DNA from: an uncultured Calditrichota bacterium
GTDB taxonomy: Bacteria; Calditrichota; Calditrichia; JAJRVZ01
Length of the DNA: 64,000 nucleotides
Direction of reading: 5' to 3'
NCBI GenBank assembly: GCA_964489835.1
Contig: CAZBBC010000008.1
Coordinates: 10,992 to 74,991 of the forward strand
This document shows, in pieces, positions 1 to 64,000 of the stretch. A model generated the notes under the pieces. It saw only the letters and a list, made by a program, of their open reading frames with translations, was not told the DNA's origin and ran no database searches. The translations under genes were made by a program, and so were the position numbers. How positions within the stretch are numbered: the stretch's first letter is position 1; the number at the start of each line of letters is the position of its first letter.

Positions 1-1654
1 TATTTCCCGGCCAGTCATATTCCATAAACCGATCGTGTACATCCTCAGATATTTTTCGGATGTTTTTTTCGGTATTACGACTCAGACGTCTGATAAAATA
101 TTTAACTAAAATAGGTATGTCTTCACTTCGTTCCCGCAAGGAAGGCAGGTGGATTTGTACCGTATTCACTCTGTAATAAAGATCCGATCTGAATTTACCC
201 TGTAACATTAAATTCTCCAAATCGTGGTTGGTGGCTGTTACAAGACGAATATCTACTTTCAATGGTTCCGTATTCCCTATCCGTTGAATCTCACGTTCCT
301 GAAGTACACGCAATAGTTTAACCTGAATATTAGGTGGTAGTTCACCGATTTCATCTAGAAATAACGTTCCGCCTGATGCTAACTCGATCAAGCCCTTTTT
401 ATTGGTTAATGCACCGGTAAAAGCCCCTTTCTCATAACCAAACAATTCACTTTCCAGTAGAGTATCAGGAATAGCGCTACAATTAACAGCGATAAAATTA
501 CCTTTTATCCGGGTACTGTTCTTATGAATCGCCCGTGCAATCAGCTCTTTCCCTGTTCCTGTCTCTCCTGATATCAAAATGCTGATATCGGAAGGCGCGA
601 TCCGACGCATTAATTCAAAAACTTTTTGCATTCGCCTATTGGCTGATACGATACCATCAAAAACAAAGCGGTCCTCTGAATAAAACCAGTCATAAAAAGC
701 GGTTATTTCATTTTCAAGAAGATCTTCGATGGATTGCAGATAATCTTTCCTGTTTTTTGTATGTGTTTCGATCAATGACTTTATCTGGATACCGCTTTGT
801 ATAAACAAATTCGGTGTATTTGTTTCCTTAATTTTTGATAGACTTCTGGTAATACAAAAATAAATATATATGGCATCTCTATATTTCCTGGCCATGGGAC
901 CGATGATATCGAGTAAGTTATTTTCTGTATTTTGAAGGTCAATAACAATCAGATGTTGCGCGAGATGGTATTGAAATTGTTTAAAATTAATCGGAATACA
1001 TCCCAGTTTTAAAGCCAACTGGTAGGCTTTGTTAAAATCTTTATGATACACGTATAGTTTTTTAAATTCCCTTTGCTTTACAGATTGTATAATCTCTTCC
1101 AGATCTGAAACCCGGTCACCAATAAATACAAACGGGAAACTATCAAGTTTGCCGGAAATCTTTCTGGCGATATCAAGTAAAACCTCAGGAAAAACGATAC
1201 AATTTTTAACGATGACAGGATCATTTTGAAGGTGATTTCCAAATTCCTCACCCTGCCGGTACATTTTAGTGAGAATGGGTCCGATCGAATCTTCATCGAG
1301 TGCAATATTAAATTCTTCTTTAATACCTGATAATATCAGAGGATCTGCCGGAATTTCACCATTAAGACTTATCAGGTCTTCCAGAAAATGCCGAAGTGCT
1401 TCCTGATCCTTGTACAAATTTTTTATTTTTAATAGCGGATCCGGGGTATTCCCACTCAGACCATTTCTCAGCGCATCCGTGATCGCATCCAATCTTTGTC
1501 CAACCACAAAAACTTCAATAGAGTTTTTCTGCCTCAATAGCAGTATTTCATCGATATCTGAATTTCTAAAGTGGCGGTAACAGTTTTTTAACCACTTGAT
1601 GCTGTGAAGTGTTTCAGATTTTATGGGAAAAACATTAAAAGAATATATATGCAT
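1..1654 (-). CDS. Sigma-54-dependent transcriptional activator. Partial: the C-terminal HTH lies beyond the window start. The N-terminal ~330 aa is not a canonical receiver domain.
   Basis: Manual reverse-strand translation from ATG at 1654 gives an uninterrupted frame to position 1. It contains Walker [16 protein letters not shown], the sigma-54 interaction signature GAFTGA ([15 protein letters not shown]), and [12 protein letters not shown]. The track ORF 1078..1305 lies in another frame inside it. Confidence 0.85.
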
Positions 1655-1661
1655 AATGATA

Positions 1662-2480
1662 TCAATTAAATGAGTGAATACCTGAAAAATACTGGGTAAT
1701 AACCAACATAGAAAAAATAATCCATAAGAACCCGATCAGGCTGATATAGGACAATCTTTTACCATGCCAGCGATAATTTTTCTTTCCTAAAATAGCCAAA
1801 CCATAAAAAATCCAGGTAATTAATACGGAAATTAATTTGGGATCCCAGTCCCAGTATTTTCCCCAGGCAGAAATACCTGTAAATGACCCGGAGATAATAC
1901 CGACCGTGATAAATATAAATCCCACGAGAATCGCCTGGTAATTGATTCTTTCCAAATAAACCAGGGAGGGTAATCGATCATAAAAATATCCTAACTTTTT
2001 ACTCTTTATCTCATGAAATAACAAAATATACATGAATGCAACCAGAAAGGCGGATGAGAATGCAGCATAGCCTATCAAATTGATAATCACATGAATTTCA
2101 AATAGTCGATTATTCAAAACGCTGGGTAATGTTGTGCTGGTAGAAATAAAGAGCATCGATATACTCTGGAATATAAATAAGATCACTGCATAGAATAAGC
2201 CGAGGGAATAATCATCACTTTCGCGTACAAAGATTTTATTTAGTATCGCAAAAAAGAAAATAAAAGTAGACAGCGCTTTAAAAATACCCGTTAAAGGCAG
2301 GTGACCTGTATTCACAGTCAGAATGATAAGTAGCATCAGATGAACACAAATAGCGAGGATATTGAATTTTCTGGCCGTTTTCAAGTTGCCCTGATGCCCT
2401 TTATTAAAGTAAAGAAAGAAATAAACAGCACTCACCAAATAAACCAAAGGCGACAGAATCCTTAAAAGCATAAAAAACAT
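1662..2480 (-). CDS. Cytochrome c assembly protein, CcsA/HemX-like polytopic membrane protein.
   Basis: 272 aa, about 8 TM segments. Tryptophan-rich WWD-type motif GISAWGKYWDWDPKLISVL, characteristic of CcsA/CcmC heme-handling proteins. Confidence 0.65.
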   Translation of the reverse strand: MFFMLLRILSPLVYLVSAVYFFLYFNKGHQGNLKTARKFNILAICVHLMLLIILTVNTGHLPLTGIFKALSTFIFFFAILNKIFVRESDDYSLGLFYAVILFIFQSISMLFISTSTTLPSVLNNRLFEIHVIINLIGYAAFSSAFLVAFMYILLFHEIKSKKLGYFYDRLPSLVYLERINYQAILVGFIFITVGIISGSFTGISAWGKYWDWDPKLISVLITWIFYGLAILGKKNYRWHGKRLSYISLIGFLWIIFSMLVITQYFSGIHSFN

Positions 2481-2627
2481 ATCATTTCCTATGTTTCAAT
2501 ATGGACATAAATGTTTCATTATGGTATTTATTTACGATATAATTTTTAAATTGACGCTTCTAAATTAAGCCTAATTTAATGAATTATTGTCGTTTATAAA
2601 GATTTTTTTTGTTTTTTTCATTTTGGT

Positions 2628-4751
2628 ATGATTTTTGTAGTGTTTTATCCCTTATATTCAGGAGCATTTATGCGTTTTTACTTTTTTGTAATTTTATTCA
2701 TGCTAAATATTTACAATGTTTATTCTTCCGATATCAATGGGCGGGTAATCTCTTCCCTGAATGGAGCTCCTTTAATTGGCGCGAATGTATATTTAGGGGA
2801 TACGAACTATGGTGCAGCTACTGATCACAGGGGAATATTTGTTATTAATGATGTACCTCCGGGTTCTTACACAATAAATGTAACGTATGTTGGATATAAA
2901 TTAAAGGAAAATGTTGAGGTAATCGTTTACAGCGGTGAAAAAGTAAATTGTACGCTGCAAATGGACGAGGATATTTACGATTTGAATGATATCGTTGTAA
3001 CCGGCACAAGGACCAGGCGGCTGATAAAGGACAGTCCTGTGGCTACTGAGGTTATTCATGCCGATGAGATAGAAAACCTTGGGGCAGAAAATGTAGGTGA
3101 AGTATTGGAAGAAAGATCCGGTATTATTATTACACAGGATGGAGCCCGCGGCGGGTTGTTGAGCGCTCAATTGCAGGGTTTGAATGATAACCATACACTG
3201 GTTTTGGTTGATGGAGCGCCGATCATTGGTAGAATTGCCGGAAAACTTGATCTATCAAGAATATCGGTTCAAAATATCGATAGAATTGAAATTGTAAAAG
3301 GAGCGGCATCCTCCCTATATGGCAGTGAAGCAGTAGGTGGTGTTATCAATATCATCACAAAAGATCCAGAAGAAACTCTTAATTATTCTGGTAATTTAAA
3401 TTTTGGAAGTTTTGAGGCCCGGAATGCAAAAACAGATTTTTCTGTTGCCAGCAATAAAACAAGTCTGCTGTTCTCTGCCGAGACACATCGTGCCGATGGG
3501 TATGACTTAGATCCGAGCACAGAAAATACAACCTCTGATGACTATAATAACTATTCGATTTTCTCTAAGATTAAATATCGATCTTCTGAAACCTATTTTC
3601 TGCAGGCTAACGGCCAGTTCTTTAATCAGCGTCAACACGGCTTTGATGGCGGAGAACGTACAACCGATACGAGAAGCTGGTATTTAAATGTTAACAATCA
3701 ATGGGATTTGAACAACCATTCTTCTTTTAAATTCAGATTGTATTACACCTCATATACAAAAGAGATAGATCGTGCCGATGTTTATGTTGACAATATTGAA
3801 TCGCTCAGCCGGGGTGAATTTATTTATAATCGCGTGCTTTTAAATCATATACTCACAGTCGGTGGTGAGGGATCATACAATTTGCTTCAATCAAACCGCC
3901 TGGAAAGCGGTGAAAAATCTGTCAATAATTATTCATTTTATTTACAGGATGAAATATTTTATCAATGGATCGAATTTAATGTGGGATTTCGTGCTGATTT
4001 TCATTCAGAATTTAACTGGAACTATGCACCTAAAGTTGGATTTTTGTTAAAACCAAATGATACATTCCGAGTCCGTGGTTCTTATAGTTACGGATTTCGT
4101 GCACCGGATTTTATTGAATTATATCTTGATCTGGATCATTCCGGCCTTACTTCCCAACCTTATGGTAATTCTAGTCTGCAGCCTGAAACTTCCAGAAGTT
4201 TAAACCTGGGATTTGAGTATCATTATTCAGCACAGACCATCCTTAAAGTAAATTTATTCTATAATCATTTAGATAATATGATAAACAGTATATTTCTGTA
4301 TCAAAATACTGATGGTATACAATATTACACCTATGAAAATCTGGCTGAAGCTGAAACACAGGGGTTTGAATTTGACGGAATTATCAAGTTCTGGAATAAT
4401 TATCGTCTGACCAGCGGCTATACCTACACAGAAACATTCGATTTAGCCAGGGATGAACCCTTTTTTAATCGTCCAAAGCATTCCGCACGTGTGAAATTTG
4501 ACTGGAGATATTCCAAACTTGGATTTTCCGGCAATCTACGCTGGCGATATATCGGTAAACGCTTGTTTGTAAATTTTCAGGGTGAACAAACGACAGCCCC
4601 CTGGTATGCCACATGGAATACGCGTCTGCGTCAGATGATATACCATCCGTTTTCAGTCTATTTTGAAGTCACCAATATATTTGATTATCAAAATCGTAAT
4701 TTTGTCGCCTTACCCGGGCGTTTAATTTTTGTAGGAATTGAACTAAACTAA
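2628..4751 (+). CDS. TonB-dependent outer-membrane receptor with N-terminal carboxypeptidase-regulatory-like domain. True start is probably the MRFYFF signal peptide at about 2670.
   Basis: CarbopepD_reg-like NGRVISSLNGAPLIGANVYLGDTNYGAATDHRGIFVINDVPPGSYTINVTYVGYK. Plug-domain motifs DSPVATEVIHADEIE, LVLVDGAPI, IDRIEIVKGAASSLYGSEAVGGVINIITK. Long beta-barrel ending in aromatic-rich strands. AAGGGAG-like RBS absent at 2628, so the start is uncertain. Confidence 0.85.
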   Translation: MIFVVFYPLYSGAFMRFYFFVILFMLNIYNVYSSDINGRVISSLNGAPLIGANVYLGDTNYGAATDHRGIFVINDVPPGSYTINVTYVGYKLKENVEVIVYSGEKVNCTLQMDEDIYDLNDIVVTGTRTRRLIKDSPVATEVIHADEIENLGAENVGEVLEERSGIIITQDGARGGLLSAQLQGLNDNHTLVLVDGAPIIGRIAGKLDLSRISVQNIDRIEIVKGAASSLYGSEAVGGVINIITKDPEETLNYSGNLNFGSFEARNAKTDFSVASNKTSLLFSAETHRADGYDLDPSTENTTSDDYNNYSIFSKIKYRSSETYFLQANGQFFNQRQHGFDGGERTTDTRSWYLNVNNQWDLNNHSSFKFRLYYTSYTKEIDRADVYVDNIESLSRGEFIYNRVLLNHILTVGGEGSYNLLQSNRLESGEKSVNNYSFYLQDEIFYQWIEFNVGFRADFHSEFNWNYAPKVGFLLKPNDTFRVRGSYSYGFRAPDFIELYLDLDHSGLTSQPYGNSSLQPETSRSLNLGFEYHYSAQTILKVNLFYNHLDNMINSIFLYQNTDGIQYYTYENLAEAETQGFEFDGIIKFWNNYRLTSGYTYTETFDLARDEPFFNRPKHSARVKFDWRYSKLGFSGNLRWRYIGKRLFVNFQGEQTTAPWYATWNTRLRQMIYHPFSVYFEVTNIFDYQNRNFVALPGRLIFVGIELN

Positions 4752-4773
4752 TAACAACATAAGGGAGTCAGTT

Positions 4774-5325
4774 ATGAGGATTTTATCATTATTATTTTTA
4801 ATTGTGCCATTATTGATTCTATTCGGTTGCAGTACGAACGAAAATGATCCGATGGGTCCCGAGGATGAGGGCAGCACCTTAAAATTAACGGTAACAGCAG
4901 CAGAAAAATATTATATCAGCCTTTCAAAGCAGTCTACTATAGAAGTTGTTGATCCATTGACAAATTCTGAATGGGATCTGTCTATCGAGAATTTAACCAC
5001 AATTAAGCTCAATGGCGGTTCCACCGCACCTGGTTCTGTTTATGCTTTTGTCGTGGATGGAATTGCCTTTGAGGATCTAAACAGTGCCCCAGAAACCACG
5101 TATCTGACCGATGATCAAAACGGGCCGTATATTGGCGATAACTGGTATTTTTATGATATTACTACACACACGGTGAATCCACTGGATACGTATTATGTCA
5201 TCCTGGCGATGGATGGACATTTTTACAAGTTCAAAATAACCGACGCAGTCTTTAGCAGTCGAACCGACGGCGAATTAACCATTAAGATTGAAAAATTAGA
5301 TGCACCAGCCAGTTATGATATCTAA
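4774..5325 (+). CDS. Lipoprotein, possibly HmuY-like heme/tetrapyrrole-binding partner of the upstream TonB-dependent receptor.
   Basis: SD AAGGGAG 8 nt upstream. Signal peptide with lipobox LILFGC. Motifs WDLSIENLTTIKLNGGS and the C-terminal YYVILAMDGHFYKFKIT resemble the HmuY family (assigned from memory, not searched). Position immediately 3-prime of the TBDR. Confidence 0.45.
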   Translation: MRILSLLFLIVPLLILFGCSTNENDPMGPEDEGSTLKLTVTAAEKYYISLSKQSTIEVVDPLTNSEWDLSIENLTTIKLNGGSTAPGSVYAFVVDGIAFEDLNSAPETTYLTDDQNGPYIGDNWYFYDITTHTVNPLDTYYVILAMDGHFYKFKITDAVFSSRTDGELTIKIEKLDAPASYDI

Positions 5326-5439
5326 CCAACAACCGGACGGGTCATGCTATCCTTGTTACCATTGTCTTCAGAAGAATCATCCTTTTTTAATTTTAAGGAA
5401 ACAACGGAATAATTGGCAGATCATTCGATTAATTTTGGA

Positions 5440-5486
5440 AACGGTAGGATCAAATTATTTTGATCCTACCGTTTATCATTTTATTC
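5440..5486. terminator. Rho-independent terminator, bidirectional between convergent genes.
   Basis: Perfect 15-bp stem aacggtaggatcaaa / tttgatcctaccgtt with a 4-nt loop, followed by a T-rich tract tatcattttatt. Confidence 0.6.
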
Positions 5487-5498
5487 TGTAGCAACCAT

Positions 5499-6260
5499 TT
5501 ATTTAAGCTCAATCAATGGTGCTTTAATACCAGTCGGCTCTAAATTTTTTGCTTCTTCTCTTCTCAAAATTTCCTGATACTTTTTTTCATCGATGGCTGC
5601 AAAATATTTCGTCGATGCATTTTCTATCTCTCTTCTCTTAGCCAATTTATTATCGACTAATATTTCCACCATTTTTTCCAGCTCATGCATGGTATAATTA
5701 TCTCTGATTTTTACCACGTCATATAATTCCGTTAAAGTCTGTGGACTTTTGCTCCACAATTCTCTCAATACCGGAAGTGCCGTCCTCGATTTTTTAATAT
5801 CTATAGCACTGATTTCTGTCTTTAATTGTACTAACAAATATTGACCGGCTAACTGTAAGGCGATAAAAGCTACCGGCAGTATGGGAAGAAAAGCAGAGTC
5901 CCGTGGCCTGTTCATGATTAAATTTAATTCATCTCTTACCTGACGGGGTATATAACTGGATGATTGTCTAAAATCGAGTTCAAAAGGATTTTTTGGCATG
6001 AAATTCGGAGAAATAAAATTATAAATATCTAGAATCTTTGCGTCATTATTCAAATCAATATATGTATCAGATAAATCTTCCCAGTTCCGGAGAGGTAAGA
6101 TTGGCTTTGAAAATTGCAGGCCGGTTGATTCCGTACCCTCTTTTTCAATTCGGTAGTGAGGAATTTTTAGACCAATCTGTGCAAATGCTATTGAAAAATT
6201 AATAAAAATTATAATCGCACCACACAGGTAATATATGATAGGGTGTTTTTTTCTTTGCAC
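5499..6260 (-). CDS. Hypothetical protein with N-terminal membrane anchor.
   Basis: 253-aa ORF with one N-terminal TM (IIYYLCGAIIIFINFSIAFA). No recognisable catalytic motif. Confidence 0.45.
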   Translation of the reverse strand: MQRKKHPIIYYLCGAIIIFINFSIAFAQIGLKIPHYRIEKEGTESTGLQFSKPILPLRNWEDLSDTYIDLNNDAKILDIYNFISPNFMPKNPFELDFRQSSSYIPRQVRDELNLIMNRPRDSAFLPILPVAFIALQLAGQYLLVQLKTEISAIDIKKSRTALPVLRELWSKSPQTLTELYDVVKIRDNYTMHELEKMVEILVDNKLAKRREIENASTKYFAAIDEKKYQEILRREEAKNLEPTGIKAPLIELK

Positions 6261-6328
6261 GACTTGAACACCTGGCAGATATTCGACTCACAAAAATGAA
6301 TATTAAAGAATAATTGAAAACTTGGAAA

Positions 6329-6541
6329 TTATTTTTCCTCTTCTGATTTTGGTGCTTCACTGGTTTTCAGGTGATCCGTATCATCTATTTTTAATTCTTC
6401 CTGAATTTCAGTACTTGCTTTTTTAAATTCCCGGATACCCTTCCCCAGTCCTTGTGCTAATTCCGGTAACTTTTTTGCACCGAAAATTAATAAGATGATA
6501 AACATGATAATAATGAGTTCAGTGGTTCCTATTCCAAACAT
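6329..6541 (-). CDS. tatA: Twin-arginine translocase subunit TatA/E.
   Basis: [42 protein letters not shown] matches the TatA N-terminal TM plus amphipathic-helix signature, with an acidic C-tail. Confidence 0.9.
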
Positions 6542-6559
6542 TTTATGTCTTCCTTTCTT

Positions 6560-6823
6560 TTAATCTATCCAACGCAACGCATAGGCAGCGACAAGTATCC
6601 CTATCACGCCTGTAATATTTAATTTAAATGAAAATCCAAATGTAAGTGTTAGTAATACAATATCTAAAGTTCCCGGTCCAATACTTGCAGACATCGATTT
6701 CAGGAAAAAGTCCTGGACAACTCCTGATGGAACTAAAATACCTATTACTTCCCCCAACGCAGTTCCGATCATTGCCCCGACAATGATGATAAATATAATA
6801 AAAGACGTACTTTTTTTCCGCAT
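6560..6823 (-). CDS. Small two-TM membrane protein (DUF4321-like).
   Basis: 87 aa, two hydrophobic helices, glycine-rich. Family assignment is from memory only. Confidence 0.45.
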   Translation of the reverse strand: MRKKSTSFIIFIIIVGAMIGTALGEVIGILVPSGVVQDFFLKSMSASIGPGTLDIVLLTLTFGFSFKLNITGVIGILVAAYALRWID

Positions 6824-6826
6824 ACT

Positions 6827-7522
6827 TTAATCCCTTATAAAATCCTGGAGGAGAGAGGCCAGTATTTTTTTACCGTCTGAATTTCCCATTAATTTTTCCG
6901 CATTGCGTTCTGGATGTGGCATCATACCCAAAACGTTACCCGATTGATTAATTATACCTGCAATATTATCAATAGATCCATTTGGATTAGCTTTTGGTAT
7001 AATATCTCCATCAGAAGAACAGTATCGAAATACAATCTGATTATTATCTTTCAAAATATTTAATTCTTCGATGCTACAGTAGTAATTACCCTCACTATGA
7101 GCGATAGGTATCGTCAGGATCTCTTCATCTTTACACAGATGTGTGAATCCCGTTTTATTATTTTCAACACGAAGATATACATCTTTACAGATAAATTTTC
7201 GATTGGTATTCATTATCAGTGCACCGGATAAGAGACCGGACTCTGTTAAAATCTGAAAACCATTGCATATACCGATTATCTTAGTACCGTTTTTTGATTT
7301 TTTAACGATTTCTTTCATTACCGGCGAAAATCTGGCGATAGCGCCACAGCGTAAATAATCCCCATAAGAAAATCCACCCGGCAATACAATAATTTGGTAA
7401 GCTGAAAGATCTGTTTCTTTATGCCAAACAAAATCAGTCGGTTGATTCAAAATTTTCTTGTAGGCAATATAAGCATCATGATCGCAATTTGAACCTGGAA
7501 AGATAATCACTGCGACTTTCAC
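6827..7522 (-). CDS. purQ: Phosphoribosylformylglycinamidine synthase, glutaminase subunit PurQ.
   Basis: MKVAVIIFPGSNCDHDAYIAY, catalytic GICNGFQIL, and HPE near the C-terminus. Class I glutamine amidotransferase. Confidence 0.9.
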   Translation of the reverse strand: MKVAVIIFPGSNCDHDAYIAYKKILNQPTDFVWHKETDLSAYQIIVLPGGFSYGDYLRCGAIARFSPVMKEIVKKSKNGTKIIGICNGFQILTESGLLSGALIMNTNRKFICKDVYLRVENNKTGFTHLCKDEEILTIPIAHSEGNYYCSIEELNILKDNNQIVFRYCSSDGDIIPKANPNGSIDNIAGIINQSGNVLGMMPHPERNAEKLMGNSDGKKILASLLQDFIRD

Positions 7523-7794
7523 GGCTTTTCCTCGATTTGATATTCAAAATTCTCCATTACCGGATTGGATAGAATTTTTTGACAAATTTCCTTCGCTTCC
7601 TTTTCAACCACAATTTTATCCTGATCTTTAAAAGTAAGCTCAATATGCTTACCAATTCGAACGTCCTGGACATTATCAAATTTCAGATCATTGATTGCAT
7701 GTAGAACAGCTTTTCCCTGCGGATCAAGGATTCCTTCTTTTAGCACGACCGTAACTTTTACCTTCAAATTAAACGTCCTTTTCAATAATATCAT
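7519..7794 (-). CDS. purS: Phosphoribosylformylglycinamidine synthase subunit PurS. Start is probably internal (KVKVTVVLKEG).
   Basis: KVTVVLKEGILDPQGKAVLHAINDLKF is the typical PurS motif. It overlaps the purQ start by 4 nt. Confidence 0.8.
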   Translation of the reverse strand: MILLKRTFNLKVKVTVVLKEGILDPQGKAVLHAINDLKFDNVQDVRIGKHIELTFKDQDKIVVEKEAKEICQKILSNPVMENFEYQIEEKP

Positions 7795-8512
7795 CAGTAT
7801 TTAAACGCAAAACCCAGACAATCAATCCAGATAAGATATATAAAACTATTAACGGAAACAACACAATTTGTGGAATTAAAATTAAAAGTATAGCAACAAA
7901 AATTACCACAACCACTTTGATTTTTTCTTTAGATGATCCTTTGAAATTCAATGTGGGCATCGTTTCATAACGTATGGTACTAACCATCAGGATGGAGACC
8001 ACAAATATCAGAATTATCATAATTTTGGGGAATTTAGAAACATCTCCAAAGATATAATCTGAAAAAATGACAAAACTGGTTAAAAGAAGTGCGGCGATTG
8101 GAATGGGTAATCCTAAAAAATAATCTTTATCAAATCCTTTGAGCTGAATATTAAAGCGTGCTAACCGAATACTGCCAAATAAAAGAGGTAGAAAACTTAA
8201 TAAAATGCCGACAAATTTCATATCTCTCATAAATACCATATAGACCAGGATAGAGGGAGCTAAGCCGAATGTGATGATATCGGCAAAAGAATCATACTCT
8301 ACACCGAATTTGCTTGAAGATTTTGTAAAACGAGCGACCTTACCATCCATAGCGTCCAAGAACGCACCGGCAAAAATCATCCATGCGGCCAATGCTATTT
8401 TCCCGTTAAACGCCGAAATGATCGAATAAAAGCCACAAAACATATTACCCACTGTAAAAAAACTGGGCACAATGGAGCGGGATACTTTAACCATTCTATT
8501 TAAACTTCCCAA
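7769..8512 (-). CDS. pssA: CDP-diacylglycerol--serine O-phosphatidyltransferase (phosphatidylserine synthase).
   Basis: CDP-alcohol phosphatidyltransferase motif DAMDGKVARFTKSSSKFGVEYDSFADIITFG in a polytopic membrane protein. Followed by psd. Confidence 0.8.
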   Translation of the reverse strand: MGSLNRMVKVSRSIVPSFFTVGNMFCGFYSIISAFNGKIALAAWMIFAGAFLDAMDGKVARFTKSSSKFGVEYDSFADIITFGLAPSILVYMVFMRDMKFVGILLSFLPLLFGSIRLARFNIQLKGFDKDYFLGLPIPIAALLLTSFVIFSDYIFGDVSKFPKIMIILIFVVSILMVSTIRYETMPTLNFKGSSKEKIKVVVVIFVAILLILIPQIVLFPLIVLYILSGLIVWVLRLNTDDIIEKDV

Positions 8513-9140
8513 TCACCGTTTCACCACCGAATACTTTATCTTTCAAATTTATCTTCAGGTCTACATTATCAGGAAAGAATATATCTACCCTGGAACCATA
8601 TCTTATCAGTCCGAAGCGGTCTCCGGCTGTAACCGAATCTTCTTCTTCAATATGATAAATGATTCTGCGGGCAATAATACCAGCAATTTGTTTAAATAAA
8701 ATTTTCCCCTTGCGGTGCCGGATTCCGATGATCGATTGTTCATTCTCTTCGGATGCTTTATCCACAAAGGCCAGCCTGAATTTACCTTTGATATACCGTA
8801 CTAATTCTATTTTGCCGGTCACGGGAATACGATTGACATGTACATCAAGTATTGAAAGAAAAATACTGACCTTTTTTACTCTGGCATTAAAATAATAGGG
8901 TTCCTCGACCTCACTGATGTCCACCACTGTTCCATCAGCAGGAGAAAGGATTAAATTCTCACCTGCAGGAATTGATCGTTCCGGATCACGGAGAAAATAT
9001 AAATTGAACAAGAAAATAAAGCCAATAATTACTGTTACAACCTTTAAAACACTCAGAGGAAAGAGACAAGAAATTATGATGAATATTCCGAAAATAAGAG
9101 CGGTTATAACAATTACTCGAACACCATCTGTAGCAATCAA
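8496..9140 (-). CDS. psd: Phosphatidylserine decarboxylase family proenzyme (short archaeal-type).
   Basis: 214 aa with N-terminal TM. GSRVD self-cleavage-type site (IRYGSRVDIFFP). Overlaps pssA by 17 nt. Confidence 0.75.
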   Translation of the reverse strand: MIATDGVRVIVITALIFGIFIIISCLFPLSVLKVVTVIIGFIFLFNLYFLRDPERSIPAGENLILSPADGTVVDISEVEEPYYFNARVKKVSIFLSILDVHVNRIPVTGKIELVRYIKGKFRLAFVDKASEENEQSIIGIRHRKGKILFKQIAGIIARRIIYHIEEEDSVTAGDRFGLIRYGSRVDIFFPDNVDLKINLKDKVFGGETVIGKFK

Positions 9141-9144
9141 TATC

Positions 9145-9855
9145 TTATGCTCCTCCCATAATATTAGTCACTAATTTATTATAAGTCTCGTCCAAATTAC
9201 CTTTATCAAAGCGATAGACGTCTTTATCAATGGTATTTTTATTGTCTGTGCCCCAGAATTGACAGGTATCCGGGGTGATCTCATCCCCGATTAGTAGATA
9301 TCCCTTATATCTGCCCAGTTGTAAATGCAATTCAGTTAGAATCAGATTTCTTCGTTCAAAGAATGGTTTGAGTACAGCATTTACTTTCGAGACACTCCTG
9401 CCAAGATGGAATACTTCTTCCTGTGAGATAATTTTCAGTGCGCTGAGGTGTGACTCATTGACCAATGGATTTTTAAATTTATCATTCTTATAATAGTACT
9501 CAATCACCGGCGAATGAAGTAGTTTGCCTTCTTCAAAACCATATCGTTTGCAGAGACTTTTATCAGGTGAATTAGAAATAACCACATCCACGGGCAGAAG
9601 ATTTAGATTTTTTACCTGCATTTCCTTCTCATTCAAATTCGAGATAAAATGTGTCGGTACATTATAGCTCTCGAGATATTCAAAAATCTGACCAGCAATC
9701 GCATTGTTCATCGCCGATTTTCCTTTGATTTTTCCTTGTTGTACTCCATCGGTGGCCATGAAATTGTCAGTAAATGCGAAAATCAGGTGATCTTCAGAAT
9801 CACTCTCGAATACTTTTTTTGCTCCTGCTTCATAAAGAAGTTTTCTACTTGCCAA
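9145..9855 (-). CDS. purC: Phosphoribosylaminoimidazole-succinocarboxamide synthase.
   Basis: N-terminus KLLYEAGAKKVFESD matches the SAICAR synthetase signature KLLYEGKAKK. 236 aa. Confidence 0.9.
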   Translation of the reverse strand: MASRKLLYEAGAKKVFESDSEDHLIFAFTDNFMATDGVQQGKIKGKSAMNNAIAGQIFEYLESYNVPTHFISNLNEKEMQVKNLNLLPVDVVISNSPDKSLCKRYGFEEGKLLHSPVIEYYYKNDKFKNPLVNESHLSALKIISQEEVFHLGRSVSKVNAVLKPFFERRNLILTELHLQLGRYKGYLLIGDEITPDTCQFWGTDNKNTIDKDVYRFDKGNLDETYNKLVTNIMGGA

Positions 9856-9873
9856 TGATACCTCCCGTTATTA

Positions 9874-11169
9874 CTAAATCAATCCAACTTTTTTGAATAT
9901 ATGGTCAAGATTTTTTAGTCGATTTTCCAATTTAAACAATTCGTTGATCTCATTTTTTGATAATGTATGGCCAAGTTCTTTATCATTAAACAACGCTTGC
10001 TTAAATGAGAGTTGTTCATCCCATACCTTCATCGCATTACGCTGGACAATGCGATAGGCATCTTCACGACTCATTCCCTTACGGGTTAAAGCAAGCAATA
10101 CTGCCTGCGAGAATAGCAGACCATGGGTTAAATCCATATTTTTGATCATATTTTCCGGATATAATTTAAGATTTTTTATTAGCCCAATGGTCTTTTTCAA
10201 CATATAAAATAGAGTAATGGTCGAATCCGGCAGAATGACTCTCTCAACGGAAGAATGTGAAATATCTCTTTCATGCCAGAGGGCCATATTTTCCATCGCC
10301 GCTAAAGCATTTCCGCGCAGCAGACGTGACATTCCGCTAATACGTTCACTGATAATCGGATTTTTCTTATGTGGCATAGCAGAAGAACCCTTCTGCCCTT
10401 TCGAAAAGAATTCACTGGCTTCCAGAACCTCGGTTCTCTGTAAATGTCTGATTTCTACGCTTATTTTTTCCAGACTTCCGCCTATAAGTGCAAGTGTGCT
10501 GACATAGTGTGCATGCCGATCACGTTGAAGTATTTGAGAAGAAATGTTAGCGGACCGGAGGCCCAGCTTATCACATACATAATCCTGTATATAGGGATCA
10601 AGATGATCATAGGTTCCCACAGCTCCTGAAATTTGACCTACTCTTATGTTTTCGATCGCCTGCACCAGGCGCTCGAGTTGACGTTGTAGTTCATCATACC
10701 ACAGGGCGAATTTCAGGCCAAAAGTTATCGGTTCTGCGTGAACCCCATGCGAGCGTCCAACCATCACCATATTTTTTGTCTCTATTGCCCGTTTTTTCAG
10801 CACTAAAATCAATTCTTCAAGTTGTTCCCGGATCTTTTCTCCGGCCTGCACCATTTGGACAGCCAATGCCGTATCAAGAACATCAGAAGAGGTCATCCCG
10901 TAATGCATATATCTGGCATCTTCGCCCACATATTCAGCCACATTGGTCAAAAATGCAATGACATCATGTTTTACTTCTTCCTCGATTTCAAGAATGCGAC
11001 TGACCTCGAAATTAGCCTTTTTTTGGATCGTGTCCAATGATGACGAGGGAACAATACCCAAAGCTGACAATGCCTCGACGGCCAGGACTTCAATTTTTAA
11101 CCAGATAGAAAATCTATTTTTATCACTCCAGATATTCCCAATTTCCGGGAGAGTATACCTTTCAATCAT
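9874..11169 (-). CDS. purB: Adenylosuccinate lyase.
   Basis: MIERYTLPEIGNIWSDKNRFSIWLKIEVLAVEA is a typical PurB N-terminus. Fumarate-lyase signature GSSAMPHKKNP. Confidence 0.9.
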   Translation of the reverse strand: MIERYTLPEIGNIWSDKNRFSIWLKIEVLAVEALSALGIVPSSSLDTIQKKANFEVSRILEIEEEVKHDVIAFLTNVAEYVGEDARYMHYGMTSSDVLDTALAVQMVQAGEKIREQLEELILVLKKRAIETKNMVMVGRSHGVHAEPITFGLKFALWYDELQRQLERLVQAIENIRVGQISGAVGTYDHLDPYIQDYVCDKLGLRSANISSQILQRDRHAHYVSTLALIGGSLEKISVEIRHLQRTEVLEASEFFSKGQKGSSAMPHKKNPIISERISGMSRLLRGNALAAMENMALWHERDISHSSVERVILPDSTITLFYMLKKTIGLIKNLKLYPENMIKNMDLTHGLLFSQAVLLALTRKGMSREDAYRIVQRNAMKVWDEQLSFKQALFNDKELGHTLSKNEINELFKLENRLKNLDHIFKKVGLI

Positions 11170-11170
11170 T

Positions 11171-12403
11171 TCAATCGTTCCTGAAACTCTCTAATAAGAG
11201 TTGTTTATCCAGTATTTTACCATCCCGCCAGATTTTAACGGCCATCTTATCCCCAACCCGCAGGTCTTCTTCAAAGATCGCTTCCATTACATTTTCATCA
11301 CTGACTATTTTGGTATTTCCGATCTGTATGATGATATCACCTAATTTCAGACCGGCCTTTTCTGCAGGGCTTTTCCGGTCAATGGAACTAATTATTACAC
11401 CATTGGTTTGCTGATATCCCATTTTTTTAGCAAACATAGGATCCATGTTTTTTACACGGATCCCAATCCAGAAATCTCTATCTATTTTATGGTATTTTTT
11501 TAAATCATCAATCAGATTGGTAATACGATTGATCGGTATTGCAAATCCTATCCCAACCGAACCTTCTCCACTTTTGCTGGATCCTGTAAATATAAAGGCA
11601 TTCATCCCAATAACCTCTCCCATAGCATTTGTCAGTGGTCCTCCACTATTACCATGATTGATCGATGCATCTGTCTGAATCATATCCTGATATACCCGAC
11701 CTTCTATTTCCCCAAAATCCCGGTTTAGTGCGCTAATAACGCCGACAGTAACCGTGGCACGGTTGTTTATCTCAAAGAGTCCAAACGGATTTCCAACAGC
11801 AATTGCCCATTCACCAAGGATTATTTCATCCGAATTACCAAACGTCACTTTGGGCAGGTTTTCTATTTCTATTTTGAGCAAAGCAACATCTGACATTGGA
11901 TCAGTGCCAACAATACTTGCGGGACTCTTCTTGCCACTGGTCATCGTAATCACAATTTCTGTTGCATTTTCCACGACATGTTCGTTCGTAAGGATATATC
12001 CATCCTCAGAAATGATAAATCCCGAGCCTAAGGCGTGCAATTCTTGTGTAAAACGGTGATCTTTAAATAGTTCCGGGTAGTATTCCCTTAACATAGGAGC
12101 CAGAGGCGAGTCATGGTATGAAAAAGGACTCCGTCGAATATATTCCTGAACCTGTGTCACACTGATACCAACAACGGCAGGGCTTAATTCTTTTACTGCC
12201 CGTGTGATGCTGTTCTGCCTGGATTGAGAAATTTCGGCATTTACATCTTCATTTGATGGCGAAGCGTAAAGATTACCCACGTTCAGTGAATCCGTTGTCG
12301 ATGCTGATTCACCGGAAAGCAAACCAAAATTGAGATATAATAATACCCCGGCAATAATGCCAAAGCCAAATACGATTACCGTTCTGATTGATTTTCTTGT
12401 CAT
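11171..12403 (-). CDS. htrA: Periplasmic serine endoprotease DegP/HtrA (trypsin-like domain plus PDZ).
   Basis: GSGFIISEDGYILTNEHVV (His), DVALLKI (Asp), GNSGGPL (Ser), and C-terminal PDZ GVIISSIDRKSPAEKAGLKLGDIIIQIGN. Confidence 0.85.
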   Translation of the reverse strand: MTRKSIRTVIVFGFGIIAGVLLYLNFGLLSGESASTTDSLNVGNLYASPSNEDVNAEISQSRQNSITRAVKELSPAVVGISVTQVQEYIRRSPFSYHDSPLAPMLREYYPELFKDHRFTQELHALGSGFIISEDGYILTNEHVVENATEIVITMTSGKKSPASIVGTDPMSDVALLKIEIENLPKVTFGNSDEIILGEWAIAVGNPFGLFEINNRATVTVGVISALNRDFGEIEGRVYQDMIQTDASINHGNSGGPLTNAMGEVIGMNAFIFTGSSKSGEGSVGIGFAIPINRITNLIDDLKKYHKIDRDFWIGIRVKNMDPMFAKKMGYQQTNGVIISSIDRKSPAEKAGLKLGDIIIQIGNTKIVSDENVMEAIFEEDLRVGDKMAVKIWRDGKILDKQLLLESFRND

Positions 12404-12413
12404 ATAATATTAA

Positions 12414-13064
12414 TTACATCCTTTTTTTTACTTTTTCCCAATCTTTCAGGAAATTTTCAATTCCACGGTCCGTTAACGGATGTTTTGTCAATTGTTCGAT
12501 GACTTTAAAAGGAATGGTAGAAATATCTGCGCCCATCAGAGCGGCATCCAGCACGTGTAAGGGATTGCGTATGCTGGCAACGATAACTTCTGTCTGAATG
12601 CTATAGTTGCGAAATACCTGAACAATCTGTGAGACCGCCTCCATACCGGCGGTGGAAATATCATCGAGGCGCCCTACGAATGGGCTGACAAAACTTGCCC
12701 CGGCGCGGGCGGCTAATAATGCTTGCAACGCGGTAAAAACCAATGTAACATTGGTTCGAATACCATTAGAGGTCAATGCCTTAATTGCCTTCAGACCTTC
12801 TTTTGTAATCGGAATTTTTATCACGATGTTATCATGTATCTTGGCCAGTTCAGTCCCCTCACTCACCATGCCTTTCCAATCCAGAGCAACAACTTCAGCA
12901 CTGATGGGTCCATCAACAATCTGACAGATTTGCTTGAGAATTTCCGTCGGATGTCCTTCCTCCCTGGAGATAAGGGTAGGATTTGTGGTCACACCGTCAA
13001 GAATTCCTATACTTGCCGCTTCCTTAATTTCATCTATGTTAGCCGTATCGATGAAAAACTTCAT
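12414..13064 (-). CDS. tal: Transaldolase / fructose-6-phosphate aldolase (short Tal-Fsa type).
   Basis: [16 protein letters not shown]...GVTTNPTL and a Schiff-base lysine region [11 protein letters not shown]. 216 aa. Confidence 0.85.
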
Positions 13065-13094
13065 TGTACATACTCCTTATGATTATTGTTCTTA

Positions 13095-13820
13095 TCAGTA
13101 ATAGACTTTTTCCAAAATGAGCCCTTTTGCAGGGGCAGACTGACCGGCAAAAGAACGGTCCCGTGATATCAAAATTTCATTTATTTTATCAATTTCACAT
13201 TTTGATCTTCCAATATCAACGAATGTACCCACGAGCGTCCGTACCATACCATGTAGAAAACGATCGGCCTGAATGATAAATATGATAAGATTCTCATCGA
13301 TATGCCATCGCGCTTTTTTAATAGTACAACAGTGGTTTATTACTTCTGATTGAGACCGGCAAAATCCTGTAAAGTCATGATGCCCGATGATTTTATGAGC
13401 TGCTTTATTCATGCGCTTCAAATCCAGAGGATAAGATAAATACCAGGTGTATTCCCGTAAAAACACTGTTTGTACTTTGGATATGTAATAGCAATATTCC
13501 CGTAATTTTGCACTATAGCGGGCATGAAAATCAGCCGATACACTCTCGATAGCGGATACCCGGATATCTCTGCTCAGTATACCATTCAAGGCGAACTTTA
13601 ATTTATATACATCTATAGGGGATGCATAATCAAAATGGGCGACTTGTTCTCTGGCATGCACACCCGCATCTGTTCTTCCGGCACCGATGATTCTTACAGG
13701 TGTACCAAATACCCGGGCCAGCGCTTTCTCAATCTCACCCTGTATAGTTATCTGGCCATTCTGAATTTGCCAACCGGAATAGACAGTACCATCATATTCG
13801 GTTAAGAGGCGAAACCTCAT
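13095..13820 (-). CDS. truA: tRNA pseudouridine(38-40) synthase TruA.
   Basis: MRFRLLTEYDGTVYSGWQIQ and GAGRTDAGVHA (catalytic Asp). Confidence 0.85.
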   Translation of the reverse strand: MRFRLLTEYDGTVYSGWQIQNGQITIQGEIEKALARVFGTPVRIIGAGRTDAGVHAREQVAHFDYASPIDVYKLKFALNGILSRDIRVSAIESVSADFHARYSAKLREYCYYISKVQTVFLREYTWYLSYPLDLKRMNKAAHKIIGHHDFTGFCRSQSEVINHCCTIKKARWHIDENLIIFIIQADRFLHGMVRTLVGTFVDIGRSKCEIDKINEILISRDRSFAGQSAPAKGLILEKVYY

Positions 13821-14017
13821 ATTCTTTGTTTGATATTCTTAAAAAACCAAGCTAAACTTAATCATTCTTTGTACTTATTGCAAATCGATTTGGGAGGATA
13901 TTAACTGCCATAAGTACCTAAATATTCGTTGCTTAGGTTATTTTATCAAACGGTTGGATAATGGGCTGACCCGGGTGATTAATTGAGATTTTTCATCGTA
14001 AGGGATAAATAAAACTT

Positions 14018-14060
14018 GACTTTTTTAGGGTTAAAAAGTAGTTTCTAAACACCTTTTACT
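14018..14060 (+). promoter_or_regulatory. Putative sigma-70-like promoter for the OPT transporter gene.
   Basis: TTGACT, then about 17 nt, then TAGTTT. The -10 is weak. It lies 45-90 nt upstream of the AAGGAG RBS at 14096. Confidence 0.2.
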
Positions 14061-14107
14061 GTTCATACATCCCAATCCTTTCCTTCAATTTAACATAAGG
14101 AGCGCTT

Positions 14108-16069
14108 ATGGAAAAAAAGGCGTTCAAACCATTTGTACCTGCAGATTCAGACATGAAAGAATTCTCATTAAAAGCGATTATACTGGGAATCATTATGGCT
14201 ATTGTCCTTGGTGCCGCGAATGCTTACCTGGGGATGAAAGCTGGTTTAACGGTTGCGGCCACTTTTCCGGCAGCCGTTGTCGCCATGGCTGCATTAAGAA
14301 TTCTGAAGGGTACCGTACTGGAAGAAAATTTGGCAAGAACCACCGCGTCAGTTGGCGAGGCATTGATCGCCGGTGCTATCTTTACAATTCCCGCCTTTGT
14401 TATCAGTGGCGTTTGGAGTGAATTGCATTACTGGGAAAGCACAGCCATCATGCTCATTGGTGGTGTTCTGGGCGTGCTCTTTGTTATTATTCTGCGACGA
14501 TCTTTGGTGGAGGAGGCTGATCTTCCTTTCCCTGAAAGTGTTGCCGCGGCAGAAATCGTAAAAGCCGGTCAGGGAGGGCAAACAGGTGCGGTATACGTTT
14601 TCTCAGCCATGGGTCTGGCCGCCGTTTGGGAATTATTTAAAAATTCAAATGGCGTACATATGGTAATGGATTATGCACGCGATTTTTTTCCTATGGCATC
14701 ATCGAAAATAAATATGTTAGGTAAAGAAATAAACTACACGGGTGGCTTTATCTTTGAAACGCCGGCCGCTTCTCCCGCACTGGTGGGAGTTGGGTTTATT
14801 GTCGGAATGCGCGTTTCTGCAGTACTGTTTGCCGGCGCAGTTTCCGGTTGGTTGTTCCTGGTCCCGGCTTTTCTTTTTTTAAATCCGGATCTGGGCAGTT
14901 TGCTGGCCGCAGGAAACAGTTGGGTGGACATCAGTTTAGAAGTCTGGATGCGCCAGGTCCGGCCATTAGCTGTCGGAACAATGATCGTTGCCGCTTTCTA
15001 TACCCTTTATAATCTTCGCACATCGCTGATAACCGGGATAAAAAAAGCTATCGGTGATATTGCCGCGTCAAAATCGGAATCCAGCGGAACGGTATCCCGT
15101 CTGGAGCTGGATATTGATTTTAAGAAAGTATTGCTTGCCATTGGGATTACCGCTATACCACTATTTATTCTCTATCATTATTTTAGTGATTCTATCGGCG
15201 GATCTTTGATTTTGACCATCGTGATGATAGTCATAGGATTTTTATTCGCTGCAGTTGCCGGCTATCTTGTGGGATTGGTTGGAAGTTCAAATAATCCAAT
15301 CAGCGGTTTGACCCTGTCATCACTACTGATTGCCGCTCTGCTGATGGTCGGTATCGGTGTTACCGGGAATCAGGGCATTATGGCTGTTCTTGGAGTCGCC
15401 GGCGTCGTTTGCTGCGCTGCTGGTATCGCCGGTGATATGATGCAGGATTTAAAAGTTGGACATATTTTAGGCGGCACGCCCTGGCGTATGCAGGTTGGTG
15501 AAATTATCGGTGTGGTTGCTGCCGCTCTCGTACTCATTTGGGCTATGATCGTACTGGATCAGGTCTATCATATTGGTAGCGAGAATCTACCGGCCCCTCA
15601 GGCGGGATTAATGGCGCTTATGGCGAAAGGGATTGTCGGTGGTGAAATGGCCTGGCCGCTGGTTATCGCTGGCATGTTCCTCGCTTTTGGCCTTATTCTG
15701 GTTAAAGCACCTTCACCGATGCTTGTAGCAGTGGGAATGTATTTACCGTTTCACTCCACCGCCGCAATATTTGTCGGCGGTATTATTAAATGGATGCTGG
15801 AAACAATATTGAAGAAAGAAAATGCTTCGGATGCACAGAAAACAAAAGCAGAAAACACCGGTGTTTTACTCTCTTCCGGTCTGATTGCCGGTGAATCATT
15901 GACGGCAGTTATCCTGGCCTTTGTTGTTGCCGGTGTTAGTTTGAGTGAAGGCACCTTTAAGTTAACTGATTACGCCTTATTTTCACCCACCGCTTATCTG
16001 GGTATTCTGGCATTTATAGCTCTATTCTATCTACTAATCAAGATACCACTCAACAAATCCAGGGAATAA
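14108..16069 (+). CDS. OPT-family oligopeptide transporter.
   Basis: 653 aa with about 16 TM segments. AAGGAG RBS. N-terminal region FSLKAIILGIIMAIVLGAANAYLGMKAGLTVAATFPAAV is typical of the OPT superfamily. Confidence 0.75.
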   Translation: MEKKAFKPFVPADSDMKEFSLKAIILGIIMAIVLGAANAYLGMKAGLTVAATFPAAVVAMAALRILKGTVLEENLARTTASVGEALIAGAIFTIPAFVISGVWSELHYWESTAIMLIGGVLGVLFVIILRRSLVEEADLPFPESVAAAEIVKAGQGGQTGAVYVFSAMGLAAVWELFKNSNGVHMVMDYARDFFPMASSKINMLGKEINYTGGFIFETPAASPALVGVGFIVGMRVSAVLFAGAVSGWLFLVPAFLFLNPDLGSLLAAGNSWVDISLEVWMRQVRPLAVGTMIVAAFYTLYNLRTSLITGIKKAIGDIAASKSESSGTVSRLELDIDFKKVLLAIGITAIPLFILYHYFSDSIGGSLILTIVMIVIGFLFAAVAGYLVGLVGSSNNPISGLTLSSLLIAALLMVGIGVTGNQGIMAVLGVAGVVCCAAGIAGDMMQDLKVGHILGGTPWRMQVGEIIGVVAAALVLIWAMIVLDQVYHIGSENLPAPQAGLMALMAKGIVGGEMAWPLVIAGMFLAFGLILVKAPSPMLVAVGMYLPFHSTAAIFVGGIIKWMLETILKKENASDAQKTKAENTGVLLSSGLIAGESLTAVILAFVVAGVSLSEGTFKLTDYALFSPTAYLGILAFIALFYLLIKIPLNKSRE

Positions 16070-16074
16070 ATTAT

Positions 16075-16111
16075 CAAAAAAGGGAGTGAGGGCCATTCAT
16101 TCCCTTTTTTT
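16075..16111. terminator. Rho-independent terminator, bidirectional (A-run, hairpin, T-run).
   Basis: aaaaaa GGGAGTGA gggccat TCATTCCC tttttttt, between convergent genes. Confidence 0.65.
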
Positions 16112-16138
16112 TAAGCAATTAGGAAGTGATAAGACTAA

Positions 16139-17152
16139 TTAAATTGAAATCTTTTCCAAACGTTTAACTATTTCCTGAATGGTCTGTGGTATCACTTTTA
16201 TAAAACCATGAATTAACAGGCTGGTTACGCGGGAATAAGCAAGAGGACCGGTAAAAAAAAGATCGGAAACTGTGGAAGATTCCCCATGTATTTTTATTTT
16301 AGGGAAACTGGTCTGTTGATCCGTAGGGATTTTCATGCTGCCCAATGCCCGCAGATCCGCATGATATCCGGTAGCACAAATAATCGCCTGCGTTTTTAAC
16401 GTTTTATCTTCTAAATAAAGAATATCTCCTTCAATACTGCGAATCAGTGCAAGGGGAATGTGCCGAATAATCTCCATCGCGATCAGTTCCAGCAGATAAC
16501 TCTCCGATATCCCCCGGATATCACATAAATTTTTTGTTTTACTGAAGAATTCCATTGGGTGCCGTGTTAAAAGGTACACCTGTGCATACCCGGCAAGTTT
16601 TATCGCTGTCTCCGCCGCGCTATTACCACTCCCAATAATGATAACACGTTTATTACGGAATGAATTGATCGATTTAAACTGATGCGAATGTGTCACAATC
16701 GGGTTATTCCGTAATCCCGGAATATCAGGAAAAAACGGATTTCCAAAAAATCCGGTGGCGACCACTATAAATTTCGCATAGTAATTTTCTCGCTCTGTTG
16801 TTACTTCGAAAAATTTTTGTTTTTTTTGTACAGAAATAACCGTACAATTTGTTTCAACATTTAGATCGAAATGTTCTCTGAAAAGGCTGAGGTATTTAAC
16901 GAATTCGTTAGCATAGCAGAATGGCCTGGTAACATCCATTTTCCAGATAGGGAAGGAATCAGAAATACTCGTCCAGTCTCTTTGGGGCAAACATGGTGAA
17001 AGCATGATCATATCCTGTCTAATATCTCTCCAGGATTGGGCGACGTTTCCTTTTTCAAGTATCAAATAATCCAGACCGGCTTTTTTTGCTTCTTCAGCGG
17101 TTCTTAATCCGGCCGGTCCGCTACCAATAATCAGGAGATCTTTTTCTATCAT
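16139..17152 (-). CDS. FAD/NAD(P)-binding oxidoreductase (YpdA / flavin-monooxygenase-like). Lacks the CxxC of thioredoxin reductase.
   Basis: Two Rossmann motifs, IIGSGPAGL and VIIIGSGNSAAETA, and ATG..D near the C-terminus. No redox-active CxxC. Confidence 0.65.
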   Translation of the reverse strand: MIEKDLLIIGSGPAGLRTAEEAKKAGLDYLILEKGNVAQSWRDIRQDMIMLSPCLPQRDWTSISDSFPIWKMDVTRPFCYANEFVKYLSLFREHFDLNVETNCTVISVQKKQKFFEVTTERENYYAKFIVVATGFFGNPFFPDIPGLRNNPIVTHSHQFKSINSFRNKRVIIIGSGNSAAETAIKLAGYAQVYLLTRHPMEFFSKTKNLCDIRGISESYLLELIAMEIIRHIPLALIRSIEGDILYLEDKTLKTQAIICATGYHADLRALGSMKIPTDQQTSFPKIKIHGESSTVSDLFFTGPLAYSRVTSLLIHGFIKVIPQTIQEIVKRLEKISI

Positions 17153-17280
17153 ATGATTTCCCTAATACAATCCGCTACGGGAGGATATTGCATAGAAGTG
17201 ATATTATCCTGAAATGTCATTCCTGTCCCTTCCTGTATTGTAAAAAATAACCACCACGCCAATAGGCGGGCAGGCAGAGT

Positions 17281-17470
17281 GCACGAAGGACACGAAGTTT
17301 TTAAATATTATCATAATTTTTGTGCTAACCCCGCTTTAGATTAAAGAATTATCAATAAAAGATCTTCGTGAACTTCGTTTGCTCTGTGGTGAAAGATTTT
17401 TATATGTTCTATTTTGATCGGCCATAGGCCGTCGCTCACCCGAAGGGCAAGCCTAGGGCCTCTGTGGTTG
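17281..17470. repeat. MITE-like element with CACGAAG-type terminal inverted repeats.
   Basis: gcacgaaggacacgaagtt ... gatcttcgtgaacttcgtttgctctgtggt ... cctctgtggttg. The termini match those of the elements at 50621-51010 and 63831-64000. Adjacent gtcattcctgtcccttcctgt (17215) recurs at 18541. Confidence 0.6.
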
Positions 17471-17503
17471 TTTTTTTATTATCCTTTTTATATTTTTTTG
17501 AAT

Positions 17504-18085
17504 CTAATTTGAGCTAACAATATCTTCCAGTATTTCTATTATTTCAGCACGACCGGTTTTTTTACGGGCAGAAAAACGTATAAATTTCTTATCCGGAAAT
17601 TCAGCGCGAATTTTTGAATTAAAAATGCTGAATAGATTATTTGATATCTTATCACTTTTTGTCAGGACAAATATAAAAGGTATTTGATAGAAATTTAACC
17701 AGTCGATCATTATCCGGTCATTTTTCATAAGATCATGACGTGGATCAATAAGCAGGAAAACTAGTTTAAGAAAATTATTATTTTTAAGATAGGACTCTAT
17801 ATTTTTCTGCCATTTATTCTTATCTTCTGCGGATAATCTAGCAAAACCATAGCCGGGTAGATCAACAAAATATAGCTGGTCATCCACTGAAAAATAATTA
17901 ATCAAACGTGTTTTTCCAGGAGTCGAACTTATTTTGGCAAGATTTCTACGATTGAACAATGCATTGATCAATGACGACTTTCCAACATTTGAGCGACCGA
18001 CAACAGCCACTTCAGCCATTTTAGGGAGAGGTCTCTGATCCAAATGAACGGCACTTTTCAGGAATTGAACGTTATGAATGTTCAT
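17504..18085 (-). CDS. engB: Ribosome biogenesis GTP-binding protein EngB/YsxC.
   Basis: G1 GRSNVGKSSLINAL, DLPGYG (G3), LTKSDK (G4). 193 aa. Confidence 0.85.
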   Translation of the reverse strand: MNIHNVQFLKSAVHLDQRPLPKMAEVAVVGRSNVGKSSLINALFNRRNLAKISSTPGKTRLINYFSVDDQLYFVDLPGYGFARLSAEDKNKWQKNIESYLKNNNFLKLVFLLIDPRHDLMKNDRIMIDWLNFYQIPFIFVLTKSDKISNNLFSIFNSKIRAEFPDKKFIRFSARKKTGRAEIIEILEDIVSSN

Positions 18086-18102
18086 GAAAAGCCGAATCAG
18101 GA

Positions 18103-18441
18103 TTAAATATGTTTTTCAATCTTTGATTCCAGCATCGATTTTGGAACGGCACCAACGACCTGATCAACAATCTGTCCATTCTTGAAGATCAATAATGTCG
18201 GAATAGAACGTATACCAAATTTCATGGCGGTATCCGGATTATTGTCGACATCCATTTTTACTACTTTAAGACTACCTTCTCTCTCAGTTGCCAGCTCCTC
18301 AACCATTGGAGCAATCATTCGGCATGGTGCACACCATACGGCCCAGAAATCTACCAAAACCGGTAATTCTGATTTTAGAACCTCTTCTTCAAATGTCGCG
18401 TCGGTGACCTCAAAATATTTTCCCATTGCATCCTCCATCAT
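18103..18441 (-). CDS. trxA: Thioredoxin.
   Basis: [22 protein letters not shown] carries the WCxPC active site. 112 aa. Confidence 0.9.
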
Positions 18442-18454
18442 CTATTGTAATGTA

Positions 18455-18760
18455 TTTTTACTCTTCTATGTTATTTATTTACAATCCTCTAACCCCCTTT
18501 TCTGGGGCTGTTGTAAAACTAGCGAAAAAGACCAAAACTGTCATGCCTGTCCCTTCCTGTCATTCCTGCGAAGGCAGCAATCCAGAAGGGATAAACTCCA
18601 GCAGTGATCCATGTTAACAAACCACCTAAGTGTCTGTTTTTTATGGATTCCTCCCGCTCCATGAGCGGGACGGGAATGAAAGTTCGTTACGCATATTAAC
18701 AAACAAGGTCTGATTTTAAGGGGAGACTTAATGGTCGCCATATGCTATATTTAAAATTCA
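18455..18760. repeat. Composite of intergenic repeat modules (families C and E).
   Basis: ctcttctatgttatttatttacaatcctctaacccccttttct is near-identical to 41516-41560. tgtcatgcctgtcccttcctgtcattcctgcgaagg matches 17215. ttttaaggggagacttaatggtcgccatatgctatatttaaaattcatga matches 61681-61735 and, inverted, 27245-27300. Hairpin tcccgctccatgagcggga. Confidence 0.6.
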
Positions 18761-18916
18761 TGATTTATTTAGACTAACTAATAGTTTTATTATTTACTAA
18801 CTTTTTATAATCATCCATCGTATTAATATTAAAAAACAGGTCAGAAATATACCCAGCATTTTTAAAATCTACAAATTTGACGTTTAATTTTTCAATATGG
18901 TATAAGAGAATTTTCC

Positions 18917-19393
18917 CTACTTCCCTATTTCAAGTATTTTTATTTTTACCCGGGCAACACCTTCCGGTATCATACCCAGATCTTGCGCCGCACGGAAGGA
19001 TAAATCAATCTCTCTACCCTTCACAAACGGTCCCCGGTCATTTATACGAACGATCACAATTTTGTTATTTTTCAGATTGGTCACTTTCAATATTGTGTTA
19101 AAGGGTAAAGATTTATGGGCAGCAGATTTCTTATACATGTCAAATACTTCTCCATTCGCTGTTTTTCGACCATGAAATTCTTCGGCATAATAGGATGCAC
19201 TTCCATAGATGATACTTCCCGCATGATATTTATCCCGGTTTAAATTCTGGTTTTTAATACTATTGGAGGAGAATCTCGCACTTGGCGCACAATTCAGAAC
19301 GGCTAGTACAATATATAATAATATGGAAGTTTTAATAAAAAAAATAGCGGTCAATGGAAGCGCCCTGCGTTGATTTTTATTGCGATGCAACAA
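18917..19393 (-). CDS. Septal-ring lytic transglycosylase RlpA-family protein (double-psi beta-barrel).
   Basis: [21 protein letters not shown]...[28 protein letters not shown] matches the RlpA/DPBB signature. N-terminal signal/TM. Confidence 0.75.
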
Positions 19394-19426
19394 GCTAAAT
19401 GTAAAATAAATAGTATACTAAAATTG

Positions 19427-21598
19427 TTATTTTTTATTATCCAAATCAGATTTTTCCCTTCGATTGTCTATATCCTTTTGTTCGCTTTCTGTTTTATCGT
19501 CAGGAGATTTTATACTTTTATCATTTTCCGGCTTTATAACTTTATTTATATTTTCTTTTTGTAACGTTGAAGATAGAGAGTCTACAGCCGGTTTTGGTGA
19601 AGACAAAGAATCCGCGGCCGCTGGTAGTGGTATATCTTCTTCGACAGGTGGTTCCTTTATCTTGTTCTTGGCAATCTTGCCAATTTCCGAACTAGGATAT
19701 TCTTTCGCTGCCAGGGTATAAGCATCAACAGCACCCTGAATATCCTGAATTTTCGTTTCATATATCCAGGCAATAACATATCTGGACTTCTGTGCGAGCA
19801 TACTGCCGGAATCCTCATTAGCTATCTGTCTGAAAATATCAATCGCTCCAAGATATTTCTCCTCCGAAATCAATTTTTCGCCTTGCAAAAAAAGATTTTT
19901 GTACGTTAATATTTCATCCTCGTCTTCGGTTGTATCCTCTTTTGGTCCAACTAAATAAGCGGCATATGGCGATTCCGGATAATCCAAGAGAATAATTTGT
20001 TTGATCGAATCAGCTTTGTCAAATAATTGCAGACCGTAATTATAAGTATAATAGAGAGAATAATACGCCTTGGGCACCAGAATCGAGTCGTTAGATGATT
20101 TGATGAATTTCTGATATGCTACTGCTGCACTGTCGTAATTAACAAGAGTGAGCAGGAAGAATTCAGCCATGGAAAACATGTTTTTCTTAAGAGATTTTTC
20201 TATATCAGCGGCAAATCTAATCACCGGCTTTTTAGCCGGCTTTGCTGTTTCTTTTCCTTTTATTTTTGTTTCATTTACAGCTTTCTCAAATTCAGATCTA
20301 TCAAATTCAACCGCATTAATTTCAGCTGTATCAATTTCAGCCGCATTAATTTCAGCTGCATTAAGTTCAGCTGCATTAATTTCAGCCGCATTAATTTCAG
20401 CTGCATTAATTTCAGCCGCATTAAGTTCAGCTGTATCAATTTCAGCGTATTCCAGCCCCAATGAATCAAAAGCGAGACTATCGGTATTAATTTTTTCCAA
20501 ATCGGCTAAATCACGTTCAATATTCGTCCTGATCTTCCGATACTTGTCTAAAATGCCCGCTCTTTTATCCGCCTCTTCTTTGAATTCTGTATCTCTGTAT
20601 TCCTTTCCGACCTTTTGATATAATTTTTTTGCAGAATCAATATTCACATAATAAAATTCCATTAACTTTGCCATCCCGTAAGCAGCAATAGCAGATCCTT
20701 CTGTTCGGGGATAGGTTTCCATTACTTCATTATAAACATCGGTCGCCTCGGGAATCTGATCTTTGATGACATAGATATCTCCAATCCGTGCATTGATCAG
20801 GGCTTTTTTATCTAAAAATTTACCTATTTGGGCAATTTCTTCGAGAATTGTTATTGCCCGGTCCTGTTCATCCAGTTCAATCAGGCAATCCACCTTTCTC
20901 ATGTTCGCGTCATAAAGTATTTCAACCGATGTATCAAATTCATTGACACCATCATATCTGGTCAGAGCCTCCGAATAATTCTGTTCATTATAATAGGTTT
21001 CTGCAATAAGGAATTGTGCTTTGGCTTCCAATTCCTCATTACTGGAATTCTCAATGATCTTATCAAATTGAACACGTGCATTTTTGTAGTCTTCATTTTT
21101 ATAATATATTCGTCCCAAATTATGATAGGCCTCAGCAGTCAAATCATCATCATCATCAGAAGAAATCACTCTGTTCAGGTATTCCAGCGCTTCATCATCC
21201 CGATCCATTTCTATCAATGCCATCGCTAACAATAAGTAAGCTTCAGTGATCCACTCACTATTTTTATATTTTGCATTAAACTGTAATAAATATCTTTCTG
21301 CTTTCGGGTACTCTTTAACCTGATAATAGCTCTTTCCAATCAGGAGCAACGCTTCATCCGCATAGCTACTACTATCACTGTAGATATTTATCAGCTTCCA
21401 GCATTTATCAATGGTTTTGTAAAAATCGTTGCGTATATCCGATGTGATTTCGCCATCCCGACTACTTTTTATTTTTTTAACACCTTCCTCATACTTTTCC
21501 TGGGCATTGAAAAGCGTATTATAGTAGGCACATCCAACGATCATCACCAAAGGCATTAAAAATAAATAAATTGTTTTTCGCATTCTCATCATGATCAA
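19427..21598 (-). CDS. TPR-repeat lipoprotein with an internal (N/D)(A/T)AE(I/L) pentapeptide tandem-repeat tract and a Lys/Asp/Pro-rich low-complexity C-terminus.
   Basis: Lipobox MIVGC. Multiple TPR-like helices (AEAYHNLGRIYYKNEDYKNA etc.). Central tract AEIDTAELNAAEINAAEINAAEINAAELNAAEINAAEIDTAEINAVEF. C-terminal PKPAVDSLSS...KSDLDNKK. Confidence 0.7.
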   Translation of the reverse strand: MIMMRMRKTIYLFLMPLVMIVGCAYYNTLFNAQEKYEEGVKKIKSSRDGEITSDIRNDFYKTIDKCWKLINIYSDSSSYADEALLLIGKSYYQVKEYPKAERYLLQFNAKYKNSEWITEAYLLLAMALIEMDRDDEALEYLNRVISSDDDDDLTAEAYHNLGRIYYKNEDYKNARVQFDKIIENSSNEELEAKAQFLIAETYYNEQNYSEALTRYDGVNEFDTSVEILYDANMRKVDCLIELDEQDRAITILEEIAQIGKFLDKKALINARIGDIYVIKDQIPEATDVYNEVMETYPRTEGSAIAAYGMAKLMEFYYVNIDSAKKLYQKVGKEYRDTEFKEEADKRAGILDKYRKIRTNIERDLADLEKINTDSLAFDSLGLEYAEIDTAELNAAEINAAEINAAEINAAELNAAEINAAEIDTAEINAVEFDRSEFEKAVNETKIKGKETAKPAKKPVIRFAADIEKSLKKNMFSMAEFFLLTLVNYDSAAVAYQKFIKSSNDSILVPKAYYSLYYTYNYGLQLFDKADSIKQIILLDYPESPYAAYLVGPKEDTTEDEDEILTYKNLFLQGEKLISEEKYLGAIDIFRQIANEDSGSMLAQKSRYVIAWIYETKIQDIQGAVDAYTLAAKEYPSSEIGKIAKNKIKEPPVEEDIPLPAAADSLSSPKPAVDSLSSTLQKENINKVIKPENDKSIKSPDDKTESEQKDIDNRREKSDLDNKK
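20296..20458. repeat. About 10-11 copies of a 15-bp tandem repeat (consensus TTCAGCYGCATTAAK) inside the TPR-lipoprotein gene.
   Basis: Read directly: ttcagccgcattaatttcagctgcattaagttcagctgcattaatttcagccgcattaatttcagctgcattaatttcagccgcattaag... The repeat is in frame and encodes the AEINA pentapeptide. Confidence 0.9.
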
Positions 21599-21604
21599 TC
21601 AGAA

Positions 21605-22342
21605 TTATGATTGCAGTCTTTCGATAATTATTACCAATGCGGGTAAAAGTTTTCCTGCTGATCCGCGCAAACTTTCATCAGCGTGCTGAGAAAGAGGTGT
21701 TTCTTCAGAATTGATTTCCACAATATAGGCACCGTTTGCTTTAGCTAAATATGGAAGTGATGCGGCAGGTTCAACCACGCTTGAAGTTCCAATAGAAAAA
21801 AAGATCTCACAACCGGCAGCTGCCTCCTGTGATTGCCGGAGAATGTTCTCGTCTAAATTTTCACCAAAGAGAACGATATCTGGCCTGAGCACTCCCCCGC
21901 ATGACTGACAATGATACTGTTCTTTTTTTTCTGTATCATCCTTTTCCTGGCGTCTATTGCACTTCGTGCATTTTGTCCTGAAAATATTACCATGAAGTTC
22001 AATGATCTTGTTATTACCAGCTTCTTGATGGAGATTATCAATATTTTGTGTTATAACCATAAAATCTTCAAAGAGACGCTCAAAATCAACAAGTCCATAA
22101 TGACCTAAATTTGGCTTAACACCATGAATAAGATTTTTCCTCCAATCGTAGAATTTCCAGAACAACTCGGGATTTTTTTCTAAAGCGGCAACCGTTGCCA
22201 ATTCCTTTACATTATGATTTTCCCATAATCCGTCTTTTCCCCTAAAAGTTGGAATCCCGCTATCTGCGGATATACCCGCACCGGTCAAAACAGTTACTGA
22301 AGAAGCATTTTTTAGTCTTGTCAATAATTTCTGGCTCAGCAT
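21605..22342 (-). CDS. cobB: NAD-dependent protein deacylase (Sir2 family).
   Basis: VLTGAGISADSGIPTFRG, QNIDNLH, and the Zn ribbon CxxC...CxxC (CTKCNRR...CQSCGG). Confidence 0.85.
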   Translation of the reverse strand: MLSQKLLTRLKNASSVTVLTGAGISADSGIPTFRGKDGLWENHNVKELATVAALEKNPELFWKFYDWRKNLIHGVKPNLGHYGLVDFERLFEDFMVITQNIDNLHQEAGNNKIIELHGNIFRTKCTKCNRRQEKDDTEKKEQYHCQSCGGVLRPDIVLFGENLDENILRQSQEAAAGCEIFFSIGTSSVVEPAASLPYLAKANGAYIVEINSEETPLSQHADESLRGSAGKLLPALVIIIERLQS

Positions 22343-22517
22343 TCACCCCCCACAAATTTTCAGGTTTCGTCAAATATATCTACTAATAGTCATTCAGATG
22401 TCAGTCATAATCAAAATAGCCAATGTTGTAAGTATACCAAATACCAGGAATCTCCTGGTTACTATAGAGTTTAATGTAATCGAGAAGATGAGGTTCCTTG
22501 ATTTTTTTTATTCTTTC

Positions 22518-22715
22518 TTACCATTCAAGGAAATTATCTTCTTTTTCTTCTAAAAGTAGTTTATAATTGACCTTATTATCGACAACGCATTTTTTTAAAA
22601 GAGAATCAAATTCAGAAATATCGAATTGAGCGAAAAGAATACCGCCAGACAAAAATACACCTAAATTGATCAAAATATATAACAGTGATTGATGATATCT
22701 TATTTTTTTATCCAA
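22518..22715 (-). CDS. Hypothetical small membrane protein (doubtful).
   Basis: 65-aa ORF with one TM, in a 485-bp intergenic spacer. No RBS checked. A flanking repeat word cgtctgcgccgtgcctacc (22751) recurs at 53340. Confidence 0.2.
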   Translation of the reverse strand: MDKKIRYHQSLLYILINLGVFLSGGILFAQFDISEFDSLLKKCVVDNKVNYKLLLEEKEDNFLEW

Positions 22716-22826
22716 TCGTATACCTGATCTATCTATAATTATCTCACGCCCGTCTGCGCCGTGCCTACCTTGGCGGTTCTTTGCGAGAATTATCTAACAT
22801 CGTAAATTAAAAATAATACAAATGTA

Positions 22827-23777
22827 TCAAGCATAGAACCACAGCATGATATTCGGTAAAATGACCAGAATAGAAAAAGCCATTGCTGTAATATAACCAA
22901 TTTTAAATAAAGTGAGGGCTAAGTTTTTGTATTTTACCGGATTTGTAAAATTAGTCATCAGAGAGTACAATATGATGGATGCGACATTACAAAACACGGA
23001 ATAAAGAAATAAAAACATGAATATCCATCCAACATAGGCATAGGGCGCAGAGAAAAGTAAGATCCTGGCAGATATGTTTTCGTTCCAGCCAAATTTGTTT
23101 ATACCGCTGAGGATTGTAAAAATAATCGCCGCGATCAAGAGAAAAAGCAAGACAAGCCAATATTGTTGCAGGATTTTTACCGATCGTTTCAAAATATAAA
23201 AAACAAATAAGGTTGTAAGGCCCGTCAGTAGAATCATGATGATAACCATCAGCAGAACATAATTCTCAGTTAACAGCGTTTCTGTTTGAGCGGTATTGAA
23301 ATCTTTTAGTTTAAAAAAATGATAGTAGCCCTGAAAGTATAAGAGAAGTGTGAACAATATATCGGTAACTGCTACAAATTGTGTATAAAAAAATATCTTT
23401 TTAAAATAGGAAGTTCGATCCTCTAATTTAATTTCTTTTTTTATATGCAAAAAGAACCAAATTAAGGCCCAAAACAGCATAAAAATAAAATTCACGATAA
23501 GGAGATGTATCAATGAAGCAGGTATATAAGCAAAAGTTTTTATTTCTGCCGGAGCAATAATGAAATACAGAAATCTTACTAAAAATATTGTAACGATCAG
23601 GGCAACAACAAAATTATACCACAATTCCAAGCGTGCATTCTTTTTTCTGAATAATTCACCTTTATCCGCGCTTCTGATCATTAATAAATCTTTTAATGAT
23701 TCTGAGCCCAGGGATGAGAAAAAAATGATCAGTGCCAAGGAAAGAAAGGTGACGATCAATAAATATTCAAAAATCAA
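22827..23777 (-). CDS. Hypothetical polytopic integral membrane protein (about 8-9 TM).
   Basis: 316 aa, very hydrophobic, no recognisable family motif. Confidence 0.5.
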   Translation of the reverse strand: MIFEYLLIVTFLSLALIIFFSSLGSESLKDLLMIRSADKGELFRKKNARLELWYNFVVALIVTIFLVRFLYFIIAPAEIKTFAYIPASLIHLLIVNFIFMLFWALIWFFLHIKKEIKLEDRTSYFKKIFFYTQFVAVTDILFTLLLYFQGYYHFFKLKDFNTAQTETLLTENYVLLMVIIMILLTGLTTLFVFYILKRSVKILQQYWLVLLFLLIAAIIFTILSGINKFGWNENISARILLFSAPYAYVGWIFMFLFLYSVFCNVASIILYSLMTNFTNPVKYKNLALTLFKIGYITAMAFSILVILPNIMLWFYA

Positions 23778-23799
23778 ATGGAACCTCTGATTATGATTA

Positions 23800-23841
23800 G
23801 ATGTATACTTGATTTATTCAGATGTATACTTGATTTATTCA
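23800..23841. repeat. Perfect 21-bp tandem direct repeat (x2) immediately upstream of the membrane-protein gene.
   Basis: gatgtatacttgatttattca gatgtatacttgatttattca. Contains the GTATAC palindrome. Lies 23-64 bp upstream of the start codon at 23777 (minus strand). Confidence 0.85.
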
Positions 23842-23880
23842 AAGGAGGAGCCCATGCTGTCCCTCCAAAAGAACTAAAGT

Positions 23881-24000
23881 CCACGAATTACACGAATTAT
23901 ACAAGGATTTCACAAATTTTTGCTATATTATTCATGTCTTTTTTGTTGAATCCAAATAAAACAGTATTAATATATTATTTCTAATTCGTGTAATTCGTGG
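23881..24000. repeat. 120-bp MITE-like element bounded by a perfect 19-bp inverted repeat.
   Basis: ccacgaattacacgaatta ... 82 bp AT-rich ... taattcgtgtaattcgtgg. Same CACGAA/TTCGTG dyad theme as other elements. The track ORF 23778..23984 spans it and is likely spurious. Confidence 0.8.
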
Positions 24001-24049
24001 AAAAAACTCCACACCTGCCTCACATATTACAGTTTTACAAGATTAGCGA

Positions 24050-24730
24050 TCAATTTTGATTATTTATAAGAACCAATTGTGTTTCAGCATCTTTTACGCG
24101 ATTTTCAGTTTTTGCTTCTTCGGCCAGTTGTTGAAACAGGGATCGGGATTTATCTAAATCCCCTGTCTTTTTATACAAGAGTGCGGCAAGATAATAATAG
24201 TTATCCGATTCAGGAAATTGAGGTGCCAAATTTGCCGCCCGTTCATATAATTCGGCTGCTTCCACAAAATTTTTCGATTCCTCGTTGCAAGCGGCCAATC
24301 CGGCATAACCGGAAGCCAATAAAATATTACTACCGGAATAGGCATCGACAAACCGCCCAAAATAATCACGAGCCTGATCATATTTTTTCTGCTGGAATAA
24401 TATATTTGCCATTAAAAACATGGCCTGATCGGCAGCATCTGTACCATCATATTCATCAATTAATTTAATCAGCCGTTCACTTGCTTTTGGAAGGTTCCCG
24501 TTGGCAAATTCAATTTCGGCAATACCCAATTGTGAATTGGCTTCTATATCGGTTTGCTGAGAATTGTAATAATAGAAAATTCCTATAACAATAACAACGC
24601 CTGCAATGACCACTGCTCGCATTATTGTTGGGTAATTTTCATCGATATACGATTTTGTCTGCAGAGAAAATTTTACAAATTTATCTTCCTTCAGATCCTG
24701 TTTTCTGATATTTTTCTTTGGTTTTAACAT
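24050..24730 (-). CDS. Membrane-anchored TPR-like protein (YfgM/YbgF-like).
   Basis: N-terminal basic segment plus one TM (AVVIAGVVIVIGIFYYY), followed by TPR-like helices (QAMFLMANILFQQKKYDQARDYF; AAELYERAANLAP). Confidence 0.55.
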   Translation of the reverse strand: MLKPKKNIRKQDLKEDKFVKFSLQTKSYIDENYPTIMRAVVIAGVVIVIGIFYYYNSQQTDIEANSQLGIAEIEFANGNLPKASERLIKLIDEYDGTDAADQAMFLMANILFQQKKYDQARDYFGRFVDAYSGSNILLASGYAGLAACNEESKNFVEAAELYERAANLAPQFPESDNYYYLAALLYKKTGDLDKSRSLFQQLAEEAKTENRVKDAETQLVLINNQN

Positions 24731-25098
24731 CCTGTCTCCTATTTAAATTAATATTTTTACGTTTTAATTCCTGAATACTACACCGGGCATGGCACGCCGT
24801 GCCCCTCGTTGAGGGAAATCCCAAATCACAAGCACCAAATCCCAAATAATTCCCAATAACCAATCCCCCGATAAGAGATGTCGTCCTCAGACGACTTACC
24901 GGACCTAAATCATGCATGATATAGCAAATTCCTATTCTGAAATCCTGGATGATTTCATCCCGATCATGCCAGTAGGTGGATTCGCCCGCTGTGAATTTGT
25001 TGCCCGGAGGGAATCGTTATCATCGGGGCTAGTTCCCAGTTCCGAGTTCCAAGTTCCAAATATTTGTTTTTTTACTTCCCACTTCCTACTTTAACTGA

Positions 25099-25174
25099 GG
25101 TACCCCAGGAGAGATTCGAACTCCCGACACATGGCTTAGGAAGCCACTGCTCTATCCTGCTGAGCTACTGGGGC
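25099..25174 (-). tRNA. tRNA-Arg (anticodon CCT).
   Basis: Reverse complement reads GCCCCAGTAGCTCAGCAGGATAGAGCAGTGGCTTCCTAAGCCATGTGTCGGGAGTTCGAATCTCTCCTGGGGTACC. 7-bp acceptor stem, D-arm GCTC/GAGC, anticodon loop TTCCTAA, T-arm GGGAG-TTCGAAT-CTCTC. CC of the CCA is encoded. Confidence 0.8.
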
Positions 25175-25242
25175 GAAAAAACAATTTTAAATTATAAATT
25201 GTAAATTTTCAATCACCACTGATCGAAGCCTGTCCCAATGTG

Positions 25243-25283
25243 ACCAAAAACTTTAATTTTGCTATCACTCTGAGGATCCCGAC
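25243..25283 (-). other. Degenerate tRNA-like fragment (5-prime acceptor/D-arm start plus T-arm-like hairpin) upstream of tRNA-Arg.
   Basis: Reverse complement GCCCCGGTAGCTCATCCCTGACTTTGTCGGGATCCTCAG begins like the tRNA-Arg 5-prime end (GCCCCAGTAGCTCAGC) and shares TGTCGGGA with its T-arm, but lacks the anticodon arm and 3-prime acceptor strand. Confidence 0.3.
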
Positions 25284-25613
25284 AAAGTCAGGGATGAGCT
25301 ACCGGGGCAAAAATTAACAATTATTAATTTATTAAAAATAAACTCTTAAGGCAAGGAATGAGAAGGGCTAATATCATATGAAGGAAAGAAATAAAACGGA
25401 GACCGGAGGCCGGATACCGGTAACCGGAAAACTTTCAATGCTATGCCCGGTTCAGGCGGATTCGCACGCCAATTGGCGCATTTTCAACCTACTGGCGAAT
25501 TTCATTTGTCATTGTGGCTTGGGAATTGTGATTTTATTATATCCTGCCCGGCTATTAATAGTTTGCTCGAAACAAAGATGGGTATTTTGTTATGTTATGG
25601 CAGATAATAAGAA

Positions 25614-25739
25614 TTAAGCAGGATCGTAACCTCTTCTTCTGTACTCGGTATCGTTCCGATGAGCTTTTCTCCTCTCACCAATCTTTAACTTACCTCGGAC
25701 TACCTTAGCGAAAGTACGTTTTATTGTTTGGCTAAGCAT
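25614..25739 (-). CDS. Possible small (41-aa) highly basic protein. Hypothetical.
   Basis: Internal ATG of track ORF 25614..25841, preceded by AGGAAAAAATATG. Product MLSQTIKRTFAKVVRGKLKIGERRKAHRNDTEYRRRGYDPA is very Lys/Arg-rich, with no family recognised. Confidence 0.2.
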   Translation of the reverse strand: MLSQTIKRTFAKVVRGKLKIGERRKAHRNDTEYRRRGYDPA

Positions 25740-25928
25740 ATTTTTTCCTTTATGATTAGTGACTGATAGTGACAGAGTGAATAAATTCTTATATGTGTAG
25801 ATAATTCCCCATAAGCTAATTGTGATAAGTACAAATGGCAAGGGATTTTAAAAATCATTTCGATGTTTGATTTAATAAATAAAAATTTATTTTTTCTTTG
25901 CAGTTAGCCGGCGCTGCGAGACAACATT

Positions 25929-27020
25929 TTACCGAAGGAGTATCATTTTCTTTCCATCCTGAAATTCACCAGCCTCAATCCTGTACAGGTAAACGCCACT
26001 TGCGAGATTGCTCCCATCAAACGTATAGGTATGATTTCCCGCCTGTAGTTTCTTATTCACAAGTGAAGCAATTTCTCCTCCAAGAATGTTGTAGATCTTG
26101 AGAGTAAGAAAAACTGACTGGGGTAATGTGAATTCGATAGTGGTTGTTGAATTGAATGGATTTGGGTAGTTCTTTTCTAAAAAATAGATTTCAGGATTAT
26201 GATCATTCGATTGGATACTCAAAGGTGAAGGGCTGCCTGCATTTTCCCATGCTGTTCTCCAGAGACTGGCAAGATCTAATATTGCTTTTTGAATAGAAAC
26301 TGTTGTTAAATGTTCAAGATCTTGCCATAAAATATTATAATAAGTTATATTGAAAGTGGGATCCTGAGCGCTGGCAAGATCATCTGCAATCATAATACTA
26401 TCCACATAGGGATAAATTTCTTCAATATGTAAAAAAACAGTATCAATAACATTTGACCAGTATTTTCCTGTGCCTGTTGCTAAGGGTAGTTGTGAAAGAT
26501 GTGGATTTATCATCTGTGTTTCATATCGTGAATGAATACCATCATTTCCTGTGTGTTGCCCATTATAATTTAAAGTCAGATGCAATGGCTGGTGAGAATC
26601 TGCCACATAATGTCCCAGTTCAGCTGCAATTTGCCAAACATCATCCCATTGACCAGCTGCCATTAATGTGCTTAAACTATCTGTCCACTCTTCAATAATC
26701 CAGGGGATAATGCCGTTATTTTGAACAATTGAAAGGTCGTAAAGCGTTATTAAACTATCCAAATTATGCGGAAGAGTCCCGGTAAAAAATTCCGGATAAT
26801 AATCAATATCAATATAATGATAGTATCCCGGTAATGGATCGGTATCCGGATCGACCGAATGTTGTTGCAGATAATTTCGATGATCCTGAAAAAACGACAT
26901 TTCAGTAGGTAGATAATCTACCGCATGTTCATTTATATAACCATGTGTATCCCATCCCCATTTTTTATTTTGGGCCAATAGTGAGGAACATACCATGAGA
27001 CTTATTAAAAAGTATTTCAC
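25929..27020 (-). CDS. Secreted S1/P1-nuclease / zinc phospholipase-C-superfamily-like protein with type IX secretion (T9SS) C-terminal sorting domain.
   Basis: Signal peptide. N-terminal WGWDTHGYINEHAVDYL resembles the Zn-binding start of P1 nuclease/PLC. C-terminal about 80 aa NYPNPFNSTTTIEFTLPQSVFLTLKIYNILGGEIASLVNKKLQAGNHTYTFDGSNLASGVYLYRIEAGEFQDGKKMILLR is a typical Por_Secre_tail. Confidence 0.7.
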   Translation of the reverse strand: MKYFLISLMVCSSLLAQNKKWGWDTHGYINEHAVDYLPTEMSFFQDHRNYLQQHSVDPDTDPLPGYYHYIDIDYYPEFFTGTLPHNLDSLITLYDLSIVQNNGIIPWIIEEWTDSLSTLMAAGQWDDVWQIAAELGHYVADSHQPLHLTLNYNGQHTGNDGIHSRYETQMINPHLSQLPLATGTGKYWSNVIDTVFLHIEEIYPYVDSIMIADDLASAQDPTFNITYYNILWQDLEHLTTVSIQKAILDLASLWRTAWENAGSPSPLSIQSNDHNPEIYFLEKNYPNPFNSTTTIEFTLPQSVFLTLKIYNILGGEIASLVNKKLQAGNHTYTFDGSNLASGVYLYRIEAGEFQDGKKMILLR

Positions 27021-27239
27021 AATATTTTATCTTTATAATAAATTTTTACTATTCCTGATTTTCGATGGTTCAATTACAATGTGAATCTTATAAGATAAAC
27101 AGCAATTTAACTTTTATTCAAATTTAAATAAATAGAAGTACCGTAAAAAATTACAGGGATTTCCTATTCCAGGTAATAGACGCGATAAAAAGAAAAGTGC
27201 TATTAATTATTTTACTAAAGTCATTGAATTAATAAATCA

Positions 27240-27400
27240 GTTAACCTGGTTAATTCATGAATTTTAAATTCATCAAGTAGCGACAGTAAAATCTCCCCTT
27301 AAAAAAGGGATTAAGGGATTGTAAAATTTCGATTATCCTATAACCTTTTTTGATAGACAACCCCCCGCCCCCTTTTCTAAGGGGGAGTTAAATAATTGAT
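27240..27400. repeat. Intergenic repeat modules of family C (inverted orientation) with a poly-C/poly-G hairpin.
   Basis: ttaattcatgaattttaaattcatcaagtagcgacagtaaaatctccccttaaaa is the reverse complement of the 18700-18740 / 61681-61735 module. ccccccgcccccttttctaagggggag matches 41540-41570. Confidence 0.6.
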
Positions 27401-27661
27401 TTCATGGAAGTTATTGAATCTGACCTTAAGATTTGTGAATAATTCAGGTTAATTGATTTACATTATAATATAAAAAGGTATTGGAATACAGTAAAAATAA
27501 TCGAAATACGCCCATATTTTAGTTCTAAGAGGCTAAAATAGGTGGTGGGAGTATTATATATATATTTATAATCTTGTGTGCATTCTGAGAGAGGTGGTGC
27601 TAATAGCATAATAGGAGGAATAGATCAGATCTTACGGTTATAACTTGTAATTAAGGATAAT

Positions 27662-28681
27662 TCATTTAGCGTCAAAGCATACCACCTTAGCCAGCTGACT
27701 TTTTCCGGGCATTGATATCATTATTTTATTCTCGGTAAATTGAATCACCCGCCAATTATTCGGATCACTACTAAAACCGCCGGTCTCACATTGAACAATT
27801 TTATGCCCGGAAGGAAAATCTATTTGCTCGATAACATTTTTGTGACCATGACCAACAAAAATCGCTTTAATGGTAGTATTCTCGTTGAGTACCTTGAGCA
27901 AACCCTTCGAACAACTCTCTGCATCCGGCCAGTCTAAATCATTTGATTTAAAATAAATGCCATCACCGTTTTTATCGCCAACGGGTAGATAAATATGCAT
28001 ATAAATAACAATCGGTTGGTTACCGGCATCTTTGACCTGATGAACTAACCAGTCCATCTGGGATTTATCGATTTTTCTGGCATCATCATGCAGGCTATAG
28101 CCATTATCGAGGAAAATAAAACGATATTTCGTGGTTCCAACCCCGAAATCACGGGAATAGTAAGTACCATTCTGAAAGCAAGGGATGTTTCGTATCCAGG
28201 TCGCCCGGGCTTTGTTTGCATTTAGCTGAGAATGGGTATATATCTTGGTCGAATCATCCTCATCAACCCAATAACTATTAATATCATGATTTCCCAGAGT
28301 CATATATATTGGAACGGGACAAAAATTATATAGAGGATAAAATTGTTCGATTTGGGTTGCCAGAAAACCACCACCGGATGTTTTTGCTTCATAAAAATCA
28401 ACGATATCCCCTGTCAGGATGACAGCATCGGCCTCTTGACTATCAGGAATGGTGTTAAAAAATGTGATTAGTGGCTTCGTCCCGTCACCATAGTGTTGCC
28501 TGGCATCGATAAATTCGGGTTGATAATTGTTCAGGTTACAAATGTGTGTATCGGTGATATGTAATATTTTCAGAGTATCGGAGGCGTTCTGTCCAAATCC
28601 GGCTGAGAAACATAACAAATTTGATATCAGTACCCAATGCCAATAATATATTCCCTGTGATAAATATTTGTGACGCTCCAT
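27662..28681 (-). CDS. Calcineurin-like metallophosphoesterase, secreted.
   Basis: LHITDTH, GDIVD, GNHD, GHGH metallophosphatase motifs, with N-terminal signal. Confidence 0.8.
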   Translation of the reverse strand: MERHKYLSQGIYYWHWVLISNLLCFSAGFGQNASDTLKILHITDTHICNLNNYQPEFIDARQHYGDGTKPLITFFNTIPDSQEADAVILTGDIVDFYEAKTSGGGFLATQIEQFYPLYNFCPVPIYMTLGNHDINSYWVDEDDSTKIYTHSQLNANKARATWIRNIPCFQNGTYYSRDFGVGTTKYRFIFLDNGYSLHDDARKIDKSQMDWLVHQVKDAGNQPIVIYMHIYLPVGDKNGDGIYFKSNDLDWPDAESCSKGLLKVLNENTTIKAIFVGHGHKNVIEQIDFPSGHKIVQCETGGFSSDPNNWRVIQFTENKIMISMPGKSQLAKVVCFDAK

Positions 28682-28869
28682 TATATCTCCTTCCCGTAAT
28701 TAAATTCTAATAAATATTTTTTGCATTTCTGTTCTACATTTTTATTTATTTGAAACAGATTGATTGACTACCTAATGCTATCTTTGATTTTTATCTGTTA
28801 GAATGCGCGGTTCCGTTTGTTTTCCTTATTATTTAATCCTTTACTTTAAGTTTTCCCCATGTGTCAAGG

Positions 28870-29781
28870 TCAGGAAAGGAGCAGAATGCCTCGCGGACAT
28901 GGGTCGGGATTTTTTGAGCAATCGAGTCGCGGCAGCATTTGGCCATTTTGCGGCATTGAGCAGAAGTGAGAATACCAGATTCCTGACTTTCCTTGCCCTC
29001 TTTTTACTTCGTGAGGAAGATGACCGTCGCTGGACAGTTGGGTATCAATAAAGTACTTCCATCTATCGACACACTTTTGAAAAAGTTTTTCATCTTTCAA
29101 ATATACAGCACATGATGTCGAAAGGACCAAACCCCAATTGCCCCAATTATTCTTACTGTCCATCGTACTCATCGGAAGCGCATTGTATCGCAAGAATGCA
29201 GAGAACTGACGCTGTTGATCTTCCGGCCACACATCCTCGTCTCTAAGTAAATCCGCAGCGAATATTAATGAAGGAATATGATAACTAAAGGAAAGAGTAG
29301 AATCGTCCTCCCGACTCCAGGTTTTTATCTTTGTCGCCCAGGCATTAATGATTTTTACTGCCGCAAACGCATATTTTTCTTGCCCTGTTACTCTATAATA
29401 AAGTGACAAAGCGTAGGCAGCATTTGCATCATCCTGCAAACCATTCTTTGCTTTCCTATGCCCATCAGCATCATTGTAGTATCCGGGCACATACCATTTA
29501 TCCGGTACTACAGGAACACGATCGAGGTTGTTATCTGCCTCCATTTGGAGTGATTGAAATGCTGTATATTTAAACTTTTTTCCCTCAATAGCCTCCTTCA
29601 ATTCCTTGATTGTAGAATCGGATATGAAGATACAATGGTAAGAGTCAGTCTTAGATACGGTTCCATGCACATCAGAATGTGAAAATAAAGCAAATAGAAC
29701 AATGTGAATAACAACAAATGCATATATTCTCGGTGTAAACCTCATAAACATTTCCTTTTTTAAGCTATTTCCATGGTTCAA
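28870..29781 (-). CDS. Secreted polysaccharide-lyase-like protein (alginate-lyase superfamily?). The C-terminus is possibly disrupted.
   Basis: Signal peptide at internal Met (MRFTPRIYAFVVIHIVLFALFS). alpha/alpha-toroid-like helices with NNWGNWGLV and WYSHF. The last 30 aa (PRLDCSKNPDPCPRGILLLS) look non-native, suggesting a possible frameshift. Confidence 0.35.
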   Translation of the reverse strand: MNHGNSLKKEMFMRFTPRIYAFVVIHIVLFALFSHSDVHGTVSKTDSYHCIFISDSTIKELKEAIEGKKFKYTAFQSLQMEADNNLDRVPVVPDKWYVPGYYNDADGHRKAKNGLQDDANAAYALSLYYRVTGQEKYAFAAVKIINAWATKIKTWSREDDSTLSFSYHIPSLIFAADLLRDEDVWPEDQQRQFSAFLRYNALPMSTMDSKNNWGNWGLVLSTSCAVYLKDEKLFQKCVDRWKYFIDTQLSSDGHLPHEVKRGQGKSGIWYSHFCSMPQNGQMLPRLDCSKNPDPCPRGILLLS

Positions 29782-30326
29782 TGGCTCAATTGGCAGCCGA
29801 TGAATTTAAATCCCCGTCGAGAATACATTTACCACTCAACCGTCATAGAATCCAATCGTAACACCGTATAAAATATTTTTTTACCAGTTGTCCAGAGCCA
29901 TTCTCTCATTTTCCACAGTGATTGTTTGCGTTGAAAAGACTTCTTCAGGATTCTTCAGTACAAAATCAAGTTGTAAGAGAGCGTATAGCAGGTAAATGCC
30001 TCTTTCCAATCCGATTTAATTAGAGATCTTCGATTTTCGATTGCAAATATGCACGTGATTTATATTTTTATATAGGTAGTGGCCTTGCTTATAATATTTC
30101 GTCCCTACCGGGACTGTTGAATATTGTATTATAAGATTGCAATAAATATTTTGTCTCTAACGGGACAGATATATCTTGTAATTTACCTCGAATATTCCTT
30201 ATGTTTAACGACAGGGATGCGTTACCGGCCACAAAACTTTGAGAACCTATGGACTTTATATAAAATCACATGCAAGGTTGCTGGGTCTACTGGCAAAATA
30301 TTAAGATTTGATCAGGTATATAATAT

Positions 30327-30360
30327 AAAAAAAAAGGGATGCGTAAGCATCCCTTTTTAT
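30327..30360. terminator. Rho-independent terminator (bidirectional A-run / hairpin / T-run) downstream of the FadL-like gene.
   Basis: aaaaaaaaa GGGATGC gtaa GCATCCC ttttt. Confidence 0.65.
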
Positions 30361-30374
30361 TGGTTTTACAAATA

Positions 30375-31592
30375 TTATTTACCGAAATGGATTACACCAC
30401 CAACGGTTACTCTGAAATCATTGACTGTATAGTCCACATCGGTACCAGCCACTTGAGCTCCGACATAACTGCCGAAAACATACTCGAAAGATCCATCCAG
30501 GATGATATTACCCATAATAATTCCCAAACCGGCGGTCACCGCATTAAAAGAAATCTGATCATCATTTTCATCGATACCTGGAGTTGGCAGTGTATAAAAT
30601 CCAACACGGAGCGGTAAGACATTATTACCTGCCTCAGCAAGATATTCCAGACCGACATGGATGGAATTAGCATTCTCAGCGTCCTCTAGTTTTTCTGTAA
30701 AAACTTCTCCATCGACTTCATATTCCCATTCGGCATTGGACCAGGGACGGCTTCTGTAATCGGCGGCAATGGTTAAATTATCACTGGCCCGTAAAGCCAG
30801 ACCGATACTGAAGGCAAAAGGAACATTTAGCTTATATTCAACATCATCAAAATCTTCCATCTTTGAATTTATCGTTACTGAATAAGGTAAGTTTAAATTG
30901 GCCCCGATCTGGACTGTCGGTGATGGTTTGACCAGTAAACCGATGTCAAATCCCACGCCGGAATATTTTTCCGAAGATTCGTCCTTATCATCACCGATAA
31001 AACCGCTGGTTTCTGATAAATAATCTGTGCTTCCGATTAAAATATTTGCTGCGGCACCAACGGAGATCATCTCATTTAACTGAATACCAAGGGCGGGAGA
31101 GATGGCGTCAACACCGCCTGTATTTTCCACCTTTGTTGTCGCTTCAAAACCCATGGCCTTGAAGGTCATTTCTACATTTTTTGTAAAATCAAACATACGG
31201 CGATAGGCGACACCACCGACGATGTTGATATTGCCGGCACTAAACGGAATCGCCAGACTGGCGAAATTTAACTGAAAAGTCGATCCTGTTTCCACGCTCA
31301 CATCGACATTCTGATAATCCGGATCTAGTGACCCAAAGCCGAAGCGTCCGATCACACTGGCTTCCGGGGAATATAACTGGGTTAAACCGGCCGCATTCCA
31401 GGAAATAGCGGTGGCATCATCGGCCAAACCGGTAAAGGCATTGCCCATACCGGCAGCACGTGCCCCATTACCATTCAGGACATATTGTTGTTCATCCTGT
31501 CCCATTATAACCTGACTTAAGACAAATACTAAAACCACCATGAAAAATAAAGATAAAAATTTCATTCGTTCCTCCCGTTGTACATTTAACAT
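30375..31592 (-). CDS. FadL/TodX/PorV-like outer-membrane beta-barrel protein.
   Basis: Signal peptide, then NGNGARAAGMGNAFTGLADDATAISWNAAGL, the hatch-domain signature of the FadL/Toluene_X/PorV superfamily. Alternating beta-strand pattern. C-terminal aromatic (HFGK). Confidence 0.65.
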   Translation of the reverse strand: MLNVQREERMKFLSLFFMVVLVFVLSQVIMGQDEQQYVLNGNGARAAGMGNAFTGLADDATAISWNAAGLTQLYSPEASVIGRFGFGSLDPDYQNVDVSVETGSTFQLNFASLAIPFSAGNINIVGGVAYRRMFDFTKNVEMTFKAMGFEATTKVENTGGVDAISPALGIQLNEMISVGAAANILIGSTDYLSETSGFIGDDKDESSEKYSGVGFDIGLLVKPSPTVQIGANLNLPYSVTINSKMEDFDDVEYKLNVPFAFSIGLALRASDNLTIAADYRSRPWSNAEWEYEVDGEVFTEKLEDAENANSIHVGLEYLAEAGNNVLPLRVGFYTLPTPGIDENDDQISFNAVTAGLGIIMGNIILDGSFEYVFGSYVGAQVAGTDVDYTVNDFRVTVGGVIHFGK

Positions 31593-31596
31593 TTAG

Positions 31597-32757
31597 TTAT
31601 TTGGTTAAAAATTTATCTCCGATTGATAAAATCCCTCCTTCAGAAGTTAGTTGTTTAGAAACACTGTATTTATCAAAAGCATCCGTTACCAGGACTTCTC
31701 CCAGCACGGTTGTCTCTTTTCCTAAAACTTCACCGGTTATCGGATGCTTGATGGGTGCACCCTCTTTATAAATGACACATTTCATTCCCTTTTTTAACCC
31801 GCCGTTTCGTCCGACATCCAGGATAAGTTGTTGTCCGTCAATTTTTATGATATATCCTTCGACCAGTGGTAGCGACTCGGTAATTTTCCGGGCCAGATTT
31901 TCAATCGCATTCTTTACACTCTGAGCATCGGAGCTGCTGGTGTAGGCATCGTGCGCGACAATAATCGCGGCTGATTCCGTATCAATAACCCGGGCATCTA
32001 TGCTGAGTGCTCCTGAAGCAGTAGCGGCGACACTGCCGATCACGATGGCGTCCACTCCGATACCCTTACCGATCTCTGCGGCCGTAGCCGCATCCAGTAC
32101 GCCCGTCTGGCCCAGTGACTGCTCGGCAATCACCTGGTCCAAAGCCGCCCTCTCCATTACCTTAAACCTATCCTGGTTCCACATCACGGTGATCATTTTA
32201 TCCAGAATAATTTCTCCTAAATCCTTGCTGGCCCCTTTGTTTTCAAACGGTAATACAGCCACTCCCATACGTTCACCGACCAGTTTGATGGTCTGTTTCC
32301 CGACAATCATATCCGTTTCCCTCGTCGATGGGACCATGGGTTTTACATCGGTTTTTTTCAGGGCCTCGGTGGGCTTTTTGGGTGTGGGTGGCGGGACGCC
32401 TCCGCCGATTTGACGAAGATACTCATTGGCACGCTCTGATGGCTCGTCCTGTAAAGATTTTTTCAGTTCCCTTTGTGCACCGGCGGTATCACCAAGATTG
32501 TAAAGGCATATGCCCAGTTCACGGTGCGGAAAATATTCAATAAAATGTAACCCATAGGTTCGCACTTTCTGCTTATCCGTGGGATTCCCTTTGATCGCAT
32601 CTTTAAGTAAAGTGGCAGCCTTCTGGTAATCACCCTTTTCCATTGCTTTTAATCCTTCATCATATACTTTAAACCACTCGCCTCCTGCCTGGAGTTGGGA
32701 AACAAATAAAAAACCCATGACAAGAATTAAAATAACCGGTAACCATTTATGGTTCAT
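31597..32757 (-). CDS. Periplasmic TPR protein fused to a CsgG/LpoB/TolB-N-like alpha/beta domain and a C-terminal beta domain.
   Basis: Signal peptide (cleavage after QLQA). TPR (YDEGLKAMEKGDYQKAATLLKDAIKGNP). Pro-rich linker. GVAVLPFENKGASKDLGEIILDKMITVMWNQDRFKVMERAALDQVIAEQSL...AAEIGKGIGVDAIVIGSV matches the CsgG/LpoB-type fold signature. 4-nt gap to the downstream FadL-like gene. Confidence 0.55.
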   Translation of the reverse strand: MNHKWLPVILILVMGFLFVSQLQAGGEWFKVYDEGLKAMEKGDYQKAATLLKDAIKGNPTDKQKVRTYGLHFIEYFPHRELGICLYNLGDTAGAQRELKKSLQDEPSERANEYLRQIGGGVPPPTPKKPTEALKKTDVKPMVPSTRETDMIVGKQTIKLVGERMGVAVLPFENKGASKDLGEIILDKMITVMWNQDRFKVMERAALDQVIAEQSLGQTGVLDAATAAEIGKGIGVDAIVIGSVAATASGALSIDARVIDTESAAIIVAHDAYTSSSDAQSVKNAIENLARKITESLPLVEGYIIKIDGQQLILDVGRNGGLKKGMKCVIYKEGAPIKHPITGEVLGKETTVLGEVLVTDAFDKYSVSKQLTSEGGILSIGDKFLTK

Positions 32758-33124
32758 TTTTTTACTCCAATAAATTATACTATGTAATTCTAATTATTTT
32801 AAACTTAAAGTCTTATCTCTTTTTTTCTGTATTATTACCACAAAAAACTTGATTATTTAAGCACCCTTTCGATGTCATTCAGTCCGCCGGGAGACGGATC
32901 CGCTTACTGGCCTGAAAGGAATCTTTCAAATTGTTGGCTAAATCCAACAAGAAAAAAGATCCTTACAGGATGACAAAATTAATTATTTTTTGTCTGCAGT
33001 TTTATGCTATTATAGCCAAAAACTTCGTTATTTTTTAAAAAATTTTTTTATTTTAGCAAAATTTTTGCTACTTGGATTATTCATTTCTCGCAGCGGCGCA
33101 GAGACACGACTATTTATAAATAAT

Positions 33125-33240
33125 TATTTTAGTTTTAATCCGTGTTAATTCGTGTCAGTCTTCGCCTGATCCGGCGTAGACGGATAATCCGTGGACAAAT
33201 TCTTTTTTTGATTGCAGCCAACGGCTGCGGTATGAATAAT
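33125..33240. repeat. Family A miniature intergenic repeat element (forward orientation).
   Basis: ttttaatccgtgttaattcgtgtcagtcttcgcctgatccggcgtagacggataatccgtggacaaattctttttttgattgcagccaacggctgcggtatgaata is near-identical to 61762-61868, and inverted to 54508-54615. Confidence 0.85.
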
Positions 33241-33245
33241 TAAGT

Positions 33246-33779
33246 TTAATTATAACAAATCAATGATAATATATCGTATTCGTTTATCAACTCCCGGCCT
33301 TTCAGAAAGCCCAATTCGATCAGGAATAAAATCGCTTCAACTTTCGCCCCTGATCTTTCGATCAAATGACAGGATGCCCGGGCAGTACCGCCGGTTGCCA
33401 GCAGATCATCAACGAGAAGCACTCTTGCACCGTGTTCGATGGCATCGGCGTGGATCTCGACGCTGTCCGTCCCATACTCCAGTGAATATTCTTCACGGAG
33501 AATTTTAGCCGGGAGTTTACCGGGTTTTCTGACAGGAACAAAACTTTTATTCAATTTATAAGCCAAAGCAGATCCAAAAATAAATCCTCTTGATTCAATT
33601 GCCGCGACGATATCAAACGATCTGTTTTTTATCAAATCATGTAACTGATCGATTGATTGAGCGAACAGATCAGCATCCTTTAAAAGCGTTGTGATATCTT
33701 TAAAGATGATACCCTTCTTGGGAAAATCCGGCACATCACGGATGGATGCTTTTAGTCTTACTATTTTATCTTCGTTCAT
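33246..33779 (-). CDS. apt: Adenine phosphoribosyltransferase.
   Basis: PDFPKKGIIFKDIT and PRPP-binding VLLVDDLLATGGTARA. Confidence 0.9.
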   Translation of the reverse strand: MNEDKIVRLKASIRDVPDFPKKGIIFKDITTLLKDADLFAQSIDQLHDLIKNRSFDIVAAIESRGFIFGSALAYKLNKSFVPVRKPGKLPAKILREEYSLEYGTDSVEIHADAIEHGARVLLVDDLLATGGTARASCHLIERSGAKVEAILFLIELGFLKGRELINEYDILSLICYN

Positions 33780-33791
33780 ATTTTGTGTTTT

Positions 33792-34067
33792 TTAATACTC
33801 GACAGAAAATTTTTGATATTTAGCTGTATATGGTTCAAAAGTGAAATCAATATTATCAACCAAAGAAAAACCCGGACCCTGTTCCAATATTGTCTTATAG
33901 TGTTCTATCACTTCTTTTTCGCCTTCAATACGCACTTCAACACTTCCGTCCGCAAGATTTTTAACATATCCCTTCAAACCATAGTCATTGGCGTGGCGCA
34001 TGGCGAAATAGCGAAAACCAACACCCTGAACTCTCCCCACAACCCGGATATGCGCACCTGTCATCAT
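33792..34067 (-). CDS. acyP: Acylphosphatase.
   Basis: VVGRVQGVGFRYF and GYVKNLADGSVEV, the acylphosphatase signatures. 91 aa. Confidence 0.85.
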   Translation of the reverse strand: MMTGAHIRVVGRVQGVGFRYFAMRHANDYGLKGYVKNLADGSVEVRIEGEKEVIEHYKTILEQGPGFSLVDNIDFTFEPYTAKYQKFSVEY

Positions 34068-34528
34068 CGCTTTTGCAGAAATCCGGATATTTTTGTCACT
34101 GCCTCCTGTGGCGTTGACACAGAAAATATTCTATCAGAAACATCCCAGGTATTCAATCCCACGACCGGTTTCTGCAATTGCAGCGCAAATGCTAATTCGG
34201 ATAGTGTACCAAAACCACCATTTACGGCAATTACGCCGGCGGCGGAGCGAATAATGATCAGATTTCTGCTAATCCCCAGACCGGTTGGTATCACGGTATC
34301 CACATAAGGATTGGCATCCTGCGGATCGTCACCGGGCAGAATACCAATCGTTCGACCACCATAATTTTTTGCTCCTTTGCAGGTCGCTTCCATGACACCG
34401 CCCAGGCCACCACAAATCACTATAAAACCGTTTTTTGCCAGCAGGGTCCCCAATTCTTCGCATAGCCGGTACATCTCTTTATCACAGTCTCTGGCGCCAA
34501 TAACGGCAATTGTTTTACTATAGCTCAA
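34064..34528 (-). CDS. LOG-family / TIGR00725 Rossmann-fold nucleotide-binding protein.
   Basis: ICGGLGGVMEA ... NGGFGTLSE matches the LOG (PGGxGTxxE) pattern. 154 aa. Confidence 0.7.
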   Translation of the reverse strand: MSYSKTIAVIGARDCDKEMYRLCEELGTLLAKNGFIVICGGLGGVMEATCKGAKNYGGRTIGILPGDDPQDANPYVDTVIPTGLGISRNLIIIRSAAGVIAVNGGFGTLSELAFALQLQKPVVGLNTWDVSDRIFSVSTPQEAVTKISGFLQKR

Positions 34529-34534
34529 TTTTAT

Positions 34535-34612
34535 ACTTCGTTTCTTTGTTCACGTGCTTCGTGGATTATTTTTTTTGTTTGCAGCATCGCTGCTGTATGA
34601 ATAGAACAGGTT
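34535..34612. repeat. Partial family A repeat (hairpin GCAGCATCGCTGC module plus CGTG dyad).
   Basis: ttcacgtgcttcgtggattattttttttgtttgcagcatcgctgctgtatgaataga matches the right end of the 61801-61870 and 33181-33240 copies. Confidence 0.7.
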
Positions 34613-34620
34613 ACTCTGCA

Positions 34621-35928
34621 TTAGGGATAAATACGCTGCATCAATCTGGGAAACGGAATCGCTTCTCGCAGGTGCTTAATACCGCATATCCAGGCGACAG
34701 TTCGTTCGATGCCTAATCCAAATCCGGAATGGGGTACAGAACCGTATTTCCGAAGGTCCAGGTACCACTGAAAGGCTTCCTCCGGCAACTGGTGTTCGCG
34801 GATACGTTCCAGTAATAGATCATGATCATCTTCTCTCTGTGACCCGCCGATAATTTCACCATAGCCTTCCGGAGCCAGTACATCCATCGCCAAAGCCTGA
34901 TCCTTGATTTCCGGATCTCGCTTCATATAAAAAGCTTTAATCGCCGCCGGATAATGATGGACGATCACCGGACGGTCATATTTCTCTGAGATAACCGTCT
35001 CATCACTTGCCCCAAAATCATCACCGTAAGCAAAATCTACACCCGCCGCTTTTAAAATTTTCACTGCGTCGTCATAATGTAAACGCGGAAACGGGGTTTT
35101 AATTTTCTCAAGTCGGCTGATATCTCTTTCTAGTATATCCAGTTCTTTTTTTCTATTTTTCAATACACTTTTAACAATATGTTCAAGGAAATCTTCAGCA
35201 AGACACATATCATCTGCCAGATCAAAAAAAGCAACTTCCGGCTCGATCATCCAGAATTCCGTTAAATGTCGTCTGGTTTTTGATTTTTCCGCTCTGAAGG
35301 TGGGACCAAAACAATAGATTTTTCCAAAAGCCATCGCTGCTGCTTCCCCGTAGAGCTGCCCGGATTGGGTAAGGAAAGCATTTCTGCCAAAATAATCGGT
35401 TGAGAACAGTGTGGTCGTTCCCTCTGCAGCATTTGGCGTGAAAATAGGTGTATCGATCAGAACAAAATCGCGATCATCGAAAAATTCTCTCGCGGCACGA
35501 ATGATCTCATGACGGATGCGCATGATAGCGTGTGGTCGTGAAGAGCGCAACCAAAGATGTCGATGATCCATTAAAAAATCAACACCATGCTCTTTCTTAC
35601 TGATCGGATAGTCTTTGGATAGTTGGATCATTTCAATCGCTCGGACCTGAATCTCATATCCGAGCGGTGAGCGCTTATCCTGATTGACGATACCGGTGAC
35701 ACGGCAGGAACTTTCCTGCAGCAAATCGTCAGCAGCGGTAAATGATTCTTCTGAAACATCTCCTTTAAAAACAACACATTGTATCGTTTCCGTACCGTCC
35801 CTAACCAGCAAAAATCTCAACTTGCCACTGGATCGCTTGTTATAAACCCATCCCTTAATTGTGACTTCCTTATGATCATAGTCGGCCACATCTTTTATAT
35901 AGATATTGATTGCCATAAGCGGTAACAA
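34621..35928 (-). CDS. asnS: Asparagine--tRNA ligase.
   Basis: Class II aaRS motifs [25 protein letters not shown] and [16 protein letters not shown]-terminal OB fold. 435 aa length fits AsnS rather than AspS. Confidence 0.85.
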
Positions 35929-36267
35929 AACCCTATGTTATAATATTTATCCGGAAACCTTGCAATTTATATATAACTCTATAATCATTCAACCTTATAT
36001 CAGAAAAAGTAAGCGGTAAAATATAAGTGACTAGAGTTAAAAGTGAACAAAAGTGACTAAAGTGTGTCATTCACCTCTCGCGGAGACGCTGAGACGCAAG
36101 GATTTGAATTTAAAGGATTTATGTCAGAACACCTTAACTATTTATTATATTGCTTTCCCGACATGTCGGGACTCGCAATGACGCTTCCATGATTGTCATT
36201 TCGAGGAGTGAAGAATAAACGACCATGAAATCTTTTGTATTTTTTCTTTTGTATTTTGTATTATTTC

Positions 36268-37278
36268 TTATCCCATTTTCCCTTTAATAAATTCTTCAAC
36301 CATCGTTACATCGTATTCACTCCCGATGAATAAAGGCACTCGTTGGTGAATATCTTCCGGAACCATTGGAAGAATATCGCTAGTTCCATTGGTCGCCCTG
36401 CCACCCGCCTGTTCAAGAATAAAGGCCATCGGATTTGCTTCATAGGTAAGACGTAATTTACCTTCCGGAGATCTGGAACTGGCCGGATAAAGAAAAATTC
36501 CACCATAAAGTAGATTGCGGTGTATGTCTGCCACCATTGATCCGATATAACGGGAATTTAATGGACGGTTTGACTTCTTATCGGTCGTTTTTACATATCG
36601 TATATAGCTCTTAATACTCTCATCCCAATAATCGAAATTACTTTCATTCACACTATAAATATTTGCTTTGGATGGAATTTTAATATTGGGATGGGAAAGG
36701 ACAAATTCCCCATAGCTGGGATCCAGCGTAAAACCATGGACACCATTTCCTGTTGTATATACGAGCATGGTGCTCGATCCATAGATTACATAACCGGCGC
36801 ATATTTGCGCATCTCCCGGCTGCAGGCAATCTTCCACCTGTCCGGGTGTACCATGATCAGTGATTCTTTTATAAATTGAAAAAATTGTGCCAACACTAAC
36901 ATTTGCATCGATATTTGACGAACCATCCAGAGGGTCAAATAAACAGACATACTTTCCAATGGGATATTTTTCAGGGATCGGTATTATATTTTCCTCTTCT
37001 TCGGACACCATGCAACACAGGTTCCCTCCATGATCAAGGGCTTTTACCAGCGTTTCGTGTGCGAAAACGTCAAGTTTCTGAACAACCTCCCCCTGAACAT
37101 TAATCATACCCATTTCACCTAAAACATCAAGGAGTCCTGCTTTATTGGTATGATAAGAAATTCTTTTAGCGGCAAAACAAATATCATTCATCAGATTTGT
37201 GAATTCACCGGTAGCTTCCGGGTATAAATGCTGTTGGTTGATAATATGCCTGGTTAATGTGATGATTTTTCCTGACAT
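36268..37278 (-). CDS. fbp: Fructose-1,6-bisphosphatase class 1.
   Basis: DPLDGSSNIDANVSVGTIFSIY metal-binding signature and GKLRLTYEANPMAFILEQAGG. Confidence 0.9.
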   Translation of the reverse strand: MSGKIITLTRHIINQQHLYPEATGEFTNLMNDICFAAKRISYHTNKAGLLDVLGEMGMINVQGEVVQKLDVFAHETLVKALDHGGNLCCMVSEEEENIIPIPEKYPIGKYVCLFDPLDGSSNIDANVSVGTIFSIYKRITDHGTPGQVEDCLQPGDAQICAGYVIYGSSTMLVYTTGNGVHGFTLDPSYGEFVLSHPNIKIPSKANIYSVNESNFDYWDESIKSYIRYVKTTDKKSNRPLNSRYIGSMVADIHRNLLYGGIFLYPASSRSPEGKLRLTYEANPMAFILEQAGGRATNGTSDILPMVPEDIHQRVPLFIGSEYDVTMVEEFIKGKMG

Positions 37279-37283
37279 AATGC

Positions 37284-38165
37284 TTATTTAGATAACAGGA
37301 TAGGTTTTACTGCTCCGCGCATGACCTCTACCGTAGTGCTGCCGAGGATGGCCTCTCTAATTCTTGAATGTCCGTATCTACCCATAATTAAAAGTGTCGG
37401 TTTTGGTGCATCGACAGTAACCTTGGTTAATATTTTACCGACATCACCAACTTCATGACGAAATTTTGATTCAACATCATATGGTTTTAAGTATATGCGT
37501 GCTTCTTCCAACGTTTCCTGCCGTTCTCTCTCATCATCATGAATGGTCAGCACTTCAATGGGAAGATTTAATTCTTCGGCTAAATAAGCCGTCAGTTTTA
37601 ATCCATTGTTGCTTGATTCTCCCCGGTCATATGCACAGGTAATCGACTGAAACGGTTGATACGATTTATCTACGATCATCAATGGGGAAAGAATCTGGCG
37701 TGAAACCGATTCAAGGGTCGCGCCCAGCAAGCGATCACCCCAGCGGGCATAATCGCCGCGAGCCCCTAGAATAACCAGATCCACTTTTCGTGAAATATCG
37801 CAAATAACCTCCTCCGGAGCTCCTTCTAATTTATCTGCTTCAAAGTTTACATTATTTTTCTTCAATTTTTTCCGGAGACTATTTATCAACACTTCTGCTC
37901 TTTCAGTGTGAAACTTATGAGACTCATCATGGAAAACATTTGCCGGAATCACCGGCATATAACCTTCCCCACCGGTATTCAGGACCCATTCATAAATCCT
38001 TATATCGATAACGGTGTAAACACGAAGAAACGCATTCAGTTTTTTGGCGAGATCGATCCCATAATCAATGACCGAATCGGTATAAATAGATCCATCCACT
38101 GCCAATAAAATGGATTTTATCATTTTCACTCCTAAAAAAAAGTTGGTAGTTTGAAAGAAAACCAC
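37284..38165 (-). CDS. Universal stress protein, tandem UspA domains.
   Basis: MIKSILLAVDGS... and a second domain ending GSTTVEVMRGAVKPILLSK. Likely true start at MIKSIL (38124). Confidence 0.8.
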   Translation of the reverse strand: MVFFQTTNFFLGVKMIKSILLAVDGSIYTDSVIDYGIDLAKKLNAFLRVYTVIDIRIYEWVLNTGGEGYMPVIPANVFHDESHKFHTERAEVLINSLRKKLKKNNVNFEADKLEGAPEEVICDISRKVDLVILGARGDYARWGDRLLGATLESVSRQILSPLMIVDKSYQPFQSITCAYDRGESSNNGLKLTAYLAEELNLPIEVLTIHDDERERQETLEEARIYLKPYDVESKFRHEVGDVGKILTKVTVDAPKPTLLIMGRYGHSRIREAILGSTTVEVMRGAVKPILLSK

Positions 38166-38336
38166 AGATTACACGGGGTAATTTATTAATTTTAATTATG
38201 TTAATACTGTTTCTCATTAGCTCAGGAAATTATTTGCCCAATAATATGTTTGAAAGGAAATTCTTTAAGAATTCTCAGAGTAATTCTCTGAGGTCTCTGT
38301 GGTTTTCTAATCCAGTTTTACATATAACTACGAACG

Positions 38337-39338
38337 TTAACTCCAGTCTTCAAGTTTTGAAGCCCGGGTCATCAGTTCCTTCATCGCTTCCACCGGTGGT
38401 TTCTCCTCGAAAAGCGTTTCGTATACCTGTTTCGTAATGGGCATTTCTATATTTTCTCTTTGCGACAGTTCATAAGCTGAAGCTGTGGTTTTAACTCCTT
38501 CTGCGACCATAACCATCTCATTCAGCACATCCTGTAATGTTCTGCCTTTTCCGATCTGTTCCCCAACATATCGGTTTCTGGAGTGCCGGCTCATACAGGT
38601 GACAATAAGATCTCCCATACCCGAAAGACCGGCAAATGTATTCGGATTTGCTCCCAGTTTAACTCCCAAACGGTTGATTTCGACAAGTCCTCTGGTTATT
38701 AATGCTGCTTTTGTGTTATCACCAAACCCGGCCCCATCACAAATACCGGCGGCAACAGCAATGATATTCTTCAAGGCACCGCCTAATTCCACACCGATAA
38801 TATCCAGATTTGCGTATACCCGGAAAAATGACGTCATAAACAGATCCTGCACCAGTGTTGCTGTGTATTTGTCTTTACTGGCTGATACAATCGCCGTTGG
38901 TATTCCCCGGCTGACTTCCTCTGCATGGCTGGGTCCGAATAAAACAGCAATATTATTTTCAGGAATTCCGCCCACCTGGTGAATAACCTCTGAAACGCGC
39001 AGAAGTGAATGATTTTCGATACCTTTCGCTACACTGACCCATATTAAATTTCTTCTGTTATTAAGATCCAGACTTTCAATCACTGATCGTACGGCATGGG
39101 AAGGAATAGCAACAACGATTACTTCTGCCATTGCAATACTTTCCTCCAGATTATTGCTGAATTCAATACCTTCGGGAATAGAAATTCCGGGTAGAAATTT
39201 CTTATTTTCTTTTTCCCTGTTAATGTTTTCCACATCATGTTGATCAAAGGACCAGCAGGTAACCTGATGATTATTCTGATGCAGGATCAATGCCAGGGTT
39301 GTTCCCCAACTCCCGGCGCCCAGGATGGTTACTCTCAA
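38337..39338 (-). CDS. gpsA: NAD(P)H-dependent glycerol-3-phosphate dehydrogenase.
   Basis: MRVTILGAGSWGTTLALIL Rossmann motif and GLVEINRLG, with plsY immediately upstream (classic plsY-gpsA pair). Confidence 0.9.
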   Translation of the reverse strand: MRVTILGAGSWGTTLALILHQNNHQVTCWSFDQHDVENINREKENKKFLPGISIPEGIEFSNNLEESIAMAEVIVVAIPSHAVRSVIESLDLNNRRNLIWVSVAKGIENHSLLRVSEVIHQVGGIPENNIAVLFGPSHAEEVSRGIPTAIVSASKDKYTATLVQDLFMTSFFRVYANLDIIGVELGGALKNIIAVAAGICDGAGFGDNTKAALITRGLVEINRLGVKLGANPNTFAGLSGMGDLIVTCMSRHSRNRYVGEQIGKGRTLQDVLNEMVMVAEGVKTTASAYELSQRENIEMPITKQVYETLFEEKPPVEAMKELMTRASKLEDWS

Positions 39339-40009
39339 AGGTTTGATCCTTTTTTAAATGAAATTTTATTTTCTGTTCCCTGAACCAGCCGGTTAATATT
39401 TTCCCGATGTGTCAGGACGATAAGAATCGACAGAAATAAACCAATAACAATATGAGGGATTGGAACGGTGAGATTGAGGGCAAATTTCTGCACGAATAAT
39501 ATCACCGGTAAAAGAAAAGCTGCGGTCATCGATCCAAGCGATACATACCGGGTGCGGTAGACAATCCCGATAAATACCAGCAGGCAAATGAACACCGGTA
39601 AAGGTTGCAGTCCAAAAAATACACCGGCAGCCGTACCAACACCTTTGCCTCCTTTAAATCCGGCAAATAGTGTTAATATATGACCAATGATGGCTGCAAC
39701 ACCGGCCATAATTTGATATATGGCTTTAGTATTGATATTACTGGTTTCCGGAATAATATTTACCAGCCAGTAAACGACAATAAAACCCTTCAGCATGTCA
39801 ATCAGCATGACCACCAGGGCAGCTTCCCAGCCTAAAACGCGTAAAACATTTGTTGCCCCGGCATTTCCGCTGCCGTGTTTCCGGATATCTATTCCCCTTA
39901 ATATTTTTCCGGCAATAACGGCCGTAGGAAATGAACCAATGAGATAGCTAAGCACAAGAACCAGTATAATTTCTAACATATGTGCTCCTTCAAACGGATA
40001 TTTGGGCAA
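39335..40009 (-). CDS. plsY: Glycerol-3-phosphate acyltransferase PlsY.
   Basis: LIGSFPTAVIAGKILRGIDIRKHGSGNAGATNVLRVLG is the PlsY signature. Overlaps gpsA by 4 nt. Confidence 0.85.
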   Translation of the reverse strand: MPKYPFEGAHMLEIILVLVLSYLIGSFPTAVIAGKILRGIDIRKHGSGNAGATNVLRVLGWEAALVVMLIDMLKGFIVVYWLVNIIPETSNINTKAIYQIMAGVAAIIGHILTLFAGFKGGKGVGTAAGVFFGLQPLPVFICLLVFIGIVYRTRYVSLGSMTAAFLLPVILFVQKFALNLTVPIPHIVIGLFLSILIVLTHRENINRLVQGTENKISFKKGSNL

Positions 40010-40112
40010 TGCTTTATCTTGACTAATCCCCTATTACATGATTGTGTATAATATATAAAATAAAATTGAAAATATCTTAAAAATCGGGGAATGGAAACCG
40101 GCGATTCAATAT

Positions 40113-41021
40113 TTACAGATACATATATTTTTGAAAATGTGCATCTCCAACGTATTTTTTCAAGGCCGTAATTCCTATTAAAGGATTCGTTGCGTAGGGT
40201 AGAAATGAAAAGGATTTCGTCTTGAATATCTTGTTAAATTCATTTTTATTGATCTTATTCCTGAATTTATTGACAATCATTTTATTGATCACCAACCCGA
40301 GTGAATTCAAATGCCTTTCAATATCACCAGATTCTGCAATTGAAAGTTTATCTTCATTTAAAACTACATTAATAGCTGTCTCATTTTCATCACAAAACTT
40401 TGTATGGGTTCTATAATAATCTTTCTGAAGAATTTTTAGCTGTTTGAGGATTTTGTCAGCTTCCGATTTATTCGGTGCCAAATGAATATTTTCAATAATC
40501 TTTTTTTTTGCCAGAATGCTTTGCCGTATCTGAATTAATTTTTCCATCCAGACCAGTGTCAGCTGCGGTAAATTAAAAAATCGCATCGCCAAGGCTGTTG
40601 GCGGCATATCAAATATTCGATAGGTGATGCGATCGTATTTTTTTTGTAACGATTCATAGGCATAGACCAGTGCATATTCTTCCAGCCCCGGAGAGTATCT
40701 TATTACTTGCAAATGTTTTTCGAGACTCAGGGAAGTTAAATACTGGTATGATCTTGAGATCTGTTGCTCTATTGATCTTAGATAGGTTTTGATCCAGTAA
40801 TCAATATCGATCTCTTCAATCGAAAGATGTTTATCTAATATTGTGGAATGCTTCTTTGATTTGATCTGGAAAACATCAAACAAATTATGTGCAGGATCCA
40901 TTGAAATAAGAGCAACCTCTGCTCCTTTTTCAACCAGAGCCAAAGCCGTTAAAGAGGCAATGGTGGTTTTTCCGCTGCCGCCTTTTCCAAGAAAAAAAAT
41001 GTTTTTAGTTTTCAATGTCAA
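40113..41021 (-). CDS. ArsA/GET3-family P-loop ATPase (orphan, no ArsB/ArsD partner in window).
   Basis: Deviant Walker A FFLGKGGSGKTTIAS and the ArsA/Get3 signature DPAHNLFDVF. 302 aa single-domain. Confidence 0.7.
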   Translation of the reverse strand: MTLKTKNIFFLGKGGSGKTTIASLTALALVEKGAEVALISMDPAHNLFDVFQIKSKKHSTILDKHLSIEEIDIDYWIKTYLRSIEQQISRSYQYLTSLSLEKHLQVIRYSPGLEEYALVYAYESLQKKYDRITYRIFDMPPTALAMRFFNLPQLTLVWMEKLIQIRQSILAKKKIIENIHLAPNKSEADKILKQLKILQKDYYRTHTKFCDENETAINVVLNEDKLSIAESGDIERHLNSLGLVINKMIVNKFRNKINKNEFNKIFKTKSFSFLPYATNPLIGITALKKYVGDAHFQKYMYL

Positions 41022-41023
41022 CT

Positions 41024-41305
41024 TTAACCAATATCAAGTTTGGAAAATAAATCAGATATTGGACCGGATGCGGCCGCTACTTTATTCAACATCAGGAGCA
41101 AATCTTCTTCCATATAGGGAAGCAAAGCCAGTGTGATATGTCCCGGCGCCGTGGGAATACCGACAAAAGAACCAAATACCAGCAAAGCAAAAACATTCTC
41201 CAGTTCAGAGGTTTCCCATTCCAGGACATCTGTTGCTTTGTGACGGGCTATCGAATTGAACAGATTACCTTTGTCTTTAAAAAATCCGGATAGTTTTTTA
41301 AGCAT
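41024..41305 (-). CDS. Hypothetical 93-aa protein, translationally coupled upstream of the ArsA-like ATPase.
   Basis: 2-nt gap to the ATPase start. Central hydrophobic segment VFALLVFGSFVGIPTAPGHITLALLPY. No family recognised. Confidence 0.4.
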   Translation of the reverse strand: MLKKLSGFFKDKGNLFNSIARHKATDVLEWETSELENVFALLVFGSFVGIPTAPGHITLALLPYMEEDLLLMLNKVAAASGPISDLFSKLDIG

Positions 41306-41454
41306 TATCTGTATTTTTATTAATTTTTTAATAAGCTACGTTTAAGTTAGTGTCAAAATTAATCACATATATTCTATATAAATTATTATTTTTAAAGAGT
41401 ATGAACTAATTCCCCCTTAGTAGGAATTGTTGCAGATTTGATTTATTGGCACAA

Positions 41455-41700
41455 TTTATCAGAATTGCATGATCTGTCTCCCCCTTGATAAAGGGGGACT
41501 AAGGGGGATATATACTCTTCTATGTTATTTATTTACAACCTCCTAACCCCCTTTTCTAAGGGGGAATAGATTTTACTTAATCGATGTTTCAAATGAACTT
41601 TTTCTAAAAAATAACCTAAACTCCAATAGCCCAATAAATGGGATTAGTCCCCCTTTTCAAAGGAGGAGACAGAGCTTTCATACATCAAAAGCTGCACGAA
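41455..41700. repeat. Family C repeat cluster (poly-C/poly-G hairpin modules).
   Basis: tctcccccttgataaagggggactaagggggat (matches 61585-61620), ctcttctatgttatttatttacaacctcctaacccccttttctaagggggaat (matches 18461-18510), and gattagtcccccttttcaaaggaggagaca. Confidence 0.7.
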
Positions 41701-41771
41701 TAAAGTGAAACTGTAATAGCCCATGGTAATGAAGAGTTATTGATTTTTTTCATAAATCCAGGTATTACTCC

Positions 41772-43511
41772 TTATTCTGATGAGGCTCCAGCTTCCGTCA
41801 AGGTAGTTTTTTCTCGTGTAAAGAATTTCACCAAACCCTCGATAATGATCCAGGTCACAATCAGAATGATGGCCGAATTGATCACCTGGAGAAGAATATT
41901 ATTATCGGCGCCAAATTCGATTTGATTCATTAATGACGCCCAGAGAGTCATTACGGACATAAATACAGCCGGAATACCTGTTATCAACCATTTCAGACCA
42001 TTTTTTTTGCGCAGATACAGCGTGGCCAAAATAAGAGCAAGCGCAGCCAATGTCTGGTTAACCGCTCCGAACAGAGGCCAGAGGGTCAGGGCACCCTTCC
42101 CATCGGCACCTGAGGCAAAAGCCAGCAGAGCAGCGGAAATAACAGCAGCAGAAGTAGCTACATGGCGATTTTCGACATGTTTGATCTTTAAATCAGAACC
42201 CAGCTCACTGATAACATACCTTTGAATTCTGGTGGCCGTATCAAGAGTTGTTCCGGCAAAAGAGGCGACAAAGACACCCATGATGACTACGGCAACACCA
42301 TGAGGAATTCCCAACGCTGAAATCATATTAGCAGCACCGATGACGAAAGCACTGATTTTTGATCCAAGTCCGGCGGCAGCGGTCCAGGAAGAATAGTGAC
42401 TCGACCAGGCGCTGATACCGGTTAAAGTCTCGCCATTGGTTGAGTATCCCATACCAATGCCGGCGGCAACGGCGATAATTACCAGGGTAGCCAGTGCTCC
42501 CTCAATAAGCATCGAACCATAACCAACAAATAAAGAATCGCTTTCATGTTGCACCTGTTTTGCGGATGTTCCCGATGCGACCAAAGAATGGAAACCGGAA
42601 ATTGCCCCGCAAGCGATCGTAATAAAAAGAAATGGCCAAACCGGAGGCGCGTCCGGCGGGGAAAATTGAACCGCCGGGGCAACCATTTCCATCCCACCAA
42701 AAATTGTTGCGATGATAACTCCCAATGCCAGTAAGAACATAGCAATTAGAAGTTGATAAGCATTGATGAAATCTCTTGGTTGTAAAAGTGTTGTCACCGG
42801 CAGGACAGAGGCAATATAAGCATATATAAACAGAATGATCGTCCAAACACCGGTCGCCGGTAATCCGAAGACTGCGGGCATCGTAATGGGTAAATAGCTG
42901 CCGATTATCATCGTGAGATACAATAAAATAACAGCAATAATTGACCAGAAAAATACATCCCTGCCCTTTTTGTAAATCAAATGACCCAGGTAAATGGCAA
43001 TTGGAATTTGCAGCCAAACGGCTAAAACGGAGGTCGGAAACATGCTAAAAATGATCGCTATGACGAGACCAAATATAGCAATAACGATCCATAACGTTAA
43101 AAATACAATCAAAAAAAAGAAGACACGTGTACGCCGGTTAATATATTTCGCAGTAATTTCAGAAATTGATTTACCGTCATTCCGCATGGAAATGATCAAC
43201 GAACTAAAATCATGAACCGCTCCCATAATCGCAGAGCCAAGGAAAACCCAAATCACAGCTGGTATCCATCCCCAAATAATGGCAATGGCCGGTCCAACAA
43301 TAGGGCCGGTGCCGGCAATGGAAGTAAAATGATGACCGAAAATGATTTCCTTGCGCGTGGGGACATAATCGACACCATCCTCCAGCCGGACGGATGGTGG
43401 GATCCGGCTATCTGATATTCCGAATATTTTCTTGCCGATAAATTTCCCGTAAAAACGATAAAAAAGCATATACCCGATAAATGTTAAGATCATTACCGTT
43501 ATGGCTAACAT
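41772..43511 (-). CDS. cstA: Carbon starvation protein A (peptide/pyruvate transporter family).
   Basis: N-terminus ...VDYVPTRKEIIFGHHFTSIAGTGPIVGPAIA is the CstA hallmark. About 16 TM. Confidence 0.85.
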   Translation of the reverse strand: MLAITVMILTFIGYMLFYRFYGKFIGKKIFGISDSRIPPSVRLEDGVDYVPTRKEIIFGHHFTSIAGTGPIVGPAIAIIWGWIPAVIWVFLGSAIMGAVHDFSSLIISMRNDGKSISEITAKYINRRTRVFFFLIVFLTLWIVIAIFGLVIAIIFSMFPTSVLAVWLQIPIAIYLGHLIYKKGRDVFFWSIIAVILLYLTMIIGSYLPITMPAVFGLPATGVWTIILFIYAYIASVLPVTTLLQPRDFINAYQLLIAMFLLALGVIIATIFGGMEMVAPAVQFSPPDAPPVWPFLFITIACGAISGFHSLVASGTSAKQVQHESDSLFVGYGSMLIEGALATLVIIAVAAGIGMGYSTNGETLTGISAWSSHYSSWTAAAGLGSKISAFVIGAANMISALGIPHGVAVVIMGVFVASFAGTTLDTATRIQRYVISELGSDLKIKHVENRHVATSAAVISAALLAFASGADGKGALTLWPLFGAVNQTLAALALILATLYLRKKNGLKWLITGIPAVFMSVMTLWASLMNQIEFGADNNILLQVINSAIILIVTWIIIEGLVKFFTREKTTLTEAGASSE

Positions 43512-43711
43512 ATAGTTCTCACTTTTTTATTTAGAGTAAACTGCAATCAGAAACCAGAAAGCTGAATGACGAAAGCAGAAATCCGTAAGCTAAAAACCGA
43601 AATCCTAACTGCTTACTGCCTTCTGCTCTCGGCTTTCTTACTTCCTACTTCTTACTTATAGTTTCTGCCTATAGTTTCTGCCTATGGCGATATGAAAACC
43701 CCGGTCAATCT

Positions 43712-44713
43712 TTAAATCACCTCACCTACAAAATACGGTGTATGGGATTTTTCTTCCTTTACAAAATCATAAAACGATTGTGCTTCATTTTTTGGAATAA
43801 TAAATACAAGCCCGATGCCCATATTAAAAGCTCTTCTCATTTCTTCTACTGGTACCCTGCCCAATCTTTGTATTAAAGAAAAGACCATTGGAACTGTCCA
43901 GTTTGACCAATTAATAGTCAGAAATAAATCATCCCCAAGCAGACGCTTGGTATTTCCTTCAATTCCACCGCCGGTAATATGAGAAATACCATGAATCTGA
44001 AATTTTTTTATTGCTTTCTGTATTATATTTAAATAACTCAAATGTACCTTCAGTAATTCCTCTCCAATGGTACATCCAAGATCTTCCACATAGGTTTTCA
44101 CTTGATAATGTTGGAACAGTACTTTTCTTGCCAATGAATAGCCGTTAGTATGCAGACCGTTTGATTTGAGGCCGATCAACACGTCGGATTTTGAAATTCG
44201 GCTTCCATCAATCACCCCATTCTTTTCGACAATACCCACAATCGTTCCGGACAGATCATATTCACCTGCCTGGTACATATCGGGCATTTCCGCTGTCTCA
44301 CCGCCAATAAGGGCGCATTGATTATTTTTGCATCCACGAACAAAACCTGATATAACATCATGAAAGACGATTGACTGTAATTTTGCAGTAGCATAATAAT
44401 CCAGGAAAAAGAGGGGTACTGCCCCACTGACCGCTATATCATTGACACAGTGATTGACCAGATCTTCCCCCACCGTATCGTGTTGATCCATTATGAAGGC
44501 AACTTTTAATTTTGTTCCCACACCATCTGTACTGGATACCAATACCGGCTGTTTATATGTATTTATATCCAACAAATACATACCACCAAAACTTCCCAGA
44601 TCGGTCAGGACGTTCTGGTTATGAGTCATTCGTACCTGTGCTTTAATTTCCTTAATGGCTTTTTCCCCTTCTTCAATATCGACGCCGGCTCCTTTATATG
44701 TTTCTTCTGACAC
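43712..44713 (-). CDS. purM: Phosphoribosylformylglycinamidine cyclo-ligase (AIR synthetase).
   Basis: YKGAGVDIEEGEKAIKEIK, DLGSFGGMY, and VLVSSTDGVGTK. Confidence 0.9.
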   Translation of the reverse strand: MSEETYKGAGVDIEEGEKAIKEIKAQVRMTHNQNVLTDLGSFGGMYLLDINTYKQPVLVSSTDGVGTKLKVAFIMDQHDTVGEDLVNHCVNDIAVSGAVPLFFLDYYATAKLQSIVFHDVISGFVRGCKNNQCALIGGETAEMPDMYQAGEYDLSGTIVGIVEKNGVIDGSRISKSDVLIGLKSNGLHTNGYSLARKVLFQHYQVKTYVEDLGCTIGEELLKVHLSYLNIIQKAIKKFQIHGISHITGGGIEGNTKRLLGDDLFLTINWSNWTVPMVFSLIQRLGRVPVEEMRRAFNMGIGLVFIIPKNEAQSFYDFVKEEKSHTPYFVGEVI

Positions 44714-44749
44714 GGATACCTCCGAATTCTGATTATTCGAATATACGGA

Positions 44750-45286
44750 CTAGTAAATCACTTCACTCAATTGTTCCAGATACCTTTTTCTGATGGCATT
44801 AAAAAACCTGATATTTTCTTTATTCTGATAATCCGGATAGGTCCAGGGTTGGGATTGAAACGTTCCATTGCAAAACTGAAGGTGAATATCACCATATATA
44901 TTTTTATTCAAATAAATGCGATGGCTATAATTCTTTGTTGTCGCTAAGACCAGTTTTGCCGGACAGATATAACCGGGATCAATATTTACCAGGCGTTTTT
45001 TATTTACCGTAAATATTTTTTCCACCTTATTTGTGATTATTTTTACAAAAGGAAGCTTTTCAGGTTTCATCAATTCAGAGAAACAAATAAACATTTTATT
45101 CAGTTGATTGCCCATTTCTTCCTGATAATAAGAGGTATATGCTGAGAATTCATAGACATTCGACTTTATCTCAATTGTGGAAAATTTATTTTCCAGATCA
45201 GAGAATAATATTCCAGGATTAAAAGACGGGCAATAGGTAACGGCAGCGAAATATTTTACCGGCGGGTGTAATCTTAGCGTCCCCAT
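44750..45286 (-). CDS. Conserved hypothetical protein (DUF4416-like?).
   Basis: 178-aa soluble ORF. Family assignment from memory only. 36-nt gap to purM suggests co-transcription. Confidence 0.4.
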   Translation of the reverse strand: MGTLRLHPPVKYFAAVTYCPSFNPGILFSDLENKFSTIEIKSNVYEFSAYTSYYQEEMGNQLNKMFICFSELMKPEKLPFVKIITNKVEKIFTVNKKRLVNIDPGYICPAKLVLATTKNYSHRIYLNKNIYGDIHLQFCNGTFQSQPWTYPDYQNKENIRFFNAIRKRYLEQLSEVIY

Positions 45287-45474
45287 GAGCGTTCAATTGG
45301 TCATTATTAGGCTTTTAATTTATTAGTATAATCGATTTATAATACCAGGGATGCATATAATATAAATACAGTGCGACTGCCAATTTCTCTGATGTATAGG
45401 ATTCACAGTCTTCCCTGACATAGTGTATGACTCAGATGGCCTCCACGCTTTGGGTGTAATCCCTATAGTTAGAA

Positions 45475-47277
45475 TTAACCTAACGATGAATCACTGTACA
45501 TCTCCTCTATCTGATCAGCGAATTTTTCCAGAACCACTTTTCTTTTTACCTTCAACGAGGGTGTCAGCTCTCCGGTTTCAATAGAAAATGAAGCATCGGC
45601 AAGAACAAATTCTTTCACGGTTTCATAACTGGCCAGATGATTATTTACTTCCTCGACATCTTTTTTTATCAGTTCTTTGACCTCGGGCATTTTTGCCAGA
45701 TCCCTGGTATTGGCATAGGAAATATTTTTCTCCTTGGCCCATTTCTCAAGGGATTCGAAGGCCGGAACAACTACTGCCGTACAATATTTGCGTTTGTCCC
45801 CGATAACCATCGCTTGTTCAATGTATTTGCAGGTTACCAGTTTATTTTCAATAGGTTGCGGAGCGATATTTTTTCCCCCGGATGTAACGATGATATTTTT
45901 CTTCCGGTCTGTAATCGTTAAACAACCATCATCATCAATAAAACCGATATCACCGGTATGGAACCATCCTTCTTCATCGATTGCTTCTTTTGTTTCCGCT
46001 TCTTTCTTAAAATATCCAACCATTACATGGGGTCCACGCGTCAGAATTTCACCATCATCAGAGATCTTTACTTCAATATTCGAAATAATCGGACCAACGG
46101 TTCCAAATTTAAAAAGTTCAGTCTTATTGACAGCGATGACAGGAGATGTCTCAGTCAAGCCATAACCCTCATAGATGATTAAACCGGCAGCACCAAAAAA
46201 TTCTGCAATTTCTTTTGCCAAAGGCGCTCCACCGGATATAAAGAAGCGGAGTTTGCCGCCAACGCGCTCGGCAAGTTTACTAAAAACAAGTTTATAGGCA
46301 ATATTTCGCTTAAAATTCAGACCACCGCTGATTGTCTTTTTATACATGACATTGTTTATATATTCACTGCCGACACCCAATGCCCAGTGAAATATCTTTC
46401 TTTTTATCGGTGATCCGGTCTCCACATTTTCAATAATACGGGTATAAATCTTTTCATATAACCGGGGTACACTGACCATGATGGTCGGTCTCACTTCTCC
46501 CATATTTTCCGCTACCGAATCAATACTAACCGCATAAGCAATGGTGCTTCCGGTATAATTCGCCAGAAAATGTCCGGCCATTCGTTCAAATACATGCGAC
46601 AGAGGTAAGAAAGAGAGAAAAAGATCATTCTCGTCAACATGCAAACATTCCAGTGCCGCTTCGATATTACTTAAAAAATTATTATGTGTTAAAATGGCCC
46701 CTTTTGGTTCGCCGGTCGTTCCAGAGGTATAGATAATTGTCGCGATATTATCCGGTTGTATTTTTTTTACCTGACTGGTAAGAAATCCGGAATTCTGGGT
46801 AAGATAGGCCTCCCCCTGATCCATTAACTTTTTTAATGAAATATGTTTGCTATCTTCCTTCACCGTTTCAAATGTAACCACCGACTGTATGGCCGGACAT
46901 GTATTCCTGGATGCATTCACTTTCGCGTATTGTTCCTCATCAGAACAGAGAACGGTAACGGCTTCACAATCATTGAGGATGTATTGTACATGTTCAGGAA
47001 GAAGAGAAGGATAAACAGGGACGGTAATTGCTCCAAGTGAGAGAATCGCAAAATCCGACCAGGCCCATTCATAACGATTGGCTGATAGTAAAGCAACCTT
47101 ATCCCCTGATTTTACTCCTAAGGTAGTTAAACCAGCAGCAATTTTTTCAACACTGTTTTTTGCATCATCAAAACTAAGAGAAAGATATTCATTTTCAAGC
47201 TTATACATATAGCCCGTACGATCACCAAACTTCTCTGCGGTGCTGAAAAACATTTCAGCCAGATTGTTGTAACGCAT
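45475..47277 (-). CDS. Long-chain-fatty-acid--CoA ligase (AMP-dependent synthetase).
   Basis: AMP-binding signature IIYTSGTTGEPKGAILTHNNF, GYGLTET, and a C-terminal domain. 600 aa. Confidence 0.85.
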   Translation of the reverse strand: MRYNNLAEMFFSTAEKFGDRTGYMYKLENEYLSLSFDDAKNSVEKIAAGLTTLGVKSGDKVALLSANRYEWAWSDFAILSLGAITVPVYPSLLPEHVQYILNDCEAVTVLCSDEEQYAKVNASRNTCPAIQSVVTFETVKEDSKHISLKKLMDQGEAYLTQNSGFLTSQVKKIQPDNIATIIYTSGTTGEPKGAILTHNNFLSNIEAALECLHVDENDLFLSFLPLSHVFERMAGHFLANYTGSTIAYAVSIDSVAENMGEVRPTIMVSVPRLYEKIYTRIIENVETGSPIKRKIFHWALGVGSEYINNVMYKKTISGGLNFKRNIAYKLVFSKLAERVGGKLRFFISGGAPLAKEIAEFFGAAGLIIYEGYGLTETSPVIAVNKTELFKFGTVGPIISNIEVKISDDGEILTRGPHVMVGYFKKEAETKEAIDEEGWFHTGDIGFIDDDGCLTITDRKKNIIVTSGGKNIAPQPIENKLVTCKYIEQAMVIGDKRKYCTAVVVPAFESLEKWAKEKNISYANTRDLAKMPEVKELIKKDVEEVNNHLASYETVKEFVLADASFSIETGELTPSLKVKRKVVLEKFADQIEEMYSDSSLG

Positions 47278-47439
47278 GATACCTCCATAATCAGATGATA
47301 TATCGGTGGGATTATTAGAATATAATTGGGAATTTAGGCAAGGATAAGCAAGGAAGCAATAAGAATATGATCCAATTGCCCCGACTTTTAGATATTGTGG
47401 GAGAAATATTATTTACCACGGAAATACACGGAAAATACA

Positions 47440-47545
47440 TAATAGAGAATAACTTATTTGTATAAATTTATCTATTGTTAAATAATTTTTTAATAATTCT
47501 GTTTCAGTCCGTGCAAATCCGTGGTTGATTTTTAATTTTTATACA
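47440..47545. repeat. CGTG-dyad repeat modules.
   Basis: ccacggaaatacacggaaaatac (47415-47437) and cagtccgtgcaaatccgtggttg (47506-47528, as in 61770 ttaatccgtgcaaatcagtg). Confidence 0.5.
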
Positions 47546-47749
47546 ACTTCTTTAAGTTGGGGCAAATTAGTGTTCAACTTGCCTGATACCATTAGGAGCG
47601 ATGACTAAATCTTTACCGGCAATATCCATCCAGGAATACAATTGAAAGGTCTGGTTATCCGACATTGCTACAAACAATCCTGCCAGAAACTGGTCATTAA
47701 AAACAGCATTGGATACCACAACTGCTTCGAGTAGAATATTCACAAAAAA

Positions 47750-48565
47750 TTATATTTGCGAAAATGACGTCGGTTTTAAAATAATGTCTGTTATATTTGA
47801 TACGGTATCTTTGTATTGGGCATCGGCTTTGAGTTTTAGCCAGTCCGGGTCACTGCGGAAGATATCCCACTTCTTATTGCGACTTTCTATGTTTTCAAAA
47901 ACCAGCATATAGGAGAGATTAGGCATTTGATTTCCGATAATTGTTTCAGCAAAAAATACAGGCTTAAGTCCTGTCTTTCGAAATATGGCGATTTCTCCTC
48001 CCTGATTAAACATCTCAATCTTCTTTTTTCCGGCAATCTGACTATGACTTTCATATATTCGCAACTCATAGATCCGCGATTGATTGTTTAATAATGATGT
48101 GGGTATTTCTAACGTTGGCATATATTTGAAGGCCTTAAGTAACCTTTTTTCCATTCGCACATAGGCAGAATCTGATAAGGGGGCATTTAGAAAGGGCTCA
48201 CCGGAAACCAGATATTCCTTATCTTCGATAAGTCTTTCGGATACAGAAATTATTGACTGAAGAGATTTATGCGGAATGAGTACATATAGTGAAGGATCAT
48301 TCGGTCCGTATAGAACATTAAATACTCCGACCGTATTTATTCCCAATCGATTTAATGCAGGAATTGCCGAATCACGGTAAAAATCACTGACCATATTTTT
48401 TTTCTTGCCCACATGCAAATGAAATTTTATTAATTCAAAATATTCAACATCTTTTCCTGTTGACTTATCGTCCTGAGACTTACCCGCGAATGAGGTTATT
48501 GGTATAACCGCGGCGGTTCCTAACGATAATAAAAAATTTCTTCTTTTCATATTTATGCCCTTCAA
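47750..48565 (-). CDS. Tat-signal protein with tandem NIPSNAP-like domains.
   Basis: MKRRNFLLSLGTAAV twin-arginine motif. YFELIKFHL and IYELRIYES beta-strand starts are typical of NIPSNAP/dimeric alpha-beta-barrel domains. Confidence 0.55.
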   Translation of the reverse strand: MKGINMKRRNFLLSLGTAAVIPITSFAGKSQDDKSTGKDVEYFELIKFHLHVGKKKNMVSDFYRDSAIPALNRLGINTVGVFNVLYGPNDPSLYVLIPHKSLQSIISVSERLIEDKEYLVSGEPFLNAPLSDSAYVRMEKRLLKAFKYMPTLEIPTSLLNNQSRIYELRIYESHSQIAGKKKIEMFNQGGEIAIFRKTGLKPVFFAETIIGNQMPNLSYMLVFENIESRNKKWDIFRSDPDWLKLKADAQYKDTVSNITDIILKPTSFSQI

Positions 48566-48593
48566 AAATTTATGATAGTGTCAAACGTTTGTA

Positions 48594-49244
48594 TTATTTT
48601 AATAGTAGAGCCAGATTGACCACATCATCGGCCTGGGTGGGAAGTTGCGTTTGTTCACCTTCATCGGTTTCTAAATAGGTATTTAACTGATGGGTCCAGT
48701 TAACCAGGAGACCAAATTCAGGTAATCCGACAAAATCCAACTGCCTCTGGATGGAGACTTCTATACCATTGACAAAACCTGTGCCCAAATTTTGCATCTG
48801 TGTTACCTGATCCACCTTGAAACCATTAAATTCCCTGTCAGCTGGGGCAAAAGAAATTTCCTGTTGTACATTCGAAAGCGTCTTATTGAAATAGCCGACA
48901 GACATATGGGCGGCCAGACTGGGCGCATAATGTTCCAGGATGATGTCAAAATTTGTGGCTCGTGTTGGATCCAAATCAGAATTACCGGTCATAGTCAGTC
49001 AGATTATAAAATGAATAATAAGCCTTTAGGTTGAATTTGTAACCTAAAGATGGTTTGTATAAGATGGCGTATTGACGCCACCTTTAAATTCTTCGGTTTC
49101 AGTTGGTGCATCACGATAGTATCGACGACCTACATCGATCGGATTTCCATTGATATCGACATAGGACTCTTCTAGTTCATCATCTTCCCAATTCCAGTCA
49201 TTTCGCTTATCTCTTTCCGAGAATGACGATAACAACACCGTCAT
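48594..49244 (-). pseudogene. Fragments of a TonB-dependent-receptor-like beta-barrel (two short ORFs, probably a decayed gene).
   Basis: 48594..48992 translates to alternating beta-strand sequence (GFKVDQVTQMQNLGTGFVNGIEVSIQRQL...GLLVNWTH) without plug or N-terminus. 49044..49244 is a second short fragment. No signal peptide. Confidence 0.35.
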
Positions 49245-49411
49245 TGCGAATAACGAAAAATGAGTAGCCTGCTCGCCTACCCTGTAAAACGGGGTCTACG
49301 ACGCGGCGGGACGAAACAATCTCTTGTAGTTATTGGTGTTATGTCAATTTTTACGGATTAAATGTTAGGGGTACTCCAGTTAATATATTAAGTACCCATT
49401 TCAAACAAAAT

Positions 49412-50587
49412 TCAATTAAGTGTCACTAAATGCATTAAAGTGTAATCACCCCCACTGGTATCATCGCGGTATATTTCAACCTTTACTTCATCATCGCCGG
49501 TGATAATTCTCAAAAAAGTACTTCTGGCAAGATTGGCGTTAACCCGGAAGGTCTTTTGGTAACTCTCCCGTAAAGCCTCATTCTCAGTAAATTGTTTATA
49601 ATATATGGAAAGGATATCCAAGGCCGTTTTATCATCAATTTTTTTATAAGAAATTCCGTTGGTCAGATCGGTATAATAGAGGATCTTCTTGGCCTCATAG
49701 GCATTTTCTTCAAAGTAGGCGGCAATCGATTTTTCTTCCCCCAACCCTTTTATTCTTCCGTACTCAATTTTTTCCGATATTCCCTTGATAATTAGTGATG
49801 GAATGGTTGCCTCGAGCCCCCGGGCATGCCCGACATCTATCTGCCAGAGACCATTAATTTTTGCAACAGAGGCATTGTGTGTATGTCCGCAAAAATAGGC
49901 TTTCACCTTGAATTGACGAAGTAACTGGTGAAATCGAAAGCTACTTTTTGGATATTTATCCAGTGAATCCCCCTGGTGCCGGATGCGTCCATTATCGATA
50001 TCCGGTATAGCCACCAGCGGTTCATGACCAAAAATAAAGATATATTTCTTTTTGTTGATCGTTAAATCTTCCTTCAGCCATTTCATTAATTCGGGCACGA
50101 TCTCACCATCAGTTCCTTTATCCGACTGCCCATCATAATATTGATTAAGAACAATAAAGTGATTATCTCCCCAATCAAAAGAATAGGTTGTCTCCTCACA
50201 ACCGGGAGGACCTTTCCGCACGATATTTGGAAGAGATGTACCGCCTTCATTATAAGCACGCAGGTATTCTAGATCAGCGTCCGGTTCCAATTCATGATTT
50301 CCAACTACCGGATACCAGGGATATGTTTCACCTAAGACAAGTGAAATAACTTCCCGTATGGCGTACGGTGGATCAATATCTCCCGGGCTTACCATAAAGG
50401 CTCCTTTACCCGCTTTTTTTATCGCTTCACAGGCGCCAAGGAAATATTGTGATGTTCGATATTCCGGCATTGCTTTTTCGCGCATATCTGCGGCAACGAT
50501 AAAGGTAAACTCACCGTCATTCTTTTCGCAGCAGTGCGCAAAAAACACACATGATAGTAGTAGTAATAATAATACTCTTTTCTTCAT
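49412..50587 (-). CDS. Calcineurin-like metallophosphoesterase, lipoprotein. Start at MKKRVLLLL; the track ORF extends to 50659.
   Basis: Signal/lipobox LLLLSCVFFAHCC. GNHE and GHTHN metallophosphatase motifs. Confidence 0.75.
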   Translation of the reverse strand: MKKRVLLLLLLSCVFFAHCCEKNDGEFTFIVAADMREKAMPEYRTSQYFLGACEAIKKAGKGAFMVSPGDIDPPYAIREVISLVLGETYPWYPVVGNHELEPDADLEYLRAYNEGGTSLPNIVRKGPPGCEETTYSFDWGDNHFIVLNQYYDGQSDKGTDGEIVPELMKWLKEDLTINKKKYIFIFGHEPLVAIPDIDNGRIRHQGDSLDKYPKSSFRFHQLLRQFKVKAYFCGHTHNASVAKINGLWQIDVGHARGLEATIPSLIIKGISEKIEYGRIKGLGEEKSIAAYFEENAYEAKKILYYTDLTNGISYKKIDDKTALDILSIYYKQFTENEALRESYQKTFRVNANLARSTFLRIITGDDEVKVEIYRDDTSGGDYTLMHLVTLN

Positions 50588-50620
50588 CTCCCACCTAATA
50601 TTTAGTATTAACCCAGTGAA

Positions 50621-51010
50621 TTTATAAACCACAGAGGACACGAAGGAAGCAAATAACAATATTTAAACCATTCAATCATTTTAATAATCATTTTCTGATT
50701 ATGTCCTTAACTCCACAAAAATCCTATAGATTGCTTTCCGCCTCAGCGGATCAGCCGAGGCTGACGCTAACGTTCGCAATGACGATAATGAGTTGGTCAG
50801 TGCGAATCTCGAATAGTGAATATTTGGCCTGTCATCTGGGAAGGACCTTCTTATGTGATCGTATCATACCGACACTTTAAAAGATCCCTACGGGATGACA
50901 GGAATGCTTTCACATGTGGCGTTTCACGTCTGACGTTTGACGTCTCACTATAAATTTAATTATTCAATATTCTTTCTTTTCTTCGTGAACTTCGTGCACT
51001 TCGTGGTTGC
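50621..51010. repeat. About 390-bp composite MITE-like element with terminal inverted repeats.
   Basis: Left end tttataaaccacagaggacacgaaggaagc. Right end cttcgtgaacttcgtgcacttcgtggttgc (inverted). The interior carries family E modules (gtcatctgggaagg ... gggatgacaggaatg) and gtttcacgtctgacgtttgacgtctcac. Confidence 0.65.
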
Positions 51011-51895
51011 TTATCGCTTATAATTCTTTTTAATAAATGCTTCGACCTCCTCCATTTTCCTGAGAATGGGTCCTTCGGCCTCCATTTTCAGACTGGTGAC
51101 AGCAGCTGACCAGATAATCGCTTCTTCGGGTGGTGCCGTCAGACGTTTTGCCATATAGGAAGCGATACAGGTGTCACCTCTGCCGCTGCGGCCGACCATT
51201 TCTGCTGGTAAAAATGGCGCTTCAAAATATCGCCCCCCGGCAAAGACAAGAAGCCCATCACGGTGTGTGAGAACAATTTCCTTTGGACCCCACCCCTCTA
51301 AAATCTGTGCCGCTTTGCGAATATCTTTCTCCCCTGTCAGAAATGCTGCTTCCACCGCATCTGCTTTAAAAACATCAATTAATCCCAGCACCTGTTTCTT
51401 CTCAGGCCAGGGTGCATGAATCAGTCGATTGTCCCAATTAATGATTCTGACAAATCCCTGTGCATCGGCGACAAGATAACCGCTTTTAATACGCAGGAAT
51501 TCAACGACTTTTAAAGGGACTTCGTCACGGATCGAGGCATTGATCAGGAAAGCTTTTGCCTGAATTTTTTCAAACTGATCTACGGTATAGGAACCAGCAG
51601 TAACAGGGCATGTGAGAATACGCTCGTCCACATTTTCCGTAGGATATTCGAGTCGCATATGTGTCGAAGATGGTGTTACCACAGGATATACATCAACACC
51701 GATGGCTATAAGTTTATCTACCACATGTTTGTCGTCCTGTGCCAGCCGGGTGACGGCTGCCACTTTAAGACCTGATATGACCGCGGCATGGGCGCCATAA
51801 TTAAATCCGCCGCCATCGACATACCTTGTTCCTGCTGCCGATACGATTGTATCCTTCGTATAATTACCCAGTATTACTATATCGTACACACTCAT
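51011..51895 (-). CDS. PfkB-family carbohydrate kinase.
   Basis: Ribokinase-like fold: N-terminal IVILGNYTKDTIV and C-terminal ATP-site GRSGRGDTCIASYMA (the DTxGAGD-type motif). Confidence 0.8.
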   Translation of the reverse strand: MSVYDIVILGNYTKDTIVSAAGTRYVDGGGFNYGAHAAVISGLKVAAVTRLAQDDKHVVDKLIAIGVDVYPVVTPSSTHMRLEYPTENVDERILTCPVTAGSYTVDQFEKIQAKAFLINASIRDEVPLKVVEFLRIKSGYLVADAQGFVRIINWDNRLIHAPWPEKKQVLGLIDVFKADAVEAAFLTGEKDIRKAAQILEGWGPKEIVLTHRDGLLVFAGGRYFEAPFLPAEMVGRSGRGDTCIASYMAKRLTAPPEEAIIWSAAVTSLKMEAEGPILRKMEEVEAFIKKNYKR

Positions 51896-51913
51896 TTCAG
51901 TCTCCGTATATAA

Positions 51914-53251
51914 TTAGTCCATGATCTTGGCACGCCATAACGTACTGGCTAAAATTAATGATACTATCGAACCGCCAATCCAGAATAAAATGGCATTCGT
52001 AAAATCATAATGGCGTACACCATCGACCATTGTGGTCCCCTGTCCAATCAGGTAACCACTGATCTGATCCTGCACCCCGGCTGCAAGATAACTGAAAACC
52101 CCGATAAATCCCATGGCGGCACCGGCTGCATTTTTAGGCGAAATATCGATGGCGAACAACCCTCCCAAGGCCGCCAGCAAACCGCTGAGCATAAAACCAT
52201 ATAGAAAAAAGGCAGATGTTAGTAATACCGGTTGTCCCGGTGCCGCGAAAAAGATGACCAGAAGGGCGATGATCTCAAGAATTCCAAATATGAGTGTCAC
52301 CGGTGGGCGTTTGGCTTTAAATAGTTTATCGGAGATATATCCATAGGCGACACAACCGATCAGACCGGCAAATGTATTCAGCCCAAGAATACTACCAGCT
52401 TCAATTAAGGTATAACCCTTAGCCTCCTGGAGATAGAGAATGCCCCAGCTGTTTATGGCATACCGGGTGACGTATATCGTGGCACTTGATAATCCCAATA
52501 TCCAAATAGTTGGTCTTTTTAAAATTGACAGCTGTGCCTGCCAAGTTTTTTCTTCTTTTTTCTCTTCACCGTGGTCATTTTTCCAGTCTGCAATAGTCGG
52601 TAAACCCATGGTCCTTGGTCTGTCCTGTACCAGCAGATAAATAGCGAGAGCAACAAAAATGCATAGTACACCGGGGCCCCAGAAACCGGCCTGCCAGCCA
52701 AAGAAACTGACCAGGGCACCTGATCCAACAAATGTCAAACCTTCTCCAATAGCATGACCGGTACTCCAAAGACCATAAAACCTGCCCCGTTCTTTATTAC
52801 TAAACCACTGAGAAAGGGCTACCGCTCCTGTCGGTGCTCCATAACCCTGAAACCAACCATTAAAACACCAGAGAACCACCCATATCCAGAGCACATCCGT
52901 TCTTCCCATAAGCAGATTTACGAATGCCGAGAAAAGTACTCCAAATGCAAAAAATCTTTTTATATTGGCATGATCCGCTAAGAAACCGTTGGTTAATTTT
53001 CCGAAAGCATATCCATAGAATAAGGCAGATCCAATCAATCCAAGATCCTCTGCCGACATAATACCTCCATCGATCAAAGGTTTCTTGACAACAGAAAGAG
53101 CCAGACGACAGGTATAGGCAATACCATAGCCCACTGTTATCGCCATCATCACCCTGAATCGATGTTTTCTGTAAAGATGATCGACTTCTTTTTGATCCTC
53201 GATTACTGGTTTATCTTCCCCGGTGGTAAAAAAGTGCAAAATTCTGTTCAT
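51914..53251 (-). CDS. MFS transporter (organophosphate:Pi antiporter / sugar-acid type).
   Basis: 12 TM. MFS loop motifs GKLTNGFLADHANIKRF and GRFYGLWSTGHAIG. Confidence 0.75.
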   Translation of the reverse strand: MNRILHFFTTGEDKPVIEDQKEVDHLYRKHRFRVMMAITVGYGIAYTCRLALSVVKKPLIDGGIMSAEDLGLIGSALFYGYAFGKLTNGFLADHANIKRFFAFGVLFSAFVNLLMGRTDVLWIWVVLWCFNGWFQGYGAPTGAVALSQWFSNKERGRFYGLWSTGHAIGEGLTFVGSGALVSFFGWQAGFWGPGVLCIFVALAIYLLVQDRPRTMGLPTIADWKNDHGEEKKEEKTWQAQLSILKRPTIWILGLSSATIYVTRYAINSWGILYLQEAKGYTLIEAGSILGLNTFAGLIGCVAYGYISDKLFKAKRPPVTLIFGILEIIALLVIFFAAPGQPVLLTSAFFLYGFMLSGLLAALGGLFAIDISPKNAAGAAMGFIGVFSYLAAGVQDQISGYLIGQGTTMVDGVRHYDFTNAILFWIGGSIVSLILASTLWRAKIMD

Positions 53252-53294
53252 CAGCGTTCCTTCTAACGGGTGAGTTAGAATTTACAGAGATAAT

Positions 53295-53375
53295 AGATCC
53301 ACGGATTATCCGTCGCAGCCGGATCCCGTCATAGCCACGTCTGCGCCGCGCCTGCCGCGTCGTAGACCCTTTTTG
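53295..53375. repeat. Partial family A repeat plus GC-rich word.
   Basis: gatccacggattatccgtcgcagccggatcc, and cgtctgcgccgcgcctgccgcgtcgtagaccc (matches 22751 and inverted 49290-49315). Confidence 0.65.
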
Positions 53376-53408
53376 ACACTACCTCGGATTAAAATAACTT
53401 ACAAAGAC

Positions 53409-54452
53409 TTAGGGTTTCAATACTATTTTCATCGCCTTTTTTGGAATTGGTTTGAGCGTTTTCAGATCCAGGCCCAATTTCTCAAAAGCATTAACGCCTT
53501 CTTCAATACCAAGAGTCTCAGTAAAAAATGGACGAAGGTCTAATTTTCCGGCCCGAAATATTTTTATTGCCGGTAAACAGGTGTTCTGGCCAATATAAGT
53601 ACCCAAGATCTTAATCGCTTTTCGAGTAACCGTATTCGGAACCAGCGTTGCCTGGGCACTGGTGTCCATTCCAAAGGCCAGTATCTTGCCCCCCGGGGTA
53701 ACATAATTGATCGCATTCTCTAGCTGCGTACCGACCGCATCAATAACGATATCGGCTTTTTCACCTTTTGTAAATTCCAGAACAGATTCCTCTATATCAC
53801 ATTCATTGGGATTGAAGACAGGAAGACCCAACTGTTTTGCCACTTCAATTCGAAACGGATCAATTTCGGTTACCGCTGCCTGGGCAGCAACATGTTTTGC
53901 CAATGCAGAAAATAAATAGCCGATGGGCCCACAGCCTAAAATTAATACTGAATCCCAAGGCTGCATCTGTACCGTATTCATACCGTTTAACACGGTTCCC
54001 AAGGTCTCCACCTGAGTACCAACAATGTCATCAATTTCCTCAGGTAATTTATAACAGGCATTTTCAGGCACAACACAGTAATCCGCATAACCGCCATTTT
54101 GAAAAATACCTACGGATTTGTCTTTCAACCACACACACTGGCTGCTAAAACCCATACGACAGGCATCGCACAACCCACAACGAAGACTGTTATCTATAGC
54201 TACCCGATCTCCCACTTTGAGTGTGGTTACTCCTGTACCAACATCCTCCACGCTACCATTGAATTCATGGCCTAAAACCGTATTTTCTTTATAGGCATGT
54301 TTACCTTGTAATATTTTTACATCCGTACCACAAATTCCACAAGCGGCAACTTTTATCAATACTTCATTGGCTTGCGCAACTTCCGGAACAGGAATTTGCT
54401 CCATGCCAATTTTGCCAATATTCCTGAAAACCAGTGCTTTCATTGTACTCAT
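53409..54452 (-). CDS. Zinc-dependent alcohol/polyol dehydrogenase (MDR family).
   Basis: Catalytic Zn CGICGTD...GHEFNG, structural Zn CGLCDACRMGFSSQC, and Rossmann LILGCGPIG. Confidence 0.85.
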   Translation of the reverse strand: MSTMKALVFRNIGKIGMEQIPVPEVAQANEVLIKVAACGICGTDVKILQGKHAYKENTVLGHEFNGSVEDVGTGVTTLKVGDRVAIDNSLRCGLCDACRMGFSSQCVWLKDKSVGIFQNGGYADYCVVPENACYKLPEEIDDIVGTQVETLGTVLNGMNTVQMQPWDSVLILGCGPIGYLFSALAKHVAAQAAVTEIDPFRIEVAKQLGLPVFNPNECDIEESVLEFTKGEKADIVIDAVGTQLENAINYVTPGGKILAFGMDTSAQATLVPNTVTRKAIKILGTYIGQNTCLPAIKIFRAGKLDLRPFFTETLGIEEGVNAFEKLGLDLKTLKPIPKKAMKIVLKP

Positions 54453-54507
54453 TTATTCCTCCAGAATTAAACTTTTAAAATATCTATATGCATAATTAGC
54501 CTAACCT

Positions 54508-54700
54508 ATTCATACCGCAGCATATTGCTGCAATCAAAGAAAAAAATAGTCCACGGATTATCCGTCTACGCCGGATCAGGCGAAGACTGACACGAATTAG
54601 CACGGATTAAAACTAAAATAATATTAATTTTTATTTAAAATCTGTGTCAATCCGTGAAATCTGTGGATAAAAAACGCTGCGCCGCTTTGAGAGACGAATT
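54508..54700. repeat. Family A repeat element (inverted orientation) plus adjacent CGTG-dyad module.
   Basis: 54508-54615 is the reverse complement of 33131-33236 (cataccgcagcatattgctgcaatcaaag...gtccacggattatccgtctacgccggatcaggcgaagactgacacgaattagcacggattaaaac), followed by tctgtgtcaatccgtgaaatctgtggat. Confidence 0.85.
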
Positions 54701-54719
54701 GACCGAATTTGTAAATTAT

Positions 54720-57572
54720 TCACCTCTCCTGCTGATACGATTGATTCAATAGTACAATCGGATGGATGGTATCAATCCCGGTTCCCTTGGTGAGCTGTAT
54801 CTGACAGGTACCACACCCCGATACCAGCGTATCCGGTTTTACTTCATTAATTTGTGAAAATAAAGGTTGACCCATCTTCATGGAAATTTCATAGTTTTCT
54901 TTTTTCATGCCATAAGTTCCGGCAATACCACAACAGCTATCTTCTACATCGATAATATTCAGAGCAGGGATTAATTTTAGCAGATCAATGGGCCCATACT
55001 CATTTTGCTGGGATTTCAGGTGACACGGTTCATGGTAAACAATTCTTGAGTTCAGTGGAGCGAATTTTCCGGTAAATTCCCCCTGATGATAAGCTTTCAT
55101 CAAAAAATCATGGATATCAACCGATTCTGCGGCAATGGTCCGGAGATCTTTATCATTCGGAAAATAATTATCGTATTCTTTCATAAAGGCATAACCGCAG
55201 GAGGCGCTTGAAAAGATGACAGGTATCTTCTTTTTTGCTAATGGAAGCAGTATTCTGATATTGTAGTCAATATCAGATCGGGCTCCGCTGATATTTCCAT
55301 AAGAGATTTTAGCAATATTACAACAACGCCAGGAGGGAATAATTACCTTATAACCGAGTTTCTGCAATAGTTGGACAGTTTGCTGATGTTCTCCTTCCGG
55401 ATCACTATACTGGGCGGAACAGCCACTCCATAAGACAACATTCTTGCCATTCCCGGCTTGAAATTTCTCCATTCGTGTTGTCCCGACCGAAAATCTTGAA
55501 AAAAGTGGAAAATCCCGTCGTTTATCAATTCCGGCAATTTTTTCCATTAGGCATCGAATCAATCGAAAGCGTAACACACGGTTACTCAAAGGAGCGGTTA
55601 ATGCGGCAATCTTGCTGACAATTTTCCCATTCTGCAGTAATTTTTCGTTTATTTTAAAGGGTCGTTTTTGATGTAATTTCTCTTTTGCTGCTATCGCCAT
55701 TCCCGGTATATCAACGCTGGTCGGACAATCAGTCAGGCATTGTCCGCAATTCAAACAGTAATCCATAATTGTAAAGAAGTGATCGGTGTCGATAGCGTTT
55801 AGAGCGGTCTTTCCGGATATGATTCCACGTAAAATATTTGCTTTTGCCCGAGCCGTTGCTTCCTCCTCACCGGTTGCAACAAAAACCGGACAATATTCAC
55901 GGCAGGTCCCGCAACCATGACATTTTTCAATTTCTGAACGCCATTTATCCTCATCAAGACGGGAGTCGGTATCAATATATTCATCCGATGGCGAATAACG
56001 CCAATCGGCATTCCATTTTATTGGTTCCCTGGGTACAATAATATCCGGATTCATAATGCGCGAAGGATCAAAAATATCTTTAATTTCCCTAAATAGCGGC
56101 ATTAATTCCGGGAATCGTTTGGGAAGAAAGGGCGAGCGAAGCCGCCCGTCACCGTGCTCTCCGGTTAGGCTGCCGTTATATTGAATAACCAGATCGACAA
56201 ATTCATCCATAAATTTTTCGATCAGCACCATCGTTTTTTCGTCTTTTATATCAATCAAAGGGCGTAAATGAAGGTTTCCATCGCCGGCATGTCCATAGAT
56301 AACATACTTAAAGTCGAATTTTTTCAGCAAAGAACCGGCGTCACGTAAAAAATCAGGAAAAACATCCGGATGAATCGCGGTATCTTCTACAAATGGAATC
56401 GGTTTATTTTTTCCGTTAATTTTGTTCAGAATAATGGTGGCTGCTTTCCGCAGGGTGAAAATTTTTTCAATTTCAGATTCATTGGTCGAATAGGCACCTT
56501 TCTGTCCAAGTTCCCGTTGATTCACAATCTCGTTAATCGCCTTTTGAAAAGAGTCATGAATGGATTCAACCGTTGTCCCTTCAAATTCAACAAAAAGTAA
56601 ATAACGTACACCACTGGGTAAAAATTTACTGAGGTCGGGTTGATATTCGAGGGCAAGCACCATAAACGACTGGTCGACAAACTCTATGGCTGAGGCACCC
56701 AAACGTCGTAAAACCTGAACCGCCTTACCCATATCCTCAAGTTCAGAGAAATAAAGAGAAATGATACCTCTCTCCGGTTTCAGGGGAATGATATTCAATA
56801 GAGCTTCGGTAAAAACTCCCAAAGTACCCTCACTGCCAACAAACAGTGAGGCCATATTCAACCGTTCTGTTGTAAGAATATCCCATACCTGATACCCTGA
56901 GGCACTTTTTGTTACCCGGGGACGACTGTTTTTAATTCTATGGGCATAGTTTTTGAAAAGTTCATGAATTTTTTCATAATAGGGCCGGTGAAAGTCATCC
57001 AACCCGGCAATATCTGTGATCGCTATATTTTTAGCCCGAAACAATTTGCCATTGGCCAAAATAACCGACACCTCATCGACATGTTTGTACATACTACCAT
57101 GAAGAATCGTGTGCGGTCCGCCGCTGTTGTTACCTAACATTCCGCCAATCACACAGATATTGCCGCTACTGGGATCCGGGCCGAACTTACACCCTTTTTC
57201 CTTTATAGCTTTCTGTAACTGGTTTAATACAACCCCAACCCCCACCCTGGCCTGGCTGTCAGAGAGGATATCAATGCATTGAAAATGATGAGTTAAATCC
57301 AGAATTACTGCTCTTCCCACGGCATTACCGGCCAGACTGGATCCGGCACCTCTGGGCAAAACGGGAATATTATAAGTCTGGCAGATATTGACCGCCTGAA
57401 CAATATCATCCACTGTTTCCGGTATCATCACCGCCAATGGTGTGATATCATAGATGCAGGCCGCCGTACTATACAGTTGTAAGGTGACCGGATCCCAGCG
57501 AACTTTAGCGTTCAGATTTTCCCTAAAAGCTCTCTGCCAATCTTCCAGAGGATCTTGTATTTGAATCAACAT
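54720..57572 (-). CDS. Large FAD-binding oxidoreductase fused to a 4Fe-4S ferredoxin and tandem CCG (cysteine-rich) domains (YdiJ / GlcD-GlcF-fusion type).
   Basis: FAD PCMH domain (PRGAGSSLAGNAVG). Fe-S motifs CHGCGTCREYCP and CLNCGQCLTDCP. C-terminal CCG-type cysteine clusters (WSGCSAQY..., HEPCHLK...DSCCGIAGTYG). 950 aa. Confidence 0.8.
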   Translation of the reverse strand: MLIQIQDPLEDWQRAFRENLNAKVRWDPVTLQLYSTAACIYDITPLAVMIPETVDDIVQAVNICQTYNIPVLPRGAGSSLAGNAVGRAVILDLTHHFQCIDILSDSQARVGVGVVLNQLQKAIKEKGCKFGPDPSSGNICVIGGMLGNNSGGPHTILHGSMYKHVDEVSVILANGKLFRAKNIAITDIAGLDDFHRPYYEKIHELFKNYAHRIKNSRPRVTKSASGYQVWDILTTERLNMASLFVGSEGTLGVFTEALLNIIPLKPERGIISLYFSELEDMGKAVQVLRRLGASAIEFVDQSFMVLALEYQPDLSKFLPSGVRYLLFVEFEGTTVESIHDSFQKAINEIVNQRELGQKGAYSTNESEIEKIFTLRKAATIILNKINGKNKPIPFVEDTAIHPDVFPDFLRDAGSLLKKFDFKYVIYGHAGDGNLHLRPLIDIKDEKTMVLIEKFMDEFVDLVIQYNGSLTGEHGDGRLRSPFLPKRFPELMPLFREIKDIFDPSRIMNPDIIVPREPIKWNADWRYSPSDEYIDTDSRLDEDKWRSEIEKCHGCGTCREYCPVFVATGEEEATARAKANILRGIISGKTALNAIDTDHFFTIMDYCLNCGQCLTDCPTSVDIPGMAIAAKEKLHQKRPFKINEKLLQNGKIVSKIAALTAPLSNRVLRFRLIRCLMEKIAGIDKRRDFPLFSRFSVGTTRMEKFQAGNGKNVVLWSGCSAQYSDPEGEHQQTVQLLQKLGYKVIIPSWRCCNIAKISYGNISGARSDIDYNIRILLPLAKKKIPVIFSSASCGYAFMKEYDNYFPNDKDLRTIAAESVDIHDFLMKAYHQGEFTGKFAPLNSRIVYHEPCHLKSQQNEYGPIDLLKLIPALNIIDVEDSCCGIAGTYGMKKENYEISMKMGQPLFSQINEVKPDTLVSGCGTCQIQLTKGTGIDTIHPIVLLNQSYQQER

Positions 57573-57677
57573 ATCGTTTTTATTTCTTCCAGAGTGGATT
57601 TGAACCCGACTTCTATTTTCAATGGATATTTATTATACTTCTCTTTGCCTTTATCTGTTCTAAAAATCATCCGGGTG

Positions 57678-58643
57678 TTATGGATTAGGCTTCGACGTAT
57701 TATCCACATTTTCTTTAGTGACTAAATCGATGCCAACCGGGATTTCTTCCGGTATACTTTTTCCCTGTATTAGTTGAATCGCATTATTCATGGCAATTTT
57801 TCCCATGATATATGAGTGTTGGGCAATTGACCCTTGCATTTTTCCCTCCCGGATAGCATCTCGTGCATCCTTCAGGGCATCAAATCCAACAACGATGATC
57901 TCCCCGGTTTTTCCGGCAGCGGAAATAGCTTCAACAGCACCGAGGGCCATCAGATCACTACAGGCGAAAAGAGCCTGAACTCCTGGATATGACTGCATCA
58001 TATTTTGAAAAACATTAAATCCCTGATCTCTCTCCCAGTTGGCCGTCTGTGAGGTTAAAATTTGAATCTCCGGTTGTGAATCGAGGGCTTTACGAAATCC
58101 ACGTATTCTTGCATCACCGGTTTCGTGTCCCGGAATACCTTCCAAAATAGCCACGTTTCCCTTTCCATTGAGCAGACTCTTTATATATTCACCGGCAATC
58201 CGACCACCCTCATAATTATCAGATCCGATAAAAGTGGCAATTTGACCGCCGGATTCCGCTAATGCCACAGAATCTACACGGGTATCAATAATAATAACCG
58301 GTATATTTGCCCGGTTTGCTTTCAAAATAGCCGGTATAATTTCCTTTGAGCCACTCGGCGTTACACAAAGTACATCCACACGGGTCTGAATCAGATTCTC
58401 AACGATTTGCATTTGTTTTTCAACATCAACTTCCCGTTCAGCCGCCTGAAGGATCAGGTTGATGCCCAATTCTTTTGCCTGATATTCAGCGCCACTCTGC
58501 ATATCGATAAAATAAGGATTATTAAGCGTCTTCATGACCAGGGCTACGGTTGGTCCGCTTAGTACTGATTTTTCTCCTCTCTGGCAGGCTATGATTGAAA
58601 ATACGAAAAGTATTAGCACAAACAGACATTTGATGTGTTTCAT
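57678..58643 (-). CDS. Sugar ABC transporter periplasmic substrate-binding lipoprotein (RbsB-like). Start at MKHIKCLFVL; the track ORF extends to 58796.
   Basis: Signal/lipobox FSIIAC. TVALVMKTLNNPYFIDMQSGAEYQAKELGINL matches periplasmic-binding-protein type I (ribose/xylose family). Confidence 0.8.
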   Translation of the reverse strand: MKHIKCLFVLILFVFSIIACQRGEKSVLSGPTVALVMKTLNNPYFIDMQSGAEYQAKELGINLILQAAEREVDVEKQMQIVENLIQTRVDVLCVTPSGSKEIIPAILKANRANIPVIIIDTRVDSVALAESGGQIATFIGSDNYEGGRIAGEYIKSLLNGKGNVAILEGIPGHETGDARIRGFRKALDSQPEIQILTSQTANWERDQGFNVFQNMMQSYPGVQALFACSDLMALGAVEAISAAGKTGEIIVVGFDALKDARDAIREGKMQGSIAQHSYIMGKIAMNNAIQLIQGKSIPEEIPVGIDLVTKENVDNTSKPNP

Positions 58644-58764
58644 CGCTTTTAAACTCCATAGTTGATTATTATTTTGACAGGATAAGAGGAATACTCTCTT
58701 GCTGCCGATATTTCGGGAAAATCTTACAGATACATATGTAATAAACCGAAAATATTCATCTTGC

Positions 58765-58890
58765 AGAGACACGGAGACGCAGCGTTTTTTGTCCACGGAT
58801 TATCCGGCTTCGACGAAAAATCTGTTAATCAATTCGTGAAATTCGTGGATATATTTCTCTGCGGCTTTGCGGCTCTGCGAGAGATAGTAT
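58765..58890. repeat. Partial family A repeat (inverted) with CGTG dyad.
   Basis: cacggagacgcagcgttttttgtccacggattatccggcttcgacgaaaaatctgttaatcaattcgtgaaattcgtggat. The first part also resembles 36075 (cggagacgctgagacgc). Confidence 0.7.
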
Positions 58891-58971
58891 ATATCATAAA
58901 GTTTAGTGCCATTGGAAAAATTTTGCTTTATGTATTCTGTTTATCTTGTCTAATTTTTTTCTTATCAAAAT

Positions 58972-59919
58972 CTAACTTCTCTGCTTTTTGAGTGCCATAT
59001 CAACCAGCACGGCGATAATTATCACTGAACCTATGACTGTTTGCTGAACAAAAGAAGAAACGCCCAGTAAATTCAATCCATTTCGGAGTACTCCCATGAT
59101 CAACGCACCGATCAATGTTCCGAGGATCCTTCCTTCTCCACCCATCAAACTCGTTCCACCTATCACGGTCGCTGCAATGGCATCAAGTTCATACATAATG
59201 CCGGCGATTGGCTGGGCGGAATTCAACCGGGCGGTTAATATAATGGCGGCGACACCACTGAGCAGCCCGCACATACCATAAACCACTGTCTTATATAATT
59301 TTACATTTATGCCTGAAAGGGTCGCTGCTTCTTCATTACCGCCCATGGCATAGGTATATCGACCCAACTTAGTATGTGAAAGCACAAAATAGCCAATAAG
59401 ATAGACAACACCCATAATAATGACAGGCATGGGGATGCTTAATATCTCACCTGTTGCTAGAAAACGAAAATCTTCCGAAAATCCGGAAATCGGTCTTCCT
59501 TCTGTATACAATAATGCCGCTCCCCGGGCGACACTCATCATCCCTAATGTTGAGATAAATGGTGGTAAATTACCGTAAGTGATCAGGACTCCGTTTACTA
59601 CCCCGCATAACAAGCCGATCCCTAATCCAAGGAGTAAAGCCAAAGGAAGAGGTATTCCGGCATTCAAGGCACTTGCCAGAACAACACCGGCGAAGGCCAT
59701 TATCGATCCAACGGACAGATCAATACCAGCCGCAATAATGACGAAAGTCATTCCTACGGCAATAATGGCATTTATCGATGTTTGCTGGGTGATATTCAAA
59801 AGATTAGAAATGGTTAAAAAATGTGGCGTCATGATCCAGAGGATAATACATAAGATCAACAGGCCAATCAACGTTCCGAATTGTCGTGCATTGTGTAACA
59901 AAAAATCTCTATATCGCAT
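58972..59919 (-). CDS. Sugar ABC transporter permease (RbsC-like).
   Basis: 10 TM, typical branched-chain/ribose-type permease. 1-nt gap to the ATPase. Confidence 0.85.
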   Translation of the reverse strand: MRYRDFLLHNARQFGTLIGLLILCIILWIMTPHFLTISNLLNITQQTSINAIIAVGMTFVIIAAGIDLSVGSIMAFAGVVLASALNAGIPLPLALLLGLGIGLLCGVVNGVLITYGNLPPFISTLGMMSVARGAALLYTEGRPISGFSEDFRFLATGEILSIPMPVIIMGVVYLIGYFVLSHTKLGRYTYAMGGNEEAATLSGINVKLYKTVVYGMCGLLSGVAAIILTARLNSAQPIAGIMYELDAIAATVIGGTSLMGGEGRILGTLIGALIMGVLRNGLNLLGVSSFVQQTVIGSVIIIAVLVDMALKKQRS

Positions 59920-59920
59920 A

Positions 59921-61414
59921 TTAAGCCGCTCCTAACGCACTATGAAGAATTTTTTCCTGCGACGCCTCAGCAGAGAGATACTCATCAACAATTTTCCCTT
60001 CATGCATCACAAGGATTCGGTCACTCATTCCCAGAATCTCAGGCAAATCCGACGAAATCATCAGTATAGCGGCACCTTCAGCCGTCAAAGTGTTCATCAG
60101 CTGATAGATTTCCACCTTGGAACCGACATCAATCCCGCGGGTCGGTTCATCAAAAATGAGTATATCCGCCTTTGAGCAGAGCCATTTACTCATCACCACT
60201 TTTTGTTGATTACCACCACTTAAATACATTACTTTTTGATCCGGACCGGGTGTTTTGATCCTTAACTCGTTAATATATTTTTTTGCGGCTTCACGCTCTT
60301 TTTTACTTTCAACAATACCAAATCGGGAGAATCTTTCGACACTGGGTAAACAAACATTTTCCTTTAAAGAAAGGTTCAGCACAAGCCCTTGCTTCTTTCG
60401 ATCCTCTGTCAGATAACCGATCTTTAAATTAATCGCCTTACGGGGAGAAGTAATTTTCTGTGCTTTACCCTCCACATATATTTTACCAGAGTCGATTCTG
60501 TCAGCACCAAATATGGCACGGGCTAATTCCGTTCGGCCGGAACCAAGAAGACCGGCAATCCCTAATATCTCACCCTTATACAGGCAAAAACTAATATTTT
60601 TTAATCTTTTATGGGTACAAATATCTTCAACATGAAGGATTTCTTCACCTCTGGTAACGGCTTGTCGCGGATACTGTTCCTTTAACTCCCTGTTGACCAT
60701 CATCCGGATCAATTCCGCTTCAGTGACTTCAGAAATCAGATGGGTTGAAACATAATGTCCGTCGCGCAGTACCGTTACCCTGTCCCCGATTTCGAACAAC
60801 TCTTCCAGGCGATGGGAGATATAAATAATTGAAACACCTTTTTCTTTGAGTCGCCGGATAGTGGTGAAAAGTTCTTTAATTTCATTTTCACTCAGGGCAG
60901 AGGTTGGTTCATCCATGATCAATATATTGGCATTGAGAGACAGGGCCTTGGCCACTTCAACCATCTGTTGCTGGGCAATACCCAGCGTGTTGATGGTACT
61001 TTTTGGATCGATCTTGATACCAAGATCATCCAATATTTTCATGGCCTCAGTATTCATTTTCTTCTCATTAATAATCCCTGTCAACCAGTAAAACTCACGA
61101 CCAAGAAAAATATTCTCTGATACCGTCAGGTGAGGGATCAGATTAAACTCCTGATATATAATCCCTATACCTAATTGCTGGGCATGTCTGGGACTTTTTA
61201 CCTCTATTTTTTCACCATGCAGGGATATTTCACCGCTTGTTTTTTGATAGGCTCCGCTTAAAATTTTAACCAGTGTTGATTTTCCGGCACCGTTCTCACC
61301 AAGCAGGATATGTACCTCACCCCTTGTTAAATCAAAATTTACATTATCAAGGGCTACCACTCCGGGAAATGTTTTCCGGATATGGCGCATTTTTAGAACA
61401 TTTTCACTTTTCAT
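59921..61414 (-). CDS. Sugar ABC transporter ATP-binding protein (duplicated NBD, RbsA-like).
   Basis: Two Walker A motifs (GENGAGKST; second degenerate), LSGGNQQKV signature, two Walker B. 497 aa. Confidence 0.9.
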   Translation of the reverse strand: MKSENVLKMRHIRKTFPGVVALDNVNFDLTRGEVHILLGENGAGKSTLVKILSGAYQKTSGEISLHGEKIEVKSPRHAQQLGIGIIYQEFNLIPHLTVSENIFLGREFYWLTGIINEKKMNTEAMKILDDLGIKIDPKSTINTLGIAQQQMVEVAKALSLNANILIMDEPTSALSENEIKELFTTIRRLKEKGVSIIYISHRLEELFEIGDRVTVLRDGHYVSTHLISEVTEAELIRMMVNRELKEQYPRQAVTRGEEILHVEDICTHKRLKNISFCLYKGEILGIAGLLGSGRTELARAIFGADRIDSGKIYVEGKAQKITSPRKAINLKIGYLTEDRKKQGLVLNLSLKENVCLPSVERFSRFGIVESKKEREAAKKYINELRIKTPGPDQKVMYLSGGNQQKVVMSKWLCSKADILIFDEPTRGIDVGSKVEIYQLMNTLTAEGAAILMISSDLPEILGMSDRILVMHEGKIVDEYLSAEASQEKILHSALGAA

Positions 61415-61480
61415 TCGATAAAATTTGTGAGATTATATGTTATTCTAACCAAAAACTTTGTTATTTCCGCCCCAGCGATT

Positions 61481-61870
61481 AGCAAAAATTTTAAAAACTT
61501 TTATCCACGGATTTCACGGATTTTATTTAGCCTGAATTATTCATAAAATTAAATATTTAAGTCTATAAATAACCTAAAATCAATGAGTTAATTCCCCCTT
61601 AATAAAGGGGGTTAGGGGGATGTTTTAAACGTAATATTTTAAATTATATCAATGTTTTACAACCCCTTAGTCCCCTTTTTTTTAAGGGAAGACTTAATTG
61701 TCGCTATATGATAGATCTAAAATTCATGAATTAATCAGGTTAGAAATAATATTTATTTTAATTTTAATCCGTGCAAATCAGTGTCAGCCAATCACTTGAT
61801 CCGGCTTCGACGGATAATCCGTGGACAAAATCTTTTTTTTATCGCAGCATCGCTGCGTTATGTATTTATC
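61481..61870. repeat. Mosaic of all three repeat families in one spacer.
   Basis: ttatccacggatttcacggatt (CGTG dyad). aattcccccttaataaagggggttagggggat (family C). ttttaagggaagacttaattgtcgctatatgatagatctaaaattcatgaatta (family C module). 61762-61868 is a full family A copy (ttttaatccgtgcaaatcagtgtcagcc...cgacggataatccgtggacaaaatcttttttttatcgcagcatcgctgcgttatg). Confidence 0.85.
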
Positions 61871-61884
61871 AGGGTAATCCGGGG

Positions 61885-62694
61885 TCATCTTCGCCCGACA
61901 ATTTTTCTCATATTCTTAATCGTTTCCACTGCCGCAGTGTCAGAATCCGGATAAGGCAAAATCTCAGCTGAGACAAATCCGGTATAATTGATTTTTTCGA
62001 GACTATCGATAACGTTTTTAAAATCAATATGGCCGGCACCAGGATACCACCGGTTAGAATCGGCAATATGAAAATGGAAGAGATGCTTTTTAGCGGCAAT
62101 GATACTTTCGGTGATTGAGGGCTCTTCAATATTCATATGAAACGTATCGAGCAGAAGACCAACATTCTTCATATTTACTTTTTCTAGTATGCGCATACCA
62201 TCACCGACCGTATTGATCAGATTCGTTTCATACCGGTTAATTGGTTCAATGGCCAGCGGTACCGACGCATTTTCATCGGCACATTCCTGTAAAGCCTCTA
62301 TCAGCCAGGTTTCAGCCCGCTGATTTTCTGTTTCGGGCGTTCTTGTTCCGCGGATAAGCCCGATAATGACGGTGGTCTTTAGCAGATCTGCCAAATGCAC
62401 CTGTGATTTGATACGGTTAATCGCTTTTGTCCTAATATTGACATCCGCGTTTGTGAAGGACAATCCTTCTTCACCATAGGCCTGGCCGGTTCCCAGGGCC
62501 GGAACCGGCAGATCATTCACTGAGAGTAATGACTGTAATTCTTTTAAATTCAGAGATTCGGGATCACGTACGGCTAGTTCCACACCATCATAGCCCAGAT
62601 CTTTAATTTTCTTTATATTTTCAGCCATCTGGCCTTTGTAGGCTAAAGCGGAAAAGGATGCCGGTTGTACCGATAGGACAATACTCAATTTCAA
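61885..62694 (-). CDS. Sugar phosphate isomerase/epimerase (xylose-isomerase-like TIM barrel).
   Basis: 269 aa. LGYDGVEL..., metal-binding HxD...E...H...D...E pattern (VGLLLDTFHMNIEE, HFHIADSNR). Confidence 0.75.
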   Translation of the reverse strand: MKLSIVLSVQPASFSALAYKGQMAENIKKIKDLGYDGVELAVRDPESLNLKELQSLLSVNDLPVPALGTGQAYGEEGLSFTNADVNIRTKAINRIKSQVHLADLLKTTVIIGLIRGTRTPETENQRAETWLIEALQECADENASVPLAIEPINRYETNLINTVGDGMRILEKVNMKNVGLLLDTFHMNIEEPSITESIIAAKKHLFHFHIADSNRWYPGAGHIDFKNVIDSLEKINYTGFVSAEILPYPDSDTAAVETIKNMRKIVGRR

Positions 62695-62697
62695 CAG

Positions 62698-63792
62698 TTA
62701 TAGCCCCATTTTGTTGATCGCATATATCGGACGCCAACCTTTTGTAAAAGGTTCTTTCATAAAAGGTTCCATTTCAGATTCGGTTCTCATCGTCGTTTTT
62801 TCAATAGGAGGTACTTTACCGGCCGGGAATGCTTCCAATATTTCGTCATGCACCAGTGTTAAATAAGATAAAATCGCTGCAATCGTCCGTCTTGCTTTTT
62901 TCGCATCTCCAAGGGTTGGACGTCCCACAACCCCTTCCGGTATGGATCCCATCTCTGTAGGAAAATGACCCTGGCCTTCTGACCATTTACTGGGACGGGC
63001 AAAGGGATCCACGGCTTTGTCAAAATGTCCGTCGGGCAGATATCCCTCGACCTTTGTCTCTTCAGCGTGGTGCATCTCTACAAATTGGGGACCAAGCAGC
63101 AACATTACCGAGGTTTCGGCCTCATCGGCATGAACAAAATTATCATCCCAATCACCACCCCGGTCCTTGGTACGGAAAAATTCCCGAACAGCCCGATGCC
63201 AGTCGATGACACGAAAAATTCCCGGTAAATTCCATGTTTTTTGAAGCTCCTGAATCGCGGCCTCCAACAACCATTGATGTCCGTGATTGTTGATAAGGAT
63301 CATCTTCCGGAAACCATCATTCCAGAATCCTACCATAACATCAATAAGGATACGTTTGAGAACTTCATCTTCAATATGAATGGTCCCGGGCATACCGATA
63401 TGGTGATGCGGATGTCCGCCAAAATTAAGTGGTGTCCAGGTCAGATTAACCGCATTACCACGTTTTGCCGTAAATCGGCGCACACCCTCAAGAATTTGAG
63501 TGACCATGAAAGTATCAAGAGCCGTTACCGTATGCAAGCCGTGTAATTCGGTACAACCCACCGGAATAAATAATATATCGTTCCTTTTTCTGTTCTCGAC
63601 GACTTGATGCCGAATGGTGGTTTGTATATATGTACCCGGATTTCCAAGTTCCGGGGGGCTGGGGATTCCATAATCAGCGAGTATTTTCGTAATTTCATCC
63701 TCCGATGCTTCCCATATCTTCTTTTTTAAACGACCCACCGTTGTATCTTCAAAAAAAAGATCTTCCCGGTTTGTTTTTAACCACTTCTCCAT
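62698..63792 (-). CDS. Creatininase-family amidohydrolase.
   Basis: ILFIPVGCTELHGLH, NFGGHPHHHIGMPGTIHI, ILINNHGHQ and HADEAETSVML parallel the creatininase motifs (PVGxxEQHGPH, VNGHGGN, HAGExETS). Family assignment from memory. Confidence 0.55.
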   Translation of the reverse strand: MEKWLKTNREDLFFEDTTVGRLKKKIWEASEDEITKILADYGIPSPPELGNPGTYIQTTIRHQVVENRKRNDILFIPVGCTELHGLHTVTALDTFMVTQILEGVRRFTAKRGNAVNLTWTPLNFGGHPHHHIGMPGTIHIEDEVLKRILIDVMVGFWNDGFRKMILINNHGHQWLLEAAIQELQKTWNLPGIFRVIDWHRAVREFFRTKDRGGDWDDNFVHADEAETSVMLLLGPQFVEMHHAEETKVEGYLPDGHFDKAVDPFARPSKWSEGQGHFPTEMGSIPEGVVGRPTLGDAKKARRTIAAILSYLTLVHDEILEAFPAGKVPPIEKTTMRTESEMEPFMKEPFTKGWRPIYAINKMGL

Positions 63793-63830
63793 CGTTTTCC
63801 TCCGCTATTTTATTATTGACTTGATCTATT

Positions 63831-64000
63831 TATAAACCACGAAGCACACTAAGGACACGAAGTTAAAAAACAATTAAGAATTTAGAATTATAAATTTGAA
63901 CAAGAAGTAATAGGCGCTAACGTTATGTCATTAATATCTTCACATTCTTAATTCGTAATTTTTAATTCTTAATTTCGAGAAGACCTTCGTGTGCTTCGTG
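63831..64000. repeat. MITE-like element with CACGAAG terminal inverted repeats (may continue past window end).
   Basis: tataaaccacgaagcacactaaggacacgaagtt ... AT-rich interior ... gaagaccttcgtgtgcttcgtg. Left end is near-identical to 50621-50650. Confidence 0.75.

Follow-up and report, generated by a model that had tools for sequence, protein, structure and literature searches.

The locus analysed here lies in a 64,000-nucleotide stretch of an uncultured Calditrichota genome (the window) and raises a simple question: are a periplasmic TPR protein with a CsgG-like domain and the outer-membrane barrel encoded next to it parts of a secretion system, a transporter, or something else? Public names give inconsistent and misleading answers that a defined family would correct. 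Homologs of the first gene are called ‘curli … secretion channel CsgG’, ‘TolB-like’ or ‘hypothetical’ (some are placed in the NCBI CsgG/HfaB family), and those of the second ‘long-chain fatty acid transport’, ‘OmpP1/FadL’ or ‘PorV/PorQ’. We found no publication on the pair. It is a real, widely conserved and unstudied two-gene unit, and it is neither a curli-type channel nor a demonstrated part of type IX secretion (T9SS). The barrel next door probably anchors the scaffold encoded by gene 1.

Both open reading frames are on the minus strand and constitute a self-contained two-gene operon closed by a strong terminator, as the first-pass annotation had proposed. The layout is as follows:

31597..32757, minus strand, gene 1, an ORF of 386 aa
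30375..31592, minus strand, gene 2 as its longest ORF, 405 aa
30375..31565, minus strand, gene 2 from its probable start Met10, a predicted FadL-fold outer-membrane barrel of 396 aa
32774..32803, minus strand, promoter-like site just 5' of gene 1 (TTTAAA, 18-nt spacer, TATAAT)
31571..31576, minus strand, Shine-Dalgarno GGGAGG of gene 2, inside the 31-nt spacer
30331..30358, minus strand, intrinsic terminator, a 12-bp stem (5 of its pairs are G-C) and then a T-run

The TTTAAA/TATAAT site is a consensus match only, and the promoter type of Calditrichota itself may differ. Gene 1 has a GGAG Shine-Dalgarno ~9 nt ahead of its ATG. Gene 2 most likely starts at Met10, because a second ATG, at 31565, has GGGAGG (31576..31571) ahead of it and a 100%-identical protein recorded among the NCBI-derived entries of the collection has 396 aa. 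The gap of 4 nt originally given between the genes is true for the longest ORF only, and the Met10 start gives a 31-nt spacer. The terminator stem and T-run (30358..30331) begin 17 nt past the gene 2 stop. Neighbours of the pair in the window encode apt, acylphosphatase, SLOG, AsnRS, an alginate-lyase-like protein and a metallophosphoesterase.

The architecture of gene 1 occurs in at least 500 species representatives of Calditrichota, KSB1, Zixibacteria, WOR-3, Ignavibacteriota, Cloacimonadota and some Bacteroidota. Conservation of the gene neighbourhood, named in the first-pass annotation as a way to check the pairing, is evident: of 76 genomes in which the sequence extends far enough downstream, 73 have a gene for an outer-membrane barrel directly 3' of the gene 1 homolog. 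The barrel is FadL-type at 48 of these 76 loci (median gap 23 nt) and a small barrel of ~200-250 aa with a C-terminal Phe at 25 (median gap 57 nt); at three loci (L013, L064, L069) no barrel was found downstream. The two barrel types have no detectable homology to one another, and the small one matches only the generic OMP_b-brl family, not OmpW. A small unrelated barrel thus stands in for the FadL type in about one third of the genomes.

The constant feature is some barrel, rather than one particular channel, and a barrel in cis is not strictly obligatory, given the three loci that have none. Loci of both classes sit near apt and asnS, and a class-wise comparison of conservation found no domain or region of gene 1 that diverges by partner barrel class. 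Because of this common context and the lack of class-specific divergence, the loci fit orthologous scaffolds with a swapped anchor. In 13 loci, drawn from both barrel classes, the pair is accompanied by a gene for a non-lipidated LPP20/DUF4136 protein; together with gene 1 this protein covers all three FlgT domain types.

Gene 1 encodes an exported, non-lipidated periplasmic scaffold with these parts:

32686..32757, minus strand, signal peptide, aa 1-24, SPase-I type as read from sequence, ending …SQLQA|GGEW, no lipobox Cys
32398..32679, minus strand, TPR head, aa ~27-120, about three repeats
32512..32574, minus strand, near-invariant β-hairpin insert in the TPR head, aa 62-82, KVRTYGLHFIEYFPHRELGIC
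32278..32397, minus strand, Pro/Lys/Thr-rich disordered linker, aa ~121-160, pLDDT 28-50
31870..32277, minus strand, compact α/β domain, aa ~161-296, of the TolB-N/LpoB/PelC/FlgT-M/CsgG-N class, lacking the CsgG membrane hairpins
31600..31869, minus strand, C-terminal β-roll, aa ~297-386, FlgT-C/TsaP-C-like

The protein scores 28.6 bits against TPR_2 (cut-off 27) and 46.2 bits against CsgG PF03783 (gathering score 20.8), the latter over profile positions 9-101 of 210 only. PF03783 is matched by all 24 of 24 family members; matches to TolB_N, FlgO and LpoB are weaker, with weak Pfam LpoB matches in 18 of the 24. The best structural matches of the α/β domain (~135 aa) are TolB-N, PelC, LpoB and FlgT. 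The motif string from which this fold had been read is present near-verbatim (VAVLPFEN…LGE…FKVMER…LDQVIAEQ…IGKGIGVDAIVIGSV), except that the portion given as ‘D.L.T.L’ has the letters D-K-M-I-T-V-M. Profile matches and the AF2 model bear out the domain calls that had been made (TPR, Pro-rich linker, CsgG/LpoB/TolB-N-type domain, extra C-terminal β domain), and profile searches found no curated family that spans the whole architecture, in keeping with the view that the fusion lies outside named families. The C-terminal domain, which had been left unidentified, is FlgT-C/TsaP-like.

The β-hairpin is the best-conserved stretch in the N-terminal half of gene 1, with invariant columns R66, T67, Y68, G69, H71, Y75, P77, R79, E80 and G82 and within-class conservation of 0.76 and 0.79 for the two partner barrel classes. 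The AF2 model places its strands at 62-66 and 72-75. This model is of moderate quality (mean pLDDT 68, pTM 0.38) and leaves interdomain geometry undefined; pLDDT falls below 50 at residues 126-163, which indicates that the linker is disordered. Across 55 family members the linker is 24-73 aa long (median 41) and consists of 77% disorder-promoting residues. Long-form relatives have one to several Ig-like domains instead of the linker and keep the TPR head and the α/β-β-roll cassette. This cassette occurs with Ig-like spacers in several hundred further 50%-identity cluster representatives, and a Toluene_X/FadL gene adjoins or lies one gene off in 2 of 5 distinct long-form contexts. The linker behaves as a spacer, being disordered, variable and replaceable by Ig-like domains. 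Although CsgG, LpoB, PelC, GNA1162 and LPP20 are classically lipoproteins, none of the 54 gene 1 homologs checked has a true lipobox, and two regex matches fall within the hydrophobic core of the signal peptide.

For gene 2, the assignment to the FadL/PorV class of barrels holds at the level of fold (Foldseek TM 0.58-0.62 to FadL, TodX, TbuX and BamG, E down to 2e-13). All three solved BamG chains are among its top structural matches, and PorV is absent from the top 50. A PDB sequence search gave a single significant match, chain F of the BAM complex 9hiv from B. thetaiotaomicron (E 5.7e-7). Likewise, the top NCBIfam match is BamG NF053685, at 74.9 bits vs an equivalog cut-off of 250; eight homologs fall at 52-94 bits, three of them from Bacteroidota MAGs (61-85). 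PorV_fam NF033709 comes second (56.1 bits vs a cut-off of 90), with homologs at 35-72 bits, the highest in a Cloacimonadota homolog, and the PorV/PorQ equivalogs NF033710 and NF033711 gave no match. Toluene_X PF03349 reaches 24.8 bits, under its gathering score of 29.7, and the FadL equivalog gave no match. Many homologs have precomputed PF03349 matches, which puts the family at the edge of that model. Judged by sequence, the nearest relatives of gene 2 are BamG and PorV/PorQ, yet it stays below every curated cut-off.

Two features mark its N-terminal region:

31368..31499, minus strand, hatch-like N-terminal segment, mature aa ~23-66, LNGNGARAAGMGNAFTGLADDATAISWNAAGLTQL
31389..31397, minus strand, N-A-A motif, reading W-N-A-A-G-L

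The hatch segment is the best-conserved part of gene 2 (invariant columns G32-L61) and is modelled by AF2 with low confidence (pLDDT <50). It had been described as a canonical NPA hatch; the window protein instead has N-A-A. W-N-A-A-G is shared with many Calditrichota homologs, and NPA is present in more distant relatives from KSB1, Bacteroidota, Ignavibacteriota and Cloacimonadota. NAA variants also occur in treponemal FadL orthologs (PMC8407342). The tail ahead of the hatch motif is short and variable, and alignment of the FadL model PRK10716 to two gene 2 family precursors gave a 5-residue offset (2-67 to 7-72; 30-170 to 35-180).

So, what might the pair do? The domains of gene 1, its lack of a lipobox, the operon, the adjacency to either of two unrelated barrel types and the variable, replaceable spacer are direct observations. 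We tentatively favour, with a confidence a little short of even, a two-component envelope module in which the barrel tethers the scaffold at the outer membrane and the linker extends the TPR head to a client. The FadL-type barrel would act mainly as a membrane anchor or docking platform. Gene 1 would leave the cytoplasm through Sec and lose its signal peptide to signal peptidase I; since it has no lipid anchor, its place at the outer membrane would have to depend on a protein partner, for which the barrel encoded next to it is the obvious choice. The α/β domain and β-roll may form a membrane-proximal base, possibly oligomeric, from which the flexible 24-73-residue linker would let the TPR head and its invariant β-hairpin reach a putative periplasmic client. 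Such an arrangement would resemble the outer-membrane-tethered adaptors LpoB, LpoP and TsaP. We infer the binding of gene 1 to the barrel, along with the docking end, topology, oligomeric state and client.

Anchoring barrels are known from the same superphylum, where BamG anchors BamH, and PorV and PorQ anchor PorU and PorZ. FlgT and TsaP use the β-roll fold to build belts around outer-membrane machines. BamG is documented to serve for docking, not transport (PMC12611786, PMC12578637), the FlgT-C-like β-rolls of TsaP encircle the PilQ barrel as a belt and connect through a disordered linker to another domain that provides anchoring (bioRxiv 10.1101/2020.05.29.123786), and in some treponemal FadL orthologs periplasmic TPR bundles are fused to the barrel (PMC8407342). 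The belt analogy is a loose one, as the periplasmic turns of FadL are short, unlike the PilQ and LP-ring surfaces that TsaP and FlgT embrace. The lack of co-variation between gene 1 and barrel class is at best neutral for a specific docking interface, and the conserved FadL-type hatch of gene 2 could mean that some transport is retained.

Four other readings, all weaker than anchoring, draw on the same data. Gene 2 may be a working FadL channel for hydrophobic substrates, with gene 1 as a periplasmic acceptor or coupler toward the inner membrane. The FadL fold (TM about 0.6 to FadL, TodX and TbuX), the conserved hatch-like N-terminus, the source labels of its homologs as long-chain fatty acid transport proteins and the fusion of treponemal FadLs to periplasmic TPR bundles are all consistent with uptake. 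The ability of OmpW-type small 8-strand barrels to conduct hydrophobic molecules counts on the same side, but the small-barrel partner matches OMP_b-brl only, not OmpW. We consider uptake rather unlikely: the Toluene_X score is below its cut-off (24.8 vs 29.7) and the window protein has no FadL equivalog match, no domain of gene 1 corresponds to a known lipid-binding fold, and fatty-acid or aromatic catabolic genes are absent near the pair in the window. The motif is N-A-A, not NPA, and in FadL the P34A substitution abolishes transport; the structure of this mutant, 2r4l, is among the structural matches listed for gene 2. A BAM-associated module, with gene 2 as a BamG paralog docking on BamA and gene 1 as a periplasmic accessory in place of the surface lipoprotein BamH, would explain why BamG is the top NCBIfam match of gene 2 and its homologs (52-94 bits), why BtBamG is its sole significant PDB sequence match and why three solved BamG chains are among its top structural matches. 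BamG paralogs do occur in two-gene operons with a partner, such as bamG2-bamH2, and a further BamG homologue, standing alone, is listed for Caldithrix abyssi (Cabys_3919); it is a putative member of the gene 2 family. This reading is nevertheless quite unlikely. The scores are far under the 250-bit equivalog cut-off even for homologs from MAGs of Bacteroidota (61-85 bits), a phylum in which true BamG is reported to be universal; the canonical C. abyssi BamG adjoins BamH as a separate gene; and about one third of the genomes have the unrelated small barrel. BamG is defined by a conserved N-terminal extension relative to FadL (PMC12578637), and these 10-12 residues are absent from gene 2, as the 5-residue PRK10716 offset indicates.

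The first-pass annotation had also raised a role as a T9SS accessory. In such a role gene 2 would be a PorV/PorQ-like shuttle or anchor for cargo or attachment-complex proteins and gene 1 its periplasmic partner, as PorE is for PorP. The window does encode a T9SS-sorted protein (25929..27020, Por_Secre_tail, 46 bits), the family is distributed across the FCB group, in which T9SS is found, PorV_fam is the second-best family match (56 bits, and up to 72 in the Cloacimonadota homolog), and one Caldithrix homolog is named ‘PorV/PorQ family protein’ in UniRef. However, that cargo gene, the sole basis for the link, lies 3.4 kb from the pair, with two unrelated transcription units of separate orientation in between, and no T9SS machinery gene was found near the pair in the window or in the 79 loci inspected. 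The PorV_fam score is under its 90-bit cut-off, the window protein has no PorV/PorQ equivalog match, PorV is outside the top 50 structural matches, the small barrel that replaces gene 2 is not PorV-like, and gene 1 ends in a FlgT-C/TsaP-like domain, not a T9SS C-terminal sorting domain. We regard a T9SS role as highly unlikely. There is only a minute chance that gene 1 builds a CsgG/PelBC-type ring that forms, or funnels into, an export pore for amyloid or exopolysaccharide, as the CsgG resemblance had implied. The ~135-aa domain matches only the N-terminal half of the CsgG profile (9-101 of 210), has no possible transmembrane hairpin segments and finds its best matches in TolB-N, PelC, LpoB and FlgT; the lumen of the FadL barrel would be filled by its own hatch, and the alternative barrel (~180 mature residues) would be too small for polymer export. 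No csgA, csgB, csgE, csgF, Pel or polysaccharide synthesis genes were found near the pair in the window. With its defining features, the lipobox and the transmembrane hairpins, missing, the CsgG-type channel is largely refuted.

If the barrel does anchor the scaffold, as we favour, the pair would represent a second route, besides lipidation, to fix scaffolds of the TolB-N/LpoB/FlgT class at the outer membrane, and would extend an FCB theme of FadL-fold barrels (BamG, PorV, PorQ) used as docking platforms, not transporters. The scaffold classes LpoB, CsgG, TolB-N, LPP20 and FlgT are lipid-anchored in Proteobacteria, and we know of no Lpo-type adaptors in the FCB phyla that carry the module. A broader proposal, which we think unlikely as it stands, is that FCB bacteria tether these classes by dedicated, interchangeable β-barrels, with the pair as the core of an envelope-spanning adaptor and a possible functional equivalent of the Lpo/CpoB-type regulators, through which peptidoglycan synthesis or another periplasmic machine is coupled to the outer membrane. 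The findings overturn no established view; the module is a sizeable unannotated part of envelope biology.

How does the pair compare with known systems? FlgT of the Vibrio flagellar H-ring (3w1e, 8z5n) has M-like and C-like domains in common with gene 1, which lacks FlgT_N and has a TPR head and disordered linker instead. Sequence-level FlgT_C matches occur in just 6 of 24 gene 1 members (best E 0.006). FlgT, unlike gene 1, is not paired with a barrel gene, and no flagellar genes were found in the window neighbourhood or the inspected loci. TsaP, the type IV pilus secretin ring protein (3jc8, 6ve2), matches the gene 1 C-terminus in sequence through its FlgT-C-like β-roll (E 7.5e-5) and similarly combines a β-roll, a disordered linker, a second interaction domain and association with an outer-membrane β-barrel. 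TsaP differs in its LysM peptidoglycan-binding domain and its two β-rolls in tandem, where gene 1 has TPR, α/β and one β-roll, and in its partner, a secretin that is not encoded adjacently. The class A PBP activators LpoB, LpoP and LpoA are lipoproteins of Gammaproteobacteria, whereas gene 1 is non-lipidated, scores 13.9 bits vs 110.55 for the LpoB equivalog TIGR02722, combines both of their domain types and adds the β-roll. CsgG has the N-terminal α/β core in common with gene 1, as reflected in the PF03783 match above the gathering threshold, but gene 1 lacks the lipobox, the transmembrane hairpins of the 36-strand pore and csg neighbours, and Foldseek gives a weak structural similarity (E about 8e-4, TMt 0.37). 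The likeness to TolB (TIGR02800, 21.2 bits vs 343) is confined to the N-domain (profile positions 20-150), with a 90-aa β-roll in place of the six-bladed β-propeller.

In Treponema pallidum, TP0548, TP0859 and TP0865 couple a FadL-type barrel, with NAA variants, to a C-terminal periplasmic TPR element (PMC8407342), although these are single-polypeptide fusions with a small helical bundle, no α/β domain or β-roll, and belong to an unrelated lineage. PorV and PorQ have their taxonomic range and the logic of an anchoring barrel in common with gene 2, for which they are the second-best family match, albeit sub-cut-off, with no equivalog match and no T9SS machinery context. BamG differs in the N-terminal extension that gene 2 lacks, in its surface lipoprotein partner BamH (that of gene 2 is periplasmic and non-lipidated) and in forming a separate bamG-bamH pair in C. 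abyssi. Even so, family models and the PDB sequence search both place BamG (9hiv_F, 9n2d_B, 9hjm_F) nearest to gene 2, and, like gene 2, it is a FadL-fold barrel of the FCB superphylum in a two-gene unit with a non-integral partner.

The pair occupies two adjacent minus-strand open reading frames, preceded by a promoter-like site and followed by a terminator, which bears out the first-pass annotation of a two-gene operon at 30375-32757 that ends in a strong terminator. Its features are as follows.

31597..32757, minus strand: gene 1 open reading frame, 386 aa
30375..31592, minus strand: gene 2, longest open reading frame, 405 aa
Upstream of gene 1, minus strand: promoter-like site TTTAAA-18-TATAAT (motif match)
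Before gene 1, minus strand: GGAG ribosome-binding site
30358..30331, minus strand: terminator with a 12-bp stem and T-run, 17 nt past the gene 2 stop

The junction reads TAA-ctaa-ATG…cGGGAGGaacgaATG, and the genes had been placed 4 nt apart. However, a strong Shine-Dalgarno sequence precedes a second gene 2 ATG at 31565, and the protein recorded with 100% identity among the NCBI-derived entries of the collection has 396 aa, so Met10 is the most probable start of gene 2, giving a spacer of 31 nt. With either start the two genes still read as an operon. The flanking genes are unrelated to the pair: apt, acylphosphatase, a SLOG protein, AsnRS and FBPase on one side, and an alginate-lyase-like protein, a metallophosphoesterase and a phospholipase-C/S1-P1-like protein with a T9SS sorting tail on the other. 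This tailed protein (25929-27020, minus strand; secreted zinc-dependent phospholipase-C/S1-P1-nuclease-like domain plus T9SS C-terminal sorting domain, Por_Secre_tail, 46 bits) shows that the Calditrichota genome uses T9SS-type sorting; its gene is unlinked to the operon. The intergenic regions at 32758-33245 (~490 nt) and 29782-30330 (~550 nt) are unusually long and AT-rich, and neither contains a convincing ORF or an Rfam match at the gathering threshold. Short hairpins and T-runs are visible in the upstream region, e.g., around 32960-32985; the Rfam scan of the whole window returned a tRNA as its sole match. The window contains no paralogs of gene 1 or gene 2, nor of the LPP20-type gene discussed below.

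Every domain of the pair belongs to a known fold class. The gene 1 signal peptide ends at …SQLQA, before GGEW, and there is no lipobox cysteine, here or across the family. The linker (residues ~121-160) is Pro-/Lys-/Thr-rich and disordered, and ranges from 24 to 73 residues among 55 family members. The predicted model is only moderate (pLDDT 68) and leaves the arrangement of the domains undefined. The fold used by CsgG, LpoB and TolB-N had been proposed for gene 1; the CsgG profile does match, over half its length, but the features of a curli channel are absent. A curli-type channel is ruled out by this half-profile match and the lack of a lipobox, transmembrane hairpin segments and curli genes. 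A T9SS sorting domain at the C-terminus is likewise ruled out: the domain matches TsaP/FlgT_C, and gene 1 has no Por_Secre_tail match.

The AF2 model of gene 2 is a confident barrel (pLDDT 79, pTM 0.77) that superposes at TM ~0.6 on FadL, TodX, TbuX, CymD and three solved BamG chains, in agreement with its initial description as a FadL-type barrel; PorV is absent from the top 50 structural matches. Family models rank BamG first (75 bits, cut-off 250), then PorV_fam (56, cut-off 90), PorVQ2 (30) and Toluene_X (24.8, cut-off 29.7), so gene 2 falls under every curated threshold. A sequence search of the PDB gives one significant match, to the B. thetaiotaomicron BAM complex 9hiv (chain F, E 5.7e-7), an entry that contains BamA, BamD and BamG; chain F is labeled ‘Outer membrane protein’ and is very likely BamG. 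The most conserved part of the protein is the hatch-like N-terminal segment. A canonical NPA hatch had been ascribed to gene 2, but gene 2 and many Calditrichota homologs have N-A-A, with NPA in more distant members. In FadL, the P34A substitution abolishes transport. The N-A-A variant is also reported in two treponemal FadL orthologs (PMC8407342).

Is gene 2 then BamG? Homologs from Bacteroidota MAGs, where true BamG is reported to be universal, reach only 61-85 bits against the BamG model. BamG has a 10-12-residue N-terminal extension relative to FadL (PMC12578637), whereas the gene 2 family lacks it. Caldithrix abyssi is listed with two BamG homologs, Cabys_4206, adjoining BamH (Cabys_4207), and the solitary Cabys_3919 (PMC12611786, Supplementary Table 1). 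The low scores of the Bacteroidota homologs, the missing extension and the distinct BamH-adjacent BamG in C. abyssi indicate that gene 2 is not BamG itself; with the equivalog score, the last two rule out true orthology. Possibly Cabys_3919 is the ortholog of gene 2; in that case, what the literature lists as an ‘extra BamG’ of Calditrichota would in fact partner the scaffold protein encoded by gene 1.

In the species-representative genome set, at least 502 stretches encode the full gene 1 architecture. We inspected the best 79 of these, loci from 79 different genomes, using MAG taxonomy labels as given in the records. They are labeled Calditrichota, KSB1, Zixibacteria, WOR-3, Ignavibacteriota, Bacteroidota and Cloacimonadota, with a few bins that are probably mislabeled. 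The source organism belongs to Calditrichota: every named match from the homology search is a member of this phylum, as are, by label, nearly all of the closest genomic loci. Several loci of high identity to Calditrichota/KSB1 sequences (L001, L015, L025, L035-L037 and L066) come from bins labeled Pirellulales, Deferribacteres, Chlorobiales, Cytophagia or Synechococcus, and are probably mis-binned or mislabeled MAG contigs.

Among the 76 loci with sufficient downstream sequence, a gene 2 homolog lies directly 3′ of gene 1 in 48 (median gap 23 nt), so the adjacency noted in this genome extends to its relatives. In 25 (median gap 57 nt) the position is instead filled by a small protein of ~200-250 aa that has a signal peptide, matches OMP_b-brl weakly or at the borderline and ends in a …TAGxVF β-signal, and the remaining three have neither barrel type. 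The small barrel, found in about a third of the genomes (loci L032-L062; e.g., L045 7197-7835 and 7914-9281, and L054 7224-7853 and 7924-9288), also carries a conserved ‘QIEVFGGxAIPLxPxxFKDYYK’ motif. The two barrel types have no detectable homology by hhalign, which pairs signal peptides only (44% probability); a truncated FadL-type barrel is thus ruled out. Loci of both classes lie near apt and asnS, and this shared setting suggests an ancestral chromosomal position in which the barrel gene was exchanged later. The scaffold gene adjoins apt, with asnS and often a SLOG/LOG-like gene nearby (window 33246-35928; L013, L032, L033, L044, L046), and the orientation differs between the classes. No gene 1 region was found that co-varies with barrel class as a docking surface might. 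Given the unrelated barrels, the shared setting and the lack of class-specific divergence of gene 1 domains, the constant is ‘scaffold plus an outer-membrane barrel’, not ‘scaffold plus FadL’. Two WOR-3-type loci (L064 107-2034, L069 3001-5947) encode the scaffold without a downstream barrel, with a FlgT_N + CsgG-like protein and a FecR-domain protein upstream; L069 also has an upstream lipoprotein with SLH and TPR domains, and downstream genes resembling microcompartment-shell (BMC) proteins.

In 13 loci, of both partner classes, a ~460-aa LPP20 + DUF4136 protein is encoded alongside the pair. It comes next after the small barrel in nine and also occurs at four FadL-type loci (L011, L075, L076, L077). 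The six seed members read have no lipobox. Because the fold of LPP20 is FlgT-N-like, two proteins at these loci between them cover the three domain types of FlgT.

An exhaustive profile search returned 598 cluster representatives at E ≤ 1e-30. Many are 650-700 aa long and keep the TPR head and the α/β plus β-roll cassette, with one to several Ig-like domains (Glucodextran_B, Big_13, Cadherin-like) in place of the disordered linker (e.g., search proteins P0270-P0390; loci L080-L085). What joins head and cassette thus acts like a spacer whose length and stiffness vary. In two of five distinct long-form contexts sampled, a Toluene_X/FadL gene is adjacent or one gene off (L080/L081, L083). In the other three, the gene directly follows one for a CHAT/Peptidase_C25 (caspase-like) protein that itself has a CsgG/LpoB-like domain. 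A guanylate-cyclase domain is present in one of these proteins as well; two of the contexts have an ECF sigma-factor gene nearby (L084, L085), and an anti-sigma (zf-HC2) gene occurs in L084. These contexts may represent a periplasmic protease or signaling system. A single 1198-aa chain, P0375, has five tandem CsgG/LpoB-like domains (CsgG 196 bits over 5 stretches).

So, what does the barrel do? Its FadL fold and conserved hatch would suit an uptake channel, with gene 1 as periplasmic acceptor, but the sub-threshold scores, the NAA motif, the fact that gene 1 contains no lipid-binding fold, the swapping of the barrel between loci and the absence of catabolic neighbor genes make this unlikely. 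The affinities to BamG raise the prospect of a BamG-paralog accessory of the BAM machinery, which is distinctly improbable given the score under the BamG cut-off, the missing extension and, again, the exchanged barrel. The role as a T9SS accessory envisaged at first for a PorV-type barrel is supported only by a similarity to PorV that stays under the threshold and by a cargo gene not linked to the operon; scores under the cut-offs and the lack of T9SS genes nearby speak against a PorV/PorQ member or part of a T9SS operon, and we consider even an accessory role very improbable. The probability that gene 1 forms a CsgG- or PelBC-type export channel is close to nil, as the defining features were tested and are absent.

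The CsgG, LpoB, PelC, GNA1162 and LPP20 domains of gene 1’s class are classically lipid-anchored to the outer membrane. In the gene 1 family, the scaffold domains regularly lack lipidation and regularly have a barrel encoded beside them, which can be of either of two unrelated types; read most simply, the barrel is what anchors them to the membrane. The barrel would hold the non-lipidated gene 1 protein at the outer membrane, the α/β plus β-roll base would be seated beneath it, and the spacer would allow the TPR head and invariant hairpin to reach a client deeper in the periplasm, like LpoB and LpoP. We favor this composite model tentatively, at a little below an even chance; what the sequences show directly is the make-up of the domains, the absent lipobox, the conserved adjacency and the varying spacer, whereas physical binding of gene 1 to the barrel, its orientation and stoichiometry, and the client are parts of it that we infer.

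Literature on FlgT/TsaP/TolB/LpoB, CsgG-like/FadL/TPR and Calditrichaeota/T9SS/PorV yielded no paper on the pair or its architecture, and public annotation of the homologs of both genes is inconsistent. The idea of a FadL barrel as platform is recent but established. What is new is this particular set of domains in combination, the consistent disappearance of lipidation in step with a co-encoded barrel that can be swapped, and how widely the family is distributed. That barrel-tethered envelope adaptors replace Lpo/CpoB-type factors as a general FCB strategy is conceivable, yet rather doubtful.

By analogy, the anchor model fits the behavior of known systems. BamG serves BamH as a docking platform instead of acting in transport (PMC12611786, PMC12578637), and PorV and PorQ hold partner proteins, much as gene 2 would. 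In TsaP, FlgT-C-like β-rolls belt an outer-membrane barrel machine, and a disordered linker leads to a second anchoring domain (bioRxiv 10.1101/2020.05.29.123786).

Follow-up and report, generated by a model that had tools for sequence, protein, structure and literature searches.

What is the unit of about 110 bp that lies downstream of apt, at positions 33,125 to 33,240 of the 64,000-nucleotide stretch of Calditrichota DNA analysed here (the window), and does it serve its neighbouring genes or only itself? The initial annotation of this stretch had listed six sites of such a unit, named Family A, and had proposed that each copy could double as an intrinsic transcription terminator. Using positions 33119-33253 as a BLASTN query, we recovered matches within the window at 54492-54622 on the minus strand (89.3% over 131 nt) and at 61748-61878 on the plus strand (79.7% over 133 nt), together with short matches at 34570-34603, 53298-53325 and 58788-58815; a repeat search of the window found the same pairs of copies. 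The core GTCCACGGATTATCCG, allowing up to 3 mismatches, occurs 9 times in the window against 0.43 expected, a count reached by none of 100 shuffles, and the window holds four exact cores. All six listed sites contain the element, in full at 33.1 kb (+), 54.5 kb (-) and 61.8 kb (+) and in part at the other three, and its description as a dispersed repeat family located at gene boundaries is correct. The copies are indeed highly similar, but the range of 85-90% identity that had been given does not hold, since the full copies measure 80-89% by BLASTN. Nor is there a fixed unit of ~110 bp: Family A is modular, and copy 1 reaches left of 33125, to ~33069.

The 58.8-kb copy sits at a gene boundary only with a shifted gene start. 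The mechanical ORF at 57678-58796 (minus strand) starts at GTG 58796 and enters the repeat, while its orthologues are 320-321 aa long. To judge from that length, the true start of this binding protein is likely to be ATG 58643 (MKHIKCLF..), which would make the upstream gap 328 nt and the copy intergenic. Family A is a genuine repeat: modular, non-coding and found in many intergenic insertions of either orientation.

Copies outside the window, on which the initial annotation had staked its claim, exist on 23 other contigs of the sample Ga0315553, in five other metagenome assemblies and in an uncultured Calditrichota MAG. These came from an exact scan with a 17-mer core (GACGGATAATCCGTGGA) of one genome per GTDB species, plus metagenomes and viral contigs. 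The GTDB-species genomes yielded 36 matches, 34 of which were single chance matches in unrelated taxa; the remaining two lie in the one Calditrichota MAG and match the left 80 nt of Family A at 82-87%. Among 92 metagenome stretches, BLAST confirmed the element on 23 distinct Ga0315553 contigs, none overlapping the window, and in the five further assemblies; most 17-mer matches outside Ga0315553 were due to chance, with one gut bacterium supplying ~20. All 4 matches on viral contigs were chance agreements with the 17-mer alone, and BLASTN of the element against plasmid and phage sequences gave no match. Ga0315553 also includes a contig 100% identical to window positions 33012-34217, and apt with its downstream element was found on contigs of JGI samples 3300031585 and 3300031652 that are 99.9-100% identical to the window. 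Counting the 23 contigs and the four window cores, the exact core is present at no fewer than 27 separate loci (≥27) of the window's population. Several metagenome contigs terminate within the element, as expected because a repeat breaks assemblies.

Alignment of all copies, in the plus orientation of copy 1, resolved the element into module X, an AT spacer, module L, a central hairpin, module C and an end module (Table 1; loci and contigs outside the window carry L numbers). Module X reads TAACCTGGATAATTCATTTCTCGCAGCGGCGCAGCG; module L is TTTTAATCCGTGnnAATynGTGTCAG, with two 8-mers 10 bp apart; the central hairpin is GTCTkCGCC-TGATCC-GGC..GAC; and module C is GACGGATAATCCGTGGAy, which contains the core palindrome ACGGAT-A-ATCCGT and is followed by an A/T run. 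The end module is either R (TTGATT-GCAGC-loop-GCTGC-GGTATGAATAGGTCAGGTTA) or the promoter-like alternative P (AAATAACAAAGTTTTTGGCTAyAATAGCATAA), which can replace R after C. In the window and the loci together we counted 43 C, 27 L, 24 R, 14 P and 10 X modules; R is also found alone (window 34548-34613). Module X resembles an inverted R tail, with ATTCAT-N2-4-CGCAGC in common: aligned to the reverse complement of R, X scored 12 in copy 1 (shuffle maximum 8) and 5-9 in five other copies (maximum 9-12). The whole element spans 110-250 nt, with no ORF within it.

Table 1. Positions of Family A copies and related modules in the window, and lengths of the gaps in the conserved operon.
Feature	Position	Strand	Remark
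Copy 1, left end module X (TACTTGGATTATTCATTTCTCGCAGCGGCGCAGAGACACGAC), inverted relative of right end module	33069-33110	+	Common to L042, L068, L069, L091 and L112
Copy 1, module L: two AATYCGTG boxes 10 bp apart, then TCAG	33133-33158	+	(Nearly) invariant in 15 aligned copies
Copy 1, central hairpin GTCTTCGCC-TGATCC-GGCGTAGAC	33158-33181	+	Missing at orthologous L137 site
Copy 1, core GACGGATAATCCGTGGAC: ACGGAT-A-ATCCGT palindrome and last CGTG box	33179-33196	+	
Copy 1, T-run, R hairpin and tail	33197-33249	+	
Copy 1, R hairpin GCAGCC-AAC-GGCTGC	33214-33228	+	
Copy 1, tail GGTATGAAT..	33229-33249	+	Final TTA is the apt stop codon (33246-33248)
Module P (AACGAAGTTTTTGGCTATAATAGCATAA), adjoining X end of copy 1	33002-33029	-	Directed away from copy 1, towards CsgG/TPR gene
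Solo end module	34548-34613	+	Without L-C core; CGTG unit 34548-34566, T-run, R hairpin 34581-34593, tail TGTATGAATAGAACAGGTTA 34594-34613
Partial copy	53297-53394	-	Without R; degenerate L 53374-53394, expanded GC-rich hairpin 53315-53369, core 53297-53314
Copy 2 with partner arm	54496-54715	-	One fold-back filling the FAD-oxidase to ADH gap
Copy 2, left parts: X-like; inverted CGTG unit; AT spacer	54675-54715 (X-like); 54639-54668 (CGTG unit)	-	
Copy 2, arm: L; hairpin; core	54587-54612; 54564-54587; 54549-54566	-	
Copy 2, end: R hairpin; tail	54517-54531; 54496-54516	-	
Partial copy inside fold-back	58746-58883	-	X-like (CGCAGAGC)n 58851-58883; CACGAATT unit 58827-58850
Same partial copy, rest: half hairpin and core; inverted X-like tail	58791-58816; 58746-58790	-	
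Simple relative: AATCCGTGaAATCCGTGGAT (61503-61522) and AAAAGTTTTT	61436-61522	-	Directly upstream of P
Module P at 61.5 kb	61436-61462	-	Followed by ABC ATPase start at 61414
Copy 3	61762-61880	+	L 61762-61787, core 61809-61826, R hairpin 61843-61857, tail 61858-61880
Gap, TIM-barrel to ABC			Window 470 nt; L133 129 nt; L134 genes overlap (ATGA); L132 52 nt
Gap, permease to binding protein			Window 175 nt (328 nt with corrected start); L133 462 nt; L134 310 nt; L132 13 nt
Gap, binding protein to FAD oxidase			Window 105 nt; L133 105 nt; L134 312 nt; L132 39 nt; L131 105 nt
Gap, FAD oxidase to ADH			Window 267 nt; L133 169 nt; L132 35 nt; L131 260 nt
Gap, ADH to MFS			Window 157 nt; L133 30 nt, empty; L132 34 nt; L131 520 nt

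Simpler relatives that lack the hairpin consist of two or three AATYCGTG boxes leading into GTGGAy and an A/T run; 19 of them were found in 164 kb, all intergenic. At the apt site, a 93%-identical relative (L137) has one of these simple units, a triple, in the place of the window's L, hairpin and C, indicating that Family A is a simple unit plus an inserted hairpin module of ~31 nt, and that the ACGGAT-A-ATCCGT core results from this insertion. In many copies the central hairpin grows by tandem 9-11-mers, (GCCTGCCCG)n(GCGCAGACGkG)m, as in L058, L068, L073, L076, L079, L101, L117 and the 53.3-kb copy of the window; L076 and L117 are one locus in two samples, and their tandem units differ. Back-to-back arms around an AT-rich spacer occur in copy 2, L076, L112, L117 and L137, and the gap at 54485-54719 folds in its entirety as one fold-back (z = -2.7). 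By alignment and predicted folding, the Family A unit is one arm of a mosaic element able to fold back on itself.

The strongest evidence that Family A copies represent lineage-specific insertions with fast turnover is synteny. Contigs of relatives share the gene order creatininase, TIM-barrel, ABC ATPase, permease, binding protein, FAD oxidase, ADH and MFS; we compared L133 (94% aa identity), L134 (89%), L132 (~70-79%, Calditrichia_2) and L131 (95%, and ~90% identical to the window in DNA), with genes on short contigs taken from crude ORF calls. The operon gaps total 1174 nt in the window against 173 nt in a relative, and the gap comparison reveals that, for every Family A copy in the operon, the site is empty or otherwise filled in a relative. 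Between the FAD oxidase and ADH genes, L131 has the same end modules with a different palindromic repeat (GCAATGACG..CGTCATTGC) between them, exactly at the site of window copy 2. Between ADH and MFS, the window and L131 have only outer L-like and CCGTGGATC ends in common.

At the junction of the TIM-barrel and ABC genes, the ancestral overlap, ATGACTCCGGATAAC|GTTCTAAA in L134, is broken in both the window and L133. The left side retains CCGGATTAC, and the right side reads ATGAAAAG(C/T)GA(C/A)AA(C/T)GTTCTAA. Comparing filled with empty sites, the ancestral CCGGATAAC corresponds to CCGGATTAC at the left flank and, at the right flank, to GCGACAAC or GTGAAAAT, an imperfect pair that could be a much diverged target duplication of 8-9 nt; the flanks at the ADH to MFS site (TTGTAAGTT vs CTGTAAATT) also form an imperfect pair. 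The ABC protein begins MTPDNVL in L134 (1984-2010) and MKS(D/E)NVL in the window (61385-61414) and L133; its first residues are new, the start codon and the next two differing from L134, because repeats interrupt the junction.

Relatives also carry an unrelated MITE (CATGAGTGTCCGGTT..), at 5702-6015 in L134, at 4566-5029 and 1994-2124 in L133 and after position 687 in L138; no member of this family was found in the window. The L134 copy is flanked by a perfect 9-bp target duplication, ATGACAGGT, as seen against the window, L131 and L133, where the site is empty. This demonstrates that comparison of filled and empty sites is able to detect target duplications, and that small elements do transpose in this group.

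Starting from the observed multi-copy status, modularity, turnover, independence of orientation and insertion into gaps, including those inside a conserved operon, we consider it probable that Family A is one arm type of a set of non-coding, mosaic, partly palindromic intergenic repeats that spread as selfish DNA in an uncultured Calditrichia lineage. On this reading the building block, in which AATYCGTG boxes, two or three in number, follow each other at 10 bp and close in GTGGA(C/T) and an A/T run, has been entered by the ~31-nt hairpin module to yield the core, and the hairpin can lengthen by slippage of the tandem 9-11-mers. The unit is capped by the GCAGC hairpin with TATGAAT..CAGGTTA, by its inverted relative X or by P, and two back-to-back arms with an AT-rich spacer produce a fold-back of ~200-250 nt. 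For the mechanism of spread and the effects on transcription we infer the following. Spread might proceed through mobilisation in trans by an enzyme encoded elsewhere, or through copying between sites by recombination or template switching. Any effects on transcription would be a by-product, with hairpins placed in 3' untranslated regions and new promoters such as P splitting an operon.

A repeat of this sort is an ordinary kind of bacterial 'junk' and mechanistically unsurprising; Family A is apparently undescribed so far, although of a familiar kind. BOX elements of Streptococcus pneumoniae are non-coding, intergenic and built as boxA-boxB(n)-boxC, with a 45-nt boxB. They resemble Family A in this modular A-B-C plan, in the variable number of an internal module (here the central hairpin) and in folding into a long hairpin; they differ in that their sequence is unrelated, the tandem units of Family A are microsatellite-like 9-11-mers rather than 45-nt boxes, and its ends R, X and P are interchangeable.

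Bacterial MITEs, among them the Correia (NEMIS) elements of Neisseria (reviewed in PMC5896051, PMC9330008), are likewise non-autonomous inserts of ~100-250 nt with inverted ends that lie beside genes in either orientation, carry hairpins and outward promoter-like sequences, and are polymorphic for presence or absence in close relatives. Family A shares with MITEs that it is small, non-coding, multi-copy and present or absent at orthologous sites. The inverted ends of Correia elements are clean and 26 bp long, with a duplicated TA, whereas those of Family A are short and imperfect; from its termini (..CAGGTTA/TAACCTG..), a TA target would be possible. A clean model of terminal inverted repeats with target-site duplication did not emerge: the flank pairs are imperfect, and inverted ends are clear in copy 1 and marginal in five other copies.

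In Caldithrix abyssi, of the same phylum, an 18-nt palindrome, aAACCGTTgaAACGGTTt, occurs in 38 exact, intergenic copies that avoid the regions upstream of genes; it is not part of a larger repeat, and its authors liken it to REP sequences (PMC5317091). It was the sole repeat that we found reported for the phylum in the literature (PMC5317091). Its intergenic location and its layout of an 8-mer, 2 nt and an 8-mer recall Family A, which differs in sequence and is a mosaic of 110-250 nt instead of a true palindrome.

Could the elements do more than spread? Module P is a conserved sequence of 28-32 nt with a TAYAAT box, common to the window and a different Calditrichota MAG. Besides its two window sites it occurs in L023, L040, L042, L070, L073, L106, L112, L118, L124 and L128. 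It adjoins the C end or the X end, facing outward, is directed at a gene start in 9 of 10 scorable cases and is sometimes split from an upstream TTGCTA by a variable insert; from these features, P looks like a portable promoter. The elements might be self-spreading operon splitters, fold-backs that enter gene junctions with a portable P and rewire transcription across the lineage, with the CGTG boxes providing shared control. Insertion even between overlapping, translationally coupled genes, and the new ABC start at the TIM-barrel/ABC junction, would belong to the same account, which we regard as unlikely in this full form.

A second possibility is a REP- or REPIN-type element moved by a RAYT, an IS200/IS605-like tyrosine transposase acting on single-stranded hairpins. 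BIMEs (bacterial interspersed mosaic elements), which in Enterobacteria consist of REP/PU units, and the REPINs of Pseudomonas (PMC2817692, PMC3116915, PMC3733652) are, like Family A, extragenic, multi-copy and often within operons; they combine a short unit in alternating orientation with other motifs, form fold-back doublets around a spacer, and vary in content between strains or species. Family A is itself extragenic and partly palindromic, occurs in BIME-like mosaics with other motifs and in alternating orientation, and its back-to-back inverted units with a spacer (copy 2 and the four L loci above) are REPIN-like doublets. GTAG appears in copy-1-type hairpins, and GACG (CGTC on the other strand) lies beside the core in most copies. 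However, GTAG is not conserved, most copies having TTCGAC, and the stem beside CGTC is 3-4 bp long, compared with the 8-9 bp and A-T first pairs that define the families of CGTC-tagged REPs reported from Chlorobi and Bacteroidetes (PMC3733652). There is no sequence relation to BIMEs or REPINs, and no tagged palindromic unit of 20-40 nt was found: the CGTG units are direct repeats, (AATYCGTG)2-3 phased at 10 bp, and not true palindromes. No transposase or RAYT was detected among the 50 window ORFs scanned. Overall, a RAYT-driven REP system appears distinctly improbable.

The 10-bp phasing of the CGTG boxes, one helical turn, raises the further option of a cis-regulatory cassette, in which the boxes would bind an abundant response regulator or nucleoid protein and act on the adjoining P or R. 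A unit stands directly upstream of P in the same orientation at seven or more loci (≥7: L023, L045, L073, L106, L118, L128 and window 61.5 kb), and the orientation of P towards gene starts fits such a role. The distance from the R end to a gene boundary is always 2-116 nt (11 starts, 8 ends); among start-facing R modules, 10 of 11 are 11-83 nt upstream of start codons and the eleventh is at 558 nt, and the TTGATT..TATGAAT pair in R resembles -35/-10 boxes. Against this, the units and L-C copies show no preference for gene starts over gene ends, the two R hexamers stand 15 to 17 nt apart depending on loop length, strains ~90% identical in DNA differ by gain and loss of sites, and no candidate binding protein emerged; a dedicated cassette of this kind seems to us quite doubtful. 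Two candidate signals within R were tried and rejected: a sigma-70 promoter (TTGATT-N15-17-TATGAA) has variable spacing and a poor -10 box, and half of the copies face gene ends; a 5-codon mini-ORF in the R tail (ATG AAT AGG TCA GGT TAA) is not conserved in frame across copies.

The proposal that every copy doubles as an intrinsic terminator did not survive. It had rested on a stem-loop followed by a T-run, an arrangement that applies, in a loose sense only, to the small ACGGAT/ATCCGT hairpin, which the T-run follows at 5-9 nt, and fails for the GCAGC hairpin, which the T-run precedes. The T-run sits between the core and the GCAGC hairpin, so that on the plus strand it comes before that hairpin and on the minus strand an A-run comes after it. 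A dedicated Rho-independent terminator, possibly bidirectional, whose hairpins and T-run halt transcription of the upstream gene, would agree with the location of copies after stop codons, with the plus-strand T-run of 7-9 nt after the core, with the CGTG units, whose hairpins have G-U pairs on the T-run strand only and lead into AAAAGTTTTT, and with the terminator-like sites flagged at 61521-61503, 34548-34566 and 54565-54553. Orientation speaks against it. Of 35 core copies scored relative to flanking ORFs, 8 are sense and 6-7 antisense, with 5 between divergent and 3 between convergent flanks, and orientation relative to genes is about random for C, L, R and simple units alike; 31 of the 35 fall outside all ORFs ≥80 aa long. 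The T-run of copies 1 and 3 is antisense to both neighbours, and copy 2 is inverted relative to these two, yet every flanking gene is on the minus strand. The strongest stems stop 9-17 nt short of the T-run, and stems other than the GCAGC hairpin end 5-17 nt before it, with only weak 5-6-bp matches flagged. In a consensus scan for terminators the only hits were a stem of 5 bp in copy 2 and the hairpin of copy 3, whose T-rich tail is weak, and terminator-like sites showed no excess over shuffles in two of three regions scanned (7 vs 2.4 expected in the third). Finally, the operon of relatives has the same genes without any such element. We therefore reject a dedicated terminator role for Family A, and put the chance that this reading is nonetheless right as very slight.

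That the element works as a structured RNA, be it a small RNA or a cis-acting one of the riboswitch or leader type, is scarcely credible, since, although some folds are more stable than shuffles (z to -4.1), Rfam searches, run both with gathering thresholds and with E relaxed to 5, returned only the tRNA-Arg and noise and no Family A match, RNAalifold on 15 copies gave -10 kcal/mol with 0 compensatory pairs, and the copies stand in both orientations beside unrelated genes. In single-sequence folding, z-scores were weak overall and the -4.1 was reached on the strand complementary to the T-run. In the R hairpin, pair six alternates between C-G and A-T, with 5 double-change cells against 1.9 expected (0 of 500 shuffles), a significance inflated by related sequences. 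This switching, the position of R near gene boundaries and the one-strand G-U pairs hint at selection rather than pure junk.

The window contains further repeats and anomalies. A second family, with the palindrome GCAATGACG..CGTCATTGCGA, is found at 36177-36221, 49222-49266 and 50778-50822, and at 3560-3700 in L131, where it occupies the FAD-oxidase to ADH gap. A third family (TTTTAAGGGGAGACTTAATGGTCGC..AAAATTCATGAATTAATCAGGTTAG), 73-85% identical between copies, lies at 18714-18791, 27227-27304 and 61680-61757, one copy abutting copy 3. CCCCCTT..AAGGGGG palindromes occur in long intergenic regions (18493-18507, 27368-27385, 41480-41497, 41547-41564 and 61594-61611), and similar motifs are present inside a MITE of L133 and L134. 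A hairpin-like sequence, TGTCATCCyGTArGGATCTTTT ... GAATGACA, lies in the 5' regions of two genes (32958-32974 and 50883-50899, both minus strand) and also occurs near 4900 (~4900) in L133. The 1.2-kb gap at 24731-25928 holds tRNA-Arg(CCT) at 25099-25174 (minus strand) and low-complexity tandem repeats of GGAACTTGGAACTCGGAACTGGGAACT and TTGGGATTTGG. Within coding sequence, ten tandem 15-nt units (TTTCAGCyGCATTAA-like; 20260-20469, minus strand) encode a five-residue repeat in ORF 19427-21598, a 723-aa TPR protein, and one protein of the window has a T9SS sorting domain. That domain, together with syntenic contigs named Calditrichia_1 and Calditrichia_2, assigns the organism to Calditrichia. 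A 132-aa ORF at 48594-48992 (minus strand) aligns with just the C-terminal portion of a TonB-dependent receptor barrel, and the upstream stretch 48993-49411 has a palindrome of the second family; truncation or disruption of this gene is possible.

Calditrichota abound in marine sediment and have received very little study. Family A and its sister families enlarge the intergenic DNA of one lineage and break metagenome assemblies, and in annotation the hairpins of Family A should not be labelled terminators. Because their content differs between strains ~90% identical in DNA, the repeats could serve as strain markers, and they provide a natural series for the study of how compact operons are split and promoters donated.

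Follow-up and report, generated by a model that had tools for sequence, protein, structure and literature searches.

Between the stop codon of a PfkB gene (51011-51013) and the start codon of a Metallophos gene (50587), both on the minus strand, lies an ORF-less element of 382 bp (50627-51008), and the question is what kind of element this is and by which route it came to lie there. A first-pass annotation of the window, that is, of the whole stretch of 64 kb analysed here, had listed it as a composite copy of about 390 bp among four TIR-bounded copies and had interpreted these as MITEs derived from an IS with short TIRs. The four copies are real and were found at or near the places proposed (50627-51008, 17273-17391, 23880-24000 and 63834-64000). 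Their termini, referred to as arms in the following, are 16-28 nt long and consist of two to three heptamers CACGAAG or CACGAAT, which are arranged in tandem at a strict period of 9 bp, end with CCAC.../...GTGG and are inverted around AT-rich interiors. The CACGAAG/CTTCGTG half-sites, inverted around such interiors, had been recognised correctly: CACGAAG occurs 16 times in the window in comparison to 4.2 expected occurrences, a number reached in none of 100 shuffles. Likewise, the 7-2-7 pattern with up to three mismatches was matched 16 times (2.95 expected). A generic detector with strict settings for inverted arms of period 9 reported three loci (0.13 in simulations) but missed degenerate arms, and none of the counts given here is based on it. 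As look-alikes, DnaA boxes, parS half-sites, sigma-54 promoters, Mu-end half-sites and attC sites were rejected for a misfit in spacing, copy number or layout.

The element between the PfkB and Metallophos genes is delimited by the left arm AACCACAGAGGACACGAAGG and the right arm CTTCGTGAACTTCGTGCACTTCGTGGTT. The arm at 50981-51008 comprises three perfect CACGAAG units at the 9-bp period and reads AACCACGAAGTGCACGAAGTTCACGAAG on the minus strand; the opposite arm (50627-50649, plus strand, AACCACAGAGGACACGAAGGAAG) holds one CACAGAG and one CACGAAG unit. In the ORF-less copy at 17273-17391 each arm (GCAGAGTGCACGAAGGACACGAAG and CTTCGTGAACTTCGTTTGCTCTGTGG) has two CACGAAG units plus a third, degenerate one, and the two arms enclose an AT-rich interior of 66 bp. 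Beside it, a G+C-rich hairpin followed by a single end unit, CCTCTGTGGTT, was detected at 17420-17469; this hairpin fell inside the span 17281-17470 assigned to the copy before, and the same layout occurs at positions 2125-2175 of a 96%-identical relative (L001). The third copy (23880-24000), also ORF-less, is of the CACGAAT flavour and has an 83-bp interior; the perfect 19-bp TIR reported for 23881-24000 was confirmed here as CCACGAATTACACGAATTA / TAATTCGTGTAATTCGTGG, without any mismatch. The fourth copy (63834-64000) lies upstream of a creatininase gene, its left arm consists of CACGAAG, CACTAAG and CACGAAG, and it is indeed cut by the window edge, as had been stated for a copy beginning at 63831. 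The interiors of the four copies showed no similarity to one another.

Approximately eight further intergenic regions of the window contain related arms of the flavours CACGGAT, CACGGAA, CACAGAG and CACGAAT. A sister element of the CACGGAA flavour is located at 47415-47533, with a similar element at 15435-15560 of a syntenic relative (L003). Arms of the types CACGGAT, CACGAAT and CACAGAT are clustered at 54550-54666, and a CACGGAT/CACGAAT cluster at 33136-33197 is part of a 131-nt repeat, which recurs inverted at 54492-54622. Additionally, a CACGGAT-armed composite element (61503-61826) and a CACGGAT arm region (53298-53325) were identified. Single arms were found at 58828-58849 (minus strand, CACGAAT, CAATTCGTGAAATTCGTGGAT), at 38274-38304 and, as a degenerate CACGAAG arm on the minus strand, at 34536-34564, a few bases upstream of a gene that spans 34064-34528. 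The arm pairs of the window are in convergent inverted orientation and share one flavour, the copy at 50627-51008 mixing CACAGAG and CACGAAG on one side. In every window copy for which the RNA fold was calculated, the arms form the closing stem, with z between -2.9 and -7 (50627-51008, -5.3; 17273-17391, -2.9; 23880-24000, -7.0; 47415-47533, -5.5).

The composite nature ascribed to the 390-bp copy was borne out, since it contains modules common to other spacers and since L001 possesses the same element ends with a different internal block. A hairpin module of a second repeat family (CCTGTCATC...GATGACAGG, 50836-50909) is conserved in L001 and has further relatives in the window (32870-32985) and in L003 (15320-15395). 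The adjacent period-7 repeat ACGTCTG ACGTTTG ACGTCTC (50918-50941) is strongly diverged in L001. The block at 50650-50835 has no counterpart there, apart from a short piece next to position 50835 that both copies share, and is replaced by a G+C-rich hairpin of about 40 nt; in the window it includes a module of repeat family D2 (50778-50822), which resembles 49222-49266 and 36177-36221. As regards an invertible promoter (inverton), the interior common to both copies has the same orientation in both, and no recombinase is encoded by the 27 window ORFs scanned against Pfam.

In the syntenic relative L003, which has the same order of nine genes, PfkB and Metallophos share an overlap of 11 bp and no element is present. 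Because these genes overlap where the window has its 390-bp copy, this copy is an insertion in comparison to L003. Armed elements do occur in L003, in other spacers, and its spacers are either short or contain different repeat modules in comparison to the window. The armed-element family would explain why the spacers of the two syntenic genomes differ so much.

Direct duplications of 2-9 bp in the flanking sequence, which a MITE would have left, were not found at the window copies. The same applies to 135 non-redundant copies from elsewhere, in which direct repeats were about as frequent as in shuffles for nearly every offset (0-7) and length (2-5); the few exceedances followed no consistent pattern, and no offset stood out. 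The flanks of these copies tend to extend the palindrome. In a pair of phages, one filled (L214) and one empty (L141), about 390 nt lie between a stop codon and a ribosome-binding site in the filled locus, again without duplication. BLAST searches with the joined flanks of all loci retrieved one diverged phage pair only and no clean filled/empty pair of high identity. In both informative comparisons (window and L003; L214 and L141) the inserted DNA reaches beyond the arms.

The arms are by no means confined to this lineage. For the triple heptamer CACGAAGNNCACGAAGNNCACGAAG, about 0.3 chance matches were calculated for 596 Gb, and at least 120 matches were obtained in genome contigs and at least 120 in viral contigs. 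The matches listed include Acidobacteriota, Verrucomicrobiota, Planctomycetota, Desulfobacterota, Chloroflexota and Alpha-, Beta- and Gammaproteobacteria, as well as isolates, e.g. Herpetosiphon aurantiacus DSM 785. A derivation from a lineage-specific IS is not supported, members of the arm family being spread over many bacterial phyla and viral contigs. In the majority of the matches two arms converge as an inverted pair around a loop of 5-420 nt; single arms are common. In a consensus from 70 pairs the outer arm end reads ...ACCAC / GTGGT.... On either strand the flanks are T-rich on the 5' side and A-rich on the 3' side, and an intrinsic terminator (a G+C-rich hairpin with a U-tract) was rejected on these flanks. 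The spacer dinucleotides barely co-vary (identity 0.365 vs 0.332 ± 0.032 in shuffles), and mismatches between the arms on the sense strand comprise 62 G-U and 72 A-C pairs, i.e. no bias towards G-U. The heptamers are conserved as sequence, and the 2-nt spacers are under no pairing constraint.

Miniature copies far outnumber gene-bearing ones, with only two gene-enclosing arm pairs known among the 135 copies, and similar multi-copy units occur within one genome: three similar miniatures of 74 bp lie inside 8 kb of one locus (L057), and similar ones were found in three others (L039, L054, L083). In phages, paired elements occur between consecutive genes directly after stop codons (L223/L184), and a single arm was detected just upstream of a start codon (L206). 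Various unrelated ORFs of small size, DUF6527 among them, are also enclosed by arms in viral contigs, so that the arms could be generic cassette or expression signals instead of sites belonging to one particular nuclease. All-against-all clustering of the ORFs near arms revealed no specific recurrent neighbour family. A search with Rfam 15 in the window and nine arm-bearing loci gave only tRNA at gathering score. A distant BLAST search of annotated plasmids and cultured phages with the consensus 85-nt element had no match, to which the low-complexity filter may contribute, and the literature searched by sequence strings and keywords contained no description of the motif or the element. An autonomous IS was also sought as arm pairs 0.5-2 kb apart in 240 arm-bearing loci and was rejected; the recurring viral pairs of 1,627 bp enclose phage tail genes.

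The two gene-bearing loci (L119 and L040) are of particular importance, because here the arms sit tightly around an ORF of the GxxExxY family. This ORF matches PF13366 (E = 5e-40) and TIGR04256 (E = 3e-41) and encodes a predicted protein of 123 amino acids, assigned by its sequence to the PD-(D/E)XK nuclease superfamily. The full-length form has about 430 bp; its left-arm consensus is TTMAC-CACGAAG-RR-CACGAAG-RR-CACGAAG, the start codon follows 0-3 nt past the left arm, and the inverted arm begins 2-6 nt past the stop codon. Eighty GxxExxY genes were then retrieved from metagenomes by peptide pattern only. Matched inverted 9-periodic arms on both sides were found for 56 of 77 genes by a strict automated test and for about 85-90% by eye, a proportion that applies to this subfamily, the 80 loci being the closest relatives of the two arm-bearing queries. 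The prevailing flavours were CACGAAG (45), CATGAAG (12) and CACAGAG (8); the latter, which also occurs in the left arm of the 390-bp copy, flanks GxxExxY genes in L270, L275 and L286. The arm flavour tracks the clade of the GxxExxY protein, a co-clustering that is expected from physical linkage alone. Among isolates, Lacimicrobium alkaliphilum (CP013650) possesses the same armed cassette with a deletion derivative adjoining it, and Dysgonomonas sp. 25 shows the same layout. GxxExxY proteins are 76-87% identical between distant phyla, many of them on short contigs.

An nhmmer profile built solely from 58 arms of GxxExxY cassettes was applied to the window. It identified 63834-63863 (E = 5.8e-5) and 51008-50980 (E = 7.1e-5) and, with weaker matches, 17282-17297 (E = 0.008), 64000-63983 (E = 0.036) and 17378-17363 (E = 0.054); as judged by this profile, arms of the window match those that flank GxxExxY genes. 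A GxxExxY gene itself was found neither in the 64-kb window nor in the loci of the relatives (best hmmsearch E = 1.4), and the window copies therefore represent the ORF-less form. A hint at a remnant, as yet unconfirmed, is a stretch in the interior of the composite element at 61503-61826, which weakly matches the GxxExxY core motif (61651-61731; tblastn E = 0.05-0.25, not significant). This stretch is common to the repeat copies at 18714-18791 and 27227-27304, and a Pfam scan of its peptide and of the translated copy at 27227-27304 revealed no PF13366.

Taking the insertion, the junctions and the profile matches together, we lean towards the reading that the elements of the window are non-autonomous, ORF-less miniatures, free of TSDs, of a widespread GxxExxY cassette family. 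The lack of a GxxExxY gene in the window and in the loci of the relatives counts against this reading, as do the arms around other small ORFs in viral contigs and the dissimilar interiors of the window copies, which a recently amplified MITE family would not show. The mobilising mechanism is one that we infer. The heptamer arrays would be putative recognition sites of a protein with sequence specificity, for which the GxxExxY nuclease, supplied in trans, is the most likely candidate, and the elements may spread by a break-and-repair or homing-type route instead of staggered-cut transposition. Such a route would explain why TSDs are lacking and why the flanks are palindromic. Internal deletion may have given rise to some of the ORF-less copies, which subsequently persisted or were amplified. 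After insertion into an operon, the two arms would anneal in the mRNA and close the element with a long stem, which is probably a side effect or a means of silencing the translation of read-through transcripts.

This reading has to be weighed against established classes of intergenic repeats. Classical MITEs are deletion derivatives of an IS, moved by a DDE or TnpB/IS200-605-type transposase through staggered cuts that leave TSDs. Like the MITEs known as Correia elements and Nezha, the window elements are small, ORF-less and intergenic, have inverted termini and nest into composites, and the insertion relative to L003 agrees with this; MITEs also often form hairpins in transcripts and greatly outnumber their gene-bearing form. 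However, TSDs are lacking both in the window and in the 135 copies, and no transposase ORF lies between arms in the 240 arm-bearing loci. Moreover, single arms are common, the interiors are mutually unrelated, and the termini are arrays of two to three tandem 7-mers at a 9-bp period which recur in many phyla. The classical MITE is hence close to refuted, and we leave it a very slight chance; the first-pass annotation had itself named missing TSDs and a missing transposase as evidence against it. What remains of that interpretation are small, non-coding, dispersed spacer elements bounded by inverted repeats, one of them inserted, and, in altered form, the descent from a gene-bearing element: a longer form with the same ends and an enzyme gene does exist in other lineages, but this gene is GxxExxY instead of a DDE or TnpB/IS200-605 transposase, and the ends are 7-bp units at 9-bp spacing instead of the short TIRs of an IS. 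A second class are REP/REPIN or BIME sequences, i.e. palindromic doublets spread on single-stranded hairpins by a RAYT, a HUH tyrosine transposase that is domesticated and present in single copy. They share the lack of TSDs, the symmetric inverted doublets, the mosaic spacers and the great excess over gene-bearing copies, and their spread presumably relies on an enzyme that acts in trans and whose gene is itself flanked by the repeats. Yet the units described here are 7-mers in direct tandem order, headed by CCAC, and not self-palindromic sequences of 20-40 nt with a GTAG or CGTC head; REPs are usually species-specific, whereas the arm motif is common to many phyla; and the gene inside the arms belongs to the PD-(D/E)XK and not to the Y1 HUH type. 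No gene family recurs in the neighbourhood of the arms, and a Pfam scan of the ORFs lying between arms revealed no Y1 gene. A REP/REPIN origin is accordingly highly improbable.

Two further explanations dispense with mobility of this kind. The arms could be cis-acting RNA or expression signals, in which a purine-rich arm resembling a Shine-Dalgarno leader pairs with its complement past the stop codon; the resulting 5'/3' stem would regulate translation, shield the mRNA or serve as a substrate of RNase III. Under this view a copy without an ORF is either a cassette whose gene has been lost in situ or an intercistronic insulator hairpin retained by the host. The start codon 0-3 nt past the last heptamer, with GAAGGA at Shine-Dalgarno distance, would fit such a role, as would the stable folds, the phage elements directly after stop codons and the deletion derivative that adjoins an intact cassette in Lacimicrobium. 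A structural role, however, leaves the identical 7-mer across phyla unexplained, the spacers pair at random without any G-U preference on the sense strand, the flanks are the reverse of those of an intrinsic terminator, and no Rfam family was matched. Furthermore, decay in place accounts neither for the insertion into an overlapping gene pair nor for similar miniatures in several copies. As the main explanation an RNA signal is thus unlikely; as a secondary role it is compatible with GxxExxY-derived miniatures. Alternatively, the arrays might be bound by a host DNA- or RNA-binding protein (a regulator, nucleoid protein or RNA chaperone) and have been recruited independently in many spacers. 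The conserved units with free spacers would be in agreement with this, as would the single arms just upstream of start codons (34536-34564 in the window, and in phage L206), and a precedent is provided by the TAACTGA repeats, cross-phylum heptamer direct repeats in spacers, which often lie beside start codons (PMC4679880). Nevertheless, no conserved neighbouring regulator was detected, the hosts span too many phyla and viral contigs for a factor that is not universal, and the tight reciprocal link to one small gene family together with the strict inverted pairing points to an element and not to a regulon. We regard host binding arrays as improbable.

Other known systems resemble the GxxExxY cassette and its putative miniatures in part. 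Homing endonuclease genes, free-standing or borne by introns, include representatives of the PD-(D/E)XK type, e.g. I-Ssp6803I. As the cassette would be, they are compact selfish units with a small nuclease gene, inserted between genes, also in phages, without TSDs and in distant hosts; homing endonucleases are not known to have inverted arms of tandem heptamers or abundant gene-less copies. Cyanobacterial STRR are heptamer direct repeats. STRR and TAACTGA repeats have in common with the arms that 7-nt units are repeated in spacers, often near start codons, and are shared by distant phyla. Unlike the arms, they are contiguous, with a period of 7 nt, direct instead of inverted and tied to no particular gene. 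The intervening sequences of 23S rRNA possess a small ORF within inverted flanks, form a long stem in the transcript and are patchily distributed; unlike the cassette, they are located within rRNA genes, and RNase III excises them.

A more general reading, which we put forward tentatively and hold to be possible rather than probable, is that these mobile cassettes without TSDs form a class that has not been recognised before, with GxxExxY proteins as its nucleases. These proteins would recognise the arrays of 9-bp-spaced 7-mers at both ends, and the cassette, or its commoner gene-less miniatures, would be copied into spacers by homing-like break-and-repair and would have spread through most bacterial phyla and phages. 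The arms of about 27 bp might act as minimal homology in such copying. If this is true, a GxxExxY system shapes intergenic DNA much as REPIN/RAYT does in proteobacteria. Independently of this general reading, a very large family listed without a function (TIGR04256 / PF13366) obtains, through its link to a DNA architecture and to gene-less copies, a role that can be tested. Annotators gain a criterion for identifying intergenic repeats of a kind found in many phyla; such repeats break assemblies, split operons and put long hairpins into transcripts. If short tandem units turn out to program the sequence specificity of the nuclease, it might also be of interest as a tool.

With regard to the protein itself, the family is large: among 8,000 candidates examined, more than 7,900 cluster representatives reached E ≤ 1e-10. 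In the literature searched only five papers mention GxxExxY, none of them giving a function, and no sequence relative was found in the PDB and no match in PHROGs. AlphaFold2 models were poor (pLDDT 47 and 61), and Foldseek searches with them against the PDB were uninformative. PADLOC reported a weak similarity to Cas4 only (E = 2e-4), which is consistent with a PD-(D/E)XK core.

The four copies that the first-pass annotation had read as MITEs from an insertion sequence with short terminal inverted repeats are present in the window at 50627-51008, 17273-17391, 23880-24000 and 63834-64000. The largest, previously put at about 390 bp, spans 382 bp (left end AACCACAGAGGACACGAAGG, right end CTTCGTGAACTTCGTGCACTTCGTGGTT). 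The copy at 17273-17391 has CACGAAG arms with 66 AT-rich bases between them, that at 23880-24000 is built from CACGAAT units and has the perfect 19-nt inverted repeat claimed for it, and that at 63834-64000 is incomplete, as the window edge cuts through it. The termini consist of two or three heptamers with a strict 9-bp period, ending CCAC.../...GTGG. This regularity had been overlooked, as had the same arm design with sister units (CACGGAA, CACGGAT, CACGAAT, CACAGAG) in about eight more window spacers (47415-47533, 54550-54666, 61503-61826, 33136-33197, 53298-53325, 58828-58849, 34536-34564 and 38274-38304). CACGAAG occurs 16 times in the window (4.2 expected), a count reached in none of 100 shuffles, and the 7-2-7 layout with up to three mismatches likewise 16 times (2.95 expected). 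The arms form the closing stem in the predicted folds of every folded window copy (z = -2.9 to -7.0), and comparison of the interiors with one another revealed no relatedness. Two 131-nt copies lying 21 kb apart in inverted orientation (33123-33253 and 54492-54622, 89% complementary) each combine CACGAAT/CACGGAT arms with a TCCACGGATTATCCGTC mini-palindrome and a GCAGC hairpin.

No target-site duplication was detected at the window copies. When 135 non-redundant arm pairs from elsewhere were searched for direct repeats 2 to 5 nt long, starting 0 to 7 nt from the arms, with shuffled partners as control, the repeats were at about the shuffled level; a few combinations of offset and length were higher, with no consistent pattern. 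These comparisons show copies without target-site duplications. Inverted complementarity of the flanks exceeded the shuffled level, even 5-7 nt beyond the conserved arm. No transposase was found between the arms in the 240 loci listed, and no recurrent gene family adjoined them; the recurring 1,627-bp arm pairs of viral contigs contain two phage tail genes. A search of Rfam gave no match. Because these loci yielded neither duplication nor transposase, the elements are not classical MITEs, and this reading was rejected. MITEs and REPINs, small palindromic passengers relying on an enzyme gene with the same ends, are still the nearest working likeness, but the window elements pass the defining tests of neither; REPINs are no fit, since a REP-type unit is lacking and no Y1 gene came to light. 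As a precedent for a heptamer repeat crossing phyla, the TAACTGA direct repeats (PMC4679880) come closest; unlike the present arms, they are contiguous, direct and without a gene link. No paper on CACGAAG arms was found in the searchable literature.

A gene-bearing relative with the same ends, as the MITE reading predicted, does exist, but its gene encodes a GxxExxY protein and no transposase. In two genome loci (L119 and L040) the arms lie tightly around a 123-aa ORF (PF13366 PDDEXK_3, E = 5e-40; TIGR04256, E = 3e-41); the start codon directly follows the last heptamer (CACGAAGG-ATG), and the opposite arm begins 3 nt past the stop codon. When GxxExxY genes were taken from metagenome contigs by peptide patterns only and their flanks were read, the same arms flanked nearly all of them. 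By a strict automated criterion, which required inverted heptamers with a 9-nt period to match on both sides within about 100 nt, 56 of 77 genes passed, most failures having another period or more distant arms. The flavours, i.e. the heptamer variants, were CACGAAG (45), CATGAAG (12), CACAGAG (8) and a few CACTGAG or CACCGAG, and the protein clusters track the arm flavour. The same layout occurs in the isolates Lacimicrobium alkaliphilum and Dysgonomonas sp. 25, the latter with CACTGAG arms and a window-like CTCTGTGGTT unit. In L. alkaliphilum (CP013650; L326 3420-3470) an intact cassette is directly followed by a truncated copy, whose left arm and start codon are fused to a piece of the 3' part of the ORF; by this arrangement it is an example of internal deletion. 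The function of PF13366 is listed as unknown, with multiple transfers between divisions (PMC3424549). The protein showed weak similarity to Cas4 models, and its structure models were of poor quality.

A profile of the arms of GxxExxY cassettes (58 arms, 35 cassettes) matched the window at 63834-63863 (E = 5.8e-5) and 51008-50980 (E = 7.1e-5), and more weakly at 17282-17297 (E = 0.008), 64000-63983 (E = 0.036) and 17378-17363 (E = 0.054). The profile matches show that the window arms belong to the arm family of the cassette. No GxxExxY gene was found in the 64-kb window or the relatives' loci; a non-significant match to the conserved core (PVEYKGVRLDCGYRVDL) at 61651-61731, inside a CACGGAT-armed element, is suggestive. 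As judged from the 135 arm pairs, minis outnumber gene-bearing copies: for only two of them is the gene known to lie between the arms, and the GxxExxY search revealed no others. Similar minis occur in multiple copies within single genomes.

The 2-nt spacers are purine-rich and barely co-vary between arms (0.365 identity per nucleotide; shuffles 0.332 +/- 0.032), the enrichment being limited to the outermost spacer. In cassettes of known sense strand, arm mismatches comprised 62 of G-U type and 72 of A-C type, and pairing at the spacer positions is about as frequent as expected at random. Since the spacers hardly co-vary and G-U mismatches are not in excess, these alignments show the heptamer sequence itself, rather than pairing, to be the conserved part, which points to sequence-specific recognition, and not RNA pairing alone, behind the conservation. 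Our conclusion is that the elements of the window belong to the GxxExxY cassette family as miniatures without an ORF. The GxxExxY protein, which falls in the PD-(D/E)XK nuclease superfamily, would recognise the heptamer arrays and mobilise cassettes and minis alike in trans, probably by break-and-repair instead of staggered-cut transposition, and some minis probably arose by internal deletion.

In minus-strand orientation, the element of 382 bp begins 2 nt past the stop codon of a PfkB-family kinase gene (best named relatives in Fidelibacterota/Marinimicrobia) and ends 40 nt upstream of a metallophosphoesterase start. In a relative at 77% protein identity (L003) the nine-gene order is as in the window and these two genes overlap by 11 bp; this comparison shows the element to be an insertion relative to L003. 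A relative at 96% identity (L001/L002) has it at the same site with the same ends, but about 180 bp of the interior are replaced by a 40-nt G+C-rich hairpin and the period-7 repeat block is strongly diverged. By this alignment, the element is internally unstable. L003 has armed elements at other spacers (flavours CGCAGAG/CGCAAAG, CACGGAA, CACAAAG and CACGAAT), which, together with the swapped interior, argues for rapid spacer turnover in the window lineage. In both filled/empty comparisons, window with L003 and phage L214 with phage L141, each between diverged sequences, the inserted DNA reaches past the arms, so that they do not fix the limits of the mobile unit.

The arms are also widespread, and a lineage-specific MITE origin was not borne out. 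Three perfect units (CACGAAGNNCACGAAGNNCACGAAG), searched on both strands in one genome per species (596 Gb), gave at least 120 genome matches (about 0.3 calculated by chance), and at least 120 further matches in IMG/VR viral contigs. Those listed from genomes belong to Acidobacteriota, Verrucomicrobiota, Planctomycetota, Desulfobacterota, Chloroflexota, Binatia, Nitrospirota and Alpha-, Beta- and Gammaproteobacteria, including the isolates Herpetosiphon spp., Methylobacter luteus, Thioalkalivibrio denitrificans, Phenylobacterium terrae and Dokdonella ginsengisoli. In most matches listed, two arms converge as an inverted pair around a loop of between 5 and about 420 nt; the arm consensus is TTMAC-CACGAAG-RR-CACGAAG-RR-CACGAAG. 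In one phage, paired elements lie between consecutive genes, immediately past the stop codons. In a Vicinamibacterales MAG, eight or more armed elements follow one another in tandem, all in one orientation (L055 6470-7800, period about 155 bp). In viral contigs, CACGAAG arms tightly enclose other small ORFs: DUF6527 (L169 2757-3162), a 99-aa ORF (L130 765-1135) and a 74-aa ORF without family (L177 36-334). This suggests that the arms can carry different cargo.

The window (G+C about 0.40) encodes ordinary housekeeping genes, nearly all on the minus strand. Where the window has a 132-aa TonB-dependent receptor fragment (48594-48992, minus strand), L003 has an intact 908-aa receptor and a second phosphoesterase gene, which indicates a deletion in the window lineage, adjoining repeat-rich spacers. 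A 950-aa FAD-oxidase/4Fe-4S/CCG-domain gene (54720-57572, minus strand) is missing from the otherwise collinear L003 block; the spacer on one side (54453-54719) is crowded with armed elements, and the opposite 105-bp spacer has none. A second intergenic repeat family consists of CCCCCTT(n)AAGGGGG hairpins (27360-27400, 41476-41567 and 61591-61693; L003 1470-1500), often joined to an 80-nt unit (18714-18791, 27227-27304 and 61680-61757) whose match to the GxxExxY core motif is weak and unconfirmed. A third hairpin family, TGTCATCC..GTAGGGATC ... GATCCCTAC..GGATGACA (50836-50909 and 32870-32985; L003 15320-15395), is conserved in the window and L001, and also in L003, which is more distant. The only tRNA gene of the window, tRNA-Arg(CCT) (25099-25174, minus strand), is flanked by two mutually non-complementary, low-complexity period-8 blocks at 25031-25060 and 25398-25428 (four times GTTCCNAG and four times CCGGANNN). 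Finally, a 15-nt tandem repeat (20260-20469, ten copies) lies within the gene of a 723-aa TPR protein (19427-21598, minus strand) and gives it a five-residue period.
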